A DNA stretch of 64,000 nt from Candidatus Binatia bacterium (GTDB taxonomy: Bacteria; Desulfobacterota; Binatia; UBA9968; JAJDTQ01), in contig OY762897.2 in assembly GCA_963666515.2 (NCBI GenBank), positions 1,376,001 through 1,440,000 on the forward strand. Direction: 5' to 3'. Position numbers and translations under genes: made by a program. Positions 1 through 64,000 of the stretch are shown piece by piece (the first letter of the stretch is position 1; the number at the start of each line of letters is the position of its first letter). The notes beneath the pieces are model-generated. The model saw only the letters and a list, made by a program, of their open reading frames with translations, searched no databases and was not told where the DNA came from.

Positions 1-296
1 ACGGCGAGCCGACCGCCTGCAACGTCGACCGGGGCGGGCGCCTCCACAGCGGCTGGGGCTCGGCCCTGCTCCACGAGCGCATCGTCCGGGAGACCCTCAA
101 GGAAGTGCGGCGCTGCACCCAGAGCGGCATCCGCATCAACACCTTCATGCTGGGCATGGACTACTACCGCATGGGCTTCGTGGACCGCCTCACCCGCATG
201 AACACCGGCCGCGTCTTCTACACCTCTCCCGACGAGATCGGCAACTACATCGTCGTCGACTACCTCGCCAACAAGCGCAAGCGCCTGCGGCGCTGA
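1..296 (+). CDS. vWA domain-containing protein, C-terminal part (5' truncated by window edge)
   Basis: Frame open from window start reads (D)GEPTA...ETLKEVRRCTQSGIRINTFML...GRVFY, typical C-terminal vWA motifs. Confidence 0.7.
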   Translation, partial: GEPTACNVDRGGRLHSGWGSALLHERIVRETLKEVRRCTQSGIRINTFMLGMDYYRMGFVDRLTRMNTGRVFYTSPDEIGNYIVVDYLANKRKRLRR

Positions 297-334
297 CTCA
301 CAATGTGCGCGTATCGCGCGGGAGTGCACGAACA

Positions 335-361
335 CGTCATTCCGGCGAAAGCCGGAATCCA
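335..361 (+). repeat. CGTC-type REP-like palindrome
   Basis: CGTCATTCCGGC-GAAA-GCCGGAATCCA between convergent genes; related copies at 2514, 11760 and 13072. Confidence 0.75.
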
Positions 362-384
362 GGGGCGGGGCGGCGCCGGTCCAG

Positions 385-1557
385 TTACTCCGTGACGAGC
401 GCCAGCACTCCCGTGTAGGTGAGCAGGTGGTTGCCGCCCCCCATGGGGCCGATCTCGTAGTTGCCGAAGAAGCCGATGACCGGCACGCCGGCCAGGGCCT
501 GCTTGATGTAGGCGGTATCGATGCCGGGTACGCCGTAGAGGCCGCTGCCGCGGGCGCAGCAGTTGAAGTAGAGGCCCAGCCGGGGCTTCCTGCCTTCGAG
601 CCGGGCCGCCTGCCGCTCCAGCATCTGCCCGAGGTCATCCCGTGCCCGCTGCCCGTCGCGCAGGGTGAAGATCAGCGGTTGCCCGGCTTCCACGGGTTGA
701 GCCACCGCGAGAATGCCGCGCTGCGCGTCCAGGCCGATGATGTTGCGGACGAGATACTGCCCGGGCTCGATCTCGCTCTGACGCGGGTCCGGCGGCAGCC
801 CCACGAACACGAACGCGAGCGCGCGGCGCAGGTCCTGCTGGAACGGTTTGCCGATGAGATCGACGAACACCTCGAAAGCCGGGCGGTCGTTGATCTCGAA
901 GATCAGGTTCTCGTGCGCCTTGGTGATGACCATGGGCTCGCCCACCGGCTGGCAGCCCTGGGTCAGCTCGATGGCGGTGGTGCAGGCGCCCGACAGCGCG
1001 AACCCGACCGCGCTGTTGCCGGTCACACGATCCTCGTAGAACTGGTAGGTGCGGCCGTGGCTGCCGTTCTCGGACGCGCCCGCGCCGACCACCGGCCCGG
1101 CGTGGCCCGCCGTCGCCATGCCATCCAGAATGGCGTCGGGGCGGCTCCGGTAGCCGTCGGCCAGGAGCACGGTCAGGGAAGGGGAGTCCGCACCCACGGC
1201 GTTGGCGATGTCCTGTCCCGCGGCGGCGTCGTTTCCCTTGAGCGAGTCGCGGATGAAGGGGCGCGCCCGCACCGCGTCGGAAGCCAGCGCCATGACGGCG
1301 ACGCCGGACTCCCCCTCGATCTCGCCGCCGTCCGTCAGGATCCCCAGGCCGCTGCAGCCCACGGTGTTGCGGGTGCCGGTGATCCCCTGAAGCGTGACCA
1401 GTTCTTCCTCCAGGGCGCCGACGTGGTCGACCGTGGCGTAGATCACCACCAGGTCGGCGCCGCCGTCCGGCAGACCTTCCATGGCGCTCCGCGCCGCGGC
1501 CTCGACCGCCGCCCGCGTGTCCGCCAGCGATGACTGTCCGACTCCGGCCTTCAGCAT
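385..1557 (-). CDS. FIST N/C domain signal-transduction protein
   Basis: VGCSG, GAGAS, TQGCQPVG, FNCCARG, GFFGNYEIGP motifs; start taken at ATG 1557 (MLKAGVG). Confidence 0.85.
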   Translation of the reverse strand: MLKAGVGQSSLADTRAAVEAAARSAMEGLPDGGADLVVIYATVDHVGALEEELVTLQGITGTRNTVGCSGLGILTDGGEIEGESGVAVMALASDAVRARPFIRDSLKGNDAAAGQDIANAVGADSPSLTVLLADGYRSRPDAILDGMATAGHAGPVVGAGASENGSHGRTYQFYEDRVTGNSAVGFALSGACTTAIELTQGCQPVGEPMVITKAHENLIFEINDRPAFEVFVDLIGKPFQQDLRRALAFVFVGLPPDPRQSEIEPGQYLVRNIIGLDAQRGILAVAQPVEAGQPLIFTLRDGQRARDDLGQMLERQAARLEGRKPRLGLYFNCCARGSGLYGVPGIDTAYIKQALAGVPVIGFFGNYEIGPMGGGNHLLTYTGVLALVTE

Positions 1558-1712
1558 GGCTTCAGGGTATGCAACACCGCGCCGCAGGTCAATCAAGTCG
1601 TGCGCGTTGCCCCCATGCGATCGGTCTTCGATTTCCTGGATGGGCTCTCTCATGGGCGGCGCCAGGTTCCCGACTATGGTCCGGGCCACCCGAGTTTGCT
1701 ATAAAGGGCCGC

Positions 1713-2483
1713 ATGAGAATCGTTCAGATACCCCTGCTAAGAGACAATTACGGTTACCTTCTGGTCTGCGAGAAGACCAACCAGGCGAGCATCGTGGACC
1801 CGTCCGAGGGCGAACCCGTCTGGCGTACGGTGCAGGAGGAGGGGGTCGAGCTGGTCGCGATCCTCAACACCCACCACCACCGGGATCACACCGGCGGGAA
1901 CGAGTACCTCCTCCAGCACAAGCCGGACCTGAAGGTGTTCGGCGCCAAGGTGGACGAGCACCGCATCCCAGGCATCACGCATCGGCTCATGGAGGGGGAC
2001 GACGTCGAGGTCGGGGAAGAGTGCGGCAGCGTGCTGTTCATTCCCGGCCATACCATCGGGCACCTCGGCTTCGTGTTCCCCGGAACGCTGTTCAGCGGAG
2101 ACGCCCTGTTCGCCGGCGGTTGCGGCCGGGTCTTCGAGGGAACCGCCGCGCAGATGACCTCGTCCCTGGACAAGCTCCGCGACCTCTCCGGCGACATCTT
2201 GGTCTACTGCGGCCACGAGTACACCGAGAAGAACCTCCAGTTCGCGCTGACGGTGGAACCGGGCAACGAGGATATCCGCCAGCGGCTGGAGGCGGTGCAG
2301 GCGCTCAGGGCCAAGGACCAGTTCACGGTGCCCTCCCGCCTGGACGACGAGCTCGCGACCAATCCGTTCCTCCGCTGTGAAAGCGACGAGATCAAACACG
2401 GCATGGCCGAGCGCTTCCCGGGGATCGAGACGGACCCGGTTTCCGTGTTCGCCAAAGTCCGGGAACTCAAGGACGCCTATTAG
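1713..2483 (+). CDS. gloB: hydroxyacylglutathione hydrolase (glyoxalase II)
   Basis: DNYGYL, THHHRDHTGG metallo-beta-lactamase motif, GHT, GDALFAGGCGR, CGHEYT, TNPFLR. Confidence 0.92.
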   Translation: MRIVQIPLLRDNYGYLLVCEKTNQASIVDPSEGEPVWRTVQEEGVELVAILNTHHHRDHTGGNEYLLQHKPDLKVFGAKVDEHRIPGITHRLMEGDDVEVGEECGSVLFIPGHTIGHLGFVFPGTLFSGDALFAGGCGRVFEGTAAQMTSSLDKLRDLSGDILVYCGHEYTEKNLQFALTVEPGNEDIRQRLEAVQALRAKDQFTVPSRLDDELATNPFLRCESDEIKHGMAERFPGIETDPVSVFAKVRELKDAY

Positions 2484-2513
2484 GCCCTTTGCGCACCGGC
2501 ACGAATCCCCAAC

Positions 2514-2541
2514 CGTCATCCCGGGCTTGACCCGGGATCCA
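2514..2541 (+). repeat. CGTC-type REP-like palindrome
   Basis: CGTCATCCCGGG-CTTGA-CCCGGGATCCA. Confidence 0.75.
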
Positions 2542-2601
2542 GAAGCACGACCCACGCTGTCCGCAACGTTCTCGACACGCGGCACGCCCTGGAGGTATTT
2601 G

Positions 2602-3468
2602 ATGCGGTTTGCGACCCTTAAGGACGGCACCGTGGCCGCGGTCACGCCGGAAGACGGGATGGTCTCTCTGGACGGCGTCTGCGGCTCGATGATCGAACTG
2701 GCGGCCTCGTATGAAACGAGCCGCGAAGCCATCGAACGCGCCGTCTCGGAGACGACCCCGACGGCCCTCGATGCCGCGCAACTGGCGGCCCCGGTGCCCG
2801 CCCCCTCGAAGATATGGGCGGCCGCCGGCAACTACAAGCGCGGGAGCGCGAACCTGGCCAGTGCCGGAGGGCGGGGCGAGGCCCGGGAGAGACCGCCGGA
2901 CGAGTTGCTGGAACACATCTTCCTCAAGCCGCCGTCCGCGGTCGTCGGCCCGGGCAAGGACATCCTCATCCCGGCCGACGCCGAGACCATCTTCCCGGAG
3001 CTGGAGCTGTGCGTCGTCATCGGCAGGGAGAGCCGGGACTTGTCGGTGGACGAGGCCCTGGACGCCGTGTTCGGTTACAGCGTCATCCTCGACGTCACCG
3101 CGCGGGGATACGGATCAGGCAAGAACCTCATGGGCACCCGCTGCGTGCGCAAGGGCTTCGACACTTTCGCGCCCGTGGGTCCCTGGATCGTCACCCGGGA
3201 CGAGATAGCCGATCCGCAGGCCCTGGAGATGCGCTTGTGGGTGAACGACGACCTGCGGCAGTCCGCCAGCACCGCCGGCATGATCAACGGCGTGGCACGG
3301 CTGGTGAGCTACCTCTCCCAGGTGGGCACCCTGATGCCGGGCGACCTCATCGCCAGCGGCAACCCGGACTCGCCGGAGTTCCAGCAACAACTGGCGGCGG
3401 GCGACGAACTGGTAGCGGAGATCGAGGGGATAGGGCGGCTCCGGCTGGGCGTCGCGCGCGCCGGTTAG
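2602..3468 (+). CDS. fumarylacetoacetate hydrolase family protein
   Basis: FLKPPS, ELELCVVIG, DVTAR, KGFDTFAPVGP, PGDLI; GGAGG RBS before ATG 2602. Confidence 0.88.
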   Translation: MRFATLKDGTVAAVTPEDGMVSLDGVCGSMIELAASYETSREAIERAVSETTPTALDAAQLAAPVPAPSKIWAAAGNYKRGSANLASAGGRGEARERPPDELLEHIFLKPPSAVVGPGKDILIPADAETIFPELELCVVIGRESRDLSVDEALDAVFGYSVILDVTARGYGSGKNLMGTRCVRKGFDTFAPVGPWIVTRDEIADPQALEMRLWVNDDLRQSASTAGMINGVARLVSYLSQVGTLMPGDLIASGNPDSPEFQQQLAAGDELVAEIEGIGRLRLGVARAG

Positions 3469-3515
3469 CCGGCGAGGTGTCCGGGCGGGTCGGGACCGAC
3501 CGAGGAGAGGAGCGC

Positions 3516-3995
3516 ATGGCCGAGGAGTTGCCCTTCCAGGATCAAGGCGCGACCACCCTGTGCTACGGGTGCGGTCCGGCCAACGAGCAGGGGCTCCAGA
3601 TCAAGAGCCGCTGGGACGGCGACGACGCGGTCGGCACGTGGACGGCGGAGCCGCACCACTGCGGCGGCACCCGCGAGGTGGTGAACGGCGGCGTCATCGC
3701 CACCTTGCTCGACTGCCACAGCATGAACCTCGCCATCGCCCGCGCCTACCGGGACGAGCAGCGGCCCATCGGCAGCGCGCCGCGGGTATTCTTCGTCACG
3801 GCCAACATGAACATCGACTACCGGCGGCCGACGCCGCTGGGAAAACCCCTGGAACTGCGCGCCTCCATCCGCAGGGTGCAAGGGAGGAAGACCTTCCTCA
3901 CCTGCACCCTGAGCTGCGAGCAGCAGGTTTGCGCCGAAGCCGACGTGCTGGCCATCCGCATCCACCGCGACGAGTCCGTCGAGCCTACCCGTTAG
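3516..3995 (+). CDS. PaaI/hotdog-fold thioesterase
   Basis: CYGCGPAN..GL, VNGGVIATLLD, IDYRRPTP; GAGGAG RBS. Confidence 0.85.
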   Translation: MAEELPFQDQGATTLCYGCGPANEQGLQIKSRWDGDDAVGTWTAEPHHCGGTREVVNGGVIATLLDCHSMNLAIARAYRDEQRPIGSAPRVFFVTANMNIDYRRPTPLGKPLELRASIRRVQGRKTFLTCTLSCEQQVCAEADVLAIRIHRDESVEPTR

Positions 3996-4675
3996 CGAGT
4001 CCGCATGTGCGACCACAACGACAGCACGAGATAATAGGCGGGGAAGAACAGCGACACCACGGCCAAGCCATATGACGGGTCCGGCAGGAAGTAAATCACG
4101 ACGAAGCACAACACTCCCCAAATCACCCCCAGGGTGATGGTGAGGCTCTGGAGAAGGGTGTTGCGGCTCGGATACAGATAGCGGATGGGCACGAACACCA
4201 TCACCGACAACGCGATCACCAGGACCCCGTTGAACCAAGGGCTCGACTCCAGCACGAAGCAGTAGAACGCCACCACGTTCCAGTACGAGGGAAACCCCAG
4301 GAAGTGGTGGTCGGGAGTCTTGGCGTTGGTCTGCGAGAAGCCGTAGGCGCTGGCCAGGAGCGGCAGGCAGACCATCCACCATCCGTGACCGGCCGGCAGA
4401 AGATCGGCCCAGAGCAGCAGAAAACACGGAACGAAGACGTAGTTGAGGTAGTCGACGATGTCGTCCAGGCGGGCGCCGTCCACCCCGGGGATCAGCTCCT
4501 TCACCCTCGCGGCTCGGGCGAAGGTCCCGTCCGTGGCGTCGAGAATCAGCGCCACCCCCATGAGCGCCAGCGCCTCCCGGTAGCGGCCCCCGGCGATCAG
4601 CGCCAGGGTAAACACCGCCACCGCCGCCCCAAGGGCGGTGTAGAGGTGCACCAGCCAAGCAAGCAGCAGTCGCAA
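3992..4675 (-). CDS. CDP-alcohol phosphatidyltransferase, phosphatidylcholine synthase (Pcs)-like
   Basis: VHLYTALG, DATDGTFAR...GARLDDIVDY CDP-OH motif, HFLGFPSYWN; start uncertain (TTG 4675). Confidence 0.75.
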   Translation of the reverse strand: MRLLLAWLVHLYTALGAAVAVFTLALIAGGRYREALALMGVALILDATDGTFARAARVKELIPGVDGARLDDIVDYLNYVFVPCFLLLWADLLPAGHGWWMVCLPLLASAYGFSQTNAKTPDHHFLGFPSYWNVVAFYCFVLESSPWFNGVLVIALSVMVFVPIRYLYPSRNTLLQSLTITLGVIWGVLCFVVIYFLPDPSYGLAVVSLFFPAYYLVLSLWSHMRTR

Positions 4676-4704
4676 TTTAGCGGACGGATTTCGGTGATCG
4701 GGCG

Positions 4705-5307
4705 TCAGTTTTGTGTGGCGGCGTAGCTGGCACGGGTGCGCAGCCGTTCGATCCAGCCGGACACGTTTTTGAGATCCGGGTCCAGGGGCACGTTGAAACG
4801 TTCCAGCAGGGCGATGTTGGGCATGTAGGCGATGTCCGCGAGGCTGAACGAGCCTGCCAAGTACTCCCTTCCCTGCAACTGTCTCTCGATCACCGTGAAG
4901 GCGGAGCCGATGTTCGCGCAAGTCTCGCGGATGAGCGCCACGTCGCGCTCCTCTTCCGGCTTCCGGTACTCGTGGATCAACGTGACGAAGTGGGGATTGA
5001 CGTGGTTGTCCCGAAAATCCTCCATCAGGCGGGCACGGGCGCGATTTTCCGAGTCACCGGGCAACAGCGGCGGATGCGGGTATTCGTCCTCCAGGTACTC
5101 GTTGATGACGGTGGAGTCGTAAACGATGAAGCCGTCGTCATCCAGGGCTGGCACTTGGCCGAAGGGATGGATCTTCAGGTACTCGGGGTCCTTCTGCTCC
5201 CGTTTCGTCAGGTCGATCACGACGCTCTCGAATTCCAACCCCTTTTCCAGCAGGGCGATGCGCACCTTCAACGAGTTCGTCGAAGGTGGAAAGTGGTAGA
5301 GTTTCAT
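4705..5307 (-). CDS. glutathione S-transferase family protein
   Basis: HPFGQVPAL, DSTVINEYL, FSLADI. Confidence 0.9.
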   Translation of the reverse strand: MKLYHFPPSTNSLKVRIALLEKGLEFESVVIDLTKREQKDPEYLKIHPFGQVPALDDDGFIVYDSTVINEYLEDEYPHPPLLPGDSENRARARLMEDFRDNHVNPHFVTLIHEYRKPEEERDVALIRETCANIGSAFTVIERQLQGREYLAGSFSLADIAYMPNIALLERFNVPLDPDLKNVSGWIERLRTRASYAATQN

Positions 5308-5394
5308 TCGCCCAACCTCCCGATTTTCATATCGCCCAGCCCCTGCCCGGACGATACCACAAACCAGGGGGCAGGACTACCGGACGGGCGGCTT

Positions 5395-6126
5395 TCACGG
5401 ATGGCTCGAAGGGCGCCGCAGGCGAATGGCCGCCAGGAAATCCCTTGCGAATCGCCGCGCCTCGGCCAGCCTTGCGGACACATCCGGCCACCCCCGCTGT
5501 ATCTCCTTCTGCTTGCGTCGATAGTCGTCCTGATGTTTCCTGAAGCGCTTTCGCTTCGGCAATGCGGCCAGTTGCTCCTCGGGACGGGACCGACATTCCC
5601 AATCGTCTTGCTGAACGAGATTGTTGTCCGGCCAGACCGCCGCAACCACCCATGCTTCGATGTTCTTCGATGGCGTGCTCAAGATCACCTGTGACGGAGT
5701 TCTGGATTCGCCCAGCCAGTTGAGAACGACCCCTCGCAACGTGTCCGTAGTGTCGCTGGACGGTGGGCAGGGCTGTTCGCAGGGCAGGTCTTGGCGCGGC
5801 GCATCGCGAACGCCTCCGCTGGAGTATGTCTTGCTCGCCACGTCCGCGTCCATCTGCACGATCAACGCATCGTGGTGCAGCAATGCCGAGGAACCGGACA
5901 CGGAACCTCCGCCCTCCAAAGCAGCTTGCCTGCACCACCGATACACTCCGACCCATCCGGCACCGCGTGCGCTGGATGTTGCTTCACCAAAGGCGAGAGA
6001 CCTTTCCGGCTGAAGCGTCTGCAGGACGAAATCGGTATCCGGAAGCAGGGCAGCCAGGATTGATTCGAGCACGATTGCGTCGGTGGGTCCTTCGACGGCC
6101 ACGGCGACGCGCAACGGATCAGACAT
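5395..6126 (-). CDS. TOPRIM-like protein (DUF4276/RloB/AriB-like), partner of upstream ATPase
   Basis: N-terminal VAVEGPTD and later MDAD (DxD), IEAW; overlaps ATPase stop (ATGTCTGA). Confidence 0.6.
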   Translation of the reverse strand: MSDPLRVAVAVEGPTDAIVLESILAALLPDTDFVLQTLQPERSLAFGEATSSARGAGWVGVYRWCRQAALEGGGSVSGSSALLHHDALIVQMDADVASKTYSSGGVRDAPRQDLPCEQPCPPSSDTTDTLRGVVLNWLGESRTPSQVILSTPSKNIEAWVVAAVWPDNNLVQQDDWECRSRPEEQLAALPKRKRFRKHQDDYRRKQKEIQRGWPDVSARLAEARRFARDFLAAIRLRRPSSHP

Positions 6127-7324
6127 CCGGGACGCCTCCCAGATGTCCCATCACCCACAAACGCGACAACGTCCAGCCCTGCTCTGCCCGTTCCAACAGA
6201 TGGTCATTGACGACGATCCGGCAGATGGAAGTACGGCCCGAGTTGGCCCGGGACACGGTGAACAATCGCACACCCTCATCCTGCAATGGCAGTCCGTCCA
6301 ATACCAACGGGTTGTGCGTGGTCAGCAGGATCTGACGTGCGTTTTTCGCGGAAAGATACCATTCACACAGGAGCTTGATCAGAGAACGGGCCAACCTGGG
6401 ATTCAACCCGTGATCAGCGTTGTCAACGGCGCAAAGTCTGGGACTCTCCTTATGGCCCGACAAGACCGCGAGAAAGAGGGCGACCAAGGCGCCCTCGGAA
6501 GCGTCGTAGCCGGACAGGACGTTCCGGTCCTCGCGCATGAATCGGTCACGAAATCGTATCACGTTTCTCGACGCTGCCGCGCTCGGAGAAAGCGAAAGCC
6601 GGCTGGCGGAGGTTGCACCAAAACTCTTGGCCCAATCCACGAGCCCAAGCGTCTCTCGACAAATCCGTCGGCTGTGGGCATCACTGACACGTTGCCTGAG
6701 CAACTCCGATATCGCTTGAGGCAGCCCCCCTCCAGAGAGGCCCACCGGGTGTCTCGGTTGTGTTTCCGGAGCAACGCCACGCAGCACCGGTGTGGTCGGT
6801 GAATAAATCACGTAACCTTGCAATAGTTTCAAGAGGTCCAGGGCGGAACCTGACGGCACTTCCACGGCCTTTAATGCGGCGAGACCTCGCTCGGGATCGA
6901 CTCCGTTCGAGTTTTGGCTACGCGGCGACCGGCCGACAAGGGGCTTGGCCTTCGTCTCGCCATCGTCCCACAACTCTGTCTTGAATCGCCATGCAGGCGC
7001 CGGTTCCGTAAGAGGGTTGTGGAGTGAGACTTCGTATCTGGCATGGGCGCCTTGACCGCCGAAGAATAGATGCGGAGGGATTCTTTCGCCGGCCTTGGCC
7101 GGAAAGGCCGACTTGTACAACGCGGGAAGGCCGGGCCGGACGCCGCGGGCCAGCAGGGTCTGGTCGTCAACCCTGCCGTCCGCGGCCGCGGATAGTATGC
7201 CCAACGCCTCCAGGAGATTGCTCTTACCGCTCCCGTTGGCGCCAATGAAGACGTTAACCTGTCCCAGGTCAACCGTCACGTCATCCAGAGACTTGAAGGT
7301 CTTGACGTATAGTTTCTCCAGCAT
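6119..7324 (-). CDS. AAA_21/ABC-type ATPase (AbiEii/RloA/AriA-like)
   Basis: FKSL, Walker A GANGSGKS, signature ASEG, Walker B-like AVDNAD..LNP, H-loop LTTHNP, C-terminal LWVMGHLGGVP. Confidence 0.85.
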   Translation of the reverse strand: MLEKLYVKTFKSLDDVTVDLGQVNVFIGANGSGKSNLLEALGILSAAADGRVDDQTLLARGVRPGLPALYKSAFPAKAGERIPPHLFFGGQGAHARYEVSLHNPLTEPAPAWRFKTELWDDGETKAKPLVGRSPRSQNSNGVDPERGLAALKAVEVPSGSALDLLKLLQGYVIYSPTTPVLRGVAPETQPRHPVGLSGGGLPQAISELLRQRVSDAHSRRICRETLGLVDWAKSFGATSASRLSLSPSAAASRNVIRFRDRFMREDRNVLSGYDASEGALVALFLAVLSGHKESPRLCAVDNADHGLNPRLARSLIKLLCEWYLSAKNARQILLTTHNPLVLDGLPLQDEGVRLFTVSRANSGRTSICRIVVNDHLLERAEQGWTLSRLWVMGHLGGVPDV

Positions 7325-7378
7325 CGGAAGTGCTTCCCAGTGCCTTGTGGTTCCGCGAATCCTGGATCGGTCCTCGCG

Positions 7379-8353
7379 TCAAACTTCCAGCCCAAGCCTC
7401 CCGATGCTCTCGATGTAGTCGTCGATGCCTTTTTCCAGGTCGTACTGCGGCGAGTAGCCCAACTGCTCGCGGGCCTTGGTGATGTCGAAGACGCAGTAGC
7501 TCTGCTTGTAGCCGTCGCGGAAGTCGAGGCCGGGGCCGATGTCGATCTTCGCCTCGGGGAAGATGAGCTTCAGCACGTCGGCGAAGTCTTTCAGCGTAAC
7601 GCCCCTGCCGGTGCCGATGTTGAACGTCCACTGGGTGAGGCCCTCGGCGTTAAGGGCCAGGACGATGGAATGGGCGACGTCGCCGACGTAGACGGCGTCG
7701 TTCCGCTGGTCGCCGCCGCGCGGGATGGAAACCTCCCGTCCGGCCATGGCGTCCTCGATGATCTTGCCGTAGAGGGCCAGCACGCCGTGGCGCGCCAGCT
7801 TGCCCGGGCCGTAGATGGAAGGGTAGCGCAGGGCCACGAACTCGATGCCGTAGCGCTTGCGGTAGTAGTTGCCAAGCGTCTCGGAGCAGACCTTGGTGAC
7901 GCCGTAGAGGTCCGCGGGGTTGGGCGGCAGGGATTCGTCCAGAGGCACGAAATCGGGATGGCCGTGCTTGCCGCTGATGTTGCCGACGAAGGCGTTGGAG
8001 CTGGTGTAGACCACGCGCCGGACGTCGCAGGCGCGTGCGGCTTCCAGCACGTTCAGGGTGCCGTCCACCCCGATGGCGATGGCCAGGCTCGGATTGGCCT
8101 CGGCCGGGCCGGGCATCAGGGCCGCCATGTGCGCGATATGGGTGATGCCATGGGCCGCCACGACCTCCTTCAGCCCCGCGCCGTCCAGGATGTCGCCGGT
8201 CGCCACGTCCACGCCGTCCGCGATGTCCGCGATCAGCGACAGGTCCACACGGTTGTCCAGCAGCACGGGCCGTTGCCCTCGGGACACCAGGAGGCGCGCG
8301 GTGGCCGCGCCGTTCACGCCGGTTCCGCCGGTAATCAAGGTCTTCATTGTCAC
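7379..8353 (-). CDS. NAD-dependent epimerase/dehydratase (extended SDR)
   Basis: ITGGTGVNG, YTSS, YGVTK (YxxxK), IYGPG. Confidence 0.9.
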   Translation of the reverse strand: MTMKTLITGGTGVNGAATARLLVSRGQRPVLLDNRVDLSLIADIADGVDVATGDILDGAGLKEVVAAHGITHIAHMAALMPGPAEANPSLAIAIGVDGTLNVLEAARACDVRRVVYTSSNAFVGNISGKHGHPDFVPLDESLPPNPADLYGVTKVCSETLGNYYRKRYGIEFVALRYPSIYGPGKLARHGVLALYGKIIEDAMAGREVSIPRGGDQRNDAVYVGDVAHSIVLALNAEGLTQWTFNIGTGRGVTLKDFADVLKLIFPEAKIDIGPGLDFRDGYKQSYCVFDITKAREQLGYSPQYDLEKGIDDYIESIGRLGLEV

Positions 8354-8380
8354 CCAATCCTCAATGCAAAACGCCAGCCA

Positions 8381-8417
8381 CCCTTCGACTTCGCTCCGCT
8401 ACGCTCAGGGTGAACGG
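8381..8417 (+). repeat. CCCTTCGAC...GCTCAGG..GAACGG REP-like element
   Basis: CCCTTCGACTTCGCTCCGCTACGCTCAGGGTGAACGG; related copies at 9228-9331, 14305-14321 and 35038-35097. Confidence 0.75.
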
Positions 8418-8484
8418 GAGAACACGACCTTCAGGGTCTGCTTAGCCGCTTCAGGCCCCTCGTGCAATACGCTATAGTGGAATC

Positions 8485-9225
8485 ATGATGTACCGGACCC
8501 AGCCCGCCTACGGGTCGTTCAGCTTCGGCGGTCCGGTCACGCCCGCGGTCAAGTGGCTCTTGATCGTCAACATCGTCGTCTTCGTCTTCCAGCTTCCCTA
8601 TCTCGGCGGCCGTCCGCTGCTGTGGATATTTGGCCTGGTGCCGCAGCTCGTGTGGGAACAGCTCCACGTCTGGCAGCTCTTCACCTACCAGTTCCTCCAT
8701 TTCGGCCTGTTCCACATCCTGTTCAACATGCTGGCCCTGTGGATGTTCGGGTGCGACCTGGAGCGGGCCTGGGGCACGCGGTTCTTCCTCAAGTACTACT
8801 GGGTCAGCGTGGTGGGGGGCGGGCTCTGCGTGCTGCTCCTGGAGCCGGCCCAGGCCATCCCCACCATCGGCGCGTCGGCCGGCATCTACGGCGTGCTGCT
8901 GGCCTACGGGCGGCTCTATCCCAACACGGTTGTCTACTTCTACCTGCTGTTCCCCATAAAGATGAAGTACTTCGTGCTCATCATCGGCGCCATCGCCTTC
9001 TTCTCGTCCATCAGCCCCGGCAACTCCGGCATCTCCCACCTGGGCCACCTCGGCGGCATGCTGTTCGGCTACGCCTACCTCCGCTGGGGCTACATGCTGA
9101 ACCTCCGGCGCTCGTGGGCCACGGCCAGGCACGAGTACTACCGTTTCCGCCTGGCCCGCCTCAAGCGGCGCTTCCGCGTGGTCGAGGGGAAGAAGAAGGA
9201 CGACGAGCCGCCCACGCTGCACTAA
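8485..9225 (+). CDS. rhomboid family intramembrane serine protease
   Basis: WQLFTYQFLH, HILFNM, GASAG (catalytic Ser), HLGG (catalytic His). Confidence 0.92.
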   Translation: MMYRTQPAYGSFSFGGPVTPAVKWLLIVNIVVFVFQLPYLGGRPLLWIFGLVPQLVWEQLHVWQLFTYQFLHFGLFHILFNMLALWMFGCDLERAWGTRFFLKYYWVSVVGGGLCVLLLEPAQAIPTIGASAGIYGVLLAYGRLYPNTVVYFYLLFPIKMKYFVLIIGAIAFFSSISPGNSGISHLGHLGGMLFGYAYLRWGYMLNLRRSWATARHEYYRFRLARLKRRFRVVEGKKKDDEPPTLH

Positions 9226-9227
9226 TG

Positions 9228-9331
9228 GCGTCCTTCGACTTCGCTCCGCTACGCGTCGCTACGCTCAGGACGAACGGTTGTGACAGCCTTTCTGTTCGTC
9301 CTGAGCGTAGCGAAGCGAAGTCGAAGGACGC
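9228..9331. repeat. inverted pair of TTCGAC-type REP elements (BIME/REPIN-like hairpin)
   Basis: GCGTCCTTCGACTTCGCT...CTCAGGACGAAC / GTTCGTCCTGAG...AGCGAAGTCGAAGGACGC between convergent rhomboid and arfB. Confidence 0.8.
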
Positions 9332-9339
9332 AAACTTAC

Positions 9340-9765
9340 TTACTCGGACAAGCTCGTCGCGGGTGCGCGCGACTTCTTGATCTCGCTCCGTTTTCGCTTG
9401 TCGTCGAGACGGCGCTGCCGCGCCCCCAGGGTGGGCTTGGTGGGGCGTCGCGGAACGGGTTTCTCAGCGGCCTTGCGGATCAGCTTCGCCAGCCGCTCCA
9501 GCGCGTCCTCCCGGTTGTGCGACTGGTCGCGGTAGCGACGGGCCTCGATGGTCAGCACCCCGTTCTTGTCCACGCGCCTCCCGGCCGCTCGCAGGAGGCG
9601 TTCCCGCACGGCCGCCGGCAGCGACGGGGAATCGATGATCCTGAACCGGAGCTGCACTGCGGTGGCGGTCTTGTTGACGTTCTGCCCGCCGGGCCCTGAA
9701 GCCCGGATGAACCGCTCTTCGATCTCGCCCTCGTCCAGGCTGATGCGGCTGGTAATTCGTAGCAT
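9340..9765 (-). CDS. arfB: alternative ribosome rescue peptidyl-tRNA hydrolase ArfB (YaeJ)
   Basis: RASGPGGQNVNK, basic C-terminal tail RRPTKPT...RRLDDKRKRSEIK; only the last 141 aa of the 689-aa track ORF. Confidence 0.92.
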   Translation of the reverse strand: MLRITSRISLDEGEIEERFIRASGPGGQNVNKTATAVQLRFRIIDSPSLPAAVRERLLRAAGRRVDKNGVLTIEARRYRDQSHNREDALERLAKLIRKAAEKPVPRRPTKPTLGARQRRLDDKRKRSEIKKSRAPATSLSE

Positions 9766-9927
9766 CGGTTCTCTCGGCGCTGACCCGATTTCGTGGGGCG
9801 CCACTTTGCCGGGCGCCCTGCTTGTATCCCGCGCCGTTTCGGGCATCATCCTCTTGTGTAACAGATATGGGAACCCGGCCCTACCGCCGTACAAACGGTA
9901 TGGGGCAGGGCGGATCGAGGAGGACGA

Positions 9928-11706
9928 ATGCGCATCATTCGAATCATTCTCATGGTGATTGGAGCGCTGGCGACCCTGACGGCCGCCGGCGTCGTGGCCG
10001 CGGTGATCTTCTTTTCCACGCGCACGCCGCCGGTGCCGGAGAAGACGGTCCTTACCCTGGACCTGGACCGCAGCGTCCCGGAAATCGGCTCCGGCGGACT
10101 CACGCCCTGGAGCGGCCTCGGGAAGACGCGGCCGGCGCTCTGGGAAGCCGTCGCCGCCATCGAGCGGGCGGCGGAGGACGAGCGCGTGGTAGGTCTCGTG
10201 GCCCGCGTCGGCGCGTCGGACATGGGCTTGGCGCGGACCCAGGAGCTGCGCGACGCGGTCCAGGCCTTCCGCCGCTCCGGCAAGCCAGCCTACGCCTTCG
10301 CCGAATCCTTCGGCGACTTCGGTCCCGGCAACGCCGCCTTCTACTTGGCCGCGGCGTTCGAGAAGATATACCTGCAACCGTCCGGGGACGTGGGGCTCAC
10401 CGGCCTGCTGGCGCAGAGCTATTTTCTCAAGGGCACGCTGGAAAAGCTCGACGTGCAGTTCCGGATGAGCCAGCGGGAAGAATACAAGGGCGTCAGGGAT
10501 CGCTTCACGGACAGCGGCTTCACGGCCGCTCAAAGGGAGGCGGTCACCCGGATACTGGAGTCCCTGACCGAGCAGTTGACCGCGGGGATCGCCGAGGGAC
10601 GCGGGCTCTCCCGCGACGAGGTACGGGCCTTGATGCAGCAGGCGCCTTTCCCCGCCAGGGAGGCCCTGGAGGCACGGCTGGTGGACGGCCTGCTCTACCG
10701 CGATGAGGTGGATGAACTGGTCCGCGAGACGCTGGGAAAGGACATCGCGTTTCTGTCCCTGTCCCGCTACCGTCGCCGGCTCGAAGCCGGGGACGGCGAC
10801 GCCGCCACCGTGGCGCTGATCCACGGTCTGGGTCAGGTCCACCGCGGGAGCAGCCGCCACCGCGCCTTCACCGGGCGGGACTCCATGGGGTCGGACAGCA
10901 TCGCCCGGGCCTTTCGGCGGGCCGCGGACGACGATGAGGTGAAGGCCATCATCTTCCGCGTCGACAGCCCGGGCGGCTCCTACGTGGCCTCGGACGTGAT
11001 CCGGCGCGAAGTGCTGCGGGCGCGCCGGCGGGGCAAACCGGTGATCGTTTCCATGGGCGACGTCGCGGGCTCCGGCGGCTATTTCGTCGCCGCCCCGGCC
11101 GACCGGATCGTAGCCCAGCCCGCGACCCTCACCGGCTCCATCGGGGTGGCCGGCGGGAAGGTTGTCACCAGGGGCCTGTGGGAAAAGCTCGGCGTGTCCT
11201 GGGACCAGGTAGCCGGCAACACCAACGCCACCTTCTGGAGCGCGATCGAGGACTACGATCCAGTCCAGCGCGCGCGCCTGGAGGGGCTGCTCGACACGGT
11301 CTACGATGACTTCCTTTCCAAGGTGGCGGAGGGCCGGAATCTGACTCGTGAACAGGTGTCGGCCGCGGCCAAGGGACGTGTCTGGACCGGCGCCGATGCG
11401 AGGGAGCATGGGCTGGTGGATGACCTGGGCGGTTACGCGGCGACGCTCGCGGCCGTGCGAGAGGTCGCCGGCATCGCTCCTGACGCAGCCATCCGGCTGC
11501 GGCCGTTCCCGCGCCGGAAGTCCACGCTCCGGCTCCTGGCCGAACAGTTGACGGGGGAGGGCGATGCGGAGATCGGCATCCCCGCGCGGGACCTCCTGAG
11601 TGGAACCCTGGAGCGCCTGGGACCGCCGGCGGGCTGGGCGCGTTCGGCCGGTCTGGCGGGGCGCCGGGGTCTGTTGGAGATGGCGGTGCCCGGCGGGCTC
11701 CGTTGA
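9928..11706 (+). CDS. sppA: signal peptide peptidase SppA, 67K type
   Basis: N-terminal TM, FRRSGKP, RVDSPGGS, SMGDVAGSGGY, TGSIGV, GRVWTG. Confidence 0.92.
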   Translation: MRIIRIILMVIGALATLTAAGVVAAVIFFSTRTPPVPEKTVLTLDLDRSVPEIGSGGLTPWSGLGKTRPALWEAVAAIERAAEDERVVGLVARVGASDMGLARTQELRDAVQAFRRSGKPAYAFAESFGDFGPGNAAFYLAAAFEKIYLQPSGDVGLTGLLAQSYFLKGTLEKLDVQFRMSQREEYKGVRDRFTDSGFTAAQREAVTRILESLTEQLTAGIAEGRGLSRDEVRALMQQAPFPAREALEARLVDGLLYRDEVDELVRETLGKDIAFLSLSRYRRRLEAGDGDAATVALIHGLGQVHRGSSRHRAFTGRDSMGSDSIARAFRRAADDDEVKAIIFRVDSPGGSYVASDVIRREVLRARRRGKPVIVSMGDVAGSGGYFVAAPADRIVAQPATLTGSIGVAGGKVVTRGLWEKLGVSWDQVAGNTNATFWSAIEDYDPVQRARLEGLLDTVYDDFLSKVAEGRNLTREQVSAAAKGRVWTGADAREHGLVDDLGGYAATLAAVREVAGIAPDAAIRLRPFPRRKSTLRLLAEQLTGEGDAEIGIPARDLLSGTLERLGPPAGWARSAGLAGRRGLLEMAVPGGLR

Positions 11707-11759
11707 CGGGCTGGTCCGCGCAGAGCGGGTGAGGATTCGTTACATATCAGGCTTTGCTC

Positions 11760-11787
11760 TGGACCCCGGATCAAGTCCGGGGTGACG
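11760..11787 (-). repeat. CGTC-type REP-like palindrome
   Basis: reverse strand reads CGTCACCCCGGA-CTTGA-TCCGGGGTCCA. Confidence 0.75.
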
Positions 11788-11900
11788 CGGAATCGGTCCT
11801 GCAACCGCGCGGCTTGACAGGGGAAAGCGGGCTTTGCTAGCCGGTATGGCTGCGGGATTGCCGCGGACTTCCACGACTCCGGAGCGTTTCTTCACACATC

Positions 11901-13097
11901 ATGCTTGACGGCATCAGAGTGCTTGAGCTCGGCCACATCGTGGCCGGACCTACGGCGGGGCTCATCCTGGCGGCGCTGGGGGCCGACGTCATCAAGGTGG
12001 AGCGTCCCGGCAGCGGCGACCAGGCGCGCTTCAGCCGCGGCAACCAGGGCTACTTCCTGGCCTTCAACGGCGGCAAGCGGAGCATCGCCCTGGACCTGAA
12101 GGACGCGCGCGGACGCGAGGCATTCGAGCGGCTGTTGCGGACTTCCGACGTGCTCATCGACAACTACGGCCCCGGCGTGCTGGAACGCATGGGCCTGGGC
12201 TACGACGCGCTGCAACGCATCAAGCCCGGCCTGCTTCACTGCGGCATCAAGGGGTTCCTCGCGGGACCCTACGAGCAACGCAACCTGCTGGACGAGCCCG
12301 CGCAGATGATGGGCGGTCTGGCCTACATGACCGGGCCCCCCGGCATGCCGCTCCGGGCCGGCGCCTCCATCATCGACATGACCGGCGCCATGTTCGGCGT
12401 CATCGGCATCCTCGCGGCGCTGCTCGGCCGCGGCCGGGAAGGCGGCGGCAACGACATGCGGGTCGGATTGTTCGAGACCGCGGTGTTCCTGGTGTCCCAG
12501 CACATCGCCAAGGCGGGGATATCGGGGGAAGTCCCTGCCCCCATGACCGAGCGCGGCGTGGGGCAGGATCTGGGTTGGGGCATCTACAAAGTGTTCGAGA
12601 CCCGGGACGGGCGCCACGTGTTCATCGGCGTTACCAGCGATGTCCAGTGGGAGGCCTACTGCAAGGAGTTCGGCCTGGACGAGATCTGGGCGGAACAGGC
12701 ACTGCGGAACAACGCTGGCCGGCGTGCGGAGTTCCGCCGTTTGACCGGGCTCACCGAGGAACTGGTGCGCACCTTCGAGTTCCGCGACATCGTCGCCCGG
12801 CTCGAATCGGCCAACATCCCCCACGCGCCCATCAACACCCCGACGGATCTGTTCGAGCACCCCCATCTCAAGGAACGGGGCCACATGACCGAATTGACCG
12901 CGCCCGACGGCACCTCGTCGCCGTTGCCGGGCCTGCCGGTGGATTTCCGGGACTCGGAGTTGCCGCGCCGGACGAATCCGCCCCTGCTGGGCGAGCATAC
13001 GGTTTCCTTGCTGCGGGAATTGGGCTATTCGGAAGAGGAGATTTCCGCCATCACCACCCCAGGGCCGCCCATGGATTCCGGGTCAAGCCCGGAATGA
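11901..13097 (+). CDS. CaiB/BaiF family III CoA transferase
   Basis: LDGIRVLEL, AGP, GADVIKVE, KRSIALDLK, catalytic Asp in IIDMTG, PPLLGEHT. Confidence 0.92.
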   Translation: MLDGIRVLELGHIVAGPTAGLILAALGADVIKVERPGSGDQARFSRGNQGYFLAFNGGKRSIALDLKDARGREAFERLLRTSDVLIDNYGPGVLERMGLGYDALQRIKPGLLHCGIKGFLAGPYEQRNLLDEPAQMMGGLAYMTGPPGMPLRAGASIIDMTGAMFGVIGILAALLGRGREGGGNDMRVGLFETAVFLVSQHIAKAGISGEVPAPMTERGVGQDLGWGIYKVFETRDGRHVFIGVTSDVQWEAYCKEFGLDEIWAEQALRNNAGRRAEFRRLTGLTEELVRTFEFRDIVARLESANIPHAPINTPTDLFEHPHLKERGHMTELTAPDGTSSPLPGLPVDFRDSELPRRTNPPLLGEHTVSLLRELGYSEEEISAITTPGPPMDSGSSPE

Positions 13098-13099
13098 CG
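13072..13099 (-). repeat. CGTC-type REP overlapping the 3' end of the CoA transferase
   Basis: reverse strand reads CGTCATTCCGGG-CTTGA-CCCGGAATCCA; includes the stop codon. Confidence 0.75.
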
Positions 13100-13169
13100 G
13101 ATGCGGGCATGGAGACGAGTTCGTGATGTCGTGCCGAGTGTGGACAGTCTGAACATGCGGAGACAATCA

Positions 13170-14294
13170 ATGTCAATGACAGCGGACCAGCAGATGGACA
13201 TGTCGCAGGTGGACGCCGCCATCGACGCGTGGAAGGCGGTGACGGAGGAGATGACCGGCAAGATCGTGGAGGAGCGCCAGCCGTGGGTCAGCTCCGTGAC
13301 CGGGGACGCCATCAAGCATTTCGCCTTCGGCACGGACGACGACAATCCCCTGTGGACCGATCCGGCCTATGCGGCCAAGACCGCAGAAGGCAGGACCCAG
13401 GCCCCGCCGGCCTTCGTATTCGTCAACCGCTACCCGATCCTTCACGGCGCGCCCATGAAGGCGCCGCTGGCGTCCCTCATCGGCGGCGTGGAGGTGGAGT
13501 GGTTCGGCCACGTGTACGCCGGCGATACCCTGAGTTCCGAGCCGCGCCAGAAGGAGTTCTTCGAGAAGCGCAACAAGGAGGGCCGGCGGCTCAACTTCGT
13601 CATCTCCGGGATCGACTACCGCAACCAGGACAGCAACCTGGTGGCCAGGGCCACCGGCACCATGATCATGGCCACCCAGATCGGCCTCCAGACCATGATG
13701 GAGCACGCGGTGCCGCACTACGACGACGGCGCGCTGGAGCGGCTGGAGACCACCTGGCGGCGCGAGTACCGCCGGGGCAGCGACACGCTCTTCTTCGAAG
13801 ACGTTGGGGAAGGGAGCGAGATCCCGTCCATCGTGCGCGGCCCGCTCACCATCGGCGACATGGTGGCCTGGAACGCGGCCATCGGCCCCTCCTACAAGGC
13901 CGGGCGCTGGGGCTACCTCGACCTCAGCAAGGCCATGCACAGCGCCATGTTCAACCCGGTCACGGGCTTTCCGGTCAAGTACTCGCAGCAGCACGAGGAC
14001 GCCAACATGGCTGCGGGCCGCGGCATGCCCGCGCCCTTCGACAACGGCGTCATGCGTTTCGCATGGGTGGCGCCGCTGGTGACCAACTGGATGGGCGACG
14101 ACGGCTTCCTCAAGCGCTTGAACGTCCAGGTGGCCCGGCCCGGCCTCTACGGCGACCTGACCACCTACTCGGGCCGCATCACGGCCAGGGACGAGGAAAC
14201 GAAGACGGTGACCCTGGAGATCACCGGGACCCGGCAGGACGGGATGGTGAACACCCGCGGCAGCGCGGAGGTGGTCCTTCCCGGCCGGGCGTGA
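13170..14294 (+). CDS. tandem MaoC/hotdog acyl-CoA dehydratase
   Basis: IKHFA..DDNPLWTD..APP in the N-terminal domain; FFEDV..G.EIP, QHED, TNWMGDDG in the second domain. Confidence 0.8.
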   Translation: MSMTADQQMDMSQVDAAIDAWKAVTEEMTGKIVEERQPWVSSVTGDAIKHFAFGTDDDNPLWTDPAYAAKTAEGRTQAPPAFVFVNRYPILHGAPMKAPLASLIGGVEVEWFGHVYAGDTLSSEPRQKEFFEKRNKEGRRLNFVISGIDYRNQDSNLVARATGTMIMATQIGLQTMMEHAVPHYDDGALERLETTWRREYRRGSDTLFFEDVGEGSEIPSIVRGPLTIGDMVAWNAAIGPSYKAGRWGYLDLSKAMHSAMFNPVTGFPVKYSQQHEDANMAAGRGMPAPFDNGVMRFAWVAPLVTNWMGDDGFLKRLNVQVARPGLYGDLTTYSGRITARDEETKTVTLEITGTRQDGMVNTRGSAEVVLPGRA

Positions 14295-14343
14295 GGCGGC
14301 CGACAACCGTTCGTCCTGAGCATTCACGGAAAGGAGAGATACC

Positions 14344-15852
14344 TTGGACAGCTATGACAACGGGCTTCCGGCCCGCTGGGATGCCGAGACCGACGTGGTG
14401 GTGGTGGGCTTCGGGTTCGCCGGGGGCGTTTCCGCGGTGGCCGCGGCGGACTCCGGCGCCGAGGTGACGATCGTGGAGAAGATGCCCAACCCCGGCGGCA
14501 TCTCGATCCTGGCGGGCGGCGGCATCGCCACCGCCGTCGACGCCAACAAGGCGTTCGAGTACCTCCAGCACACCAACGCCGGGCGCACCCCGGACGACGT
14601 GCTCCGCGCCCTGGCCGAGGGCATGACGGAGATGAAGGACTTCGTGAAGGATCTGGTGAAGGAGACCCCGTTCGAGTTGGAAGAGCAGCGGAACGGCGGC
14701 ACCTACCCGTTCCCGGGCGGCGAGGGACTGGACGGCTTCAAGATCGCGCCCATGGAAGGCTACGAGGGTTTCCAGTGGGCCAAGGGCCTGCGCGGCGGCG
14801 CGCGCCTTTTCAAGGTGCTGCTGGACAACGTGGAGGCGCGCCCGACCATCAACGTGCGGCTGGCCACGCCGGCGAAGCGCCTCGTCCGGCACCCGGAATA
14901 CGGCATCGTCGGGCTGGTGGCGGAGCACGACGGCGAGGAGGTCGCCATCAAGGCGCGCAAGGGCGTCATCCTGTCCTGCGGCGGGTTCGAGAACAACGAC
15001 GAGATGAAGCGCAACTACTTCGAGGCCATGCCCGTGTACACGCTCTTCACCGGCAACACCGGCGACGGCATCACCATGGCGCAGGAGGTGGGGGCGTCGA
15101 TGTGGCACATGTGGCACTTCCACGGCAGCTACGGGTTCAAGTACCAGGAGTTCCCGCTGGCCTTCCGCCACTGCTTCCGGGGGCCGCGCAAGGACGACTG
15201 GGTGATGCCCTGGATCGCGGTGGACAAGTACGGGCGCCGCTTCATGAACGAGTATCCGCCCGCAGTGCAGGACACCGGCCACCGGGCTCTGGAGTTCTAC
15301 GACGCCGACAAGCAGGAGTTCCCGCGCATCCCGGCCTACCTGGTGTTCGACGAGAAGGGGCGCAAGCTCGGCCCGATAGGGCAGCCCACGGTGCACGACG
15401 AGAAGGTCTCCTACGAATGGAGCGAGGATAACCTGGCGGAGGTGGAGCGGGGCTGGATCCAGAAAGCCGACGATCTGGAAACCATCGCCGGCATGATCCC
15501 GGCCGCGGAGGCGGCCACGCTCCAGGCCACCGTCGAGGAATGGAACCAGGTGTGCACGAGCGGCGGGGTGGACCGCTATCACCGGCTGCCCGGCACGCGC
15601 CTGACCATCGACACGCCGCCGTTCTATCTGGCGGAGGTGTGGCCCATCGTCTCCAACACCCAGGGCGGCCCGGTGCACGACGCCGAGCAGCACGTCATGG
15701 ACGTGCGCAATGAACCCATCCACCGGCTCTTCTCGGCCGGAGAGTGCGGTTCGTCCTTCGGCCACCTCTACCTGGAGGCGGGAAACATCACCGAGTGCTT
15801 CGTCACCGGACGCATCGCCGGCCGCAACGCGGCGGCACTGGAACGCTGGTAA
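14344..15852 (+). CDS. FAD-binding flavoprotein (fumarate reductase/3-ketosteroid dehydrogenase/TcuA superfamily)
   Basis: DVVVVGFGFAG, VILSCGGF, NTGDG, TQGG, LFSAGE; TTG start after AAGGAGA. Confidence 0.85.
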   Translation: MDSYDNGLPARWDAETDVVVVGFGFAGGVSAVAAADSGAEVTIVEKMPNPGGISILAGGGIATAVDANKAFEYLQHTNAGRTPDDVLRALAEGMTEMKDFVKDLVKETPFELEEQRNGGTYPFPGGEGLDGFKIAPMEGYEGFQWAKGLRGGARLFKVLLDNVEARPTINVRLATPAKRLVRHPEYGIVGLVAEHDGEEVAIKARKGVILSCGGFENNDEMKRNYFEAMPVYTLFTGNTGDGITMAQEVGASMWHMWHFHGSYGFKYQEFPLAFRHCFRGPRKDDWVMPWIAVDKYGRRFMNEYPPAVQDTGHRALEFYDADKQEFPRIPAYLVFDEKGRKLGPIGQPTVHDEKVSYEWSEDNLAEVERGWIQKADDLETIAGMIPAAEAATLQATVEEWNQVCTSGGVDRYHRLPGTRLTIDTPPFYLAEVWPIVSNTQGGPVHDAEQHVMDVRNEPIHRLFSAGECGSSFGHLYLEAGNITECFVTGRIAGRNAAALERW

Positions 15853-15872
15853 TGCCCGGGATCGAGTGAGCC

Positions 15873-17945
15873 ATGTTTGACTACTTCGGCTCCCTGTTCG
15901 CCGGCCTCGCGTCGGTGTTGCCCTTCACCGCGGCCGGGCAGGATCCCTTCCTGTTCATGATGATCGGCATCGCCATCGGCTTTGCCGTAGGCATCCTGCC
16001 GGGGCTCGGCGGCGCCACCACGCTGGCGCTGATGCTGCCGTTCATCTACAAGATGGACCCCACCACGGCGTTCGCGTTCCTGCTGGGGAGCCACGCGGTC
16101 ACCGCCACTACCGGCGACATCACCTCGGTGCTGTTCGGCGTGCCGGGCGAGGGCATCACCGCGGCCACCATCGTCGACGGCCACGCCATGGCCAAGAACG
16201 GCGAAGCGGGGCGCGCCCTGGGAGCGGCCCTCATGAGCTCCCTGGTGGGCGCCATCTTCGGCGCGTTCGCGCTGGCGCTGGCCATCCCCATCGTCCAGCC
16301 CCTGGTGCTGTCCATCGGCGCCCCCGAATTCATGATGCTGAGTCTCCTGGGCATCACCTTCCTGGCTTCGCTGAGCGGCGGCAACCTCGCCAAGGGCCTC
16401 ACCGCCGGCGGCTTCGGGCTGGTGCTGGCCATGGTGGGTCTCGACGCCATCACCAGCGTGTCGCGCTACACCCTGGAGCCCATCCTGGGCAGCGAGAACG
16501 TCCTGTTCCTGTGGGACGGCCTCTCCCTGGTGGCGGTGACCGTGGGGCTTTTCGCCATCCCGGAGATCATCGAGCTGGGGACCCAGGGGAGCAGCATCGC
16601 CCGGGACACGCCGGGCGCCTTGGGCGGAGTGATGCAGGGCGTCCGCGACACTTTCAGGAAGTGGAAGCTGGTGCTCCGGTGCAGCGCCATCGGCACCTAC
16701 ATCGGGCTGATTCCCGGCCTGGGGGGCGGGCCGGCCCAGTGGGTGGCCTATGCCCACGCCGTCCAGAGCGGCTCGGACCACGCCCGCTTCGGCGAAGGGG
16801 CGGTGGAAGGGGTGCTCGGCCCCGGCGCCGCCAACAACTCCAAGGAGGGCGGGTCGCTGGTCCCCACCATCGCCTTCGGCGTGCCCGGCAGCGTCGGCAT
16901 GGCGATCCTGCTGGGGGCGTTCATCATCCAGGGGATCGTCCCCGGACCGGATCTGCTGAATCCGCACAAGCACCTGACCCTGACCTTCTCCTTCGTCTGG
17001 ATCATCGTGCTCTCCAACATCGTCACGGTTGCGGTCTGCTTCCTCTTTCTCAAGCAGTTGGCCAGGATCACCTTCGTCAAGGGCACCTACCTCATCCCGT
17101 TCCTGCTGCTGCTCATCTTCCTGGGCGGCTTCGCGGTCAAGAACAGCTTCGGCGACATGATCGTGGTGCTGCTGTTCGGCGCGTTGGGGTGGCTGATGAT
17201 GCGCAACGACTGGCAGCGCCCTCCGTTGCTGCTGGGGCTCGTGCTGGGAGGCATCGCCGACAACAACCTGTTCCTCACCACCAAGATCTACGGCATGAGC
17301 TGGGTGACGCGGCCCGGGGTGATCGTCATCGGGCTCCTGATCGCCGGAGCGCTGCTCTACCCGCTGTGGCAGGCGTACAGGCAACGCCGGCGGATGGAAG
17401 CGGAAAGGGGAGAAGTCGCCGCGGAGGGTTACGAGGACGCCGGTCCGGAGGAAAGCGGAGAGGCGTCCAAGCCGGAGCGGACTCTCTTCGCCGGATTTTT
17501 CGTCGCCATCTTCGTCTACGTGGTCTACGAGGCGCTCTACGGTTTCGGCGCCATCGAGAAGCAGGCCGCGCTGTTCCCGCTGGCGGTAGGCGTTCCGAGC
17601 CTTGCGCTGGCAACCGTGGCGCTGCTTCAGGAATTTCGCGCTCCGGCGCCCGCGGCGGCAGCGGAGACCGCCGCCCTGGCCGCCGAACGCGCGCTGCTGC
17701 GCCGCCGCACCCTGGCCATCGTCGCCTGGACGGTGGGCTTCTTCCTGACGATCTGGTTCCTCGGCTTCATCACCGCATCCGCGGTGGCGACCCTCGCCTA
17801 CCTCAAGCTGGGGGCCGGAGAGAAGTGGGGCATCAGCGTCGCGCTCGCCGCGTTGGCGTGGGTCTTCTTCTTCGGCCTGTTCGACTACGGGCTGAAGCTG
17901 CCTTTCCCGCCGGGAGAGCTTTTCCTTTGGCTCGGGCTCGCCTGA
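15873..17945 (+). CDS. tripartite tricarboxylate transporter permease TctA fused to a C-terminal TctB-like domain
   Basis: GILPGLG, FGVPGE, DGHAMAKNG, AANNSKEGG TctA motifs; extra ~170 aa with ALFP and LGF...FFGLF..GLKLPFPPG TctB pattern. Confidence 0.85.
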   Translation: MFDYFGSLFAGLASVLPFTAAGQDPFLFMMIGIAIGFAVGILPGLGGATTLALMLPFIYKMDPTTAFAFLLGSHAVTATTGDITSVLFGVPGEGITAATIVDGHAMAKNGEAGRALGAALMSSLVGAIFGAFALALAIPIVQPLVLSIGAPEFMMLSLLGITFLASLSGGNLAKGLTAGGFGLVLAMVGLDAITSVSRYTLEPILGSENVLFLWDGLSLVAVTVGLFAIPEIIELGTQGSSIARDTPGALGGVMQGVRDTFRKWKLVLRCSAIGTYIGLIPGLGGGPAQWVAYAHAVQSGSDHARFGEGAVEGVLGPGAANNSKEGGSLVPTIAFGVPGSVGMAILLGAFIIQGIVPGPDLLNPHKHLTLTFSFVWIIVLSNIVTVAVCFLFLKQLARITFVKGTYLIPFLLLLIFLGGFAVKNSFGDMIVVLLFGALGWLMMRNDWQRPPLLLGLVLGGIADNNLFLTTKIYGMSWVTRPGVIVIGLLIAGALLYPLWQAYRQRRRMEAERGEVAAEGYEDAGPEESGEASKPERTLFAGFFVAIFVYVVYEALYGFGAIEKQAALFPLAVGVPSLALATVALLQEFRAPAPAAAAETAALAAERALLRRRTLAIVAWTVGFFLTIWFLGFITASAVATLAYLKLGAGEKWGISVALAALAWVFFFGLFDYGLKLPFPPGELFLWLGLA

Positions 17946-17973
17946 CGCCGTTCTCACGCCTCGAGGTTGCAAC

Positions 17974-19524
17974 ATGAAAGCATCCTGGGATCGGGAGACC
18001 GACGTGGTCGTGGTGGGCTACGGCTACTCCGGCGGCGTCGCCGCCATCGTCGCCCACGATCTCGGCGCTCGGGTGACGCTCCTGGAGAAGATGGAGCATC
18101 CGGGGGGCAACTCCATCCTCTCCGGCGGTTTCTTCCGCATCACCGACGACGTGGACAAGGCCTTCGCCTACCTGAAGCGCATGTGCCTCAACACCGTGCC
18201 GGACCCGGTGATCCAGACCTTCGCCAAGGAGCTGCGCACCCTTTCCGGCTTCATGAAGGAACTTGCCGACGACACCGGCATCCAGGTGCAGGAACGGCAC
18301 GGCACCGGCGGCACCTACCGTTTCGACGGCGGCCCTCCGGGCGACGCCATCGGGCTTTTGGCGGTCAAGAGCGAGGAGGCCCAGTGCTACCCCTGGCTCC
18401 AGGTCCACGGCACCGGCTGGATCGCCTTCAAGGTGGTGGACGACAACGTGAGCAAGCGCGACATCGACGTGTCCGTGTCCACGCCGGTGCGGGAGCTGGT
18501 CTCGGACGGGCAGGGCAGGGTGATCGGGGTGGTCGCGGAGCGCGAGGGCGAGCGCGTTCGCATCCGGGCGCGCAACGGCGTCGTGCTGGCCGCGGGAGGC
18601 TTCGAGCACAACGAGCAGCTCCGGCTCCAGTACCTCCAGGCGCAGCCCTTCTATCCCATCTGCGCTTTGGGCAACACCGGAGACGGACTGCTCATGGGGC
18701 AGAAGGCCGGCGCCGGCCTGTGGCACATGTGGCACGTCCACGGCGGCTACGGCTTCAAGGCGCCGGAGTACCCCATCGCCTTCCGGCACCGCATCCAGGG
18801 GCGCCACGGCGCCAACCACCGGCCCAGGCCGGGCGAGGAGTTCTCGCTCAAGAGCGGCGACGAGGGGCCCAAGATGATGCCCTGGATCGTGGTGGACAAG
18901 TTCGGCAAGCGCTACATGGACGAGTACCCGCCGGCGCCCCAGGACAGCCCCTGGCGCGACATGAGCCTCTACGACGTGCACGTCAAGGACTTCCCCCGCA
19001 TCCCGTCGCACATGATCTTCGACGAGAACGGCCGCATCACCGGCCCCATGTTCACGCCCATCAGCGACCACCCGTCGCGCCGCTACGAGTGGAGCGAGGA
19101 CAACTCCGTGGAGCTGGCCAAGGGCTGGATCAAGCAGGCGCCCACCGTCGAGGAGCTGGCGCGGACCATCGGCGTGCCGGAGGACAATCTGGCCGCTACC
19201 GTGGAGCGCTGGAACGATATCTGCGACCGGGAGGAGGACACCGACTTCCGGCGCTTCGCCGGGAGCCTCTTCCCCATCTTCAAGCCGCCTTTCTACGCGG
19301 TGGAGGTGTGGCCCATCATCACCAACACCCAGGGGGCGCTGGCCCACGACAAGGACCAGCGCGTGCTGGATGCCCACGACAATCCCATCCCCGGCCTCTA
19401 CTGCGCCGGCGAGATGGGCGGCGTGTTCGGCCACCTCTACCTCAACTCCGGCAACAACTCGGAGGCGTTCATCACGGGGATGATCGCCGGGCGGATGGCG
19501 GCGGGAGAACGGGCCCACGAATGA
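17974..19524 (+). CDS. FAD-binding flavoprotein, paralog of 14344..15852
   Basis: DVVVVGYGYSG, LAAGGF, NTGDG, WHMWH.HG.YGFK shared with the first copy. Confidence 0.85.
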   Translation: MKASWDRETDVVVVGYGYSGGVAAIVAHDLGARVTLLEKMEHPGGNSILSGGFFRITDDVDKAFAYLKRMCLNTVPDPVIQTFAKELRTLSGFMKELADDTGIQVQERHGTGGTYRFDGGPPGDAIGLLAVKSEEAQCYPWLQVHGTGWIAFKVVDDNVSKRDIDVSVSTPVRELVSDGQGRVIGVVAEREGERVRIRARNGVVLAAGGFEHNEQLRLQYLQAQPFYPICALGNTGDGLLMGQKAGAGLWHMWHVHGGYGFKAPEYPIAFRHRIQGRHGANHRPRPGEEFSLKSGDEGPKMMPWIVVDKFGKRYMDEYPPAPQDSPWRDMSLYDVHVKDFPRIPSHMIFDENGRITGPMFTPISDHPSRRYEWSEDNSVELAKGWIKQAPTVEELARTIGVPEDNLAATVERWNDICDREEDTDFRRFAGSLFPIFKPPFYAVEVWPIITNTQGALAHDKDQRVLDAHDNPIPGLYCAGEMGGVFGHLYLNSGNNSEAFITGMIAGRMAAGERAHE

Positions 19525-20489
19525 GCGTGCTGGTCACCGGCGGCACCGGCTTCGTGGGCATCCACGTAGCCGCCCAACTGGCCGAGATGGGGGAGGCGGT
19601 GGTGACCTTGTCCCTGGAGGGCAAGCTGGACCGTTGCGCGCTGGAGTTTATCGGAGCGGCGAGTGAGCGGATCACTTGCGTCGAGGGCACGGTTCTCGAC
19701 CTTGGACGGCTGCGCTGGATAGTGGATCGGTACGGCGTCGACCGGGTCATCCACGGGGCAGCCATCACCGCCATTGGCAAGCTGGAAAAGGAAGCCGCGC
19801 ATCAAGCGGTGGCGGCCAACGTCAGCGGCACCGCCACGGTCCTGGAAGCCGCGCGTCTCGCCGGGCTGAAACGATTCATTCACCTCAGTTCGGCGAGCGT
19901 CTACGGCTCCACCGACCCGGAGCTTGCACTGGAAGAGGACGCCATACTCGAACCGCGAGACATCTACGGCATCACCAAGCGCGCCGGGGAGGATCTCGCG
20001 CGCCGGTACTTCGACCTGTACCACATGGACGGGGCCATCCTGCGCCTCTCGGCGCCCTACGGTCCGCTGGAACGCATCAACCCCCTGCGCGCCGTCATGT
20101 CGCCGGTGTTCCACTGGTGCCGGGCTGCGCTCAAGGGCGAGGAAGTGGAACTGGCGGAGGACCTCGTGCGCGACCTCACCTACGTCTCGGACGCCGCCCG
20201 GTGCGTGGTGCTGGCGTTTCACAGCCCGAAGCTGCGCCACAGGGTCTACAACGCAAGCTGTGGTGAAAACTTTCGTTTCTCTGATATCCTTGCGGTCTTG
20301 GCGCGAGTCCGGCCAGGTTTCCGCTTCCGCCTCAAGAAAGGCAGGGGTTCATCCTCGTTCTTCCGCGACAGCCTGCGGGGTCCGTTATCCATGAAGCGGG
20401 CACGGGAAGACCTGGGTTTCGAGCCGCAATACGATATCGAGAGCGGATTGCGCCGCTATCTGGAATGGCTGGAAGGGCATCGGATCTGA
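19521..20489 (+). CDS. NAD-dependent epimerase/dehydratase
   Basis: VLVTGGTGFVG, SSASVYG, YGITK; ATGA overlap with upstream gene. Confidence 0.88.
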   Translation: MSVLVTGGTGFVGIHVAAQLAEMGEAVVTLSLEGKLDRCALEFIGAASERITCVEGTVLDLGRLRWIVDRYGVDRVIHGAAITAIGKLEKEAAHQAVAANVSGTATVLEAARLAGLKRFIHLSSASVYGSTDPELALEEDAILEPRDIYGITKRAGEDLARRYFDLYHMDGAILRLSAPYGPLERINPLRAVMSPVFHWCRAALKGEEVELAEDLVRDLTYVSDAARCVVLAFHSPKLRHRVYNASCGENFRFSDILAVLARVRPGFRFRLKKGRGSSSFFRDSLRGPLSMKRAREDLGFEPQYDIESGLRRYLEWLEGHRI

Positions 20490-20522
20490 CAGCCTGTCCG
20501 ATCCTGAAGTGGGAGTTGATTC

Positions 20523-21419
20523 ATGATCCCAAGGGCATTCGAATACTTCGATCCGCCGACGCTGGACGAGGCCGTGGCGCTTCTCGGACGGTACGGCGAC
20601 GACGCCAAGCTCATGGCCGGCGGCCAGAGCCTGCTGCCGATGATGAAGCTGAGGATGGTCTCGCCGGCGGTGGTGGTGGATCTCTGGCGCGTACCGGAAC
20701 TCGACTTCATTCGGCGAGACGATAACGTCGTCCGTATCGGCGCCATGACCACCCACTTCGAGCTTCACAGCTCGCCGCTGATCCAGAGCACCTTGCCAGC
20801 GTTGGCAGACGCCGCCCGGGTGGTAGGCGACCCGCTTGTGCGAAACCTCGGCACCATCGGCGGCAGCGCTGCCCACGCTGCCCACAACGCCGACTATCCG
20901 GCAGTGCTGGTGGCCCTCGACGCCGAGTTCCGCGCCGTGGGGCCGAACGGAGAGAGGATTATTGCCGCTGCCGATTTCTTCACCGACACTTTCACTACCA
21001 GCCTGGAAGCTACTGAAATTCTGACTGAAATCTCGATCCCCGTTCCGGGAGGCCAGGACCGTGGCGCGTACCTGAAGCTGAGCCGTCGCGGAACTGATTT
21101 CGCCATTGTGGGCGTAGCCGCGGTTCTCACGGAAGGAGAGGACGGAGGTTGCACCGATGCCCGCGTCGTACTCACCGGCGTTGCCGACATTCCCGTACGT
21201 GCCGGGGGGGCGGAAAGGATCCTCAAGGCCGGCCCTGTGGATCAGGACCGCATCCATGAGGCCGCAGAGGCCGCCAAACAGGACCTCGACCCCCCTTCGG
21301 ACGTCCAGGCGGACGCACAGTACCGTGTCGACGTCTCCGGCGTCTACGTGCGTCGCGCGGTGGCCGCAGCATGGGAACGTCCGGCAGGCGGCAATACAGC
21401 GCCCCCGTCATCTTCCTGA
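20523..21419 (+). CDS. xanthine dehydrogenase family FAD subunit (CoxM-like)
   Basis: AGGQSLLPMMKLR, VRNLGTIGGS, ADYPA. Confidence 0.9.
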   Translation: MIPRAFEYFDPPTLDEAVALLGRYGDDAKLMAGGQSLLPMMKLRMVSPAVVVDLWRVPELDFIRRDDNVVRIGAMTTHFELHSSPLIQSTLPALADAARVVGDPLVRNLGTIGGSAAHAAHNADYPAVLVALDAEFRAVGPNGERIIAAADFFTDTFTTSLEATEILTEISIPVPGGQDRGAYLKLSRRGTDFAIVGVAAVLTEGEDGGCTDARVVLTGVADIPVRAGGAERILKAGPVDQDRIHEAAEAAKQDLDPPSDVQADAQYRVDVSGVYVRRAVAAAWERPAGGNTAPPSSS

Positions 21420-21456
21420 GCCATGCTTGATCTTGACCAAGTCATATTCTGACCCC

Positions 21457-21696
21457 ATGAAGACCGCCACGATCCACCAGACCAAGACACACCTTTCCCG
21501 GATGTTGAAGGAGATTCAGGAGGGTGAGACCATCATCATACTCAACGGCTCTACGCCGGTGGCCAAACTGACAGCCATTGAGCCGCCCGCAGTCCGGCGT
21601 CCGAAGGTAGGCACGCGAACCTCGCCACCCGTCCAATACGCGGCCGATGCGTTCCAACCGCTCGCGGATGATCAACTGAAGAAGTGGGGTCTTTGA
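21457..21696 (+). CDS. Phd/YefM family antitoxin (no toxin gene follows)
   Basis: [17 protein letters not shown]...GETIII..G.PVAKL, C-terminal DAFQPL..WG. Confidence 0.8.
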
Positions 21697-21724
21697 CTCA
21701 GTACCCTTGAAAGGAATGGCCCAC

Positions 21725-22201
21725 ATGCCAAGAACCGTCCAGGCCACCGTCAACGGCCGTAAGTACTACGAGGAGAACGTCGAGCCGCGCCTGTTGCTGG
21801 TGCACTTCCTGCGGGATCGGCTGGGTCTCACCGGGACCCATGTGGGCTGTGATTCCACCAACTGCGGGGCGTGCACGGTGATGTTCAACGGCAAGGCCGT
21901 GAAGTCCTGCACGCTGCTTGCGGTGAGGGCCGACGGGGCCGAGATCACCACCATCGAGGGGGTGGCGGACGAGGACCGGCTTCATCCGCTCCAGGAGGGC
22001 TTCTGGGAGAAGCACGGCCTCCAGTGCGGCTACTGCACGCCGGGCATGATCATGTCGGCCTTGCAGTTGCTGGAGCGCCATCCCGACCCTGACGAGGCGA
22101 CCGTGCGGCAGGAACTGGAAGGGAACCTGTGCCGGTGCACGGGCTACCAGAACATCGTGGAGGCGGTGCTGTGGGCCGCCGAGCGGCTGAAGAGCGCGTG
22201 A
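21725..22201 (+). CDS. (2Fe-2S) subunit of Mo-hydroxylase (CoxS-like)
   Basis: [30 protein letters not shown]. Confidence 0.92.
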
Positions 22202-22217
22202 GGGTGAGGGTCAAGCC

Positions 22218-24587
22218 ATGCCAATGATCGGACAGAGCATCAAGCGGCGCGAGGACCTGAAGTACGTGACAGGCTCGGGCACCTACGTGGACGACATCAC
22301 CCTGCCGGGCATGCTCTACGCCGCGTTCGTGCGGAGCCCCCACGCCCACGCCCGGCTGCTGGGCGTGGACACGAGCAAGGCGCTGGAGCACCCCAAGGGC
22401 ATCGACGCCGTCACCGGCGCGGAAGCCTACCCGCTGGCGGGCCCCATGCCCGTCTACAGCTACCGTCAGGCCACGGCCATCAAGAAGCCGGACTACCGTT
22501 GCCTGGCCCACGACCGGGTGCGCTTCGTGGGCGAGCCGGTGGCGCTGGTGGCGGCCGCGGACCGCTACGCCGCGGACGACGTGGCCGAGCTGGTGGAGGT
22601 CCGGTACGAGCCCCTGGAGCCCCTGATGGACCCGGACGAGTCCCTCAAGCCGGACGCGCCAAAACTGCACGACAACCTGGACAACAACGTGGGGCTGCGC
22701 ATCGAGCGCCAGGGCGGGGACATGGAGGCCGCCTACCGGGAGGCCGACTTCGTCTTCAAACGGCGCTACCGCATGCACCGCCACACCGGCACACCCATCG
22801 AGACCCGGGGCTGCATCGCCCAGTACAACACCGGCACGAAGGAGCTGACCCTCCACTGCTCGACCCAGATCCCGCACATCCTCAAGACCCATCTGTCGGA
22901 GATACTGGACTTCCCCGAGTTCAAGATCCGGGTCATCGCGCCGGACGTGGGCGGCGGCTTCGGCAACAAGCTGCAGGTGCCGCCCGAGGTGGTGGCCGTG
23001 TGCCTGATGGCCATCAAGACGCGCCGCCCGGTGAAGTGGATCGAGACCCGGCGGGAGAGCCTGATGGCGTTCCTGCACGCCCGCGAACAGACCCACGACG
23101 TGGAGATCCCGGTGAAGCGGGACGGCACCATCCTGGGCATCAAGTCGCACGAGATCGTCAACGCCGGCGGCTATCTCGACGCCCGCATCAGCGGCCCGTC
23201 GCTGGGCGCCGGCATGTGGCTGCCCGGGCCTTACATGGTCAAGGGCTACCAGGTGGACATCGACGCGGTGATGACCAACAAGTGCCCCTACGGCGCCTAC
23301 CGGGGGTTCGGCAGCCAGATGGGCGCGCTGGTCATCGAGCGCTCTGTGGACCTCATCGCCCGCCAGCTCGGCCGCGACCCGGTGGACCTGCGCCGGCAGA
23401 ACGTCATCAAGGAGACCCCCTACAAGTGCGTCACCGGGCACGAGTTCGACAGCGGCGACTACGTGGCCGGGCTCGACAAGGCTCTGGAGATGGTGGACTA
23501 CCCGGCGCTCAGGGAGGAGCAGGCGCGGCTCCGCAGGGAAGGCCGCTACATGGGCATCGGCGTGGCCATGGCGGTGGAAGGCGCGGGCTGGAACACCTAC
23601 ACCGCGGCCATGGCCCAGCACTACGTGCCCACACTGGACTACGCCACGGTCACCATGCGCATGGACACCTCCGGCAACGTCAAGGTGCTCATCGGCGACG
23701 TCGCCTGCGGCACCAGCCACGCCACCACCGCGGCGCAGGTGGCCGCGGACGCCACCGGACTGCCCATCGAAACCATCGAAGTGGTGGAAGGGGACACCGC
23801 GGTGACGCCCTACGACTCGGGCACCCGCGCCGCGCGGTTCAGCGCGGTGGTGCTGCCGGCGGTGGCGGAGTCGGGCATGGCGCTCAAGAAGAAGGTGTGC
23901 CGCGTCGGCGCCCACTTGCTGGAGGGGTCCGAGGAGGACATGGAGATCGTCGAGGGGCAAGTGCAGGTGCGTGGCGTGCCGGACAGGAGCCTGCCGGTGA
24001 GCCGAGTGGCCCGGGTGGCCTACTCGGAGGTGGCGACCCTGCCCCGGGAAATCCCAGCGGGCCTCGAGGCCACCGAATCGTTCAAGGCGCCGGTGAGCGG
24101 CCTTTGCATCACCTGGCCCTACTCTATCCACATTCCGGTGGTGGAGGTGGACATCGAAACCGGCGCCGTGAAGTTCCTGCGCTACGCCATCGTCCATGAC
24201 TGCGGAGTCGAGATCAACCCCATGGTGGTGGAAGGGCAGGTGGTGGGCGGCACCGCCCAGGGCGTGGGCGGCGCTCTGCTGGAAGAGCTGGTCTACGACG
24301 AGGACGGCCAGCTCCTCACCACCAGCTTCATGGACTACCTCATCCCCACGGCCACGGACATGCCGTCTTTCGAGGTGTGCCATCTCCAGACCGCGGCGCC
24401 GCAGATTCCGGGCGGCTACAAGGGAATGGGGGAGGGCGGCTGCGTGTACGTCTACGCCGCGGTGGTGAACGCCGTGGCCGATGCCATCGAGCCCCTGGGG
24501 GTGGAGATCACTTCGACCCCGCTGTCGCCCAGCCGCATCCTGGAGCTGCTGCGGGAAGCCAAGGGCCGGAACGGAGGAAATGCCTGA
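22218..24587 (+). CDS. xanthine dehydrogenase family molybdopterin subunit (CoxL-like, not CODH)
   Basis: RSPHAHA, DVGGGFG.K, AYRGFG, QGVGGAL.E, KGMGE. Confidence 0.9.
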   Translation: MPMIGQSIKRREDLKYVTGSGTYVDDITLPGMLYAAFVRSPHAHARLLGVDTSKALEHPKGIDAVTGAEAYPLAGPMPVYSYRQATAIKKPDYRCLAHDRVRFVGEPVALVAAADRYAADDVAELVEVRYEPLEPLMDPDESLKPDAPKLHDNLDNNVGLRIERQGGDMEAAYREADFVFKRRYRMHRHTGTPIETRGCIAQYNTGTKELTLHCSTQIPHILKTHLSEILDFPEFKIRVIAPDVGGGFGNKLQVPPEVVAVCLMAIKTRRPVKWIETRRESLMAFLHAREQTHDVEIPVKRDGTILGIKSHEIVNAGGYLDARISGPSLGAGMWLPGPYMVKGYQVDIDAVMTNKCPYGAYRGFGSQMGALVIERSVDLIARQLGRDPVDLRRQNVIKETPYKCVTGHEFDSGDYVAGLDKALEMVDYPALREEQARLRREGRYMGIGVAMAVEGAGWNTYTAAMAQHYVPTLDYATVTMRMDTSGNVKVLIGDVACGTSHATTAAQVAADATGLPIETIEVVEGDTAVTPYDSGTRAARFSAVVLPAVAESGMALKKKVCRVGAHLLEGSEEDMEIVEGQVQVRGVPDRSLPVSRVARVAYSEVATLPREIPAGLEATESFKAPVSGLCITWPYSIHIPVVEVDIETGAVKFLRYAIVHDCGVEINPMVVEGQVVGGTAQGVGGALLEELVYDEDGQLLTTSFMDYLIPTATDMPSFEVCHLQTAAPQIPGGYKGMGEGGCVYVYAAVVNAVADAIEPLGVEITSTPLSPSRILELLREAKGRNGGNA

Positions 24588-25858
24588 TGCGTATCCGGGA
24601 GCTTGTAACCGCGTGCCGCGAGCGCGGCGACCTGTGCACCGTCGGCGAAGCCATCGACCGGGAGTCCATGCCCGGACGGATCCAGGACGAGGAGAAGAAC
24701 GGCAACCGCGCCATCCTGTTCGAGCGCGTCAACGGCTATGACGTGCCGGTGCTGGCCAACCTCTACGGCACCATGGAGCGTTACGCCCTGGGCCTGGGTA
24801 CGGATGTCGCGAAGATGTGGGAGCACTTCGACCACGCGGTGGCGCATCCGGAGCCCGTGCTGGAGGCCGCGGACGCCCCCTGCTTCGAGGTAGTGCACGA
24901 CGACCCGGACATCACGAAGATCCTGCCGCTGGCGCAGTACTCGGAACGGGACGCCGGCCCCTACATCACCTCCGGGGTGGTGTTCATGAAGGACCCGGAC
25001 TCGGGGCGCGTCAACATCTCCTTCATCCGCCACATGGTGAAGGGCCCCAAGAAGCTGGGTTTCAACCCCAAGTCGGTGCACAACCGGCTCTACTACAACC
25101 GCATCGCCCGCAAGGGGCGGCGGATGGAAGTGGCCATCACCCTGGGGCCGCCGTCGGAGATGCTGGCCGCGGCCGCGGGCTACATCCCGGAGGGGGTGGA
25201 CGAGGTCCAGGTGGCCACGGCGCTGGCCGCGCCGGAGCACCGCGGCGAGCTGGCCATGGCCCAATGCGGCGCCGTGGACATCCAGGTGCCGGCGGGGTGC
25301 GAGTTCGTCATCGAGGGGGTGGTGTCCACCGACCTGGAGACCGAGGGCCCGTTCGGCGACTGGACCGGCTGCTACGCCCGGCCGCAACAGAAGCCCACCC
25401 TGGACATCCTGCGAGTGTCGCACCGCCAGGACCCGGTGTACCAGACCATCCTGCCGGTGGACTCCAGGGAGCAGATCCTGCTCACCATCGTGCGGTTCTT
25501 GCCGGAGCTGGAGGCGATCCAGCGCAAGTATCCCGAGATCAAGCGTTACACGGTGCCCGACTACGCTTTGGGGCGACTGGTGGTGGCCGCGGTGGGACCC
25601 ACCGAGCGGGCGCCTGCGATCATGGACGACTACCTCGGGATCCAGTGCATCAACCGCGCCATCCTGGTGAACGAGGACGTGAACATCGACGACCCCGCTG
25701 ACGTGCTCTGGGCCGTGAGCAACCGTATCCTGGAGCCGGAGAAGGTGGTGGACCGGGGCTGCGACGACGAGTGGTGGAACAACTTGAAGCTGGGAATCGA
25801 CACCATGGTGGACATCGACGACATCCGCCATGTGCGGCCCAGGATCATCCACCGCTGA
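24587..25858 (+). CDS. UbiD family (prFMN-dependent) decarboxylase
   Basis: NLYGT, DAGPYIT, N.SFIR, EFVIEG, EGPFGD.TG.Y; TGATG coupling to the Mo subunit. Confidence 0.88.
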   Translation: MRIRELVTACRERGDLCTVGEAIDRESMPGRIQDEEKNGNRAILFERVNGYDVPVLANLYGTMERYALGLGTDVAKMWEHFDHAVAHPEPVLEAADAPCFEVVHDDPDITKILPLAQYSERDAGPYITSGVVFMKDPDSGRVNISFIRHMVKGPKKLGFNPKSVHNRLYYNRIARKGRRMEVAITLGPPSEMLAAAAGYIPEGVDEVQVATALAAPEHRGELAMAQCGAVDIQVPAGCEFVIEGVVSTDLETEGPFGDWTGCYARPQQKPTLDILRVSHRQDPVYQTILPVDSREQILLTIVRFLPELEAIQRKYPEIKRYTVPDYALGRLVVAAVGPTERAPAIMDDYLGIQCINRAILVNEDVNIDDPADVLWAVSNRILEPEKVVDRGCDDEWWNNLKLGIDTMVDIDDIRHVRPRIIHR

Positions 25859-25919
25859 GCGCGAGAGTATCCCCGACCCCTGGTGACTGCCTGAAGCGAA
25901 CCGAGCACTGGAGCCGACC

Positions 25920-26591
25920 ATGCCCAAGCTCATCGACCTGAGCCTGCCGCTGACCGCCAACGTCACCGTGGTGCCGGGCCATCCGACGCTGTCATTCCAC
26001 CCGATCCACCAGCACGAGACCCACGGGCGATCCAACACCGAGATGCGCGCCAGCATCCACACCGGCACCCACTGCGACCCGCCGTATCACTTCGTGCCGG
26101 GCGGCAAGACCATCGACCAGATGCCGCTGGAGCGTTTCATGGGCCCCGCGGTCAAGATAGACCTGCGGCGCAAGGTGAAGCCCAGGACCGGCATCACCAT
26201 CGACGACGTGCGCACCTCGCCGGGCTTTCGCGAGCGCGACCTCAAGGGAAGGATCGTGGTGTTCCACACGGGCTGGAACCGCAAGATGTTCGGCGAGCCC
26301 AACTACTACTTCGACAACCCGTTCATCACCGTCGAGCTGGCGCGCTGGCTGGTGTCCAAGCGCATCAAGGCGCTGGCCCTGGACTCGCCCCAGGACCAGG
26401 TGCAGGGGAAGGGCGAGCCGCGCCCCGGCGACTTCCCGGTGCACCGGACCTTCCTGGGCAAGGGCATCCCGTTCATCGAGCACCTGGCCAACCTGCACAA
26501 GGTGCGGCAGCGCACGTTCACGCTGATCGCCTTTCCCATCAAGATAGAGGGCGGAGACGGGGCGCCGTGCCGGGCGGTGGCGGTGGTGTAG
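25920..26591 (+). CDS. cyclase family metal-dependent hydrolase (kynurenine formamidase/isatin hydrolase-like)
   Basis: LIDLS, HTGTHCD.P.H, FHTGW, PVH, IEHL, GGDGAPCR. Confidence 0.88.
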   Translation: MPKLIDLSLPLTANVTVVPGHPTLSFHPIHQHETHGRSNTEMRASIHTGTHCDPPYHFVPGGKTIDQMPLERFMGPAVKIDLRRKVKPRTGITIDDVRTSPGFRERDLKGRIVVFHTGWNRKMFGEPNYYFDNPFITVELARWLVSKRIKALALDSPQDQVQGKGEPRPGDFPVHRTFLGKGIPFIEHLANLHKVRQRTFTLIAFPIKIEGGDGAPCRAVAVV

Positions 26592-26603
26592 CGGCAAACA
26601 CAA

Positions 26604-26640
26604 AACCGCCCCTTCCCGGTTTACGCGGAAAGGGGCGGTT
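26604..26640 (-). terminator. intrinsic terminator between convergent cyclase and tctC genes
   Basis: AACCGCCCCTT...AAGGGGCGGTT stem, followed by a T-rich run on the minus strand. Confidence 0.7.
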
Positions 26641-26673
26641 CACGGCGTCAGCCGCAGGCGGTTGGCTGAACCC

Positions 26674-27711
26674 TCACTTGGGCAGCATCCACTTGAGGCG
26701 TTCCTTGGTATCCGGTGACATGGACAGGATCGTGTCCGTGTGCTTCTCGGCTTCCTCGCCGGATACGTAGACGACGTTCAGCTTCGACTTCTTGGCGTCT
26801 GCCAGGAAGGCCGGGTCCTTGAGGGTGTCGGCATAGGCCTTGCGCCAAGCCGCCACACGGTCCTTGGGGGTGCCTGGCGGCAGCGTCACCGGCCGCTGGA
26901 AGTTGTACTGCACCGCCCAGGCGTTGAGCATCTCCACGTTGTCCTTGCCCTGGACCAGGTCCGTCACACGCGGCAGGCCCTTCACTTCCTTGTCTGGCGG
27001 GCTGCCGTGGACCAGGATCGGGATCAGCTTGTCGTCGCCCTTGGCGTCGAGCATGGAGCGCGCCGTGACACGCATGGACTCGAACGCCATGCACACGCCG
27101 CCCAGCTCCCTGGCCTGCAAGGCCAGCCGTATGATCGCCGTGCCCTTGTAACCGGGAACGATGTCGAAGATTTTCTTGCCGGAGGCGATGTTGAGGATGG
27201 TGGGCAGGGTGGTGCCGGTTCCGCCCGCCGATCCGACCTTGAGGGGCTTCCCGGACTTCACCAAGTCGTCCCAACTTTTGAGGCCGGTGAATCCCATCAC
27301 CGCGCAGCTCGGCCAACCGGTCACGGGTGCGCCGACCCAGCCGTAGTTCCGGCCCTTGAAGTTCACGCGCCGGGAGCCCAGCGCCTCGTGCAGCAGGAAC
27401 ACGTTGTTCCAGACGCCGACGGTCAGGCCGTCGGGCTTGACCTTGTTGTAGAGGTAGTTGGCGACGATGAGGCCGCCCGCGCCGGTCAGGTTCTGCACCA
27501 CCGGGGTCGGGTTGCCGGGAAAATGCTTGCTGATGTGGCGCGCGGCGGTGCGGGTATAGGTGTCGTAGCCGCCGCCGGGCGAGGCGCCGACGATGAACCG
27601 GATGGTCTTGCCCTTGAAGAACTTCTCGACGCCGAAGGCGTTGCCCGACACGCCCAGGACGAGCGCCAGCGCAATGCTCAGGCTGATGATTCCAACGACT
27701 GCTCGCTTCAT
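26674..27711 (-). CDS. TctC/Bug family substrate-binding protein
   Basis: signal peptide, GKTIRFIVG.SPGGGYD, VQNLTGAGG, GYKG, PPGTP. Confidence 0.9.
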   Translation of the reverse strand: MKRAVVGIISLSIALALVLGVSGNAFGVEKFFKGKTIRFIVGASPGGGYDTYTRTAARHISKHFPGNPTPVVQNLTGAGGLIVANYLYNKVKPDGLTVGVWNNVFLLHEALGSRRVNFKGRNYGWVGAPVTGWPSCAVMGFTGLKSWDDLVKSGKPLKVGSAGGTGTTLPTILNIASGKKIFDIVPGYKGTAIIRLALQARELGGVCMAFESMRVTARSMLDAKGDDKLIPILVHGSPPDKEVKGLPRVTDLVQGKDNVEMLNAWAVQYNFQRPVTLPPGTPKDRVAAWRKAYADTLKDPAFLADAKKSKLNVVYVSGEEAEKHTDTILSMSPDTKERLKWMLPK

Positions 27712-27768
27712 GTGTGGACTCCTCCGTTGGTCGTTTCGGCTTGACGATCGGGGCGACCGCTCACCCGT

Positions 27769-28797
27769 TTACTTGGGCAGCATCCAGTTCAGCCGCTCCT
27801 TGGTCTCCTCGGACAGGTTCAGCATGATTTCCACGTACTCGTCGATCCGCTCTCCGGACACGTACTCGACGTTCAGGCGTGACTTCTTGGCGTCCGCCAG
27901 AAAGGCGGGGTCGCTGAGGGTGGCGGCGTAGGCCTTGCGCCACGCGGCCACGCGTTCCTTGGGGGTTCCCGGAGCGAGGGTCAGCGGCCGCTGAAAGTTG
28001 TACTGCAAGGCCCAGGCGTTGAGCATGGCCACGTTGTCCTTGCCCTTGACGAGGTCGGCTACACGCGGGATGCCCTGTACTTCGGGATCCGGCGGATTGC
28101 CGTGAACGAGAATAGGGATCAGCTCGTCACCGCCCTTGGCGTCGAGCATCGAACGGGCGGTCACCCGCATGGACTCGAACGACATGCAGACCCCGCCCAG
28201 CTCTCTTGCCTGCATGGCCAGCCGCACCGGCGCGGTACCCCTGTAGCCGGGAATGATCTCGAAGATCTTCTTGCCGGTCGCCATGTTCAAGATGGTCGGC
28301 AGCGTGGTGCCGGTTCCACCGGCCGATCCCACCTTGAGGGGCTTGCCCGACTTGACCAGATCGTCCCAGCTCTTGAGGCCGGTGAATCCCATCACCGCGC
28401 AACTCGGCCACCCGGTGACGGGAGCGCCGACCCAGCCGAACTTCCGCGCGTCGAACTTGACCCGTCTGCTGCCCAGGGCCTGATGCACCACGAACTGGTT
28501 GTTCCACACGCCCACGGTCAGACCGTTGGGCTTGGTCTTGTTGTAGATGTAGTTGCCGGCGATGAGGCCGCCGGCGCCGGTGAGGTTCTGCACCACCGGC
28601 GTGGGCTTGCCCGGAAAGTGTTTGGTGATGTGGCGGGCGGTAGTCCGGGTATAGGTATCGTAGCCGCCGCCCGGCGCATGACCCACGATGAACCGGATGG
28701 TCTTGCCCTTGTAGAAGTCCGCCACGCTCCACGCCGGCCCCGACATGAGCGCCAAGGCTATGCCTGCCGTTGCCACGGCAGTGAGTGTCCGTACCAT
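27769..28797 (-). CDS. TctC/Bug family substrate-binding protein, tandem paralog
   Basis: same motifs as the neighbour; AAGGGAG RBS before ATG 28797. Confidence 0.9.
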   Translation of the reverse strand: MVRTLTAVATAGIALALMSGPAWSVADFYKGKTIRFIVGHAPGGGYDTYTRTTARHITKHFPGKPTPVVQNLTGAGGLIAGNYIYNKTKPNGLTVGVWNNQFVVHQALGSRRVKFDARKFGWVGAPVTGWPSCAVMGFTGLKSWDDLVKSGKPLKVGSAGGTGTTLPTILNMATGKKIFEIIPGYRGTAPVRLAMQARELGGVCMSFESMRVTARSMLDAKGGDELIPILVHGNPPDPEVQGIPRVADLVKGKDNVAMLNAWALQYNFQRPLTLAPGTPKERVAAWRKAYAATLSDPAFLADAKKSRLNVEYVSGERIDEYVEIMLNLSEETKERLNWMLPK

Positions 28798-28973
28798 TGT
28801 AAGCTCCCTTCCTGGATGGTGGAATGCACCGTTGCTAGAAGGCACACACAATGCAAGACGGCAGGAAGATTGTCAAGAACGGGAGGGACCTCGGGCGGCG
28901 GGCCTGTTGCCTGTCCGGGCCCCGTGTTATAGGTGCTGGTGGCCTTACAGACACCGATGGAGAGGTACGAACC

Positions 28974-29900
28974 ATGCTGAGCCAGCAAGAGATCGCGAGC
29001 ACGGTGACCGCGTTGTGGAAGAGCAACCAGTATGATCTTCCCGAGGACTTCAAGTCGTTCCTGCAGGAGCAGCACGACAAGGAGACCAGCGAGCTGGGGA
29101 AGGCTCACCTCAAGGCCAACCTGGACGCGGTGGCCACCGCTTCGGCCCGGAACATGCCTTTCTGCGCGGACACCGGGCTGTTGACCTACTACATCGGCCT
29201 CGGCACCGCGGTGATCGGCGAGATCGAGGGCGGCTACCAGGCGCTGGAGCGGACGCTGCGGGAGGTGAGCGCCGAGGTCACCTCGGACATCCCGCTCCGT
29301 CCCAACGCGGTGCATCCCATCACGCGCCACAACCCCAACACCAACCAGGGTCCCGGCTGCCCCGACATCAAGGTGCGGGTGGTGCCGGACGCGGACTACC
29401 TGGAGATCACCAACGTGGCCGTGGGCGGCGGCCCCGAGCTGGTGGGCAGCAAGTTCACCGTGCTGCCGCCCACCGCTGGCGAGAAGGGCGTACGGAAGTT
29501 CGTGGTGGAGTCCACCATCAACCTGGTGCGGCTCGGCGCCACCTGCTCGCCCAACCTCGTGGGCGTGGGGCTGGGCGGCACCTTCGAGACCTGCACGCGC
29601 ATGGCCAAGGAAGCGGCGATCCTGAGGCCGGTGGGCGACCGCAACCCCGACCCCGAGCTGGCCCGGCTGGAGGACCAGCTCATGGACGACATCCTGCGGC
29701 TCAAGCTGGGGCCCATGGGCATGGGCGGCTCCACCTCGGCCTTCGACGTCCACCTGGAGATGGCCTACTGCCACATGGCGACCCTTCCCGTGGCGGTGTA
29801 CCTCCAGTGCGCGGCCATGCGCCGCACCACCGTGCGCATGTACGCGGACGGCCGGGTCGAAAGCCTGCCGCTGTCGAGCTGGATGGAGCGGGATTCGTGA
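28974..29900 (+). CDS. Fe-S hydro-lyase alpha subunit (class I fumarase/tartrate dehydratase TtdA family), divergent
   Basis: PFCADTG, PLRPNAV, GGG.E, TCSP, GPMGMGG, LPVAV..QC (three Cys ligands). Confidence 0.85.
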   Translation: MLSQQEIASTVTALWKSNQYDLPEDFKSFLQEQHDKETSELGKAHLKANLDAVATASARNMPFCADTGLLTYYIGLGTAVIGEIEGGYQALERTLREVSAEVTSDIPLRPNAVHPITRHNPNTNQGPGCPDIKVRVVPDADYLEITNVAVGGGPELVGSKFTVLPPTAGEKGVRKFVVESTINLVRLGATCSPNLVGVGLGGTFETCTRMAKEAAILRPVGDRNPDPELARLEDQLMDDILRLKLGPMGMGGSTSAFDVHLEMAYCHMATLPVAVYLQCAAMRRTTVRMYADGRVESLPLSSWMERDS

Positions 29901-29951
29901 ACCGCGGACAACGCCATCGTCCGGCGGACTCCATGACCATCACCCGGGGTC

Positions 29952-30707
29952 TTGCTGCTTGACGCCGCCACCATCCTGGCGATCGCCGGAACCTTCCTGA
30001 TCGCGGGCACGGTCAAGGGGGTCGTCGGTCTCGGCCTCCCCTCGATCAGCCTCGCGCTGCTGGCGGTGGCCCTCGATCTGACCAATGCAATGGCCGTTCT
30101 CCTCGTGCCGTCCCTCGCCACCAACATATGGCAGGCGACAACCGGCGGCCACGGGCGGGTCCTTCTGCGCCGGATGTGGCTGTTCCTGCTGGCGGCGACG
30201 ACCACCGTGCTGCTCGGAGCGTCCGCGCTGACTCGCGTCGAGCTGTCGCTGCTGACCGCACTTCTCGGGTTGCTGCTGCTGGCGTACGGCGCCGCGAGTC
30301 TCGTCGGACAGCGATTCCGCCTCGAAACCCGTCATGAGAAGTGGGTCGGGGCGCTGGCCGGACTCGTGAACGGGGTCTTCACCGGTATGACGGGATGCTT
30401 CGCCGTGCCCGGGTTGATGTACCTTCAATCGCTCGGTTTCTCCAAAGATGCGCTGATCCAGGCCATGGGAATGCTGTTCACGGTTTCCACGGTGGCTCTC
30501 GGGTTCGCGCTTCACGCCAACCACCTGCTGCGCCTGGAGCACGGCTTCGTTTCCACCCTGGCCCTGCTGCCGGCCATGGCGGGAATGGTCATCGGGCAGC
30601 GAATCCGCAACCGGCTCTCCGAGCAGTCGTTCCGGAAGGTATTCTTTCTTGCTCTCCTTGCGTTGGGCGCGTACCTGGCCTCGGGCGCGTTCGGCAGCTT
30701 GCAATGA
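29952..30707 (+). CDS. TauE/SafE family sulfite exporter-like membrane protein
   Basis: AGTVKGVVGLG, second repeat G.FTGMTG, about 8 TM helices. Confidence 0.85.
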   Translation: MLLDAATILAIAGTFLIAGTVKGVVGLGLPSISLALLAVALDLTNAMAVLLVPSLATNIWQATTGGHGRVLLRRMWLFLLAATTTVLLGASALTRVELSLLTALLGLLLLAYGAASLVGQRFRLETRHEKWVGALAGLVNGVFTGMTGCFAVPGLMYLQSLGFSKDALIQAMGMLFTVSTVALGFALHANHLLRLEHGFVSTLALLPAMAGMVIGQRIRNRLSEQSFRKVFFLALLALGAYLASGAFGSLQ

Positions 30708-30753
30708 CGGGGGCGTCCACATAGGCTGCACAACGGTCCGGGAGGAGGATGAC

Positions 30754-31362
30754 ATGAAGTCGGTCCATCTGCAGAGTCCGGTATCCGGGGAAGCCCTGCG
30801 CGCTCTCGACGCCGGCGATTCGGTCACCATCAGCGGGCGCCTGTTCACCTGCAGGTCGCTGACCTATGACCGCCTGATCGATCCCGAGGGAGGGGAGGGC
30901 GTCCGCAACCGCCTGAAGGAGCTGGGCGCGGAAACCGTGTTCCACAGCGGCCCGCTGGTCAAGGAAGGGCCGGACCACGCCGAGATGATCGCCATGGTGC
31001 CCATGCCGAGCTGGCTCGCCGGACGCGAGAAGATCGAGAAGGCCGTCGGCCTGCTGGGCCTCAAGCTGATCATCGGCAAGGGCATGCTCGAAGGGCTGGA
31101 AGAGTTCTGCAAGAAGTCCGGCTGCGTGCACCTGGTGTGCGCCGGCAACTACAACGAGTACGCCGCACGGGTGACACGGGTCATCGAATGCGTCTGGCCC
31201 GAGCTGGGCCGCCCCGAGGCCATGTGGATCGTGGAGGTGGACGCGCTGGGCCCGCTGATCGTCGACGCAGACACCAAGGGCAAGAGCCTGTACCAGGACA
31301 TCGACGAGGACTTCAAGTCCGACGCCGCGGCGCTGCTGGAAGAGCTGGATATCAAATTGTAG
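30754..31362 (+). CDS. Fe-S hydro-lyase beta subunit (TtdB/fumarase C-terminal family), divergent
   Basis: L.AGD.V.ISG.LFT, FHSGP, IIGKG, ELG.PEAMW, GPLIV..D.KG.SLY. Confidence 0.85.
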   Translation: MKSVHLQSPVSGEALRALDAGDSVTISGRLFTCRSLTYDRLIDPEGGEGVRNRLKELGAETVFHSGPLVKEGPDHAEMIAMVPMPSWLAGREKIEKAVGLLGLKLIIGKGMLEGLEEFCKKSGCVHLVCAGNYNEYAARVTRVIECVWPELGRPEAMWIVEVDALGPLIVDADTKGKSLYQDIDEDFKSDAAALLEELDIKL

Positions 31363-31382
31363 GGGCGACCGCCGGTCGCCCT
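31359..31382 (+). repeat. GTAG-type REP palindrome
   Basis: GTAGGGGCGACC-GCC-GGTCGCCCT; related copies at 32051-32075 and 55135-55162, degenerate copy near 27749. Confidence 0.7.
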
Positions 31383-32034
31383 AAAACCCCGGAGCCACCT
31401 TCTTCCGCTCAACCCCATCCCACGTGTCGATGACTTCCCGGTGGGACGCCACCGCGCCGAACTGGCGGCGGGTGTTCTCCAGGGTGCCCTCGTGGAGCAC
31501 CGGGTCCGGACCCGCCATGCAGTCCTCCACCATGGTGACGTAGTAGTCCAGCATGAAGGCGTCCCGCATGGTGCTTTCCACGCACACGTTGGTGGCCACG
31601 CCGGTCAGCAGCACGCTCTCGATGCCCTTGGCCTTGAGGATGGTGTCGAGGTCGGTGTTGATGAAGGCGCTGTAACGGTGCTTGATCACCACCCGCTCGT
31701 CCGCCCGGGGCTCGATGCCGTCGAAGAAGTCGACGCCCCAGGAGCCTTCGCGGCAGGTCTCGGTATCGGCGCCCTCGGGCTTGCGGTAGAGCCAGGGCTC
31801 GGTGTCGGTCCACTCGCTGTGGACGGTCTGGATGTAGATGATGGGCAGGCTCACCTCGCGCGCCTCGTCGATGAGCTCGTAGAGGTTGGGCATCATCTCC
31901 AGACCCGGTTTGATGTCCATGCCGCGCCTGGCGCACGCCCCATCGGGGCTGCAGAAGTCGTTCTGCACGTCCACCACGATAAGCCCCGCCAGCTTGGGGT
32001 CGCAACGCTCCTTGAGACTCCGTAATACGCTCAT
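31381..32034 (-). CDS. isochorismatase-family cysteine hydrolase (RutB-like amidohydrolase)
   Basis: VDVQNDF, KHRYSAF, GVATNVCVEST.RDA (Asp-Lys-Cys triad). Confidence 0.9.
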   Translation of the reverse strand: MSVLRSLKERCDPKLAGLIVVDVQNDFCSPDGACARRGMDIKPGLEMMPNLYELIDEAREVSLPIIYIQTVHSEWTDTEPWLYRKPEGADTETCREGSWGVDFFDGIEPRADERVVIKHRYSAFINTDLDTILKAKGIESVLLTGVATNVCVESTMRDAFMLDYYVTMVEDCMAGPDPVLHEGTLENTRRQFGAVASHREVIDTWDGVERKKVAPGF

Positions 32035-32050
32035 GTCGGGCTCCTTCGCA

Positions 32051-32075
32051 CGGGGCGACCGCAGGTCGCCCCTAC
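32051..32075 (-). repeat. GTAG-type REP palindrome
   Basis: reverse strand reads GTAGGGGCGACC-TGC-GGTCGCCCCG. Confidence 0.7.
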
Positions 32076-32083
32076 CTGTCGCC

Positions 32084-32902
32084 TCAGTCGGCCATCATTT
32101 CCTTTTGCATCGGGGTGAGGGCGTTGGAACAACCCACCATGCTGTTGCGGGTCACCAGCCCGGCCAGTTGCTCTTCGCTCCAGCCCTCGGTCCCTTCCGG
32201 ACGGCGGGGCACCACCAGGTAGCGGGTCTCAGCGGTGCTGTCCACCACCCGCACCTCCATGGACTCGGGCAGATCCAGCCCCATTTCCGTCAGCACCCGG
32301 CGGGGGTCCACCACCAAGCGGGTTCGGTAATTGGTGCTCTTGTACCAGTCGGGCGGCTGTCCCAGCAGTTGGCGCGGATAGCACGAGCACAGCGTGCACA
32401 CCACCACGTGGTGCACGTCATCGGTGTTCTCCACCGCGATGAGCTGATTGGCGGTGGACATGTCGACACCCAGCTCCTCGGCTGCAGCGATGCCGTCGCC
32501 GAAAAGGCGCTTCTTGTACTCGGCGTCCACCCATGCCCGGGCCACGACACGCGAGCCCTGGTGCGGCGACACCCCCTCGTTCTCGTCGATCTTGCGCCGC
32601 ACCTCATCCGTGCTGATGATGCCCTTCTCGCGCAGCAGGTTGCCCATGGCGAGCATCTGCTTCTCGAACAGCGTGTACTCGTGCTCGGTGGTGTCGATGG
32701 GATTGTTCGCGTGGAGCTGCTCGAACACGTCGTCGTGGCTGTGGTCGTGTCCGTGGCCTCGTTTGACCTGCCTCACCTCATCCGCCGTCAGGACGCCCCG
32801 TTCCAGCAACAGGTCCGCGGTGGCACGGGCGCGCCGCTCGAAGTAGGTCTTCTCATCGCCGGCCGCCGGCTCGGTGTGCTCTTCCTGCTTTTCCTTGGCC
32901 AT
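32084..32902 (-). CDS. Co-type nitrile hydratase alpha / thiocyanate hydrolase gamma-like subunit with duplicated N-terminal extension
   Basis: VVARAW, VCTLCSCYPR metal motif (Thr = Co type), PPDWYKS..YR, DSTAETRYLV.P.RP, VTRNSMVG. Confidence 0.9.
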   Translation of the reverse strand: MAKEKQEEHTEPAAGDEKTYFERRARATADLLLERGVLTADEVRQVKRGHGHDHSHDDVFEQLHANNPIDTTEHEYTLFEKQMLAMGNLLREKGIISTDEVRRKIDENEGVSPHQGSRVVARAWVDAEYKKRLFGDGIAAAEELGVDMSTANQLIAVENTDDVHHVVVCTLCSCYPRQLLGQPPDWYKSTNYRTRLVVDPRRVLTEMGLDLPESMEVRVVDSTAETRYLVVPRRPEGTEGWSEEQLAGLVTRNSMVGCSNALTPMQKEMMAD

Positions 32903-32934
32903 GACGTTCTCCCGTAGATTTCTTCCCGAAACGT

Positions 32935-33225
32935 TTACCTTGGTTCGAGCCACTGCTCGAAGATGTCCGCGTAGATCTTGTTGACGCCCTCGGGCGCGGG
33001 CCGGTCGTCCCACACGTGGGCCAGATCGAACTCGATGGAGTACAGGTTGGCCATGGGCAGGCCGTCCTTGCCGAAGGAAAGCAGTTCCGGGTCCTTGAAG
33101 CTGCCGCGGATGTCCGCCACCACGCCGTCCTTGCCCCTTAGATACTGGGGCGAGCGGATGTGGTGCCCCAGCGTCAACGTGTCCAGAACCCTGACCGGAT
33201 CGCCCGGCTTGTAGCGAAAGCTCAT
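32935..33225 (-). CDS. NHase beta C-terminal SH3-like domain protein (ScnA-like)
   Basis: YKPGDPVRV, HIRSPQYLRGK.G, PE, LYSIEF...VW, DIFEQWLEP. Confidence 0.85.
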   Translation of the reverse strand: MSFRYKPGDPVRVLDTLTLGHHIRSPQYLRGKDGVVADIRGSFKDPELLSFGKDGLPMANLYSIEFDLAHVWDDRPAPEGVNKIYADIFEQWLEPR

Positions 33226-33232
33226 GGGCGCC

Positions 33233-33261
33233 AGTCTCGACTTTCGGAGGTTGATTGTCAA
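33233..33261 (-). promoter_or_regulatory. putative sigma70 promoter of a leaderless NHase-like operon
   Basis: TTGACA-17 bp-GAGACT-7 nt-ATG; GTTGA-caa-TCAAC inverted repeat overlaps the -35. Confidence 0.5.
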
Positions 33262-33289
33262 CTCCACGGCGCCGCGGCGGGTGGGTAAG

Positions 33290-35014
33290 TCAGGCTTTCG
33301 CCGTTCTACCGCTGAACCGGTCGAGCCAGGCGCCGCTCAGCAGCCAGGAATAGCCCCAGGTTCCGACGGCGATGAGCACGAACGCGGTCACGATGCCGGA
33401 TGTGCTCCCCTGGAGCGAGAAGCCCGGCACGTAGCCGAACAGGAAGGGCGCGAGGTAGAGGAACTTGGCGAACTTGAAGGCGCTGAACGCGGTCTTCCAC
33501 ATGTCGGCCTGGGCGATGGTGGCGCCGGTGAAGGCGGCGATGCATACCGGCGGGGTGATGTTCGAGTCCTGGGACAGCCAGTAGACGATCATGTGCGCCG
33601 CGATGGGGTTGGCGCCCAGCTCCGTCAGCGGCGGCACCGCCACGACTGCGGTGATCAGGTAGGCGGCGGTCACCGGCACGCCCATGCCGAGGATCAGGGA
33701 GGCCAAGGCGATGAGCAGGATGGTCAGCCACAGCCGGCCGTCGGCCAGCGCGATGACGATGTCGGCGAACGTGAGCACCAGGCCGCTGTAGGTCAGCACG
33801 CCGATGATGATGCCGATGACGCCCAGGGTGGCGCCGATCTTGAGGCTGTTCTCGGCCCCCGCGCGGGCCGCTTCCAGGAAGCGTTGCGGCCCGATCCTCG
33901 TGTCCGGGCGCAGCCAGCTCACCGCGATGCAGGTCGCCATGCCGAGTATGGCGGAATAGGCGGGCGAGTACCCCATCAGCATCAGCACGGTGATGACCGC
34001 GAGCGGCAGCACATAGTACCAGCCTCGCCCGAATATCTCTCCGGCGCAGGTCTCCGACTTCTCGCCCCGGATGCCGTGCTGCCTGGCCTCGTAGTGGACC
34101 ATGACGTAGACGCTGAAGAAGTACATGAGGGCCGGAAAGACGGCCACCAGCATGATGGCGGAGTAGGGCACGCCGGTAAGCTCCGACATGATGAAGCCGC
34201 CGGCGCCCATGATGGGAGGCATGAACATGCCGCCGATGGAGGCGGCGGGCTCGATGGCGCCGGCCACGTGCGGCTTGAAGCCGGCCTTCTTCATCATGGG
34301 GATGGTGAAGTTGCCGGTGGAGACGGTGTTGGCGATGGCGCTGCCGGAGATGGAGCCGAACAGGCCGCTGGCGATCACCGCCACCTTGGCCGGGCCGCCG
34401 ACCCGGTGGCCCACCGCGGCAAGCGGGAAGTCCACGAAGAACCGTTGCGCTCCGCTGGCTTCGAGGAAGGCGCCGAAGATGACGAACAGGATCACGTAGG
34501 TGGCCAGCACGTTAGCCATGATGCCGAAGACCCCGTCGCTCTTGTAGAAGATGCTGGTGCACAGGGCCGGGAAGGTATCCCCGGCATGGGAGATGAGGTC
34601 GGGCATGGAATCGCCGTAGACCCCGTAGAGCAGCATGACCCCGCCCAGGACGACGAAGACGTTCCCCACCACCCGGCGCGCCAGCTCCACGCCGATCAGC
34701 ACGCCCGCCACGGCGATCCATTGATCCAGGACGGTTTCGACGCCGACCCGGTAGTTGATGGCCTCGAAGTTCCACATCCAGTAGCCGATGCACACCACCG
34801 ACGCGGCCATCAGCAGATAGTCGGCCATCCGGCCCGGCCCGCTCCGGGAGCGGTAGAGGAGGAACACGAGCACATAGGTGATGACGACGTAGATGCCGCG
34901 ATGGTACTGGGTGGCCGCGGGAACGAGCACCGCGGAGTACGAATAGAACAGCACCAGGACGAGCGAGAGGACGTCGAACAGCCATCGCTCCGCGGTGTTC
35001 AGCTTTTCGAACAT
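33290..35014 (-). CDS. TRAP transporter fused permease (TAXI-associated)
   Basis: ELARR, GGPAKVAV, SGSAIANTV.TG.FTIP, AASIGG..MPPIMGA, GMGVP.TAAY, ITPPV. Confidence 0.92.
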   Translation of the reverse strand: MFEKLNTAERWLFDVLSLVLVLFYSYSAVLVPAATQYHRGIYVVITYVLVFLLYRSRSGPGRMADYLLMAASVVCIGYWMWNFEAINYRVGVETVLDQWIAVAGVLIGVELARRVVGNVFVVLGGVMLLYGVYGDSMPDLISHAGDTFPALCTSIFYKSDGVFGIMANVLATYVILFVIFGAFLEASGAQRFFVDFPLAAVGHRVGGPAKVAVIASGLFGSISGSAIANTVSTGNFTIPMMKKAGFKPHVAGAIEPAASIGGMFMPPIMGAGGFIMSELTGVPYSAIMLVAVFPALMYFFSVYVMVHYEARQHGIRGEKSETCAGEIFGRGWYYVLPLAVITVLMLMGYSPAYSAILGMATCIAVSWLRPDTRIGPQRFLEAARAGAENSLKIGATLGVIGIIIGVLTYSGLVLTFADIVIALADGRLWLTILLIALASLILGMGVPVTAAYLITAVVAVPPLTELGANPIAAHMIVYWLSQDSNITPPVCIAAFTGATIAQADMWKTAFSAFKFAKFLYLAPFLFGYVPGFSLQGSTSGIVTAFVLIAVGTWGYSWLLSGAWLDRFSGRTAKA

Positions 35015-35037
35015 ACGATTTGCGTTCTTAGATGGCG

Positions 35038-35097
35038 CCCTTCGACTTCGCTTCGCTACGCCTGTCCTGAGCTCGTCGAAGGGCTCAGGGCGAACGG
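35038..35097 (+). repeat. TTCGAC-type REP with a nested inverted copy
   Basis: CCCTTCGACTTCGCTTCGCTACG[CCTGTCCTGAGCTCGTCGAAGG]GCTCAGGGCGAACGG. Confidence 0.7.
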
Positions 35098-35122
35098 GAT
35101 TTTGAGAATGTCCGGCGGCTGC

Positions 35123-36094
35123 CTACATCACGCCCTTTTCCTTCCAGAAGCGTGTCGCGCCCGGGTGGAGCGGGGTCACGATGCCCTTGGTGCCGTCCTT
35201 GATGCTCATTTCCTTGAAGGTCTTCTTCTGGTTGCGCATGTAGGCGAGGCCCTCGTCCGTGTAGACCTTGGAGAGCAGGTCGTAGACGACATCCGCGGAC
35301 ACCTTGGAATTGGCGACCCAGAGCGTCGAGTCCTGGAACGAGGGGGCGGCCTTGTCGACGCCGCGGTAGGTGGCGGCGGGCACCGCCAGCCTGGCGAAGT
35401 AGGGGTACTTCTTGAAGAAGCCGCTGTCCTCGGCGTCCTTGGCGAGATCGACCAGTTCGATGTCGTTGGTCTGAGCGGCCATGATCACGGCGCCGCTGGG
35501 AAACGCGGTGAACAGCCAGAAGGCGTCGAGCTGGTTGTTGCCGAAGGCGGCGGCGGCATCGTTGTACCCCATGGCGTTGCGCTTGACCTTGTCCCAGATG
35601 CCCATGTGGGTGAAGAACAACTCGCAGTTGGCGAAGGCGCCGGAGCCCGCGTTGCCCACGCCGACCCGCTTGCCCACCAGGTCCTTGACACTGCGGATAC
35701 CCGACCCCTTGCGCACCACCAGTTGTGCCGGCGCCCCGTACAGGTAGGAGACTGCGAGCACGTCCGTGTATTTCCGCTTGTCGTTCTTCAAGCGGCCGTT
35801 GTGCCCGAGGTACACGTGACCGGAATAGACCACGCCGAACTGCATCCGGCCGGCGTTGACCTTGCGCAGGTTCTCCACCGAGCCGGCCGAGGACTGGGCC
35901 CTGACCGTGTAATCCTTGGACTGCTTGACCGGGCCGTAGGTCTGGATGGAGTTGGCCACGATCTGGAACGTGCCGCCCGCCGGGCCGCCGCCGAAGACCA
36001 TGCGTTTGCCGGCCAGGGCGGTAGCGGAAAAACCGAGGACGCAGGCCGTAAACGCCGCGCCTGCTACAAGGATCGCTCTGCGGCTCAAGCTCAT
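35123..36094 (-). CDS. TAXI family TRAP solute-binding protein
   Basis: GGGPAGGTF, SAGSVENL, DLVGKRV.VG..GSG, PLHPGA. Confidence 0.92.
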   Translation of the reverse strand: MSLSRRAILVAGAAFTACVLGFSATALAGKRMVFGGGPAGGTFQIVANSIQTYGPVKQSKDYTVRAQSSAGSVENLRKVNAGRMQFGVVYSGHVYLGHNGRLKNDKRKYTDVLAVSYLYGAPAQLVVRKGSGIRSVKDLVGKRVGVGNAGSGAFANCELFFTHMGIWDKVKRNAMGYNDAAAAFGNNQLDAFWLFTAFPSGAVIMAAQTNDIELVDLAKDAEDSGFFKKYPYFARLAVPAATYRGVDKAAPSFQDSTLWVANSKVSADVVYDLLSKVYTDEGLAYMRNQKKTFKEMSIKDGTKGIVTPLHPGATRFWKEKGVM

Positions 36095-36251
36095 GATCGT
36101 TCTCCTTTCGAGTTCCTGATTCGTCCGGTTCACCAACTGGTTACGTCACGTTTCAGTAAAGATGACCCATGGCGGATGTCAATCCTTTCGTCCGCTCAAT
36201 GAGTCTTGAACGGTTGACAATCACCGCGGCCCTGACGTAGAAGTTACGGCC

Positions 36252-36461
36252 ATGACGGAACGTACTGCCCGCCTGACTCACGAGGTGACTCTCGGACTTG
36301 CCTCGGTGACGTCCGAACGCTTTCCCTTCGTCCTGAAATCCGCGGCGTTCATGGCCGTGGTCGGCGTGCTTTTGTACGTGAGTCTGGCCGCCGCCTATCC
36401 TCCCGTTCACGATGCCATGCACGACTTCCGTCACGCGCTGGCCATTGTCCCGTGCCACTAG
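36252..36461 (+). CDS. cbtB: CbtB-like putative cobalt transporter small subunit
   Basis: one TM helix followed by VHDAMHDFRHALAIVPCH, the His-rich C-terminal signature of CbtB. Confidence 0.75.
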   Translation: MTERTARLTHEVTLGLASVTSERFPFVLKSAAFMAVVGVLLYVSLAAAYPPVHDAMHDFRHALAIVPCH

Positions 36462-37588
36462 CCTGCCTCCCGTCCACTCCTGCCACGCCGCGACCCGCGG
36501 GCCGGCCCGTTTCACCTGTGTCTTACGGCCACGAGAGCCGAAACCCTGCCTTCGGCGCGTTGCTGTTTCTGGTTTCCCTGGTGCTGATGTTCGCGAGTCT
36601 GCCAAGCCCTCTTGCGGCCCAAGTGGAGCACATCAAGGTCCAGGTGTCACCCGACACGACCCTGCTGCGTCCGCTGAAGGACTCGGCCAGGATCACCATC
36701 GACGTGGATGGATCCGCGGAAACAATCCGCGGTCCGGTGCAACTCTCGGTCCGGCTCACGGCGCCGGCCTCCGGCGCCATCGTCTCCAGCGACTTCCCCT
36801 TGATCGAGGAAACCCGTCTCATCGACATGACCGTGGCCAACGTGACCGGCTCGCTGTCCTGGGACTACATCTTTCCCATTCGAGGCGAGTATCGGCTCGA
36901 CGTGAGCGCCACGGACCAACAAGGGCGCCGGCTCGAACGCTCCTTCACGCTCCGGGTGCATGAAAACCGCGCGAAGGTTGCCTTCCTCATTGGTTTCATC
37001 GCTGCGCTCTTTCTCCTGGGCTTGGTCGCGGGTAGAGTCTTCTCCGCCCCGGCGGGCGTGGCGGCGATCTTCATGGCCTTGGTCGTGTATGGTGCCGGCC
37101 CGGACCAAGGCCTTGGCGCGGATACGGGCCGAGGCGCCGCGTTAGAAGGGGAGTTGACCGTCGCGCCGCCCCGGGTGGGGACTCCCAGCATCATACGATG
37201 GCGCGGGACGGAGCCCGGTTCCGGGAAGCCCGTGCGCGCCACCGTAACCCTGAGAGTCGTGCAGCTTGAGAAAGGCAAAGAAGTATTCGCACTGCATCGC
37301 GTTCCCACGGACGGGACCCTCGATGTCGCGTTTCAGTTCACCGACGCGTCCCCTCATCGGGTCGTCGCCATGGCGACGACCCGGGACCGGCAAGGGGCAA
37401 CGGAAGTCGCACGGACCGTCGAGGTGGAATCGGCCACGCCACCCCTCGGCATCCGCGTTTGGCCGGTGATGCTGTTCCTGTTGGTCGTACTGGCCGGACT
37501 GGCAGCCGGCCGCTTCAGCAAGAAACGGCCCGTGCGGTTGCCCTGGATCGGCAAGCAGGTCAAGATGGACCCCAAGGAGGCATCATGA
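36452..37588 (+). CDS. hypothetical membrane-anchored protein with two repeated beta-rich domain+TM units
   Basis: hydrophobic segment, beta-rich domain, TM ending VAGRVFS, second beta-rich domain, TM ending AAGRFS; start uncertain. Confidence 0.55.
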   Translation: MPLACLPSTPATPRPAGRPVSPVSYGHESRNPAFGALLFLVSLVLMFASLPSPLAAQVEHIKVQVSPDTTLLRPLKDSARITIDVDGSAETIRGPVQLSVRLTAPASGAIVSSDFPLIEETRLIDMTVANVTGSLSWDYIFPIRGEYRLDVSATDQQGRRLERSFTLRVHENRAKVAFLIGFIAALFLLGLVAGRVFSAPAGVAAIFMALVVYGAGPDQGLGADTGRGAALEGELTVAPPRVGTPSIIRWRGTEPGSGKPVRATVTLRVVQLEKGKEVFALHRVPTDGTLDVAFQFTDASPHRVVAMATTRDRQGATEVARTVEVESATPPLGIRVWPVMLFLLVVLAGLAAGRFSKKRPVRLPWIGKQVKMDPKEAS

Positions 37589-38208
37589 TCGATCTGTACA
37601 CCTGGAGAACACCCAACGGCCGCAAGGTGTCCGTCATGCTGGAAGAGCTGGAAATGCCGTACACCGTGCATCCCATCAACATCGGCAAGGACGAACAGTT
37701 CGCGGCGGATTTCCTCGCCATCAGCCCCAACAACAAGATCCCGGCCATCGTGGACCAGGACGGCCCCGGCGGCGGCGCCTACAGCCTGTTCGAGTCGGGC
37801 GCCATCCTGCTCTACCTTTCGGAGAAGGCCGGCGGCAGGTTCCTGCCCGAGGAATCCCGCGCCCGCCATGACGTCATGCAGTGGCTCATGTTCCAGATGG
37901 GCGGTGTCGGGCCCATGTTCGGCCAGGCGCACCACTTCCTGGGCGCCAAGGAGCAGGTCCCTTACGCCATCGACCGCTACAAGAACGAGGCCCGTCGCCT
38001 CTACGGCGTGATGGAGAAACGCCTGTCCGACCATGAGTATCTGGCCGGCGAGTACTCGGTGGCGGACATCGCCACCTATCCCTGGGTGGGGAGGCACGAG
38101 AGGCACCAGGTGGACTTGGCCGATTTCCCGCAGGTCAAGCGCTGGTTCGACACCATCGGCGCCCGCCCCGCGGTCCAGCGCGGCATGCAGGTGCCTCCGG
38201 ACGCATAG
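37585..38208 (+). CDS. GST-like GSH-dependent disulfide oxidoreductase (YfcG family)
   Basis: MIDLYTW.TPNG.K, SPNNKIPAI, FESGAIL, WLMFQMGGVGPMFGQ. Confidence 0.9.
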   Translation: MIDLYTWRTPNGRKVSVMLEELEMPYTVHPINIGKDEQFAADFLAISPNNKIPAIVDQDGPGGGAYSLFESGAILLYLSEKAGGRFLPEESRARHDVMQWLMFQMGGVGPMFGQAHHFLGAKEQVPYAIDRYKNEARRLYGVMEKRLSDHEYLAGEYSVADIATYPWVGRHERHQVDLADFPQVKRWFDTIGARPAVQRGMQVPPDA

Positions 38209-38351
38209 CAAGTGGGCCACGCTCCGCGACGGCAAATCGTTTGACAAGCCGCGCGAGGGCATGTCAGAAACGCCCCGCACGGCTTCGGAACGGGTCGGAA
38301 CGGGTTCTCACGCGTGCGTGGACGCCGATGCCGTGCTAGACTCCCCGATAC

Positions 38352-38425
38352 GCCCCCGTAGCTCAGCAGGATAGAGCACAGGATTCCTAATCCTGGTGTC
38401 GTGAGTTCGAGTCTCGCCGGGGGCA
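38352..38425 (+). tRNA. tRNA-Arg(CCT), CCA not encoded
   Basis: GCCCCCG acceptor stem, TAGCTCAG..GGATAGAGC D arm, CAGGA-TTCCTAA-TCCTG anticodon arm, GTTCGAG T loop; extended -10 TGcTAGACT upstream. Confidence 0.95.
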
Positions 38426-38471
38426 CTTCCTTTTCGTGTTGGTGACGGCACGGCGATCGTCTCAAGCCCGC

Positions 38472-40472
38472 TCAAGGCAGATTGTCCCCGACAGCTTCTC
38501 GGAATGCCTGCCGGCAATCGGCCAGCAGCGCCTCCGCGTCCTCCGCCAGCATGTAACCTGCCTGTACCAGAGTGACGATGTGCTCGCGTACGCGGTCGAG
38601 ATAGCCGTCCACGTTCCCGTACCGCTCCTCCAGGGACGGCCGCGGGTCGCCCTCGGCCTCGCGTTCCGCACGGGTCCGGGGGAAGGGGATGGATGACCCC
38701 AGCAGACCGGCCAGCTCTCCTTCTGCCGCCTCCTCGGACTGCAGGTTCCAGCCGGTGCAGGTGGCGAGGGGAACGCTGACCCAGGGGAGACGGACGCCGG
38801 CGACGTCGTTGCCGTCGGCGTCCACGGCCGGCACGAGGACCGCGTAGCCAGCGCCGTCCGGCGGGGGCTTCGGATGAGCGTCGATGACGCCGCGGGTGAC
38901 GCCTTCTCCATAGTCCAGAAAAAGCTGGCGGTTGTGGAGCCCGGTGCAGTCCGCGCCGGGAATGGCCGGAAAGCCGGCGCGCAGGCGTTCGGGGGCGACC
39001 TGGGTGCCGTCGGCGCTCCGCGGGATGCGGCTCGGGGGCGGCGCGGCGCCGTCCGTGGCCCAGCGGTCCATGGCCAGGATGAGCGCCCGCAGGGCCGGGC
39101 CGATGGGCAGGGGGTTGCCCGGATGGCGCGTCTTGCCCTTGGCCGCGGGGATGCCGTACGGAGCGTTGTGCTGGGTGCTGGCAAGCAGGTAGATACGCAC
39201 GCCATCGGGCAAGGGGACATCGTTCCCCCGGCCGTCGGTGTGAGCGAGGGATCCTCGTTTCTGCCAGTACTCGGTGGATGTCTGGGTGTGGATCACCAGG
39301 GGATCGGTGGCGGGCCGCTTGAGGATGCCGTCCTCCCGGCCCGTCTGCGGGTCCTCCATGACGTTGTAGGCGAACGGGAACAGCTCGGGCTCCAACTGGT
39401 TGGTGTGCTGCTGGCACGATGTGACCGGCCGCGCGAACTCGTAGTTGAGGAACATGCGCCCGCCGCCCGCAGCGTGGGGGGCGATGGCGTCGAACACCCG
39501 GCGGCCTTGCTCGTCTTCGTTGAACCCCTGGTAGACGAGGTCACGCAGGAAACGGCCGCTTTGGGAGCGGCCCCAGGCATAGGCCTTTTCCACGCCCGTT
39601 CCGTCAGCCAGGGGGTTGGCGTTGCCGTCGCCATCTTCCTCCTCGTAGCGCAGGAACGCGACCAGATCGCGCACCGCGGCAAACCCCAGGCCCAGCACCA
39701 GCGGGTCCCGCGCGGTGTAAACCAACTCGTAGATGGCGCCCGGAATGAATCCGTCCGGCAGGTGGAGATGGGAAGCGCTGGGCGTGACCGCCGGCGCTCC
39801 GTCGCCGCCCCCGGTGTCCTCGACGGCAAACGACCAGTCCGTATGCGGGACGATTTCCCGCTCACCGTAGGACTTCATCCTGACGGTCAAATCGGCCCTG
39901 GAGGTATCCAGGGTGACGGCGGGGTAGCTGCGGACTCGCAGGTCGCCGCTCAGGGGCTGGCTGTGCACTCCCGGGCGGTTGACGCAGATCTCGGTGCGCA
40001 CCCGCCGCTGGATCGGCTCTCCGTCATCCGTGGCGACCGGGACGTCCAACGCCATGCCGTCCTTCCAGGGCACGAGGTCACCCTGCCAGCCGGACGTGAC
40101 CCAGGTGTAGCCCCAGCGCATCAGGAAGCCATTGCCGGCGTGCTGCAGAGTCACCGGATCGTTGCACTCCCGGGCGTCGTTGAGGAACATCAGTCCGCGC
40201 TTGCTGCCCCGATTGGGCGCCTCGTACAGCATCCGCCGGTTCCCCTTGCTCATGTCTTTCGGTCGCAGGATGTGCAAGTTGCAGGTGTACTCCACCGCGC
40301 CGCGATCATTGCGCGGCGCCTTGGCAATGTTGACGATGCAGGCATTGCGGGGATCGTCCGGTCGCACCTCTCCCTGGACCTCGCCCGCGACGACCTCGTA
40401 GGGGCCGACGGAACCGAACTCGTGACCGTCGGCGAAGGGCCGCGTACGATTGACGATGAAACGGCGAAGCAT
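38472..40472 (-). CDS. alpha/beta hydrolase domain protein (Abhydrolase_10 type)
   Basis: FG.VGPYE, PNRG, GWQGD, GLGFAAVRD, GRSQSGRFLR nucleophile elbow, STEYW, DADGN..AGVRLP. Confidence 0.82.
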   Translation of the reverse strand: MLRRFIVNRTRPFADGHEFGSVGPYEVVAGEVQGEVRPDDPRNACIVNIAKAPRNDRGAVEYTCNLHILRPKDMSKGNRRMLYEAPNRGSKRGLMFLNDARECNDPVTLQHAGNGFLMRWGYTWVTSGWQGDLVPWKDGMALDVPVATDDGEPIQRRVRTEICVNRPGVHSQPLSGDLRVRSYPAVTLDTSRADLTVRMKSYGEREIVPHTDWSFAVEDTGGGDGAPAVTPSASHLHLPDGFIPGAIYELVYTARDPLVLGLGFAAVRDLVAFLRYEEEDGDGNANPLADGTGVEKAYAWGRSQSGRFLRDLVYQGFNEDEQGRRVFDAIAPHAAGGGRMFLNYEFARPVTSCQQHTNQLEPELFPFAYNVMEDPQTGREDGILKRPATDPLVIHTQTSTEYWQKRGSLAHTDGRGNDVPLPDGVRIYLLASTQHNAPYGIPAAKGKTRHPGNPLPIGPALRALILAMDRWATDGAAPPPSRIPRSADGTQVAPERLRAGFPAIPGADCTGLHNRQLFLDYGEGVTRGVIDAHPKPPPDGAGYAVLVPAVDADGNDVAGVRLPWVSVPLATCTGWNLQSEEAAEGELAGLLGSSIPFPRTRAEREAEGDPRPSLEERYGNVDGYLDRVREHIVTLVQAGYMLAEDAEALLADCRQAFREAVGDNLP

Positions 40473-40524
40473 GAGCGGGACCTCCGACAATGGATTGCAG
40501 GGACGCGGCTCCACGCGGCGCGCG

Positions 40525-41079
40525 TCAGAAAACCTTTGTCAGGTCCACGGCCAAGCCTGGAAACAAGGGTGTGGTGAAGGTTTCTCTCCGCCCGTAAACT
40601 CCGGTAGGGGCCATCCGTCCGTCCTCCAGCCGGAGCGTCTCGATGATAGTGGTGTGCGGGTCCACCAGCCAGTACTCAGCGACGCCGTGGCGGGCGTAGA
40701 GATCCATTTTGACGCCGCGGTCACGCCGCCGGGTGGAAGGCGAAGCTATCTCGACGACCAGATCCGGGGCGCCGTGGACGTCGCGTTCGGTGATGATCGA
40801 CGCCCGCGCCGCGGACACGAAAAGGAGGTCCGGCTGCAGCACGTTGGTGTCGGAGAGGTAGACATCGGTAGGGGCGATGAGCACTTCGCCCAGACCATGC
40901 TCCTTCACGAACGGAACCAGGAGAACAGCGAGATCGACAAGCACCCTTTGGTGCGACGTGGTGGGCGCCGGCTCCATGACCACCAGTTCTCCTTCGATGA
41001 GTTCATACCGTACGTCATCAGGGGTCTTGAGATAATCCTGGTAGGTGTACAGGGTTTGGCTGGATTCGTTCGCCATCAT
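40525..41079 (-). CDS. Uma2 family PD-(D/E)XK endonuclease-like protein
   Basis: RYELIEG, P...HQ, QPDLLF, PDLVVEI.SPST...D...K...Y...GV.EYWLVDP. Confidence 0.92.
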   Translation of the reverse strand: MMANESSQTLYTYQDYLKTPDDVRYELIEGELVVMEPAPTTSHQRVLVDLAVLLVPFVKEHGLGEVLIAPTDVYLSDTNVLQPDLLFVSAARASIITERDVHGAPDLVVEIASPSTRRRDRGVKMDLYARHGVAEYWLVDPHTTIIETLRLEDGRMAPTGVYGRRETFTTPLFPGLAVDLTKVF

Positions 41080-41293
41080 GGGCCTCCCGTATCTCTCGAA
41101 ACGCCGCCGGGCACATGTCAATGGAAACAGGGAGAGGGGCAGAACGCAAGCGTGAGCACGGCCATGACCACCAGGACAAGACGGCGCTTCATCAACCGCC
41201 GCAAATGCGTTACGTTGGCCGATAACCCGCGCATCACGGCCGCGGGCGGCTTACGGACCACCCCGTGCGAGAATCTCTCAGGGAGGACTCCAC

Positions 41294-42130
41294 ATGATCA
41301 AGCCCACGGCACTCAAGCGTGGCCACTACGAATGCAAGTCCCTGGACGACACGCTGCCGGTCCTCACCGATCTGCTGGCCTTCGAGGTCGTGCGGCAGGG
41401 ACCCGGTCAGGCCGCGGTGAAGCACCCCAACACCGACTGGGAGCTGGTGGTCCACGAGGGCGCACCCGAGGCCGTGGACAAGCCGCACCTGCATCATTAC
41501 GGCGTGCGGGTCGAGACCCTCGACGAAGTCAATGCGGCCTACGACTACCTCCAGTCGCAGAAGGAGCGCTACAAGCTCAAGCGCGTCAGCCGTCCACACG
41601 AGAACCACTTCGCCCACTCGGTCTATTTCCGCGAGCCCGGCGGCAACGACTGGGAGATCGAGTACTACGACCACGAGGCGGTGGAGCGGGGCCAGCGGAA
41701 CGCCATCAACCCGTGGCGCGAAAAGATGCCGGAGGAGCGGTTTCCTGGGCGCGGCTATCTCCCTCAGGCGCTGAGCCACGGCACCCGCGAATGCGACGAC
41801 AAGGAGGTCAGCGCGAAGTTCTACAGCGAGGTGCTGGGGCTGGAGATCGCCGGCGGCGGGCGGTCGTCGGTGTACATCAAGCACTTCGATACCCCTTGGT
41901 ACGTGGTGGTGCTGCCCGGGCGGACGCGCCACTACGTGTCGTCGCTGAACCGCTTCACGCTCCAGGTGGAGACGGAGCAGGAGGTGGCGGACGCGCACCG
42001 GGCGTTCCGCACTTCCGGCAAGGACATCGGCATCGGCGAGGTGCAGGATCTCCAGGAGGACAACGGCGAGGTCTCGTTCGTGTTCAGCGACCTCGACCGA
42101 AACTGGTGGGACATCTGCGCCGCCCGATAG
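41294..42130 (+). CDS. tandem VOC/glyoxalase superfamily protein
   Basis: HHYGVRV, SVYFREPGGNDWEIEY, second module FSDLDRNWWDI. Confidence 0.8.
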   Translation: MIKPTALKRGHYECKSLDDTLPVLTDLLAFEVVRQGPGQAAVKHPNTDWELVVHEGAPEAVDKPHLHHYGVRVETLDEVNAAYDYLQSQKERYKLKRVSRPHENHFAHSVYFREPGGNDWEIEYYDHEAVERGQRNAINPWREKMPEERFPGRGYLPQALSHGTRECDDKEVSAKFYSEVLGLEIAGGGRSSVYIKHFDTPWYVVVLPGRTRHYVSSLNRFTLQVETEQEVADAHRAFRTSGKDIGIGEVQDLQEDNGEVSFVFSDLDRNWWDICAAR

Positions 42131-42166
42131 GGCGTCGGCTTCGGACGGCAACAGGAGAAAACGAGC

Positions 42167-42478
42167 ATGTGGTTCATCGGAATGAGGAGCGCGACCAAGC
42201 CCAGGGAAGAGTGGACCGTGACGCTGGACGATCACCTGTCCTGGATGAAGCGCCAGCACGAGGCGGGAAAGATCGTCATGTCGGGGCCGACGCCGGACCG
42301 CAAGCTCGGTATCTACCTCATACGCGCGGACTCACGGGAGGAGGCGGAGGGCATCGCCGGCAGCGACCCCTACACCGCGGCCGGTTTCTGCACGTTCGAG
42401 CTGATCGAATGGGAGCTGCACCAGGTGATGGGAGCCGGGCCGTTCTCCATGGCGGAGATCAAGGCGCACGGACGATGA
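42167..42478 (+). CDS. YciI family protein
   Basis: HL.W, SGP, A.S.EEA, DPY. Confidence 0.8.
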   Translation: MWFIGMRSATKPREEWTVTLDDHLSWMKRQHEAGKIVMSGPTPDRKLGIYLIRADSREEAEGIAGSDPYTAAGFCTFELIEWELHQVMGAGPFSMAEIKAHGR

Positions 42479-42481
42479 GGT

Positions 42482-43261
42482 CTACAGGGCGGCGGCTGAG
42501 AACGTGCGCCGCCAAGCGAAGGCGCGCTGCTCGAAGCGGGCGATGACGCCGTACTCGATGATCAGCATCAGGATCACGAACAAAAGCACCCACGCCAGCA
42601 CCTGCTCCATGTCGAAGCTCTCGAACCAGAAGAAGAACATGTAGCCGATGCCGAACTTGATACCGAAGGTCTCGGCCAGGGCGACGATCTTCCAGGTCAT
42701 GCCGAAGGCGTAGCGGAACGCCGACATGAGGTAGGGCATGAGCTGGGGGATGTAGACCTTCCGCAGCATCATCTGCTTGCTGGCCTTGAAGGCCTTGCCC
42801 ATGTCCATGAGGCTCTTGTCCATGGCCTTGGTGCCTTCGGCCATGTTCACCGTCACGAAGGGCGTCACCACCGCCATCACCGCCACCAGGCTGCCGGTCT
42901 CGCTGAAACCGAACCACAGCACCGCCAGGAACACCATCAGTATGGTGGGAATGGTCAGGAACAACGGGATCAGGCTCATGAGCGAGAACTCCACGGTCCT
43001 GCGGAGTCCCATGGCCAGCCCGATGCCGATGCCGGCGAGCATCGCCGCCACGAACGCGATGACGATGCGGAACAGGGTGATGCCGATGTGGAAGAAGGCC
43101 GTGTTGCCCTCGGGACCCAGCTCCACGAGGATCTTCCCCATGGTCTGAAGTATCCGGTAGGGGCTGGGCAGGACCTCCGGCGGGGTCAGCAGGGAGGCCA
43201 GCCACCAGACCACCACCAGCGTCACCATGGACGCCAGACGCATGTAGAGACGCATCGTCAT
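42482..43261 (-). CDS. NitT/TauT-type ABC transporter permease
   Basis: LPSP, TLFR, EAA-like loop, WKIVALAE. Confidence 0.88.
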   Translation of the reverse strand: MTMRLYMRLASMVTLVVVWWLASLLTPPEVLPSPYRILQTMGKILVELGPEGNTAFFHIGITLFRIVIAFVAAMLAGIGIGLAMGLRRTVEFSLMSLIPLFLTIPTILMVFLAVLWFGFSETGSLVAVMAVVTPFVTVNMAEGTKAMDKSLMDMGKAFKASKQMMLRKVYIPQLMPYLMSAFRYAFGMTWKIVALAETFGIKFGIGYMFFFWFESFDMEQVLAWVLLFVILMLIIEYGVIARFEQRAFAWRRTFSAAAL

Positions 43262-44040
43262 TGGTCTTGTGTCTGCTCCAGCACCGAGAAGAACTCCCGC
43301 ACCAGCTCTTTCTCCATGTCGAACAGCCGCGGGTCCTCGGGCTGCCTGGGCCGCGGCAGGTCCACCTGCACGTGCCGGAATATCCGCGCCGGCTTGGTGC
43401 TCATCATGTAGACGTCGTCTGAAAGGTAGACGGCCTCGCGCAGGTCATGGGTGACGAACAGGATCGTGGTCTTGGCCCGTTCGAGGATGTCCATCAGGTC
43501 GATGCGCATCTTGCGCGCGGTTATCTCGTCGAGATGGCTGAAGGGCTCGTCCATGAGCAGGACATCAGGCTCGATGGCCAGGGCGCGGGCGATGGCCACC
43601 CGCTGCTGCATGCCGCCGGACAGGTTGAGCGGGTAGTTGGGCTCCTGGCCCCCCAGGCCGACCATTTCCAGGTACTTGGTGACGCGGTCGCGCCACTGCT
43701 CGCGCGGCACGCCCTGGGCCTCCAGCGCGAAGCGTATGTTGTCCTCCACCGTGAGCCAGTTGAGCAGACGGGCGCTCTGGAACACGTAGCCCACGTGGAT
43801 GGCGCCGTCGGGGGACTCGGTAGCGGGGTGTACCGTGACGCTGCCGCCGTTCTCCACCTCGATGCCCGCGATGACGTTCAGGAGCGTGGACTTCCCGCAG
43901 CCGGAGGGGCCCACGAGGCTCGCGAACTCCCCCTCCTTGACGTCGAGGCTCACGGCGTCCAGCACCACGAACTCTTCGCCGCCGCCGGGAGCGGGAAACT
44001 TCTTTGTCAACTTGTCAACCTGAACGACCGTCGAAGCCAT
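43258..44040 (-). CDS. NitT/TauT-type ABC transporter ATP-binding protein
   Basis: GPSGCGKST, LSGGMQQR, LMDEPF, VTHD. Confidence 0.92.
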   Translation of the reverse strand: MASTVVQVDKLTKKFPAPGGGEEFVVLDAVSLDVKEGEFASLVGPSGCGKSTLLNVIAGIEVENGGSVTVHPATESPDGAIHVGYVFQSARLLNWLTVEDNIRFALEAQGVPREQWRDRVTKYLEMVGLGGQEPNYPLNLSGGMQQRVAIARALAIEPDVLLMDEPFSHLDEITARKMRIDLMDILERAKTTILFVTHDLREAVYLSDDVYMMSTKPARIFRHVQVDLPRPRQPEDPRLFDMEKELVREFFSVLEQTQDQ

Positions 44041-44089
44041 GAACGATACCTGTATTGGACAATGAGATTGAATGCCGCGTGACGCGCGG

Positions 44090-44854
44090 TTACGTGGCCA
44101 CCTGGTGCCGCCAGCGGAAGGCGCGCCGCTCCCAGGACCGGAAGACCAGCACGTCCACCAGCACCATGAAGATCATGAAGCTGACGCCCCAGGCGAGCAT
44201 CAGGTCCACCCGCGTATCCTCGAAATGAATGATCAGCTTCTGGCCCACGCCGCTGCCCACGGCAAAGGCCTCTCCCACCAGCACGATCTTCCAGGACAGC
44301 GACAGCGCGATCCGCAATGATGAGAAGATGTAGGGCAGGAGCTGCGGTATGATGACCTTTCGGATGATCAGGTGCCGATCCGCCTTGTACACCTTGGCCA
44401 TGTCGATGACTTCCTTGTCGATGGCCTTGGTGCCTTCCCATACGTTGAGGGACACGAACGGGAAGACGATGAGCACCGTCGTGAAGATGGGCCCGATGTC
44501 CGAGAGCCCGAACCACAGGACCGCCAGAAAGGCCCAGCAAACCGCCGGAAAGGTCAGCGCCACCATGATCCAGCCGTCCAGGAACGCCTCCACGTGCCGG
44601 TGCATGCCCATGATCAGCCCGAGGATGCCGCCGATGATCATGGAGGCCAGGAGGCCCAGGATGATCCGCCGCAGCGTGTCCCAGACCACGACATAGGCCT
44701 CGGCCTCGGAATAGACCACCAGCAGCCTCGCTATCAGCTCCCGCGGCCCCGGCAGGAACGACGGCAGGAAGAGCAGGGACACCACCTGCCACAACAACAC
44801 GAAGCCGACGATTGTGAGGACCCCGGCGACAAGGCCGGGCTTGCCCTTGATCAT
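44090..44854 (-). CDS. NitT/TauT-type ABC transporter permease
   Basis: LPGP, TLRR, WKIVLVGE. Confidence 0.88.
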   Translation of the reverse strand: MIKGKPGLVAGVLTIVGFVLLWQVVSLLFLPSFLPGPRELIARLLVVYSEAEAYVVVWDTLRRIILGLLASMIIGGILGLIMGMHRHVEAFLDGWIMVALTFPAVCWAFLAVLWFGLSDIGPIFTTVLIVFPFVSLNVWEGTKAIDKEVIDMAKVYKADRHLIIRKVIIPQLLPYIFSSLRIALSLSWKIVLVGEAFAVGSGVGQKLIIHFEDTRVDLMLAWGVSFMIFMVLVDVLVFRSWERRAFRWRHQVAT

Positions 44855-44886
44855 GAGGAGAGCCTGTCGGAGATGGGCGCGAAGGC

Positions 44887-44928
44887 TCCGGGTCCCCGGC
44901 GCGGCCGAAGCCGTTCCGAGGACCCGGA
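44887..44928. promoter_or_regulatory. stem-loop after the SBP gene (putative mRNA stabiliser/attenuator)
   Basis: TCCGGGTCC...GGACCCGGA outer stem between the SBP and permease genes. Confidence 0.4.
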
Positions 44929-44942
44929 CGCCGTGACGTCGA

Positions 44943-45935
44943 CTAGTTGAGAATCAGCCCGTGCTTCTTCTTGTCCGGAACGAAGTCCAGGACGCCCCGC
45001 CGCTTCGCCATCTCGAGGAAGTTCCACTGATGGTCCACGGTTTCCTTGTCCCACTTGGCGATGAAGATCTTCTTCTTCTGCAGCCAGTCCCGGTAGACGC
45101 CGGCTTCGGCCTTGTTCTTGATGCCGGTCACCTTGGCGAACTTGGCCTCGGCCTGGTCGAAGTTCTTGGGGTTCCTGAGCCAGCGCATGGACTCCATGAC
45201 CGCACTCGCAAAGCCTGCCGCCCGCTTCGGGTCCTCATCCACCCACTCGCGCCAGCAGACCAGCGGCGCCGACCACACGATGGCCTGGCCGGTCTTCGAC
45301 TTCCAGTAGTCGTTGGGTGCGAACACCGAGCGGTACTTGTCGGGCTGCGATGCCGCCCGGACGGTCAGCGAGCTGATGTTGAACATGGAGTCCACGTCGC
45401 CGCGGTCCAGCAGTGCCAGCAGCGCGGGGGCGGCGGCCTGAACCAGGTTCATGTCCTTCTTGTTGAGGATGTCCATGCCGTGGCCGTCCATGATGACCGC
45501 GCGGGTGGCCTTGAAGGCGCCGGCGCCGGTGGACCAGGTGCCGTACTTCTTGCCCCGGAGGTCGCCGATGGACTTCACCGCGCTGTCCTTCTTGACGAAG
45601 ACCTCCTGCATGACGGTGAGGCCGCCTCCGACGATGACGAAGTCGAGCCCCTTGGTGATCCGGGCGATGGCGGCCGTGCCCGCGTACGACGAGCAGGGCA
45701 CTTCCTTGGCGGGCAGCGCGGCCATGTGTCCCTTGAAGGGGCGCACGTCCACGTCAGCATCGATGCCGTTCTTCTCGAAGATCCCGGCCAGCTCCCCCGC
45801 CAGATAGAGCATGGAGATGATGCTGTTCCGGCCGGCGGTGACCTTGACCTTGGCGAGGTCCTTGGCCGCGGCCTCGAAGGCCAGGAAACCCACCAGCGCA
45901 ATCGCCAACAATACGGTCCATGTGTAGCGTCGCAT
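44943..45935 (-). CDS. NMT1/SsuA-type ABC substrate-binding protein
   Basis: signal peptide, GIFEKNGID, DLRGKK.G, RGDVD. Confidence 0.85.
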   Translation of the reverse strand: MRRYTWTVLLAIALVGFLAFEAAAKDLAKVKVTAGRNSIISMLYLAGELAGIFEKNGIDADVDVRPFKGHMAALPAKEVPCSSYAGTAAIARITKGLDFVIVGGGLTVMQEVFVKKDSAVKSIGDLRGKKYGTWSTGAGAFKATRAVIMDGHGMDILNKKDMNLVQAAAPALLALLDRGDVDSMFNISSLTVRAASQPDKYRSVFAPNDYWKSKTGQAIVWSAPLVCWREWVDEDPKRAAGFASAVMESMRWLRNPKNFDQAEAKFAKVTGIKNKAEAGVYRDWLQKKKIFIAKWDKETVDHQWNFLEMAKRRGVLDFVPDKKKHGLILN

Positions 45936-46052
45936 TATCTGCCTCCTTTAGCTGGTTGCCGGTCCCACTGACCGCAACGAAAGCATTTCTTCTGTGCGAA
46001 ACACGGAGAACGACGAATACTAGTAAGTGCCCGGTGCTTTGTCAATGGCGCG

Positions 46053-47438
46053 TCAGGGTTTCAGATAGTCCTTCAGGTCCATCTTTTGCCACAGTTCCGG
46101 GTCCGGCTCGATCCTGGTCTCGAACTCCTTCTCCACCGGGCGGGTGGCGTCGATGACCAGGTGCGTGGTCATGGGGCCGCGGCCCGTGCGGGCCTCGTTG
46201 TAGGACACCGGATCGAGGTGCGCGCCCTTGACCCCGGGCATGATCAGCATGTCCTGGTCCGCCACCATCCGTGTACTGAAGGCCCACGCCACTTCGCGCT
46301 CGTTGTAGACGTCCACGTCGTCGTCCACCACCACCACGGTCTTGCCGTAGTTGTCGGTGGACACCGCCACCAGCCCGGCCTGCTTGCCCTCGCCGGGCAC
46401 CCGCTGCTGCAGCGACACGTACGTACCCAGCCAGCCCATGGTGTTGACCGCCTTGACGGTGGGGAACTGGGTCCGCAGCCGGTCGTACATGCTCATCTCT
46501 GCACTCACGTTGGGGCACAGGTTGTGCTCCACGTGGGCCGAGTCCAGGTGGTGGTAGATGGCGTCCCCGCGCATGGTGATGGCGCTCACGTCGATGACGT
46601 AGCAGGGCTTGTCGCCGACGCCGTAGTAGCCCAGGTACTCGGCGTAGGGGCCGTCGGTGGACATGGTGGAGGCGTCGATGGTGCCCTCGATGACGATCTC
46701 CGCCTGAGCCGGCACCGGCACGTCCACGGTCTCTCCCTTGACCACCTCCAGCGACTCGCCGAGATAGCCCCCCATGAGATCGAACTCCACCACCCCCTTG
46801 GCCTGGGAGGCCTGCAGCACCGCGGAGTGGTGGCCGATGACCAGCGCCACCTCCATGGGCCGTCCCAGCTCCGCGCAGCGCCGGGCGATGTAGGCGCCGT
46901 CGTTGCCGGGATTGATCATGCAGCCGAGCCGGTTCCGTCCCATCACCAGGTGGCGGTAGATGCCGGCGTTGGGAACGCCCGTGTCCGGCCACCGGGCGAT
47001 CATGAAGCCGGCGCCGATATATTTCCCGGCGTCGAGCTTCGAGTTGTGGATGATGGGCAGCACGCTCAGGTCCACGGCGTCGCCGACGAACTTCTTCTCC
47101 TTGACCGGCGCGTCCTCCTCGTCCACCCACACCGGATCCTCCCGCTGCGCCAGCTTCCTGCGCAGAACGTCGTAGATCTCCGCCCGGGTCATGCTGCGCG
47201 GGTCGCAGCCCAAGCCCCAGGCCAGCAGGCCGAAGGAGCCGAACATGTTGGTCACCAGCGGCAGCGAGCTGCCCTTGATCTCGGGGCAGTAGATCACCGG
47301 GTTGCGCCCCTCGGCCGCCAGCTTGTGCTGGATGATGCCGATCTCCAGGTAGGGGTCCAGCGGCTGGGTCACCTCGACGTAGTTGTCAGGCCCGGTCTCA
47401 CGGACCGCGCGCAGGAAATCTCGCAAGTTCGGGTTCAT
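46053..47438 (-). CDS. UbiD family decarboxylase
   Basis: LRDFL, TNMFGS, DAGKY, NAGIYR, EIVIEG, DGPYAEYLGYY, VVVDDDVD, LDP, IDAT. Confidence 0.9.
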   Translation of the reverse strand: MNPNLRDFLRAVRETGPDNYVEVTQPLDPYLEIGIIQHKLAAEGRNPVIYCPEIKGSSLPLVTNMFGSFGLLAWGLGCDPRSMTRAEIYDVLRRKLAQREDPVWVDEEDAPVKEKKFVGDAVDLSVLPIIHNSKLDAGKYIGAGFMIARWPDTGVPNAGIYRHLVMGRNRLGCMINPGNDGAYIARRCAELGRPMEVALVIGHHSAVLQASQAKGVVEFDLMGGYLGESLEVVKGETVDVPVPAQAEIVIEGTIDASTMSTDGPYAEYLGYYGVGDKPCYVIDVSAITMRGDAIYHHLDSAHVEHNLCPNVSAEMSMYDRLRTQFPTVKAVNTMGWLGTYVSLQQRVPGEGKQAGLVAVSTDNYGKTVVVVDDDVDVYNEREVAWAFSTRMVADQDMLIMPGVKGAHLDPVSYNEARTGRGPMTTHLVIDATRPVEKEFETRIEPDPELWQKMDLKDYLKP

Positions 47439-47462
47439 CGGACAGCCTCCCTGTACAGGCCG

Positions 47463-48437
47463 CTAAACAAGCGGAAGGACCTCTTCGACGAAACGGCGGA
47501 TCTGAGCCGGCTGGTCGTGTCCGGTGAAGCGCAGCACCGGCGTGCTGATGCCCATGTCCAGCCATTCCCGCACCACCTCCGCGCATTCCTCCGGAGGACC
47601 GTGGGCGAGCCACACCCGGATGACCTCCTCGCTGGGCGGCGCCAGCGGGTAGTACGCCTGGAAGTAGTGCTTCGACTCGTCGTAGGCCGCCTGCCTGTCC
47701 TCGTTGATGTTGATCATGCCGTGAAGGCAGGTCTCGAAGCGGCCGAGGTCCCGGCCCTGCCGGTCCGCGGTTTCCTGTATGAAGTCCCAGCGGCGGCGGA
47801 ACTCGTCGGGCGCCACCGCGTCGGTCATGTAGCCGTCGCCCAGCCTGACCACACGCTCCAAGGCTCGCTTGACCAGCGCGCTGCCGTCGATGGACTGCCG
47901 CGGGTTCACCGCGATCCAGATGGGGCAGGGGCGCTGCACCGGTTTGGGCAGGATGTCGTAGTCCTCCAGGGTGTAGAAGCGCCCGCGGTGATGCACCCGC
48001 TCACCGCCCCACAGCGCGCGCAACAATTCGATCCCTTCCTCCAGACGGGGGATCCGTTCCTTCGAGGTCTGCCCGAAGGCGCGCAACTCGGGTTCATGAC
48101 CGCCGCCGATGCAGGCTCCCAGCAAGGTGCGCCCTCCGGAGACGTGGTCCAGACTCGCCCACTGGATCGCCAACTCCACCGGATGGCGCAGCGGAAAGGT
48201 GGCCATGCAGATGGTCCCCAGCCGCACGCTCCGGGTGCGAGCAGCCAGATTGGACAGCATGACGATGGAATCCAGCCGAGGCTTGTGGATGAAGCTGTCG
48301 CCCACCCACACCGATTCGAAGGCGCCGGACTCCTCCGCCAACGCCGCGGACGCGAACAGATCGTCCACCGTGGTGAGCCCGAACAGCACGCCGCGGTTGG
48401 GGAGGCTGAGGCCCCATCTTGTAGGGAGATTACGCAT
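47463..48437 (-). CDS. LLM class flavin-dependent oxidoreductase
   Basis: AEESG.F.SVWVGD, RHP, SLD..SGGR, PKPVQ. Confidence 0.9.
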   Translation of the reverse strand: MRNLPTRWGLSLPNRGVLFGLTTVDDLFASAALAEESGAFESVWVGDSFIHKPRLDSIVMLSNLAARTRSVRLGTICMATFPLRHPVELAIQWASLDHVSGGRTLLGACIGGGHEPELRAFGQTSKERIPRLEEGIELLRALWGGERVHHRGRFYTLEDYDILPKPVQRPCPIWIAVNPRQSIDGSALVKRALERVVRLGDGYMTDAVAPDEFRRRWDFIQETADRQGRDLGRFETCLHGMININEDRQAAYDESKHYFQAYYPLAPPSEEVIRVWLAHGPPEECAEVVREWLDMGISTPVLRFTGHDQPAQIRRFVEEVLPLV

Positions 48438-48674
48438 ATCTTTCCATATGTCCGATCATGCGCGCGTGGGGTCGTCCCTGTACTCTTGACAAACGCATGC
48501 GCTGACCGATTGGAACCAACCTCCTATCACGCCACGAACCCTGTTGGCCAGTCGTCAACCCGGTTGGCGGTGTCTGCGCAATGCGAGGAGTTCCCCTTCT
48601 GAGCAAGACAATTGGAATTTGCACCGTGCGTTTGGCCGTGCCATCCTTTCCGAAACTCCGGCTTCAGGGGTGTC

Positions 48675-49859
48675 ATGCTGGCGACCAATGAATTGTGTGC
48701 GTTGATCGAGGATCACGAGTCCGACCGCGTGGAACTTACGGTCTCCAAGACGAACACCGATAAGTTCGGCGAGGCGATTTGCGCCTTCGCCAACGACTTC
48801 CCCAATAACGCAAGGCCGGGCTACCTCATCATCGGCGTGGACGATCACGGGACAGTCAGTGCTGAGACCGTCAGCGACGAACTGCTACAGCATCTCGGAA
48901 ACCTGCGCTCGAACGTCAATATCGAGCCGCTGCCGGTCATGACCGTCCAGAAACACCTGTTGCCGGAAGGTGAGGTAGCGGTAGTGGAAGTCCTGCCGTC
49001 AGACCTGCCGCCGGTGCGGTACAAGGGTGTGGTCTGGATCCGTGTCGGTCCATCGCGGCGCCGCGCCAGCCAGCAGGAAGAACGGATTCTGATCGAAAAA
49101 CGGACCGCCCAGCAGCGGACCTTCGATCTCCGGCCGTGCGCGGGCTGCAAGATGGACGATCTCGTCCGGGACATGTTTCTCGTCACCTATCTGCCTGCCG
49201 CCGTGGACCGTGCAGTCATCGAGGAGAACAACCGCGCCATCGAAGAGCAGATGGCTTCGCTACGGTTTTACGATCTGACCGCGGACTGCCCCACGAACGC
49301 TGGAGCGCTCTTGTTCGCCCGGGACCCGTTACGCTGGGTGCCGGGGGCCTGGATCCAGTTCGTCCGTTGGGCGGGAACCACGATGGCAGACGACCCGATC
49401 AGCGAGAAACGGCTCAGTGGCGATCTGATTACGGTCCTGCGGGAACTGGAAGCATTGGTTTCTCTTCCAGCACAACCGCACCCGGTGGCGGAATCGGCTC
49501 TCCGGGAACGAACGGTGACCGACTATCCGCCCGCAGCCATCCGCGAACTGCTCTTGAACGCCATCATGCATCGATCCTACGAGTCAAACGCGCCGGTTCG
49601 CTTCTACTGGTACGATGACCGCATAGAGATCCAGAATCCGGGCGGTCTGTATGGCATGGCGTCACCGGAGAACTTCCCGCGGCAGACGGATTACCGAAAT
49701 CCGGTCCTGTCGGAGGCCCTGGCGACTCTTGGCTATGTCAACGCGTTCGGACGCGGCGTCATCCGTGCACAGGAAGCGTTGCGCCGCAACGGAAATCCGG
49801 AGGTGGAATTCACGTTCGAGCCTTCCCACGTGCTGGCGACCATCCGGAGGGCGGCGTGA
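48675..49859 (+). CDS. Schlafen/AlbA_2 domain + HATPase_c_4 protein
   Basis: ESDRVELT, AICAFAN, GYLIIGVDD; RELLLNAIMHRSY, IEIQNPGGL, RNPVL. Confidence 0.82.
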   Translation: MLATNELCALIEDHESDRVELTVSKTNTDKFGEAICAFANDFPNNARPGYLIIGVDDHGTVSAETVSDELLQHLGNLRSNVNIEPLPVMTVQKHLLPEGEVAVVEVLPSDLPPVRYKGVVWIRVGPSRRRASQQEERILIEKRTAQQRTFDLRPCAGCKMDDLVRDMFLVTYLPAAVDRAVIEENNRAIEEQMASLRFYDLTADCPTNAGALLFARDPLRWVPGAWIQFVRWAGTTMADDPISEKRLSGDLITVLRELEALVSLPAQPHPVAESALRERTVTDYPPAAIRELLLNAIMHRSYESNAPVRFYWYDDRIEIQNPGGLYGMASPENFPRQTDYRNPVLSEALATLGYVNAFGRGVIRAQEALRRNGNPEVEFTFEPSHVLATIRRAA

Positions 49860-50848
49860 AAACGATCGCTTTCTTCAACAACAAGGGCGGCGTGGGCAAG
49901 ACCACGCTGGTGTACCACTTGGCGTGGATGTACGCGGACCTCGGATTCTCGGTGGTGGCCGTGGACCTCGATCCACAAGCGACCCTCAGCACCGTATTCC
50001 TCAGGGAGGACCGCCTCGAGCAGTTGTGGCCCGACGGCGAACATCCCGACAGCATCCTGGGCGCGATTTCGCCCATCCTGCGAGGGCTTGGCGACATCCG
50101 GGAGCCGCATGTCGAACAGGTCGCTTCGAATCTCGGCCTCGTCGTCGGCGACTTGGCGCTGTCGAGTTTCGAGGCGAAGCTGTCGGCAGCGTGGCCGAGC
50201 TGTCTGAGCGGCGACGAGTCGGCGTTTCGCACAGAGTCGGCGTTCCATCGGATGATTTGCCACGCCGCCAACAAGCAGAATGCCGACTTGGCGTTGATCG
50301 ACGTCGGTCCGAACCTGGGTGCTATCAACCGGGCGGCGATCATTGCGGCGAGCTTCGTCGTGTTTCCGCTCGCCCCCGATCTTTTCTCCTTGCAGGCGCT
50401 CCGCAACGTCGGGCCGACGCTCCGGGATTGGCGCAACGACTGGCGGGACCGTCTGGAACGCCGTCCGAAGGTTTCCGATCTCGACCTTCCATCGGCCGAA
50501 ATCACCCCCGCTGGCTACATTGTGATGCAGCACGCCGTGAGCGCGGACCGTCCCGTGCAGGCGTACCAGAAGTGGATCAGGCGAATTCCAGAGGTGTACG
50601 GCAAGGAAGCGCTCAACGGTGCTGGCTGTGGCGTGTCCTCGACAGAGGACGATACCGAATGCCTGGCCACCCTGAAACACTATCGAAGCCTGATGGCCAT
50701 GGCTCACGAGGCCCGCAAGCCAATGTTCCGCCTCACCGCCGCAGACGGTGCGCTCGGCGGTCACTTCTACGCAGTGCGGGATTGTTACGAGGACTTCGAG
50801 AAGCTCGCGAAGGCGATAGCCGGCAAGTGTGATGTACGCGCCCGTTGA
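49856..50848 (+). CDS. ParA/Soj-like ATPase
   Basis: FNNKGGVGKTT deviant Walker A, DLDPQ, IDVGP; GTGA overlap with upstream gene. Confidence 0.88.
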   Translation: MKTIAFFNNKGGVGKTTLVYHLAWMYADLGFSVVAVDLDPQATLSTVFLREDRLEQLWPDGEHPDSILGAISPILRGLGDIREPHVEQVASNLGLVVGDLALSSFEAKLSAAWPSCLSGDESAFRTESAFHRMICHAANKQNADLALIDVGPNLGAINRAAIIAASFVVFPLAPDLFSLQALRNVGPTLRDWRNDWRDRLERRPKVSDLDLPSAEITPAGYIVMQHAVSADRPVQAYQKWIRRIPEVYGKEALNGAGCGVSSTEDDTECLATLKHYRSLMAMAHEARKPMFRLTAADGALGGHFYAVRDCYEDFEKLAKAIAGKCDVRAR

Positions 50849-50939
50849 GATCGGACAGAGCGATGTTCACCGCACCGAGGAAGTGCTTCGGGTGGTGGTC
50901 ACGCCATTCGTCGGTTGAAACGACTCGTATCCTCCAGCG

Positions 50940-53198
50940 TTAACGGGTCCTCAACCCCCTCAGAATCCGCTCCGGCGTCATGGGCAGTGTCCGCACGCGC
51001 ACCCCCACCGCGTTGTAGATGGCGTTGGCGATGGCCGGGGCGACCGGGCCGAAGGGCAGCTCGCCGATGCCTTTGGCGCCGTAGGGGCCTTCGGAAGGGT
51101 CGCCCTCGACGAACGCCGCTTCCAGCCGCCTGGGCATGGTGCCGAAGGTGGGGACGCGGTAGTCCACGAAGTTCGGGTTCAGCACCTGGCCGCCGTCGAT
51201 GGCAAGGTCCTCGTACAGCGCGAAGCCCAGCCCCTGGGTGAGGCCGCCCTCGATCTGCTGTTCGACGCCGAGGGGGTTGATGGCTTTGCCCACGTCGTGT
51301 ACCGCCAGGTAGCGCAGCAGTTCCACCGCGCCGGTCTCCGTGTCCACCCGCACCTCTGCCACGTGGCAGCACGCGGCGATGACCGGAGCCGCGGCCTCGT
51401 AGTCGTTGGTGACGAACCGGGTGGCCTCCTCGTCCACGAACGCGCCCTTGCCGATGATAAGCAGGCCCTGGCGGTCGTAGGCTTCCCGCACCACCTCGTC
51501 GAAGGTCGTTTCGCCGCCGGGCTCCACCGTGGACGCCACGCGGTCGCCGGCGAACACGAGGGTCTCGGGAGTTGCGCGCAACATGCCGGCGGCGACCTCC
51601 GCCAGCCGCCGGCGCGCGTCGGCCGCGGCCGCGGCCACGGCGTTGCCGCACACGTAGGTGGTGCGGCTGGCCCAGGTGCCCAGGTCGAAGGGGATCACGT
51701 CGGTATCGTTGTGGAAGATGCGGATGCGGTCCACGGATACGCCGAGCTGCTCGGCCGCGATCTGGGCCATGACGGTGCGGGTGCCGGTGCCGGTGTCGGC
51801 GATGGTGGCGATGATGGCCACGCTGCCGTCGCGATCCACCTTGACGATGGCCTCGGTGGAGTTCTGCCGGTAGTAGCGCAGGCCCGCGCCGGTCTCCGAC
51901 AACACCGCCATGCCGATGCCCGTGCGCGTCGTGCCTTCGGCGGTTCCCTTGCCCGGCCGCATCAGCTCGGTGGCGCGCTCCACGCAGGCGCGCTCGCACG
52001 GCCGCCGCAGGTTCTCGGTGCGAACCGTCACCGGGTGCAGTCCGAGCCGCTCGGCCATGGTCTCCAGGATGGACTCGAAGGCGAAGGTCTCCTCGGCGTG
52101 CCCGAAGCCCCGGTAGGCGGCGCCGGGCGGCTTGTTGGTGTACACCAGCCGGGCGTCCACCGACGTCGCCGGGCGATGGCGGTCGTAGGACGAGAAGAAC
52201 GACATGGTGATGAAGTTGATGGTGGAGATGCCCTTGTCGTTGTAGGCGCCGTTGTCGCCGAGAACTTCCAGGTGCTTGGCGCGGATGACGCCGTCCCGGG
52301 TGCAGCCCAGCCTGAGCTTGAAGCGGTAGGCGTAGCGGGCGCCGGCGCAGCGGAACTCCTCGTCCCGGGTGTTGACGATGCGCACGGGCCGCCCCCCCGA
52401 CTTGCGGGACAGGGTCGCGGCGATGGGCACCATGACGTTCATCACCAGCCGGGCGCCGAACCCGCCGCCGGTTTCGGGCTGGATCACGCGCACCAGCCGC
52501 TGGGGGATATCCAGGGTGCGGGCGATCTCGGCGCGCAGGGTGTGCGGCGCCTGGGTCTGGTGCCACACGGTGAGCTGGCCGGTGGCGCCGTACTGGGCGA
52601 TGCAGCCGCGGTTCTCCATCACCGCATGGGACTGGCGCGCGGTTTCGAACTCCTCCTCCACCACGATGTCACAGTCGGCGAAGGCGGCCACGACGTCGCC
52701 TTTCGCCTTGTGCACCTCGTAGGCCAGGTTGCCGCCGTCGTGGACCTCGGGAGAATCCGGCGACAGCGCGGCCTCCAGGTCCAGCACCGGTTCCAGGGGC
52801 TCGTAGTCCACCTCGATGAGGCGCGCGGCCTCCTCCGCGGTGCGCTCGTCCAGCGCCGCCACCGCCGCCACCTCGTCGCCGGCGTAGCGCACCGTGCGGC
52901 CGGGCGCGCACAACGGCACCTTGTCCGCGAACTCCGGCACGAAGCTGAACTCGATGTCGGGCATGTCGGCCGCGGTGATGACCGCAACCACGCCGGGCAG
53001 CCGCTCCGCCCGGGAGGTATCGATGCCGCGGATCCTGGCATGGGGAAGGGGGCTGCGGCAGATCTTGCCGTACAGCATCCCCGGCGCGTGGAGGTCCTCC
53101 AGGTAGCGCGCTTCGGCGGTAACCTTCGCCGCGCCTTCAACGGCAGGCGTCGGCTGTCCGATGATGTTGAGCGTACGCCGTTCCGCGGGCAGTTCCAT
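50940..53198 (-). CDS. xanthine dehydrogenase family molybdopterin subunit (4-hydroxybenzoyl-CoA reductase alpha-like)
   Basis: RSPLPHA, GGGFG, AYRGFG, ASRTT, QGLGFAL.E, GPYGAKGIGE. Confidence 0.88.
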   Translation of the reverse strand: MELPAERRTLNIIGQPTPAVEGAAKVTAEARYLEDLHAPGMLYGKICRSPLPHARIRGIDTSRAERLPGVVAVITAADMPDIEFSFVPEFADKVPLCAPGRTVRYAGDEVAAVAALDERTAEEAARLIEVDYEPLEPVLDLEAALSPDSPEVHDGGNLAYEVHKAKGDVVAAFADCDIVVEEEFETARQSHAVMENRGCIAQYGATGQLTVWHQTQAPHTLRAEIARTLDIPQRLVRVIQPETGGGFGARLVMNVMVPIAATLSRKSGGRPVRIVNTRDEEFRCAGARYAYRFKLRLGCTRDGVIRAKHLEVLGDNGAYNDKGISTINFITMSFFSSYDRHRPATSVDARLVYTNKPPGAAYRGFGHAEETFAFESILETMAERLGLHPVTVRTENLRRPCERACVERATELMRPGKGTAEGTTRTGIGMAVLSETGAGLRYYRQNSTEAIVKVDRDGSVAIIATIADTGTGTRTVMAQIAAEQLGVSVDRIRIFHNDTDVIPFDLGTWASRTTYVCGNAVAAAAADARRRLAEVAAGMLRATPETLVFAGDRVASTVEPGGETTFDEVVREAYDRQGLLIIGKGAFVDEEATRFVTNDYEAAAPVIAACCHVAEVRVDTETGAVELLRYLAVHDVGKAINPLGVEQQIEGGLTQGLGFALYEDLAIDGGQVLNPNFVDYRVPTFGTMPRRLEAAFVEGDPSEGPYGAKGIGELPFGPVAPAIANAIYNAVGVRVRTLPMTPERILRGLRTR

Positions 53199-53377
53199 GG
53201 TCGAAGAATCGCAGAAAACCGGCTTGCATTCCAGACCGGATGTGGAATAGGCTTTGTTTCCTTGGAAGAATGGTCTGTTGGCCGCAAGGGATTACGGGCG
53301 GTGCCCCTTCCCGCCGGAGTCGCACAAGATCCTCACGACGCCCCGTCCAGCAGTCGAGTCAAACGGAGGTTACCTTC

Positions 53378-55111
53378 ATGAGTGACAAGAAGATTCTGAG
53401 CCGCGACAAGCGGCGCTATACGCTGCCGTCGGAGCGAGCCCTCGGCGCCGAGACGCACAGCTATCTGCCGGAACTGTGCGATCAGCTTCGCACCAGCAAG
53501 ATCACCCGGCGCGACTTCCTGCGTCAGGCGGCGCTCTTGGGCATGACGGCCGGCGTGGCGTATGCCACCGCCGACAGGCTCATCGGCGGCGCCCTGGTTC
53601 CGACCGTGCAGGCGGCGACGCCGAAGCCCGGCGGGACGCTCCGAGTCTCCATGCGCATTCAGGAGGTGACCGATCCGGCGAGCTTCGACTGGACCGAGAA
53701 ATCCAACGTTGCGCGCTTCCTGGTGGAGCACCTGACCCGGACAAAGGCGGACAACGTCACGGTGCCCTATCTCGCCAGCAAGTGGGAAGCATCCGACGAC
53801 CTCAAGACCTGGGTGTTCCATCTCCGTAAAGACGTCACTTGGTCCAACGGCGACAAGTTCACCTCCGCGGACGTCGCCCACACGGTCAACCGCTGGCTCG
53901 ACCCCAAGACCGGCTCCTCGAACCTGGGCCTCTTCGGCGCCATGGTGGAGACCGTGAAAGGTCCGGACGGCAAGCCGATGAAGCGCGGCATCGCCAACGC
54001 GGTCGAGGTCATCGACGACCACACCATCAAGTTCAACCTCAAGCAGGCCGCCCTGGCCATGCCGGAGAACTTCTACAACTATCCCACCGCCATCGTGCAC
54101 CGGGGCTTCGGCAAGGACTACGCCGCCGACCTCTCCAAGAACCCCATCGGCACCGGCCCCATGAAGCTGGAGGCGTTCGCGGTCGGCGAGAGGGCGATTT
54201 TCAAGAAGGCACGGAAATGGTGGGCCGGACCGTTCTACCTGGACGAGATCCACTACTTCGATCATGGTGAGGACACCAATGCCTGGATCGCGGCCTTGGC
54301 GTCGCAGCAGGTGGACATGGTCTTCCGCGTGCCCAACCAGGCCATCGACACGATCAAGCGGTTGCCTTTCGTGGAGCTTCACGAGGCCACGACGGCGCAG
54401 ACCGCGGTCATGCGTTTCCGCGTCAGCGAGAAGCCCTTCGACAACCTCAAGCTCCGCCAGGCCATCGCCGCCTGCATGGACCACAAGGAGATCCTGGACA
54501 AGGCGTTCAAGGGCCTCGGCCAGATCGCCGAGAACCACCACGTCTGTCCCATCCATCCGGAGTACGCGGCGCTGCCGCCGCTCAAGCGGGACGTGGAGAA
54601 GGCCAAGAAACTGCTGGCCGAAGCGGGCTACCCCAAGGGCATCACCGTCGAGATCGCCAACGGCGACACCGAGGGCCCATGGATGACGGACGCCTGCGCG
54701 ATCTTCAAGAACCAGCTCGCGCCCGCGGGCATCAACCTGAAGATCAACAAGATGCCGGCCAACCAGTACTGGGAGGTCTGGGACAAGGCGCCCTGGGGCT
54801 ACACCGCGTGGACGCACCGTCCGCTCGGCACCATGGTGCTGGGCCTCGGCTACCGCGCCGGCGTGCCCTGGAACGAGACCGCCTACAACAACCCCAAGTT
54901 CGACGCTGCCCTCGACGAGGCCGAGGCCACCCTCGACGTCAACGAGCGCAAGAAGAAGATGGCCGTCTGCGAGAAGATACTCCAGGACGACGCCATCATC
55001 CCGCAGCCCTTCTGGCGCTCGGTCTTCAAGGCGGCGAACAAGCGGGTCAAGGGGCACCAGACCCACCCGACGCTGTATCACCAGTTCCATAACGTGTGGC
55101 TGGAAGGTTAG
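53378..55111 (+). CDS. Dpp/Opp family ABC substrate-binding protein (Tat signal after an N-terminal extension)
   Basis: TRRDFL Tat motif, GGTLR, W.F.LR..VTW, PIGTGP; GGAGG RBS. Confidence 0.9.
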   Translation: MSDKKILSRDKRRYTLPSERALGAETHSYLPELCDQLRTSKITRRDFLRQAALLGMTAGVAYATADRLIGGALVPTVQAATPKPGGTLRVSMRIQEVTDPASFDWTEKSNVARFLVEHLTRTKADNVTVPYLASKWEASDDLKTWVFHLRKDVTWSNGDKFTSADVAHTVNRWLDPKTGSSNLGLFGAMVETVKGPDGKPMKRGIANAVEVIDDHTIKFNLKQAALAMPENFYNYPTAIVHRGFGKDYAADLSKNPIGTGPMKLEAFAVGERAIFKKARKWWAGPFYLDEIHYFDHGEDTNAWIAALASQQVDMVFRVPNQAIDTIKRLPFVELHEATTAQTAVMRFRVSEKPFDNLKLRQAIAACMDHKEILDKAFKGLGQIAENHHVCPIHPEYAALPPLKRDVEKAKKLLAEAGYPKGITVEIANGDTEGPWMTDACAIFKNQLAPAGINLKINKMPANQYWEVWDKAPWGYTAWTHRPLGTMVLGLGYRAGVPWNETAYNNPKFDAALDEAEATLDVNERKKKMAVCEKILQDDAIIPQPFWRSVFKAANKRVKGHQTHPTLYHQFHNVWLEG

Positions 55112-55134
55112 GCAGCCACACTGCGGTGGACCCC

Positions 55135-55162
55135 GTAGGGGCGGCCGGCCGGCCGCCCCTAC
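55135..55162. repeat. GTAG-type REP perfect palindrome after the SBP gene
   Basis: GTAGGGGCGGCC-GGCC-GGCCGCCCCTAC. Confidence 0.7.
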
Positions 55163-55223
55163 CCGCGCCCTTCCCGATTGACCGGGGTGTGCAAGCCACG
55201 ACTAGAGAGCAGCGGAGACTGAC

Positions 55224-56156
55224 ATGCCACAACTGATCCTGCGCCGCGTCGGCATGATGATCCTCATCATGCTGGTGGTGGCGCTGCTTCTTTTCCTCAT
55301 GAACGAGGGCGATCCCCGGCTCATCGCGCGCAGCGTCCTGGGACCCTATGCCCAGGACCAGCAGCTCGACGCCTGGATCGCCCAGCACGGCTACGACCGG
55401 CCCATCCTGGTGCGTTACGTCGAATGGATCGGCCGGGTGCTGTCCGGCGACCTCGGCGACTCCATCATCTACAAGCGGCCGGTCAACGAGATATTCTGGG
55501 ACCGCCTCGGCAACACCGGCATCCTCGCCGGCGTCACTTTCGTGGTCATGGTCATCGTGGCGCTGACCCTGGGCGTGCTGGCCGGCATGAAGGAAGGCTC
55601 CACCCAGGACCGGGTGATCTCGGTCTTCTCCATCACCACCACCTCGATACCGGAATACGCCAGCGCGGTGCTGCTGGCCTGGATCTTCGTCTTCGGGCTC
55701 GGCTGGTTGCCGGGCACTTCGTCCATGGTGTCGGGGTTCAACGTGGTGGAGCTGATCCTGCCGGTGATGGTGCTGACCCTGTACGGTTTCGGCTACGTGG
55801 CGCGGATGACACGGGCCTCCATGGCGGAGGTCATGACCAACCACTACATCCGCACCGCCATGCTCAAAGGGCTGCCCTACCGGCACATCATCATGAAGCA
55901 CGCGCTCAGGAACGCGCTCATCGCTCCGTTCACGGTCATCATGCTGCAGATCAACTGGCTGCTGTCGGGGGTGGTGGTGACGGAGTTCGCCTTCGGCTAC
56001 AAGGGGTTCGGCGCGCTGCTGCTGGAAGCGGCGCTGCGCCGGGACATCTTCGTGATCGAAGCCTGCGGCACCGCGGCGGTGTTCGTGGCCGTCTTCACCC
56101 AGACCATCGGCGACCTCGGGTACACCTACCTGAACCCGAGAATCCGGTTCAAGTGA
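55224..56156 (+). CDS. DppB-like ABC permease
   Basis: GDLG.S, YIRTA.LKGL, HALRNA, LNPRIR. Confidence 0.92.
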   Translation: MPQLILRRVGMMILIMLVVALLLFLMNEGDPRLIARSVLGPYAQDQQLDAWIAQHGYDRPILVRYVEWIGRVLSGDLGDSIIYKRPVNEIFWDRLGNTGILAGVTFVVMVIVALTLGVLAGMKEGSTQDRVISVFSITTTSIPEYASAVLLAWIFVFGLGWLPGTSSMVSGFNVVELILPVMVLTLYGFGYVARMTRASMAEVMTNHYIRTAMLKGLPYRHIIMKHALRNALIAPFTVIMLQINWLLSGVVVTEFAFGYKGFGALLLEAALRRDIFVIEACGTAAVFVAVFTQTIGDLGYTYLNPRIRFK

Positions 56157-56166
56157 GGAGGGGATC

Positions 56167-57060
56167 ATGGCTGCGAGTACCACTGATACACCTCTGGTCA
56201 GGCCGGATTCGAGCATCGTGAACGCCGTCAAGGCGGTCGCCCTCCTGCGGGAGAGCCCCGTAGGCATGGTGGGCGCGTTGATCGTCGTCTTCTTCGTCCT
56301 GCTGGCGATCTTCGCGCCGCTGGTGGCGCCCTTCGACCCCAACGCGACGATCCTGCCCTTCGCCTTCCCGGGCACCGCGGCCCCGGACGGCGGCGTGTTC
56401 CTGTTCGGCACCGACCATCTCGGACGCGACATCCTTTCGCGCATCATCTGGGGCGGACAGCGGGTGCTGTTCTACGCCACGGTGGCGACCATTTCCGCCT
56501 ATATCGTCGGGATCATCATGGGCCTGGCCGCGGGTTACTTCCGCGGCTACCTGGACGAGATCATCTCGTTCTTCGCCAACGTGATCCTCTCGTTCCCGAT
56601 CATGGTCCTGTACGTGCTGATCATCGCCAAGGTCGGCGCCTCGGGGCTCAACATCATCTTCGCGGTGGTGTTCGCGTCCGCGCCGGGCATCATGCGCATC
56701 GTGCGCGGGGTGACCATGGACATCGCCACCCGCGACTACATCGCCGCTTCGCAGACCCGCGGCGAGGGGCCCTGGTACATCATGCTGGTGGAGATCCTGC
56801 CCAACGCCCGCAGCCCGCTGATCGTCGATTTCTGCCTGCGCATGGGCTACACGACCATCACCATCGGCGCGCTGGGGTTCCTGGGGCTCGGACTGCCGCC
56901 GCCGGACCCGGACTGGGGCGGCATGATCACCGAGACCCGCGCCTTCGTGACGGGCGGCTTCCCTCACATGGCGATCCTGCCCGCGTGCGCGGTGTCCCTG
57001 CTGGTGCTGGGCTTCAACCTGCTGGCCGACGGCCTGCGCGAAGTGTCCTTGAAGGACTAG
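56167..57060 (+). CDS. DppC-like ABC permease
   Basis: FGTDHLGRDILSR, ILPN, GFLGLG..PP.PDWG, FNLLADGLR. Confidence 0.92.
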   Translation: MAASTTDTPLVRPDSSIVNAVKAVALLRESPVGMVGALIVVFFVLLAIFAPLVAPFDPNATILPFAFPGTAAPDGGVFLFGTDHLGRDILSRIIWGGQRVLFYATVATISAYIVGIIMGLAAGYFRGYLDEIISFFANVILSFPIMVLYVLIIAKVGASGLNIIFAVVFASAPGIMRIVRGVTMDIATRDYIAASQTRGEGPWYIMLVEILPNARSPLIVDFCLRMGYTTITIGALGFLGLGLPPPDPDWGGMITETRAFVTGGFPHMAILPACAVSLLVLGFNLLADGLREVSLKD

Positions 57061-57067
57061 GAGGAAC

Positions 57068-59209
57068 GTGATGGCTGATCACAACGGACAAGGCAACGGA
57101 AGCGGCGAGGCGCCGGTCCTGGAGATCTCCGGTCTCCGGCTCAGCTACTACACCCGGGCCGGGGAGATCCCCGCGGTCATGGACTTCGACCTCACCATCC
57201 AGAAGGGCGAGTCCGTCGGCCTGGTGGGCGAGTCCGGCTGCGGGAAATCGACGGTGGCCAACGGCATCATGCGCTACATGGGCAAGAACGGCGGCATCGT
57301 CGGCGGCACCATCAAGTTCCAGGGCCGAGACATGGCCGAGCTGACCGAGGAGGAGATCCGGCGTGTCCGGGGCAAGGACATCTCGATGATCTACCAGGAG
57401 CCCATGGCCGCGCTCAATCCGAGCATGACCATCGCCGCGCAGCTCATGGAAGTGCCGATGATCCACGAGGGCGTGAGCGAGGAGGAGGCCTTCCAGCGCT
57501 CCTTCGACATGCTGGCGGCCGTGAACATCCCGGACCCGAAACGGCTCATGGACTCCTACCCGCACCAGGTCTCCGGCGGCCAGCAGCAGCGGGTGGTCAT
57601 CGCCATGGCGCTGCTGTCGCGTCCGGCGCTGCTGTTGCTGGACGAGCCCACCACGGCCCTGGACGTCACGGTGGAAGCCGGGATCGTGGAGCTGATCGCC
57701 GAGTTGAGCAAGGAATCCGGCGCGTCATTGCTCTACATCTCCCACAACCTTGGCCTGATGCTGGAGGTCTGTGACCGCATCTGCGTCATGTACTCCGGCG
57801 AGGTGGTGGAGGAAGGCCACATCGATTCGATCTTCTCCTGGCCCAAGCACCCCTACACCCACGGGCTGTTCGGCTGCATCCCGCTGCCGCACGCCGACAA
57901 GAACGCGCGTCCGCTGACCGCCATCAAGGGGCAGCTCCCGTTGCCGCACCAACGGCCCAAGGGCTGCTATTTCGGACCCCGCTGCGAGTTCTTCGAGCCC
58001 GGACGCTGCGACGACGACCACATTCCCATGGAGGGCGTGCACACCGACGACGATCCCGCGCACCGGGTGCGCTGCCTGCGGTGGGACGAGATCGACCACG
58101 ACAAGGCCATCCAGCCCGACACGACCCGGGAGCCCATCGAGGTGGGCGAGACGGTCCTCGAAGTCGACAACATGCGCAAGTACTACGACGTCAAGGAGAG
58201 CACCCTGGCGGCGCTCATCTCCCAGGAATCCGTGCGTCAGGTGAAGGCCAACGAAAGCATCAGCTTCGACGCGGGAGAAGGGGAGACCGTGGCCATTGTC
58301 GGCGAGTCGGGCTGCGGCAAGTCCACCTTCGCCAAGGTGCTGATGGGCCTCGAGACCGCCACCGACGGCGAGGTGCGCCTGGACGGAACCGACCTGGGCA
58401 GCATCGAGGTCAAGAAACGCACGCCGGAGCAGCTTGCGTCCTTGCAGATGGTGTTCCAGAACCCCAACGACACGCTCAACCCGTCGCACTCCGTCGGCTA
58501 CCAGATCGGCCGGGTCATCAAGCGCTTCGGCATCGAGTCCGATCCGGCGAAGATACAGGAACGGGTGCACAAGTTGCTGGATACGGTGAAGCTGCCGCGG
58601 GCCTTCGCGCACCGCAAGCCGCGCCAGCTCTCCGGCGGCCAGAAGCAGCGGGTGGGCATCGCCCGCGCCTTTGCCGGCAACCCCAAGACCGTCATCGCCG
58701 ACGAGCCCATTTCCGCGCTGGACGTGTCCGTGGCCGCGGCCGTGACCGAGTTGCTGATGGACATCCAGCGCGAGCATCGCACCACGCTCCTGTTCATCAG
58801 CCACGACCTGTCCGCGGTTCGATATCTTTCCGACCGCGTGGTGGTGATGTACCTGGGGCAGATCATGGAGCGGGGGACCACCGAAGAAGTCTTCGCGCCG
58901 CCGTACCATCCGTACACCGAGGCGCTGCTGTCGGCGGTGCCCATCGCCGACCCGGAGGTGGAGAAGCGTCGCATCGTGCTGGAAGGGAACCTGCCGAGCC
59001 CCCTGGACCCGCCCAAGGGATGCCCGTTCTCCACCCGCTGCCAGCGAAAGGTCGGCAGCATCTGCGACGACGAGCCGCCCCCGGTGCAACTCGACGGCGA
59101 GGGCCATTCCATCGCCTGCCACATCCCGCTGGAGGAACTGCGCGAGGTGGAGCCGGTGATCACCATCCCGGACCGGGACCTGGAGACGCCGGCGCCGACG
59201 CAGGCGTGA
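57068..59209 (+). CDS. DppD/DppF fused ABC ATP-binding protein
   Basis: two GESGCGKS Walker A motifs, two SGGQ signatures, two HPYT + Cys-rich C-terminal domains. Confidence 0.92.
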
Positions 59210-59369
59210 GGGAGGGTAGTCCGGGCCGGGCTTGAACTTCCCCGCGCGCGGTCGTTGGGGTCTGCACAAATCGCTCTGTGTGTGCCTTTTTCGTCGCATG
59301 GCCGAGTGACGGAATGACGTATGCCTTCTCCAGGGAAGAGGGACTCTGGAGGTCCGACCACACCAAATC

Positions 59370-61265
59370 ATGATCCGGGCAGACGAATTCAAGATATGGC
59401 TTGAGGAACGTGGCGCGAAGTCCTCTGGCGCACGGAGTTCACGTACTTCCGCACTTGGAAGGATCGAAAAGAAATTGGAAGAGCTTGGAATGCCCTTCCC
59501 GGATCTGGATACAGCCTGGAAAGAAGATCGTTTCGAGTCACTAATTGAACGCCTGCAGCGGATGCGGGAGGATGCAGGCCATGGCGGACAGGACTATCGG
59601 ATACTTATGCCGCAGTCCAAGGACCCCCTCAACCGGCTGTCAACCTGGAACGGCTACTTGAAGCGATATGGCCAGTTCCTCGAAGGTGAGTCACCAGGAC
59701 CAACCCAACAGCTTGAGCCAAAGGCCATGCCGATTGAGCCCATGAACCTCATCCTCCACGGACCGCCCGGCACCGGCAAGACGTTTCTCACAGCCGCGGA
59801 AGCCGTGAGCTTGTGCGGAGAACAAGTACCTGGGGATCGCGATGCACTGATGGAGACCTATCGCCACCTTGTCGCGATGGGACGCATCGAGTTCGTCACC
59901 TTCCACCAGTCGATGTCCTACGAGGATTTCGTGGAAGGCCGTCAGCCGATGACCGAGTCGGACGAAGACGGCGATACTTCTTCCGCTGGCTTCCGGTTGG
60001 AGACCGTTCCCGGCATCTTCCGTCGCATCGCGAAACCTGCCGAGACGAGCCGGGGCCGGTCGCCCGGAGACGAACAGATCGCCATCGTAGACCGGCAGGT
60101 ATTCAAGATGTCGATCGGCGTAGCGAACGACCCCGAAGACGCACATCTTTTCGAAGAAGCCATCGACGGCGGCTACGCGCTGCTCGGTTGGGGAGACATC
60201 GATTGGAGCGATGACAGGTACGCCGAACGGGAGGCTATCATCAAGGCTTGGGAGACAAAGGGCCGCAACGACCTCAACGCTCGGTCTGGGGAGGTCCAGA
60301 TGCCCTTTATCTTCCGCAACTGGGTGCGCAAGGGCGACCTCGTGATCGTGTCGAAGGGCAATTCACTGTTCAGGGCGATCGGTGAATTCACCAGTGATTA
60401 CGAATACCATCCCCGGGCAGAGGGTGGCTATGCCCATCGACGTGCCGTACGCTGGCACTGGATAGATCGCCAGGGCGTGCCCGTCAGCGAGATTTACAAG
60501 CGATACTTCTCGAGGAAGGCAATCCACATGCTTTACGAAACGGAGCTTAACATTCCTGCGCTGGAGCGTTACCTGCACAGCCAGCACGCGGAAGACCCGG
60601 CCGAGCCGGAACACTTCGTTTTGATCATCGACGAAATCAATCGCGCCAACATCTCGAAAGTCTTCGGAGAGCTGATCACGCTCCTCGAACCGGACAAGCG
60701 CCTTGGCCAGCCGAATGCGCTGAAGGTCCGCCTACCATACTCCGGCGATGAATTCGGGGTACCTTCGAACCTGCACATCCTGGGTACGATGAACACCGCG
60801 GACCGGTCGATCGCGCTGCTGGATACGGCCCTGCGCCGCCGTTTCACCTTCCGCGAAATGATGCCCGAACCATCCCTACTCGACGAGGCAGCCGAAAAAT
60901 CCGGGCTCGACCTGCCGCGAATCCTCGACTCTCTCAATGAACGGATCGAGTACTTCTATGACCGCGAACACCAGATAGGGCATGCCTATTTCATTGGTTG
61001 TGCATCAAAGGAGGAAGTGGACGCTGTCATGCGGCACAAGGTGATCCCGCTGCTGGCCGAATACTTCTTCGAGGATTGGGGGAAGATCGCGGCTGTGCTC
61101 GGCGATGCAGCCTCGCATGATGGGGTGATCATCGGCAGGTTCCTCAAGCGGTCGGTGCTCAAGGCGCCGCCTGGGCTCGAGGAGGGCGATGACCTGCCCC
61201 GTTTCCGTTGGGAGGTCCGCTCCGAAGAGGAAGGCTTCGATTACACGCGATTGACCGAAGGATGA
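59370..61265 (+). CDS. mcrB: McrB family AAA+ GTPase (type IV restriction)
   Basis: GPPGTGKT, VTFHQS.SYEDFVEG, IIDEINRAN, MNTADRS, ALRRRF. Confidence 0.9.
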   Translation: MIRADEFKIWLEERGAKSSGARSSRTSALGRIEKKLEELGMPFPDLDTAWKEDRFESLIERLQRMREDAGHGGQDYRILMPQSKDPLNRLSTWNGYLKRYGQFLEGESPGPTQQLEPKAMPIEPMNLILHGPPGTGKTFLTAAEAVSLCGEQVPGDRDALMETYRHLVAMGRIEFVTFHQSMSYEDFVEGRQPMTESDEDGDTSSAGFRLETVPGIFRRIAKPAETSRGRSPGDEQIAIVDRQVFKMSIGVANDPEDAHLFEEAIDGGYALLGWGDIDWSDDRYAEREAIIKAWETKGRNDLNARSGEVQMPFIFRNWVRKGDLVIVSKGNSLFRAIGEFTSDYEYHPRAEGGYAHRRAVRWHWIDRQGVPVSEIYKRYFSRKAIHMLYETELNIPALERYLHSQHAEDPAEPEHFVLIIDEINRANISKVFGELITLLEPDKRLGQPNALKVRLPYSGDEFGVPSNLHILGTMNTADRSIALLDTALRRRFTFREMMPEPSLLDEAAEKSGLDLPRILDSLNERIEYFYDREHQIGHAYFIGCASKEEVDAVMRHKVIPLLAEYFFEDWGKIAAVLGDAASHDGVIIGRFLKRSVLKAPPGLEEGDDLPRFRWEVRSEEEGFDYTRLTEG

Positions 61266-62569
61266 TCCGTCGTACCATCCGCGAATGGGAGCGTATCGGC
61301 TACGGCACGGACGACACTGAGATCCCGGCGTCGCATGCAGATCAAATCGCCGCAGAGGCACGGGCATCGACCTCCTCCGGGCGCGGCGGCGAAGGGGTGT
61401 TGGAACACGGTCGCAAAGGACTACGCGCCCGTGGCGTGGTGGGAGTGATCGCTACGCACGCCTGCCAGCTTGAAATTTTGCCGAAGATTGAGGGTGTGGG
61501 CGAAAGCGACGTGGACCCCGCCACGCTACGCCACCGGCTGATCCACATGCTGGCCGTGGCGCGGGACATCCGGATCGATTTTGGGGCGATTACGCAACTG
61601 GGCTGGCAGCGCGACACGATCCTGGAACTATTGATCCGGCTCTTCTGCGGCAAGCTCGCCGACGCCGTGCGCCACGGCATACCGCAGCAGTACAACGACC
61701 AGGAAGATGACCTCCCCATGCTGCGCGGGCGTCTGAATGTGACGCGGCAATTCTCGACCCTTGCGGTTTCGCCGCAGATGCTGGCGTGCCGGTTCGACGC
61801 GCGCTCGCCCGACATTGCACTCAATCAGGTCATGCGGGCGGCCATCGGCAAATTGTCCCGTCTCGCACGGGCTCCAGACAATCAACGCGCTCTGCGCGAG
61901 TTGAACTTCGTATACGCGGACATCTCGGAGGTCCCCGCGGCAGCCTTGCGTTGGGACCTTATCGTACTCGACCGGACGAACACACGATGGCGAGAGCTTT
62001 TGTCGCTGGCGCGCCTATTTCTGCGTGATCACCACCAGCGGACAAGCGCCGGCCCTATTGACGGCTACGCGCTGCTGTTTGAGATGAACATTCTCTTTGA
62101 GGAATACGTGGGGCGACTGCTCGCCCGCGCGCTCGCGGGCACCGACTTTAGAGTTGTAGCGCAAGGCGGTCACCTCGACTGCCTTTTCGAGGGAGAGACC
62201 GGACGGTTCCGTACACGTCCCGACCTGATCGTCCGGCGAGGCGGCCAGATCGCTCTCATCATCGACACGAAGTGGAAACGCATCACGCGGGCCGACGATC
62301 CCAAACGGGGCGTGAGCCAAGCCGATGTCTACCAGATGATGGCCTACGGCAGGCTATACGACTGCCCACGTGTCATGCTTCTCTATCCGCATCACGGCGA
62401 TTTGCCGCCTGATACAATCCATCAGCGGTATTCCATTGGAGTGCCTGACGCACAGGAGAGCCTATTCGTGGCAACCCTCGACGTCACTGGACCGCACAGG
62501 AGCCACGAAATCGCCCTGAAACACCTGACATGCGCCGTTACCCGAACAGCTTTCGATGAGACGACATAG
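61262..62569 (+). CDS. mcrB-associated mcrC: McrC family PD-(D/E)XK nuclease
   Basis: LEILPKI, LRGRL, FEMN.LFE.YV, RPDL...IIDTKWK, ADVYQMMAY; ATGA overlap with mcrB. Confidence 0.9.
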   Translation: MIRRTIREWERIGYGTDDTEIPASHADQIAAEARASTSSGRGGEGVLEHGRKGLRARGVVGVIATHACQLEILPKIEGVGESDVDPATLRHRLIHMLAVARDIRIDFGAITQLGWQRDTILELLIRLFCGKLADAVRHGIPQQYNDQEDDLPMLRGRLNVTRQFSTLAVSPQMLACRFDARSPDIALNQVMRAAIGKLSRLARAPDNQRALRELNFVYADISEVPAAALRWDLIVLDRTNTRWRELLSLARLFLRDHHQRTSAGPIDGYALLFEMNILFEEYVGRLLARALAGTDFRVVAQGGHLDCLFEGETGRFRTRPDLIVRRGGQIALIIDTKWKRITRADDPKRGVSQADVYQMMAYGRLYDCPRVMLLYPHHGDLPPDTIHQRYSIGVPDAQESLFVATLDVTGPHRSHEIALKHLTCAVTRTAFDETT

Positions 62570-62611
62570 CGCTTCGAGACGCGCTGGTGGGGTACGGAAC
62601 CCAGAACCGGA

Positions 62612-62800
62612 TCATGCCGGTTCGCCGCGCTGTTGCGCTGCCGCGGCCAAGCGCTCCTTGAGAGCGCGAAATTGGGGTTCGTCGAGCCCCGTTGCCGACT
62701 TGATCAGATCCCAGCCCACGCCGACTCGCAAAAGGCCTTCCACGGCCTCTACCTTGCCGCGCTGTACGCCTTCCGCCAAAAGTTCGTGAGCATATGCCAT
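62612..62800 (-). CDS. putative in-frame internal small protein (RpnS-like antitoxin), 62 aa
   Basis: AAGGAGGAG-aaccc-ATG inside rpn, in frame (MAYAHELLAEG...). Confidence 0.6.
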   Translation of the reverse strand: MAYAHELLAEGVQRGKVEAVEGLLRVGVGWDLIKSATGLDEPQFRALKERLAAAAQQRGEPA

Positions 62801-63544
62801 GGGTTCTCCTCCTTGGCCGGGTGCATGGCGTCGTACCGCTTCGCCGAATGCCTGCGCTGCCGCCCGGTCCTGCGTCGCTAATACATAGAGCGTGATTATC
62901 CGAATATAGTCCACCGTGCCGCCGGAAACCAGCGACGCCGCCAGCTTGGCGGCCGTCTCCAGCGCTGTGCCCGGGTGCCGGTCAAAGGCCGCCATCATCA
63001 GTAACTGGGCAATGCGGCCCATGGCGGTACCTGTGACATCGCTGGGGTACATTTCCGTCTGGTCCAGCAGCACGTGCTCGAAACGAGGCACCCAGGGGCA
63101 AATACGGAACGCTTCCGGGAACAGGTCCGCGAACTCCGTTGAGTGGCTCCAGCCGCGCGATCCCTGATAGAACACCAGCGGCACGACCGGCCGCAACTCC
63201 GTCCGCCTCGGATCATCGCGCAGGTCTGCATCCCAGATGCGGCAACAGTACTTCAGAAGCCGGAACGGCATCCATATATCCGGTGTCGATTGATGCTCGA
63301 GGAGCATGTAAAGCTGTATGCGCTCCTTCCCCTTCCCGTAGCTGGCATCGAACAACAGGTCGGACTCGCTATGGCGCAACGCGTCGTCCACGAAGGTTCC
63401 CTCCGCAAGTCGCAGACTGTTCCAATCGACGTTCTCGCGGAGATCCTGCGGCACGGCCGCCTGGAGCAGGCTGGCGGCTTCTGTGGCGTTGGAGTAGACC
63501 GCGCGAAACAGCCGGTCATGGGGGTGATCGATTTCTTCTGCCAT
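62612..63544 (-). CDS. Rpn family recombination-promoting nuclease/putative transposase (YhgA-like)
   Basis: PHDRLFR, TFVD..L....SDLLF, LLEHQS.PD..M.FRLL.Y, PVVPLVFYQG. Confidence 0.9.
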   Translation of the reverse strand: MAEEIDHPHDRLFRAVYSNATEAASLLQAAVPQDLRENVDWNSLRLAEGTFVDDALRHSESDLLFDASYGKGKERIQLYMLLEHQSTPDIWMPFRLLKYCCRIWDADLRDDPRRTELRPVVPLVFYQGSRGWSHSTEFADLFPEAFRICPWVPRFEHVLLDQTEMYPSDVTGTAMGRIAQLLMMAAFDRHPGTALETAAKLAASLVSGGTVDYIRIITLYVLATQDRAAAQAFGEAVRRHAPGQGGEPMAYAHELLAEGVQRGKVEAVEGLLRVGVGWDLIKSATGLDEPQFRALKERLAAAAQQRGEPA

Positions 63545-63818
63545 GAGTGACCCTCCCAGACGTGGACTCCCTGCCCATCAGTTCTGTCTGTCCTATAGAG
63601 AGTGATCGGCACCTCGTGCCGGAACTTAAACCCCAGTCCTGGGCACAGTGGAACAGCCTGCGTAAATTTGCTGGACGGCAATGTCGGAATCACCAACTTT
63701 GACGCTACCCTCGCACCTCTGACGTGCATCCGCTGTCCCACGGCAATTTGCATTCCGGGCCGAAGGTGGTATTTCTCCTGTTGAAAAGACGTGCCGACTA
63801 GCCAAGAGGGAGACGAAC

Positions 63819-64000
63819 ATGGGGAAGATCGACCCTACCGTTAAGGTAATCGACGCGGACGCTCACGCGCGGGACAACGACGACTTGGTCAAGCCGTTCC
63901 TGGGCGAGGCTTTCCAGAACCGGCGTCCGCCGTTCATCCCGCGGGAAACCTACGACCGCAACCTCGGCGGCACCCTGGGCCACGCGGGCATCAAGCACGA
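63819..64000 (+). CDS. amidohydrolase_2 family protein, N-terminal part (runs off window)
   Basis: MGKIDPTVKVIDADAH after a GAGGGAG RBS; not in the ORF track because it has no stop in the window. Confidence 0.7.
   Translation, partial: MGKIDPTVKVIDADAHARDNDDLVKPFLGEAFQNRRPPFIPRETYDRNLGGTLGHAGIKH

Follow-up and report, generated by a model that had tools for sequence, protein, structure and literature searches.

Nitrile hydratases (NHases) rank among the major biocatalysts of industry; dependence on a full beta subunit and on activator proteins complicates expressing and engineering them. In solved NHases, the beta subunit's helical domain packs on the arm of the alpha subunit. Canonical enzymes, such as those of Pseudonocardia thermophila and Pseudomonas putida, pair an alpha with a beta subunit and come with an activator. 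Three-subunit cobalt-type NHases (Co-NHases), namely AnhD/AnhE/AnhA of Streptomyces canus and the toyocamycin NHase of Streptomyces rimosus, have a small gene of its own for the C-terminal domain of beta (beta-C), located directly upstream of alpha, lack an activator gene and carry a His-rich alpha N-terminus. The available text of PMC7329996 reports that these Streptomyces enzymes take up cobalt and mature without an activator, that the AnhD-type N-terminal part of beta (beta-N) acts both as a part of beta and as a metallochaperone, and that the S. rimosus alpha subunit alone is active. Beta is also split in the three-subunit thiocyanate hydrolase (SCNase) of Thiobacillus thioparus. Eukaryotic-type NHases (Monosiga brevicollis and others) join the complete beta, with its beta-N and beta-C parts, to alpha in one chain, with a His-rich stretch before the alpha domain according to the available text of PMC3323583.

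The locus compared here with these systems lies in a 64-kb window, by which we mean the whole stretch of DNA that was analysed, and comprises an operon of three genes on the minus strand. The first (positions 32935..33225) encodes a 96-aa protein consisting of the SH3-like C-terminal domain of NHase beta (PF02211, E 9e-17, the match spanning profile positions 11-98 of 98); the second (32084..32902), an NHase alpha subunit of 272 aa including the initiator Met (PF02979, E 2e-78, 262.6 bits at a cut-off of 27.2, residues 79-257); and the third (31381..32034), a 217-aa isochorismatase-family cysteine amidohydrolase (PF00857, E 2e-49, 168.7 bits at a cut-off of 27). The gaps between the genes are 32 nt (beta-C/alpha) and 49 nt (alpha/hydrolase), and GGGAGAA is found 6 nt ahead of the alpha ATG. 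These profile matches bear out the gene content proposed in an earlier note on this DNA, with coordinates that were about right and the minus strand as orientation, and the HMM scan suggested there confirmed the alpha and beta-C domains. We read the first two genes as a two-chain, Co-type enzyme of the NHase family, composed of a beta-C-only subunit and an alpha subunit with a tandem-duplicated N-terminal arm, derived from the three-subunit type and with the duplicated arm replacing the beta-N helices; to this reading we assign a probability of roughly 0.6.

The alpha fold and the motif VCTLCSCYP are shared with canonical NHases, and the beta-C domain is homologous to theirs. The metal-binding motif VCTLCSCYPR (32372..32401, minus strand; alpha residues 168-177, read from sequence) was invariant at 10/10 residues in 69 aligned alphas; solved Co-type NHases have the identical VCTLCSCYP, followed by W or R. 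We take its Thr and Tyr to be cobalt-type, in keeping with the better match to solved Co-type chains, the best Co-NHase alphas aligning at E 1e-59, the Fe-type chains at E 1e-48 and the SCNase gamma subunit at E 4e-52. The motif agrees with the NHase-alpha metal motif as defined in the available text of PMC7329996. An AlphaFold2 (AF2) model of the alpha monomer (mean pLDDT 82.7) matched Co-NHase alpha chains at TM (target) values of 0.86-0.90 and 45-50% identity; this structure search retrieved alpha chains only and is uninformative on the extra arm. Alpha orthologues were found as 20 full-length proteins with 85-93% identity.

The earlier note had proposed an SCNase-like enzyme, in which the helices of ScnB/beta-N have moved, perhaps permuted, into the catalytic chain and the substrate is thiocyanate or another anion. 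This proposal could draw on the Arg that follows CSCYP as in SCNase, where canonical NHase has Trp, a site that differs between the two enzymes according to PDB titles recording the swap mutants W116R (NHase) and R136W (SCNase). As a marker of SCNase, however, the residue proved uninformative, being R, K or T in three-subunit relatives that retain beta-N. The sequence DEVRR, taken in the note for the Arg pair of beta, is no such pair: it sits in the arm of alpha itself, where 69 alphas conserve it to 90% or more. Alpha passes the NHase alpha model TIGR01323, only just (252.4 bits, cut-off 249.85), and misses the equivalog cut-off of the SCNase gamma model TIGR03887 (211.4 vs 291.45 bits). Similarly, the beta-C profile scored 94.8 bits on Co-NHase beta (residues 130-218) vs 52.1 bits on the SCNase alpha subunit, while TIGR03888 gave beta-C 57 bits at a cut-off of 152; beta-C, and no full-length NHase beta, is encoded with alpha. 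By family scores, the enzyme thus points to NHase rather than SCNase.

At the N-terminus of alpha, an extra (distal) arm module (32759..32851; residues 18-48), a His-rich linker (32699..32758; residues 49-68, GHGHDHSHDDVFEQLHANNP) and the original (proximal) arm module (32573..32698; residues 69-110), all on the minus strand, follow one another. The two related repeats noticed earlier are alike beyond chance, with 13/28 identities at E 7e-9 (BLASTP of alpha residues 14-50 vs 66-112, a single comparison), the extra arm being a repeat of alpha residues 75-102; the GHGHDHSHDD between them was likewise read in the alpha sequence. The distal module is a helix-turn-helix starting with Y-F-E-R-R, a start that is invariant as Y-F/Y-x-K/R/N-R in 30/30 members of the duplicated-arm family; the position of the Arg after DE in the extension varies among divergent members. 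In solved Co-NHase alpha chains, the proximal arm aligns with the helices of the N-terminal arm. The ancestral Tyr and Arg have gone from it in 29/30 and 27/30 members, respectively, and are kept by the distal copy. AF2 predicted the helices of the extra arm at residues 20-34 and 40-47 with moderate confidence (pLDDT 73-79); residues 1-17 were of low confidence, and the linker had a pLDDT below 50.

A transplanted piece of beta or ScnB was suggested by Pfam and NCBIfam, which match alpha residues 7-52 to positions 56-101 of beta-N (E 1e-6 and 6e-8). To compare the arm with beta, profiles in equal 27-column registers were used. The extension scored a mean of 38.0 bits on the alpha-arm profile built from 38 unduplicated relatives vs 19.7 and 20.9 bits on profiles of beta module 2, the order holding in 30/30 members; at the site where 34/35 beta sequences carry Trp, the extension carries Arg in 30/30 members, as do 30/38 alphas. 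The result depends on the reference: arm profiles from four alphas of three-subunit loci or eight canonical alphas gave the extension 13.7 and 14.9 bits, respectively, which is below the beta module 2 values (in 30/30 members for the four-alpha profile), so that with few or distant reference alphas the extension lies nearer to beta, as the SCNase-like proposal would have it. The family's own proximal arm and six sister arms showed the same beta-favouring order with the small reference profiles, implying that the arm of the whole sub-clade is beta-like. In profile-profile comparison, the alpha arm matched beta module 2 with 97.8% and beta module 1 with 96.2% probability. The Pfam beta-N match on the extension stems from a general likeness of the alpha-arm and beta helical modules; Pfam also calls beta-N on ordinary 211-213-aa alphas of the same sub-clade (P0045, P0061). 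As judged from these alignments, the extra helix arose by tandem duplication of the arm of alpha itself and is not a transplanted beta/ScnB piece, a conclusion that hinges on the reference alphas chosen. With the nearest relatives' profile favouring alpha throughout, the notion of ScnB helices built into alpha did not hold.

The alphas of unduplicated relatives start with similar His-rich tails, divergent duplicated-arm members retain remnants of a His-rich leader ahead of the first copy, and among 69 alphas the linker's H52 and H56 are conserved to 90% or more. We conclude that the linker is the ancestral His-rich N-terminal tail of alpha, which became a linker when the second arm copy was placed before it. 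The His-rich linker seen in the earlier note is real and proved to be conserved; the note's interpretation of it was not sustained, the tail also starting alphas that have no duplication. The dN/dS ratio was lowest in the linker (0.03), making it the most constrained part of the gene, and reached 0.14 in the proximal arm and 0.17 in the extension, indicating that the duplicated-arm family is under purifying selection.

That the linker is the most constrained segment would also fit an enzyme in which alpha alone does the work, beta-C merely stabilises it, and the extra arm with the His stretch is a tail that binds metal or aids solubility but plays no structural part like that of beta. The low model confidence of residues 1-17 and 49-68 is compatible with such a tail, and for the three-subunit enzyme of S. 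rimosus, alpha by itself is reported to suffice for both activity and maturation (cited in PMC7329996). Purifying selection also on the helix module, its invariant start in all members, and the retention of beta-C with its invariant Arg in 20/20 orthologous loci make this quite improbable. For the preferred reading, in which the extra arm takes a beta-N position, prediction of a complex with residues 1-55 as partner of the alpha core (56-272) and beta-C gave a score of 0.14 at a mark of 0.32, which speaks neither for nor against binding. A search of the ESM Atlas with residues 1-60 yielded a best value of 0.75, below the tool's reliability mark, in a 62-aa cluster of which 13% of members carry beta-N.

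Arg24 of beta-C, which lies in the H-H-I-R-S-P loop, is invariant across 46 aligned beta-C sequences, and the duplicated-arm family has one additional residue ahead of this Arg, an insertion by which it differs from three-subunit Co-NHases. The beta-C gene is located directly upstream of alpha in all 20 orthologous loci. Compared with canonical NHase, the enzyme is devoid of beta residues 1 to ~130 and of an activator at the locus, with beta-C alone in place of a full-length beta.

For the search for a missing beta-N, 42 stretches from other loci, 41 of them beta-N and one activator-like, were combined into a profile, used in its first-round version; it was sensitive enough to detect activator-like genes in canonical loci at E 1e-3 to 5e-18. 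Applied to all six-frame ORFs of at least 40 aa in the 64-kb window, it matched the alpha gene only. No beta-N or activator ORF was found in the 21 duplicated-arm loci surveyed (the window and L001-L020 with 10 kb on each side), which upholds the earlier claim of a locus without separate beta-N/ScnB and activator genes. By comparison, beta-N was found beside alpha in 38/38 other NHase loci fetched, among them as a separate AnhD-type gene in 25/25 three-subunit loci, and activator-like ORFs followed the structural genes in 13 canonical loci. The locus thus shares with three-subunit NHases a separate beta-C beside alpha and the lack of an activator, and differs from them in the absence of beta-N; likewise, the ScnB-type subunit that SCNase possesses was not found at the locus. 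We conclude that the enzyme is beta-N-less at its locus and probably activator-free.

The enzyme might still be a three-part NHase, whose beta-N or activator is encoded elsewhere and joins in trans, the extra arm then being an accessory for oligomerisation or metal capture. The survey covered the locus, and some Dehalococcoidia relatives spread beta-N, beta-C and alpha over 3-5 kb (L023, L025, L028). Moreover, the Arg of beta-N, reported to be essential, is invariant in 40/41 beta-N rows, variants of beta-R56 are reported to lose activity (PMC7193024), and a substitute in the duplicated-arm enzyme was not identified. We nevertheless regard this explanation as unlikely, given the contrast between duplicated-arm and other NHase loci, the coincidence of beta-N loss from the locus and extra-arm gain on one branch, and the transfer of beta-C and alpha together, with no beta-N, into gene neighbourhoods that are unrelated.

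In a phylogenetic tree of alpha subunits, computed without the Streptomyces sequences themselves, the 30 duplicated-arm alphas formed one clade (100/99), which is nested in a larger clade (100/98) that also holds alphas from 22 three-subunit loci, and 13 canonical alphas fell outside. The tree supports a single origin of the duplicated-arm family, nested among three-subunit NHases. This lineage, labelled mostly Candidatus Binatia, descends from three-subunit NHases, with beta-N gone from the locus and a second arm copy gained.

The earlier note had staked its interest on an arrangement neither common nor already characterised, and this was corroborated: homologue listings show the architecture to be rare, and neither a description of it nor literature on nitrile hydratase in Binatia was found. 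Among 120 longer proteins in the matches listed, the majority contain the three Pfam domains together, and identity is 63% at most; the alpha studied here contains no beta-C domain and is therefore not a one-chain beta-N/beta-C/alpha protein. Eukaryotic-type fusions are alike in having a His-rich stretch and helical material fused N-terminally to alpha, but carry the whole beta, whereas here beta-C is separate and the fused piece is a copy of the alpha arm. Closer in spirit is a 307-aa Chloroflexi protein (P0026), a bacterial beta-N-His-alpha fusion.

The coupling to an isochorismatase-type cysteine amidohydrolase, as noted earlier, is usual: the gene lies directly downstream of alpha in 18/20 orthologous loci and is missing from two (L013, L014). 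The Asp (VVDVQND), Lys (IKHRYSAF) and Cys (TGVATNVCVEST) segments of the hydrolase, which we take to be the catalytic triad positions, align with solved RutB. The best NCBIfam models both remained below their cut-offs (RutB, 123 bits at a cut-off of 378; BiuH, 86.3 at 370). In the available literature on nitrile hydratase and isochorismatase, no report on such an operon was evident. Hydrolysis of thiocyanate yields carbonyl sulfide and ammonia, and after it the amidohydrolase would be without a role; SCNase also differs in its operon partner.

On the same strand as beta-C and 64 nt upstream of it lies a fused TRAP permease gene (33290..35014, minus strand; 574 aa; TIGR02123, 568 bits at a cut-off of 321), preceded by a TAXI-family TRAP solute-binding protein (35123..36136, minus strand; 337 aa; TIGR02122, 211 bits at a cut-off of 84; PF16868, E 2e-55), whose nearest solved structures are TAXI binding proteins. 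The permease is full-length in 9/20 orthologous loci, with remnants in two more, and the solute-binding protein, found in 7/20, is an optional neighbour. The presence of a TAXI-TRAP transporter upstream in about half of the genomes suggests an anionic substrate. This anion transporter would suit an SCNase-like enzyme, but in view of the family scores, the arm profiles and the amidohydrolase partner, we judge that identity very improbable. Other neighbours (a fumarase-like pair, TauE, Mo-hydroxylase, UbiD and arylformamidase-like genes) were considered as a sign of N-heterocycle or dicarboxylate catabolism and rejected as substrate evidence, because beta-C and alpha are also found as a unit among unrelated genes, accompanied by the hydrolase in L004 and L018 but not in L013.

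A pattern search located a palindromic, GC-rich hairpin in the gap that separates alpha from the hydrolase (32054..32070), with a second copy just past the hydrolase (31364-31380), these being the only two matches in the whole window at 0.11 expected. Similar palindromes occur at other intergenic sites in 6/22 related loci, and the palindrome is probably a REP-like element. Its interpretation as the sign of a mobile cassette was rejected, since it is found elsewhere in related genomes and is absent at the hydrolase-less loci.

For the two-chain enzyme with a duplicated alpha arm, the most likely arrangement is that the duplicated arm packs against the original arm in place of the lost beta-N helices; this position is suggested by the resemblance of the alpha arm to the beta-N modules and by the packing of the beta helical domain on the alpha arm in solved NHases. 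The invariant Tyr and Arg of the extra arm (Y-F-E-R-R start) would thereby be brought near the active site, and beta-C would supply an invariant Arg of its own. The enzyme would presumably load cobalt and oxidise its Cys residues unaided, as is reported for three-subunit NHases, with the strongly constrained His-rich linker possibly helping. The weakest part of the scheme is the chemistry: the NHase would add water to a nitrile or N-cyano group, giving an amide or ureide, and the co-transcribed amidohydrolase would then cleave this product to the acid (or amine) and ammonia. Such a two-step route is plausible.

A further-reaching reading is that a natural NHase works without the entire beta-N half, including the 'essential' beta Arg, its helical interface having been rebuilt by duplication of the alpha arm. 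The arm and the two beta-N modules would then be copies of one ancestral helix-turn-helix, and the enzyme would be a self-maturing, minimal Co-NHase that needs no activator, possibly tuned to anionic nitrile or N-cyano substrates by the invariant Arg of the extension. This we put forward tentatively, at less than even odds.

If this conserved natural form is truly without beta-N and a nearby activator, a smaller working scaffold for NHases would be defined. It would also test whether the 'essential' beta Arg is dispensable or supplied from elsewhere, and it would offer a worked example of a lost subunit replaced via internal duplication of its partner. The likeness of the alpha arm to both beta helical modules bears on the origin of the alpha/beta heterodimer. 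In the abundant uncultured Binatia, the physiological substrate could bring to light a nitrogen source of the nitrile or N-cyano type.

The minus strand of the window carries four or five genes separated by short gaps: a TAXI-type TRAP binding protein (35123-36136), a fused TRAP permease (33290-35014), the 96-aa β-C, which comprises only the C-terminal SH3-like domain of the nitrile hydratase (NHase) β subunit (32935-33225; PF02211, E 9e-17), the 272-aa NHase α (32084-32902; PF02979, E 2e-78 across residues 79-257) with the metal motif VCTLCSCYPR at residues 168-177, and a 217-aa isochorismatase-family hydrolase (31381-32034; PF00857, E 2e-49). These domain matches bear out the anatomy named in the earlier note, i.e., β-C, α, hydrolase and metal motif. 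The two N-terminal helix segments of α, an extension at residues 18-48 and a proximal arm at residues 69-110, were identical at 13 of 28 positions in a single BLASTP comparison (E 7e-9), and their relatedness, as also observed there, is therefore confirmed. Residues 7-52 match positions 56-101 of the β-N model in Pfam and NCBIfam (29 bits, cut-off 21.5).

A β-N profile was built from 42 stretches taken from non-Binatia loci. With this profile, β-N was found beside α in 38/38 non-Binatia loci, 25 of which have it as a separate gene of ~100 aa upstream of a separate β-C; this matches the three-subunit layout known from S. rimosus and from Streptomyces canus, where the genes are AnhD, AnhE and AnhA (PMC7329996). 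The profile also picks up β-like activator genes that follow the structural genes in canonical (α/β plus activator) loci. No β-N or activator ORF was found in the 64-kb window (six frames, ORFs of at least 40 aa), where the sole profile match lies inside α, or within 10 kb on each side in the 20 orthologous loci, where β-N matches again fall only within α. The claim that the locus has no separate β-N/ScnB gene and no activator gene thus stands.

Scanning one genome per species yielded 60 loci, 20 of which hold full-length α orthologues (85-93% identity). All 20 are from MAGs, labelled mostly Candidatus Binatia and in some cases Thermodesulfobacteriota, Syntrophobacterales or Deltaproteobacteria; in one further MAG, the α gene is broken across two contigs. 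β-C lies directly upstream of α in 20/20 loci and the hydrolase directly downstream in 18, being absent from L013 and L014. The upstream TRAP permease is full in 9/20 and left as remnants in two more, and a divergent fumarase-like gene pair occurs in 17/20. Three loci (L004, L013, L018) have β-C and α amid unrelated genes, e.g., a kinase, a VWA protein or housekeeping genes. Because of this gene content and these unrelated surroundings, the stable unit is β-C plus α, usually with the hydrolase. In a collection of 5.8 billion proteins, only 20 clusters, three of them fragments, reached at least 68% identity in the best local match; the next matches (at most 64%) were ordinary αs of 190-250 aa. 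Codon analysis of 21 genes gave a dN/dS of 0.47 for the first 16 residues of α, 0.17 for the extra helix module, 0.14 for the original arm, 0.08 for the core and 0.03 for the His-rich linker (residues 49-68), where constraint within α is strongest. The extension is both translated and under constraint.

In a tree of the α core (168 columns, 72 rows; midpoint root for drawing only), the 30 duplicated-arm proteins formed a single clade (100/99), enclosed in a larger clade (100/98) with 22 αs of the three-subunit type (separate β-N, β-C and α genes), the β-N-α fusion P0026 and six αs lacking an assigned gene context; 13 canonical αs fell outside the larger clade. The simplest reading is one origin of the duplicated-arm αs from a three-subunit-type ancestor.

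The extra helix had been taken for the missing ScnB/β-N helices, built into α. Compared in equal 27-column registers, the extension scored a mean of 38.0 bits with the arm profile built on 38 unduplicated relatives versus 19.7 bits (three-subunit loci) and 20.9 bits (canonical) against β module-2 profiles, and the α-arm profile won in 30/30 family members. The single class-separating site has Trp in 34/35 β sequences, Arg in 30/38 αs and Arg in 30/30 extensions; both results speak against a β origin. Contrary to this, arm profiles of only four three-subunit-locus or eight canonical αs scored 13.7 and 14.9 bits, below β, a pattern that the proximal arm of the family itself shares with six sister arms. 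The arm of the whole sub-clade is β-like, which explains why Pfam flags β-N on ordinary 211-213-aa αs (P0045, P0061) too. After duplication, the distal copy retained the ancestral Tyr and Arg (each 30/30), and the proximal copy has lost the Tyr in 29/30 and the Arg in 27/30. The His-rich stretch does lie between the repeats but is not a new linker, as unduplicated αs (Gaiellales, Dehalococcoidia, Burkholderiales, others) start with similar tails that lead into the same H-A-P-I-x-D and the arm helix; H52 and H56 are conserved in at least 90% of 69 αs, and divergent family members keep His-rich leader remnants ahead of the first arm copy. We conclude that the extension is a tandem duplicate of the arm module of α itself, not a relocated β piece.

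Across the NHase family generally (profiles from loci L023-L060, alignment A1), the α arm and both β-N helical modules are alike at the profile level. In single hhalign comparisons of short profiles, with nominal values, the α-arm module matched β-N module 2 (the Y-Y-E-R-W helix) at 97.8% probability (E 9e-13) and module 1, a helix whose end bears the invariant E-x-R-x-x-I-E Arg, at 96.2% (E 2e-9). This suggests that the α/β helical interface consists of three copies of one helix-turn-helix module. Because the α arm resembles both modules, and the β helical domain of solved NHases packs on it, the second arm may plausibly substitute for the lost β-N helical domain. An AF2 monomer of α (mean pLDDT 82.7) predicted helices at residues 20-34 and 40-47 (pLDDT 73-79), with residues 1-17 and 49-68 below 50, and matched Co-NHase α chains through the core only. 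The β-N Arg reported as essential is invariant in 40/41 β-N rows, β-R56 variants being reported to lose activity (PMC7193024, available text); no replacement was identified. Candidate stand-ins, offered only as suggestions, are an invariant Arg pair at the extension start, the DEVRR conserved in the proximal arm and a one-residue insertion adjoining the invariant Arg of β-C.

As a thiocyanate hydrolase (SCNase) γ subunit, α scored 211 bits and missed the cut-off of 291, and it lies narrowly above the NHase α cut-off (252.4 vs. 249.85 bits). The β-C profile gave 94.8 bits on Co-NHase β versus 52.1 on the SCNase α subunit. Arg after CSCYP separates SCNase from classical NHase (PDB titles of swap mutants), but three-subunit relatives also have R, K or T there, so CSCYPR is no SCNase sign; DEVRR, formerly read as the Arg-Arg pair of β, belongs to the arm of α itself and is conserved in relatives with β-N. 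By its sequence, the operon enzyme is not a thiocyanate hydrolase, and the proposed SCNase-like affinity is not upheld.

In the hydrolase, the segments with the Asp, Lys and Cys motifs are retained and line up with those of solved RutB, but its scores fall below the equivalog cut-offs of RutB (123 vs. 378 bits) and BiuH (86 vs. 370). A nitrile is converted to an amide and an N-cyano group to a ureide, and amides and ureides are typical substrates of the isochorismatase-like hydrolase superfamily. The TAXI-TRAP transporter may point to an anionic substrate, but only about half of the loci have it. The S. canus three-subunit NHase was reported to be active on N-cyano insecticides (available text of PMC7329996). 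A GC-rich palindrome, GGCGACC-NNN-GGTCGCC, occurs on either side of the hydrolase gene (31364-31380, 32054-32070), and these are its only two copies in 64 kb (0.11 expected); since related genomes have it at other intergenic sites (6/22 loci), it resembles a family of REP-like elements.

A divergently transcribed two-subunit class-I fumarase/tartrate-dehydratase-like hydro-lyase lies at 28851-31362, both subunits under equivalog cut-offs, with a TauE-family exporter gene inserted between them; TauE occurs in only 5/20 related loci (L005, L006, L007, L015, L017). Beside this pair, in most related loci too, are two tandem paralogous secreted proteins (26674-27711, 27769-28851), a pair that in relatives shares ~77-80% identity. 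They resemble TctC-type tricarboxylate receptors only below threshold (16-18 bits, cut-off 27) and match no NCBIfam model. The catabolic cluster at 11901-26591 comprises a family III CoA-transferase, a MaoC-like dehydratase, two FAD_binding_2 flavoproteins, a fused TctA-TctB permease (690 aa), a UbiD-family decarboxylase, an arylformamidase-like cyclase and a three-part molybdenum hydroxylase (FAD, 2Fe-2S and MoCo subunits); its make-up suggests a pathway for breaking down aromatic or N-heterocyclic acids, with no established tie to the NHase. A Schlafen/AlbA_2 and HATPase_c_4 protein adjoining a ParA/MinD-like ATPase (48612-50848) and, apart from them, a Uma2-family endonuclease gene (40525-41121) are possible defence or mobile-element leftovers.

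Known NHase-family forms are α/β plus activator, the three-subunit form without activator, SCNase, and eukaryotic β-α fusions with a His-rich spacer (PMC3323583, available text). The only longer relatives found were eukaryotic-type β-α fusions (at most 63% identity). P0026 (307 aa, Chloroflexi MAG) joins a complete β-N, a His-rich stretch and α in one bacterial chain, which corresponds, in a prokaryote, to part of the eukaryotic fusion; according to the available text of a 2012 survey, such fusions were not reported in prokaryotic data (PMC3323583). Another copy-number variation of β-N among split-β NHases is seen in a Burkholderiales MAG (L060, 4412-5570), with two tandem β-N genes ahead of β-C and α. 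No description of a β-N-less, arm-duplicated NHase was found in the literature outside subscription-only papers. The earlier note had the anatomy right but misread its ancestry and the SCNase affinity. The duplicated-arm NHase is a genuine and conserved, as yet uncharacterised variant within a known enzyme family.
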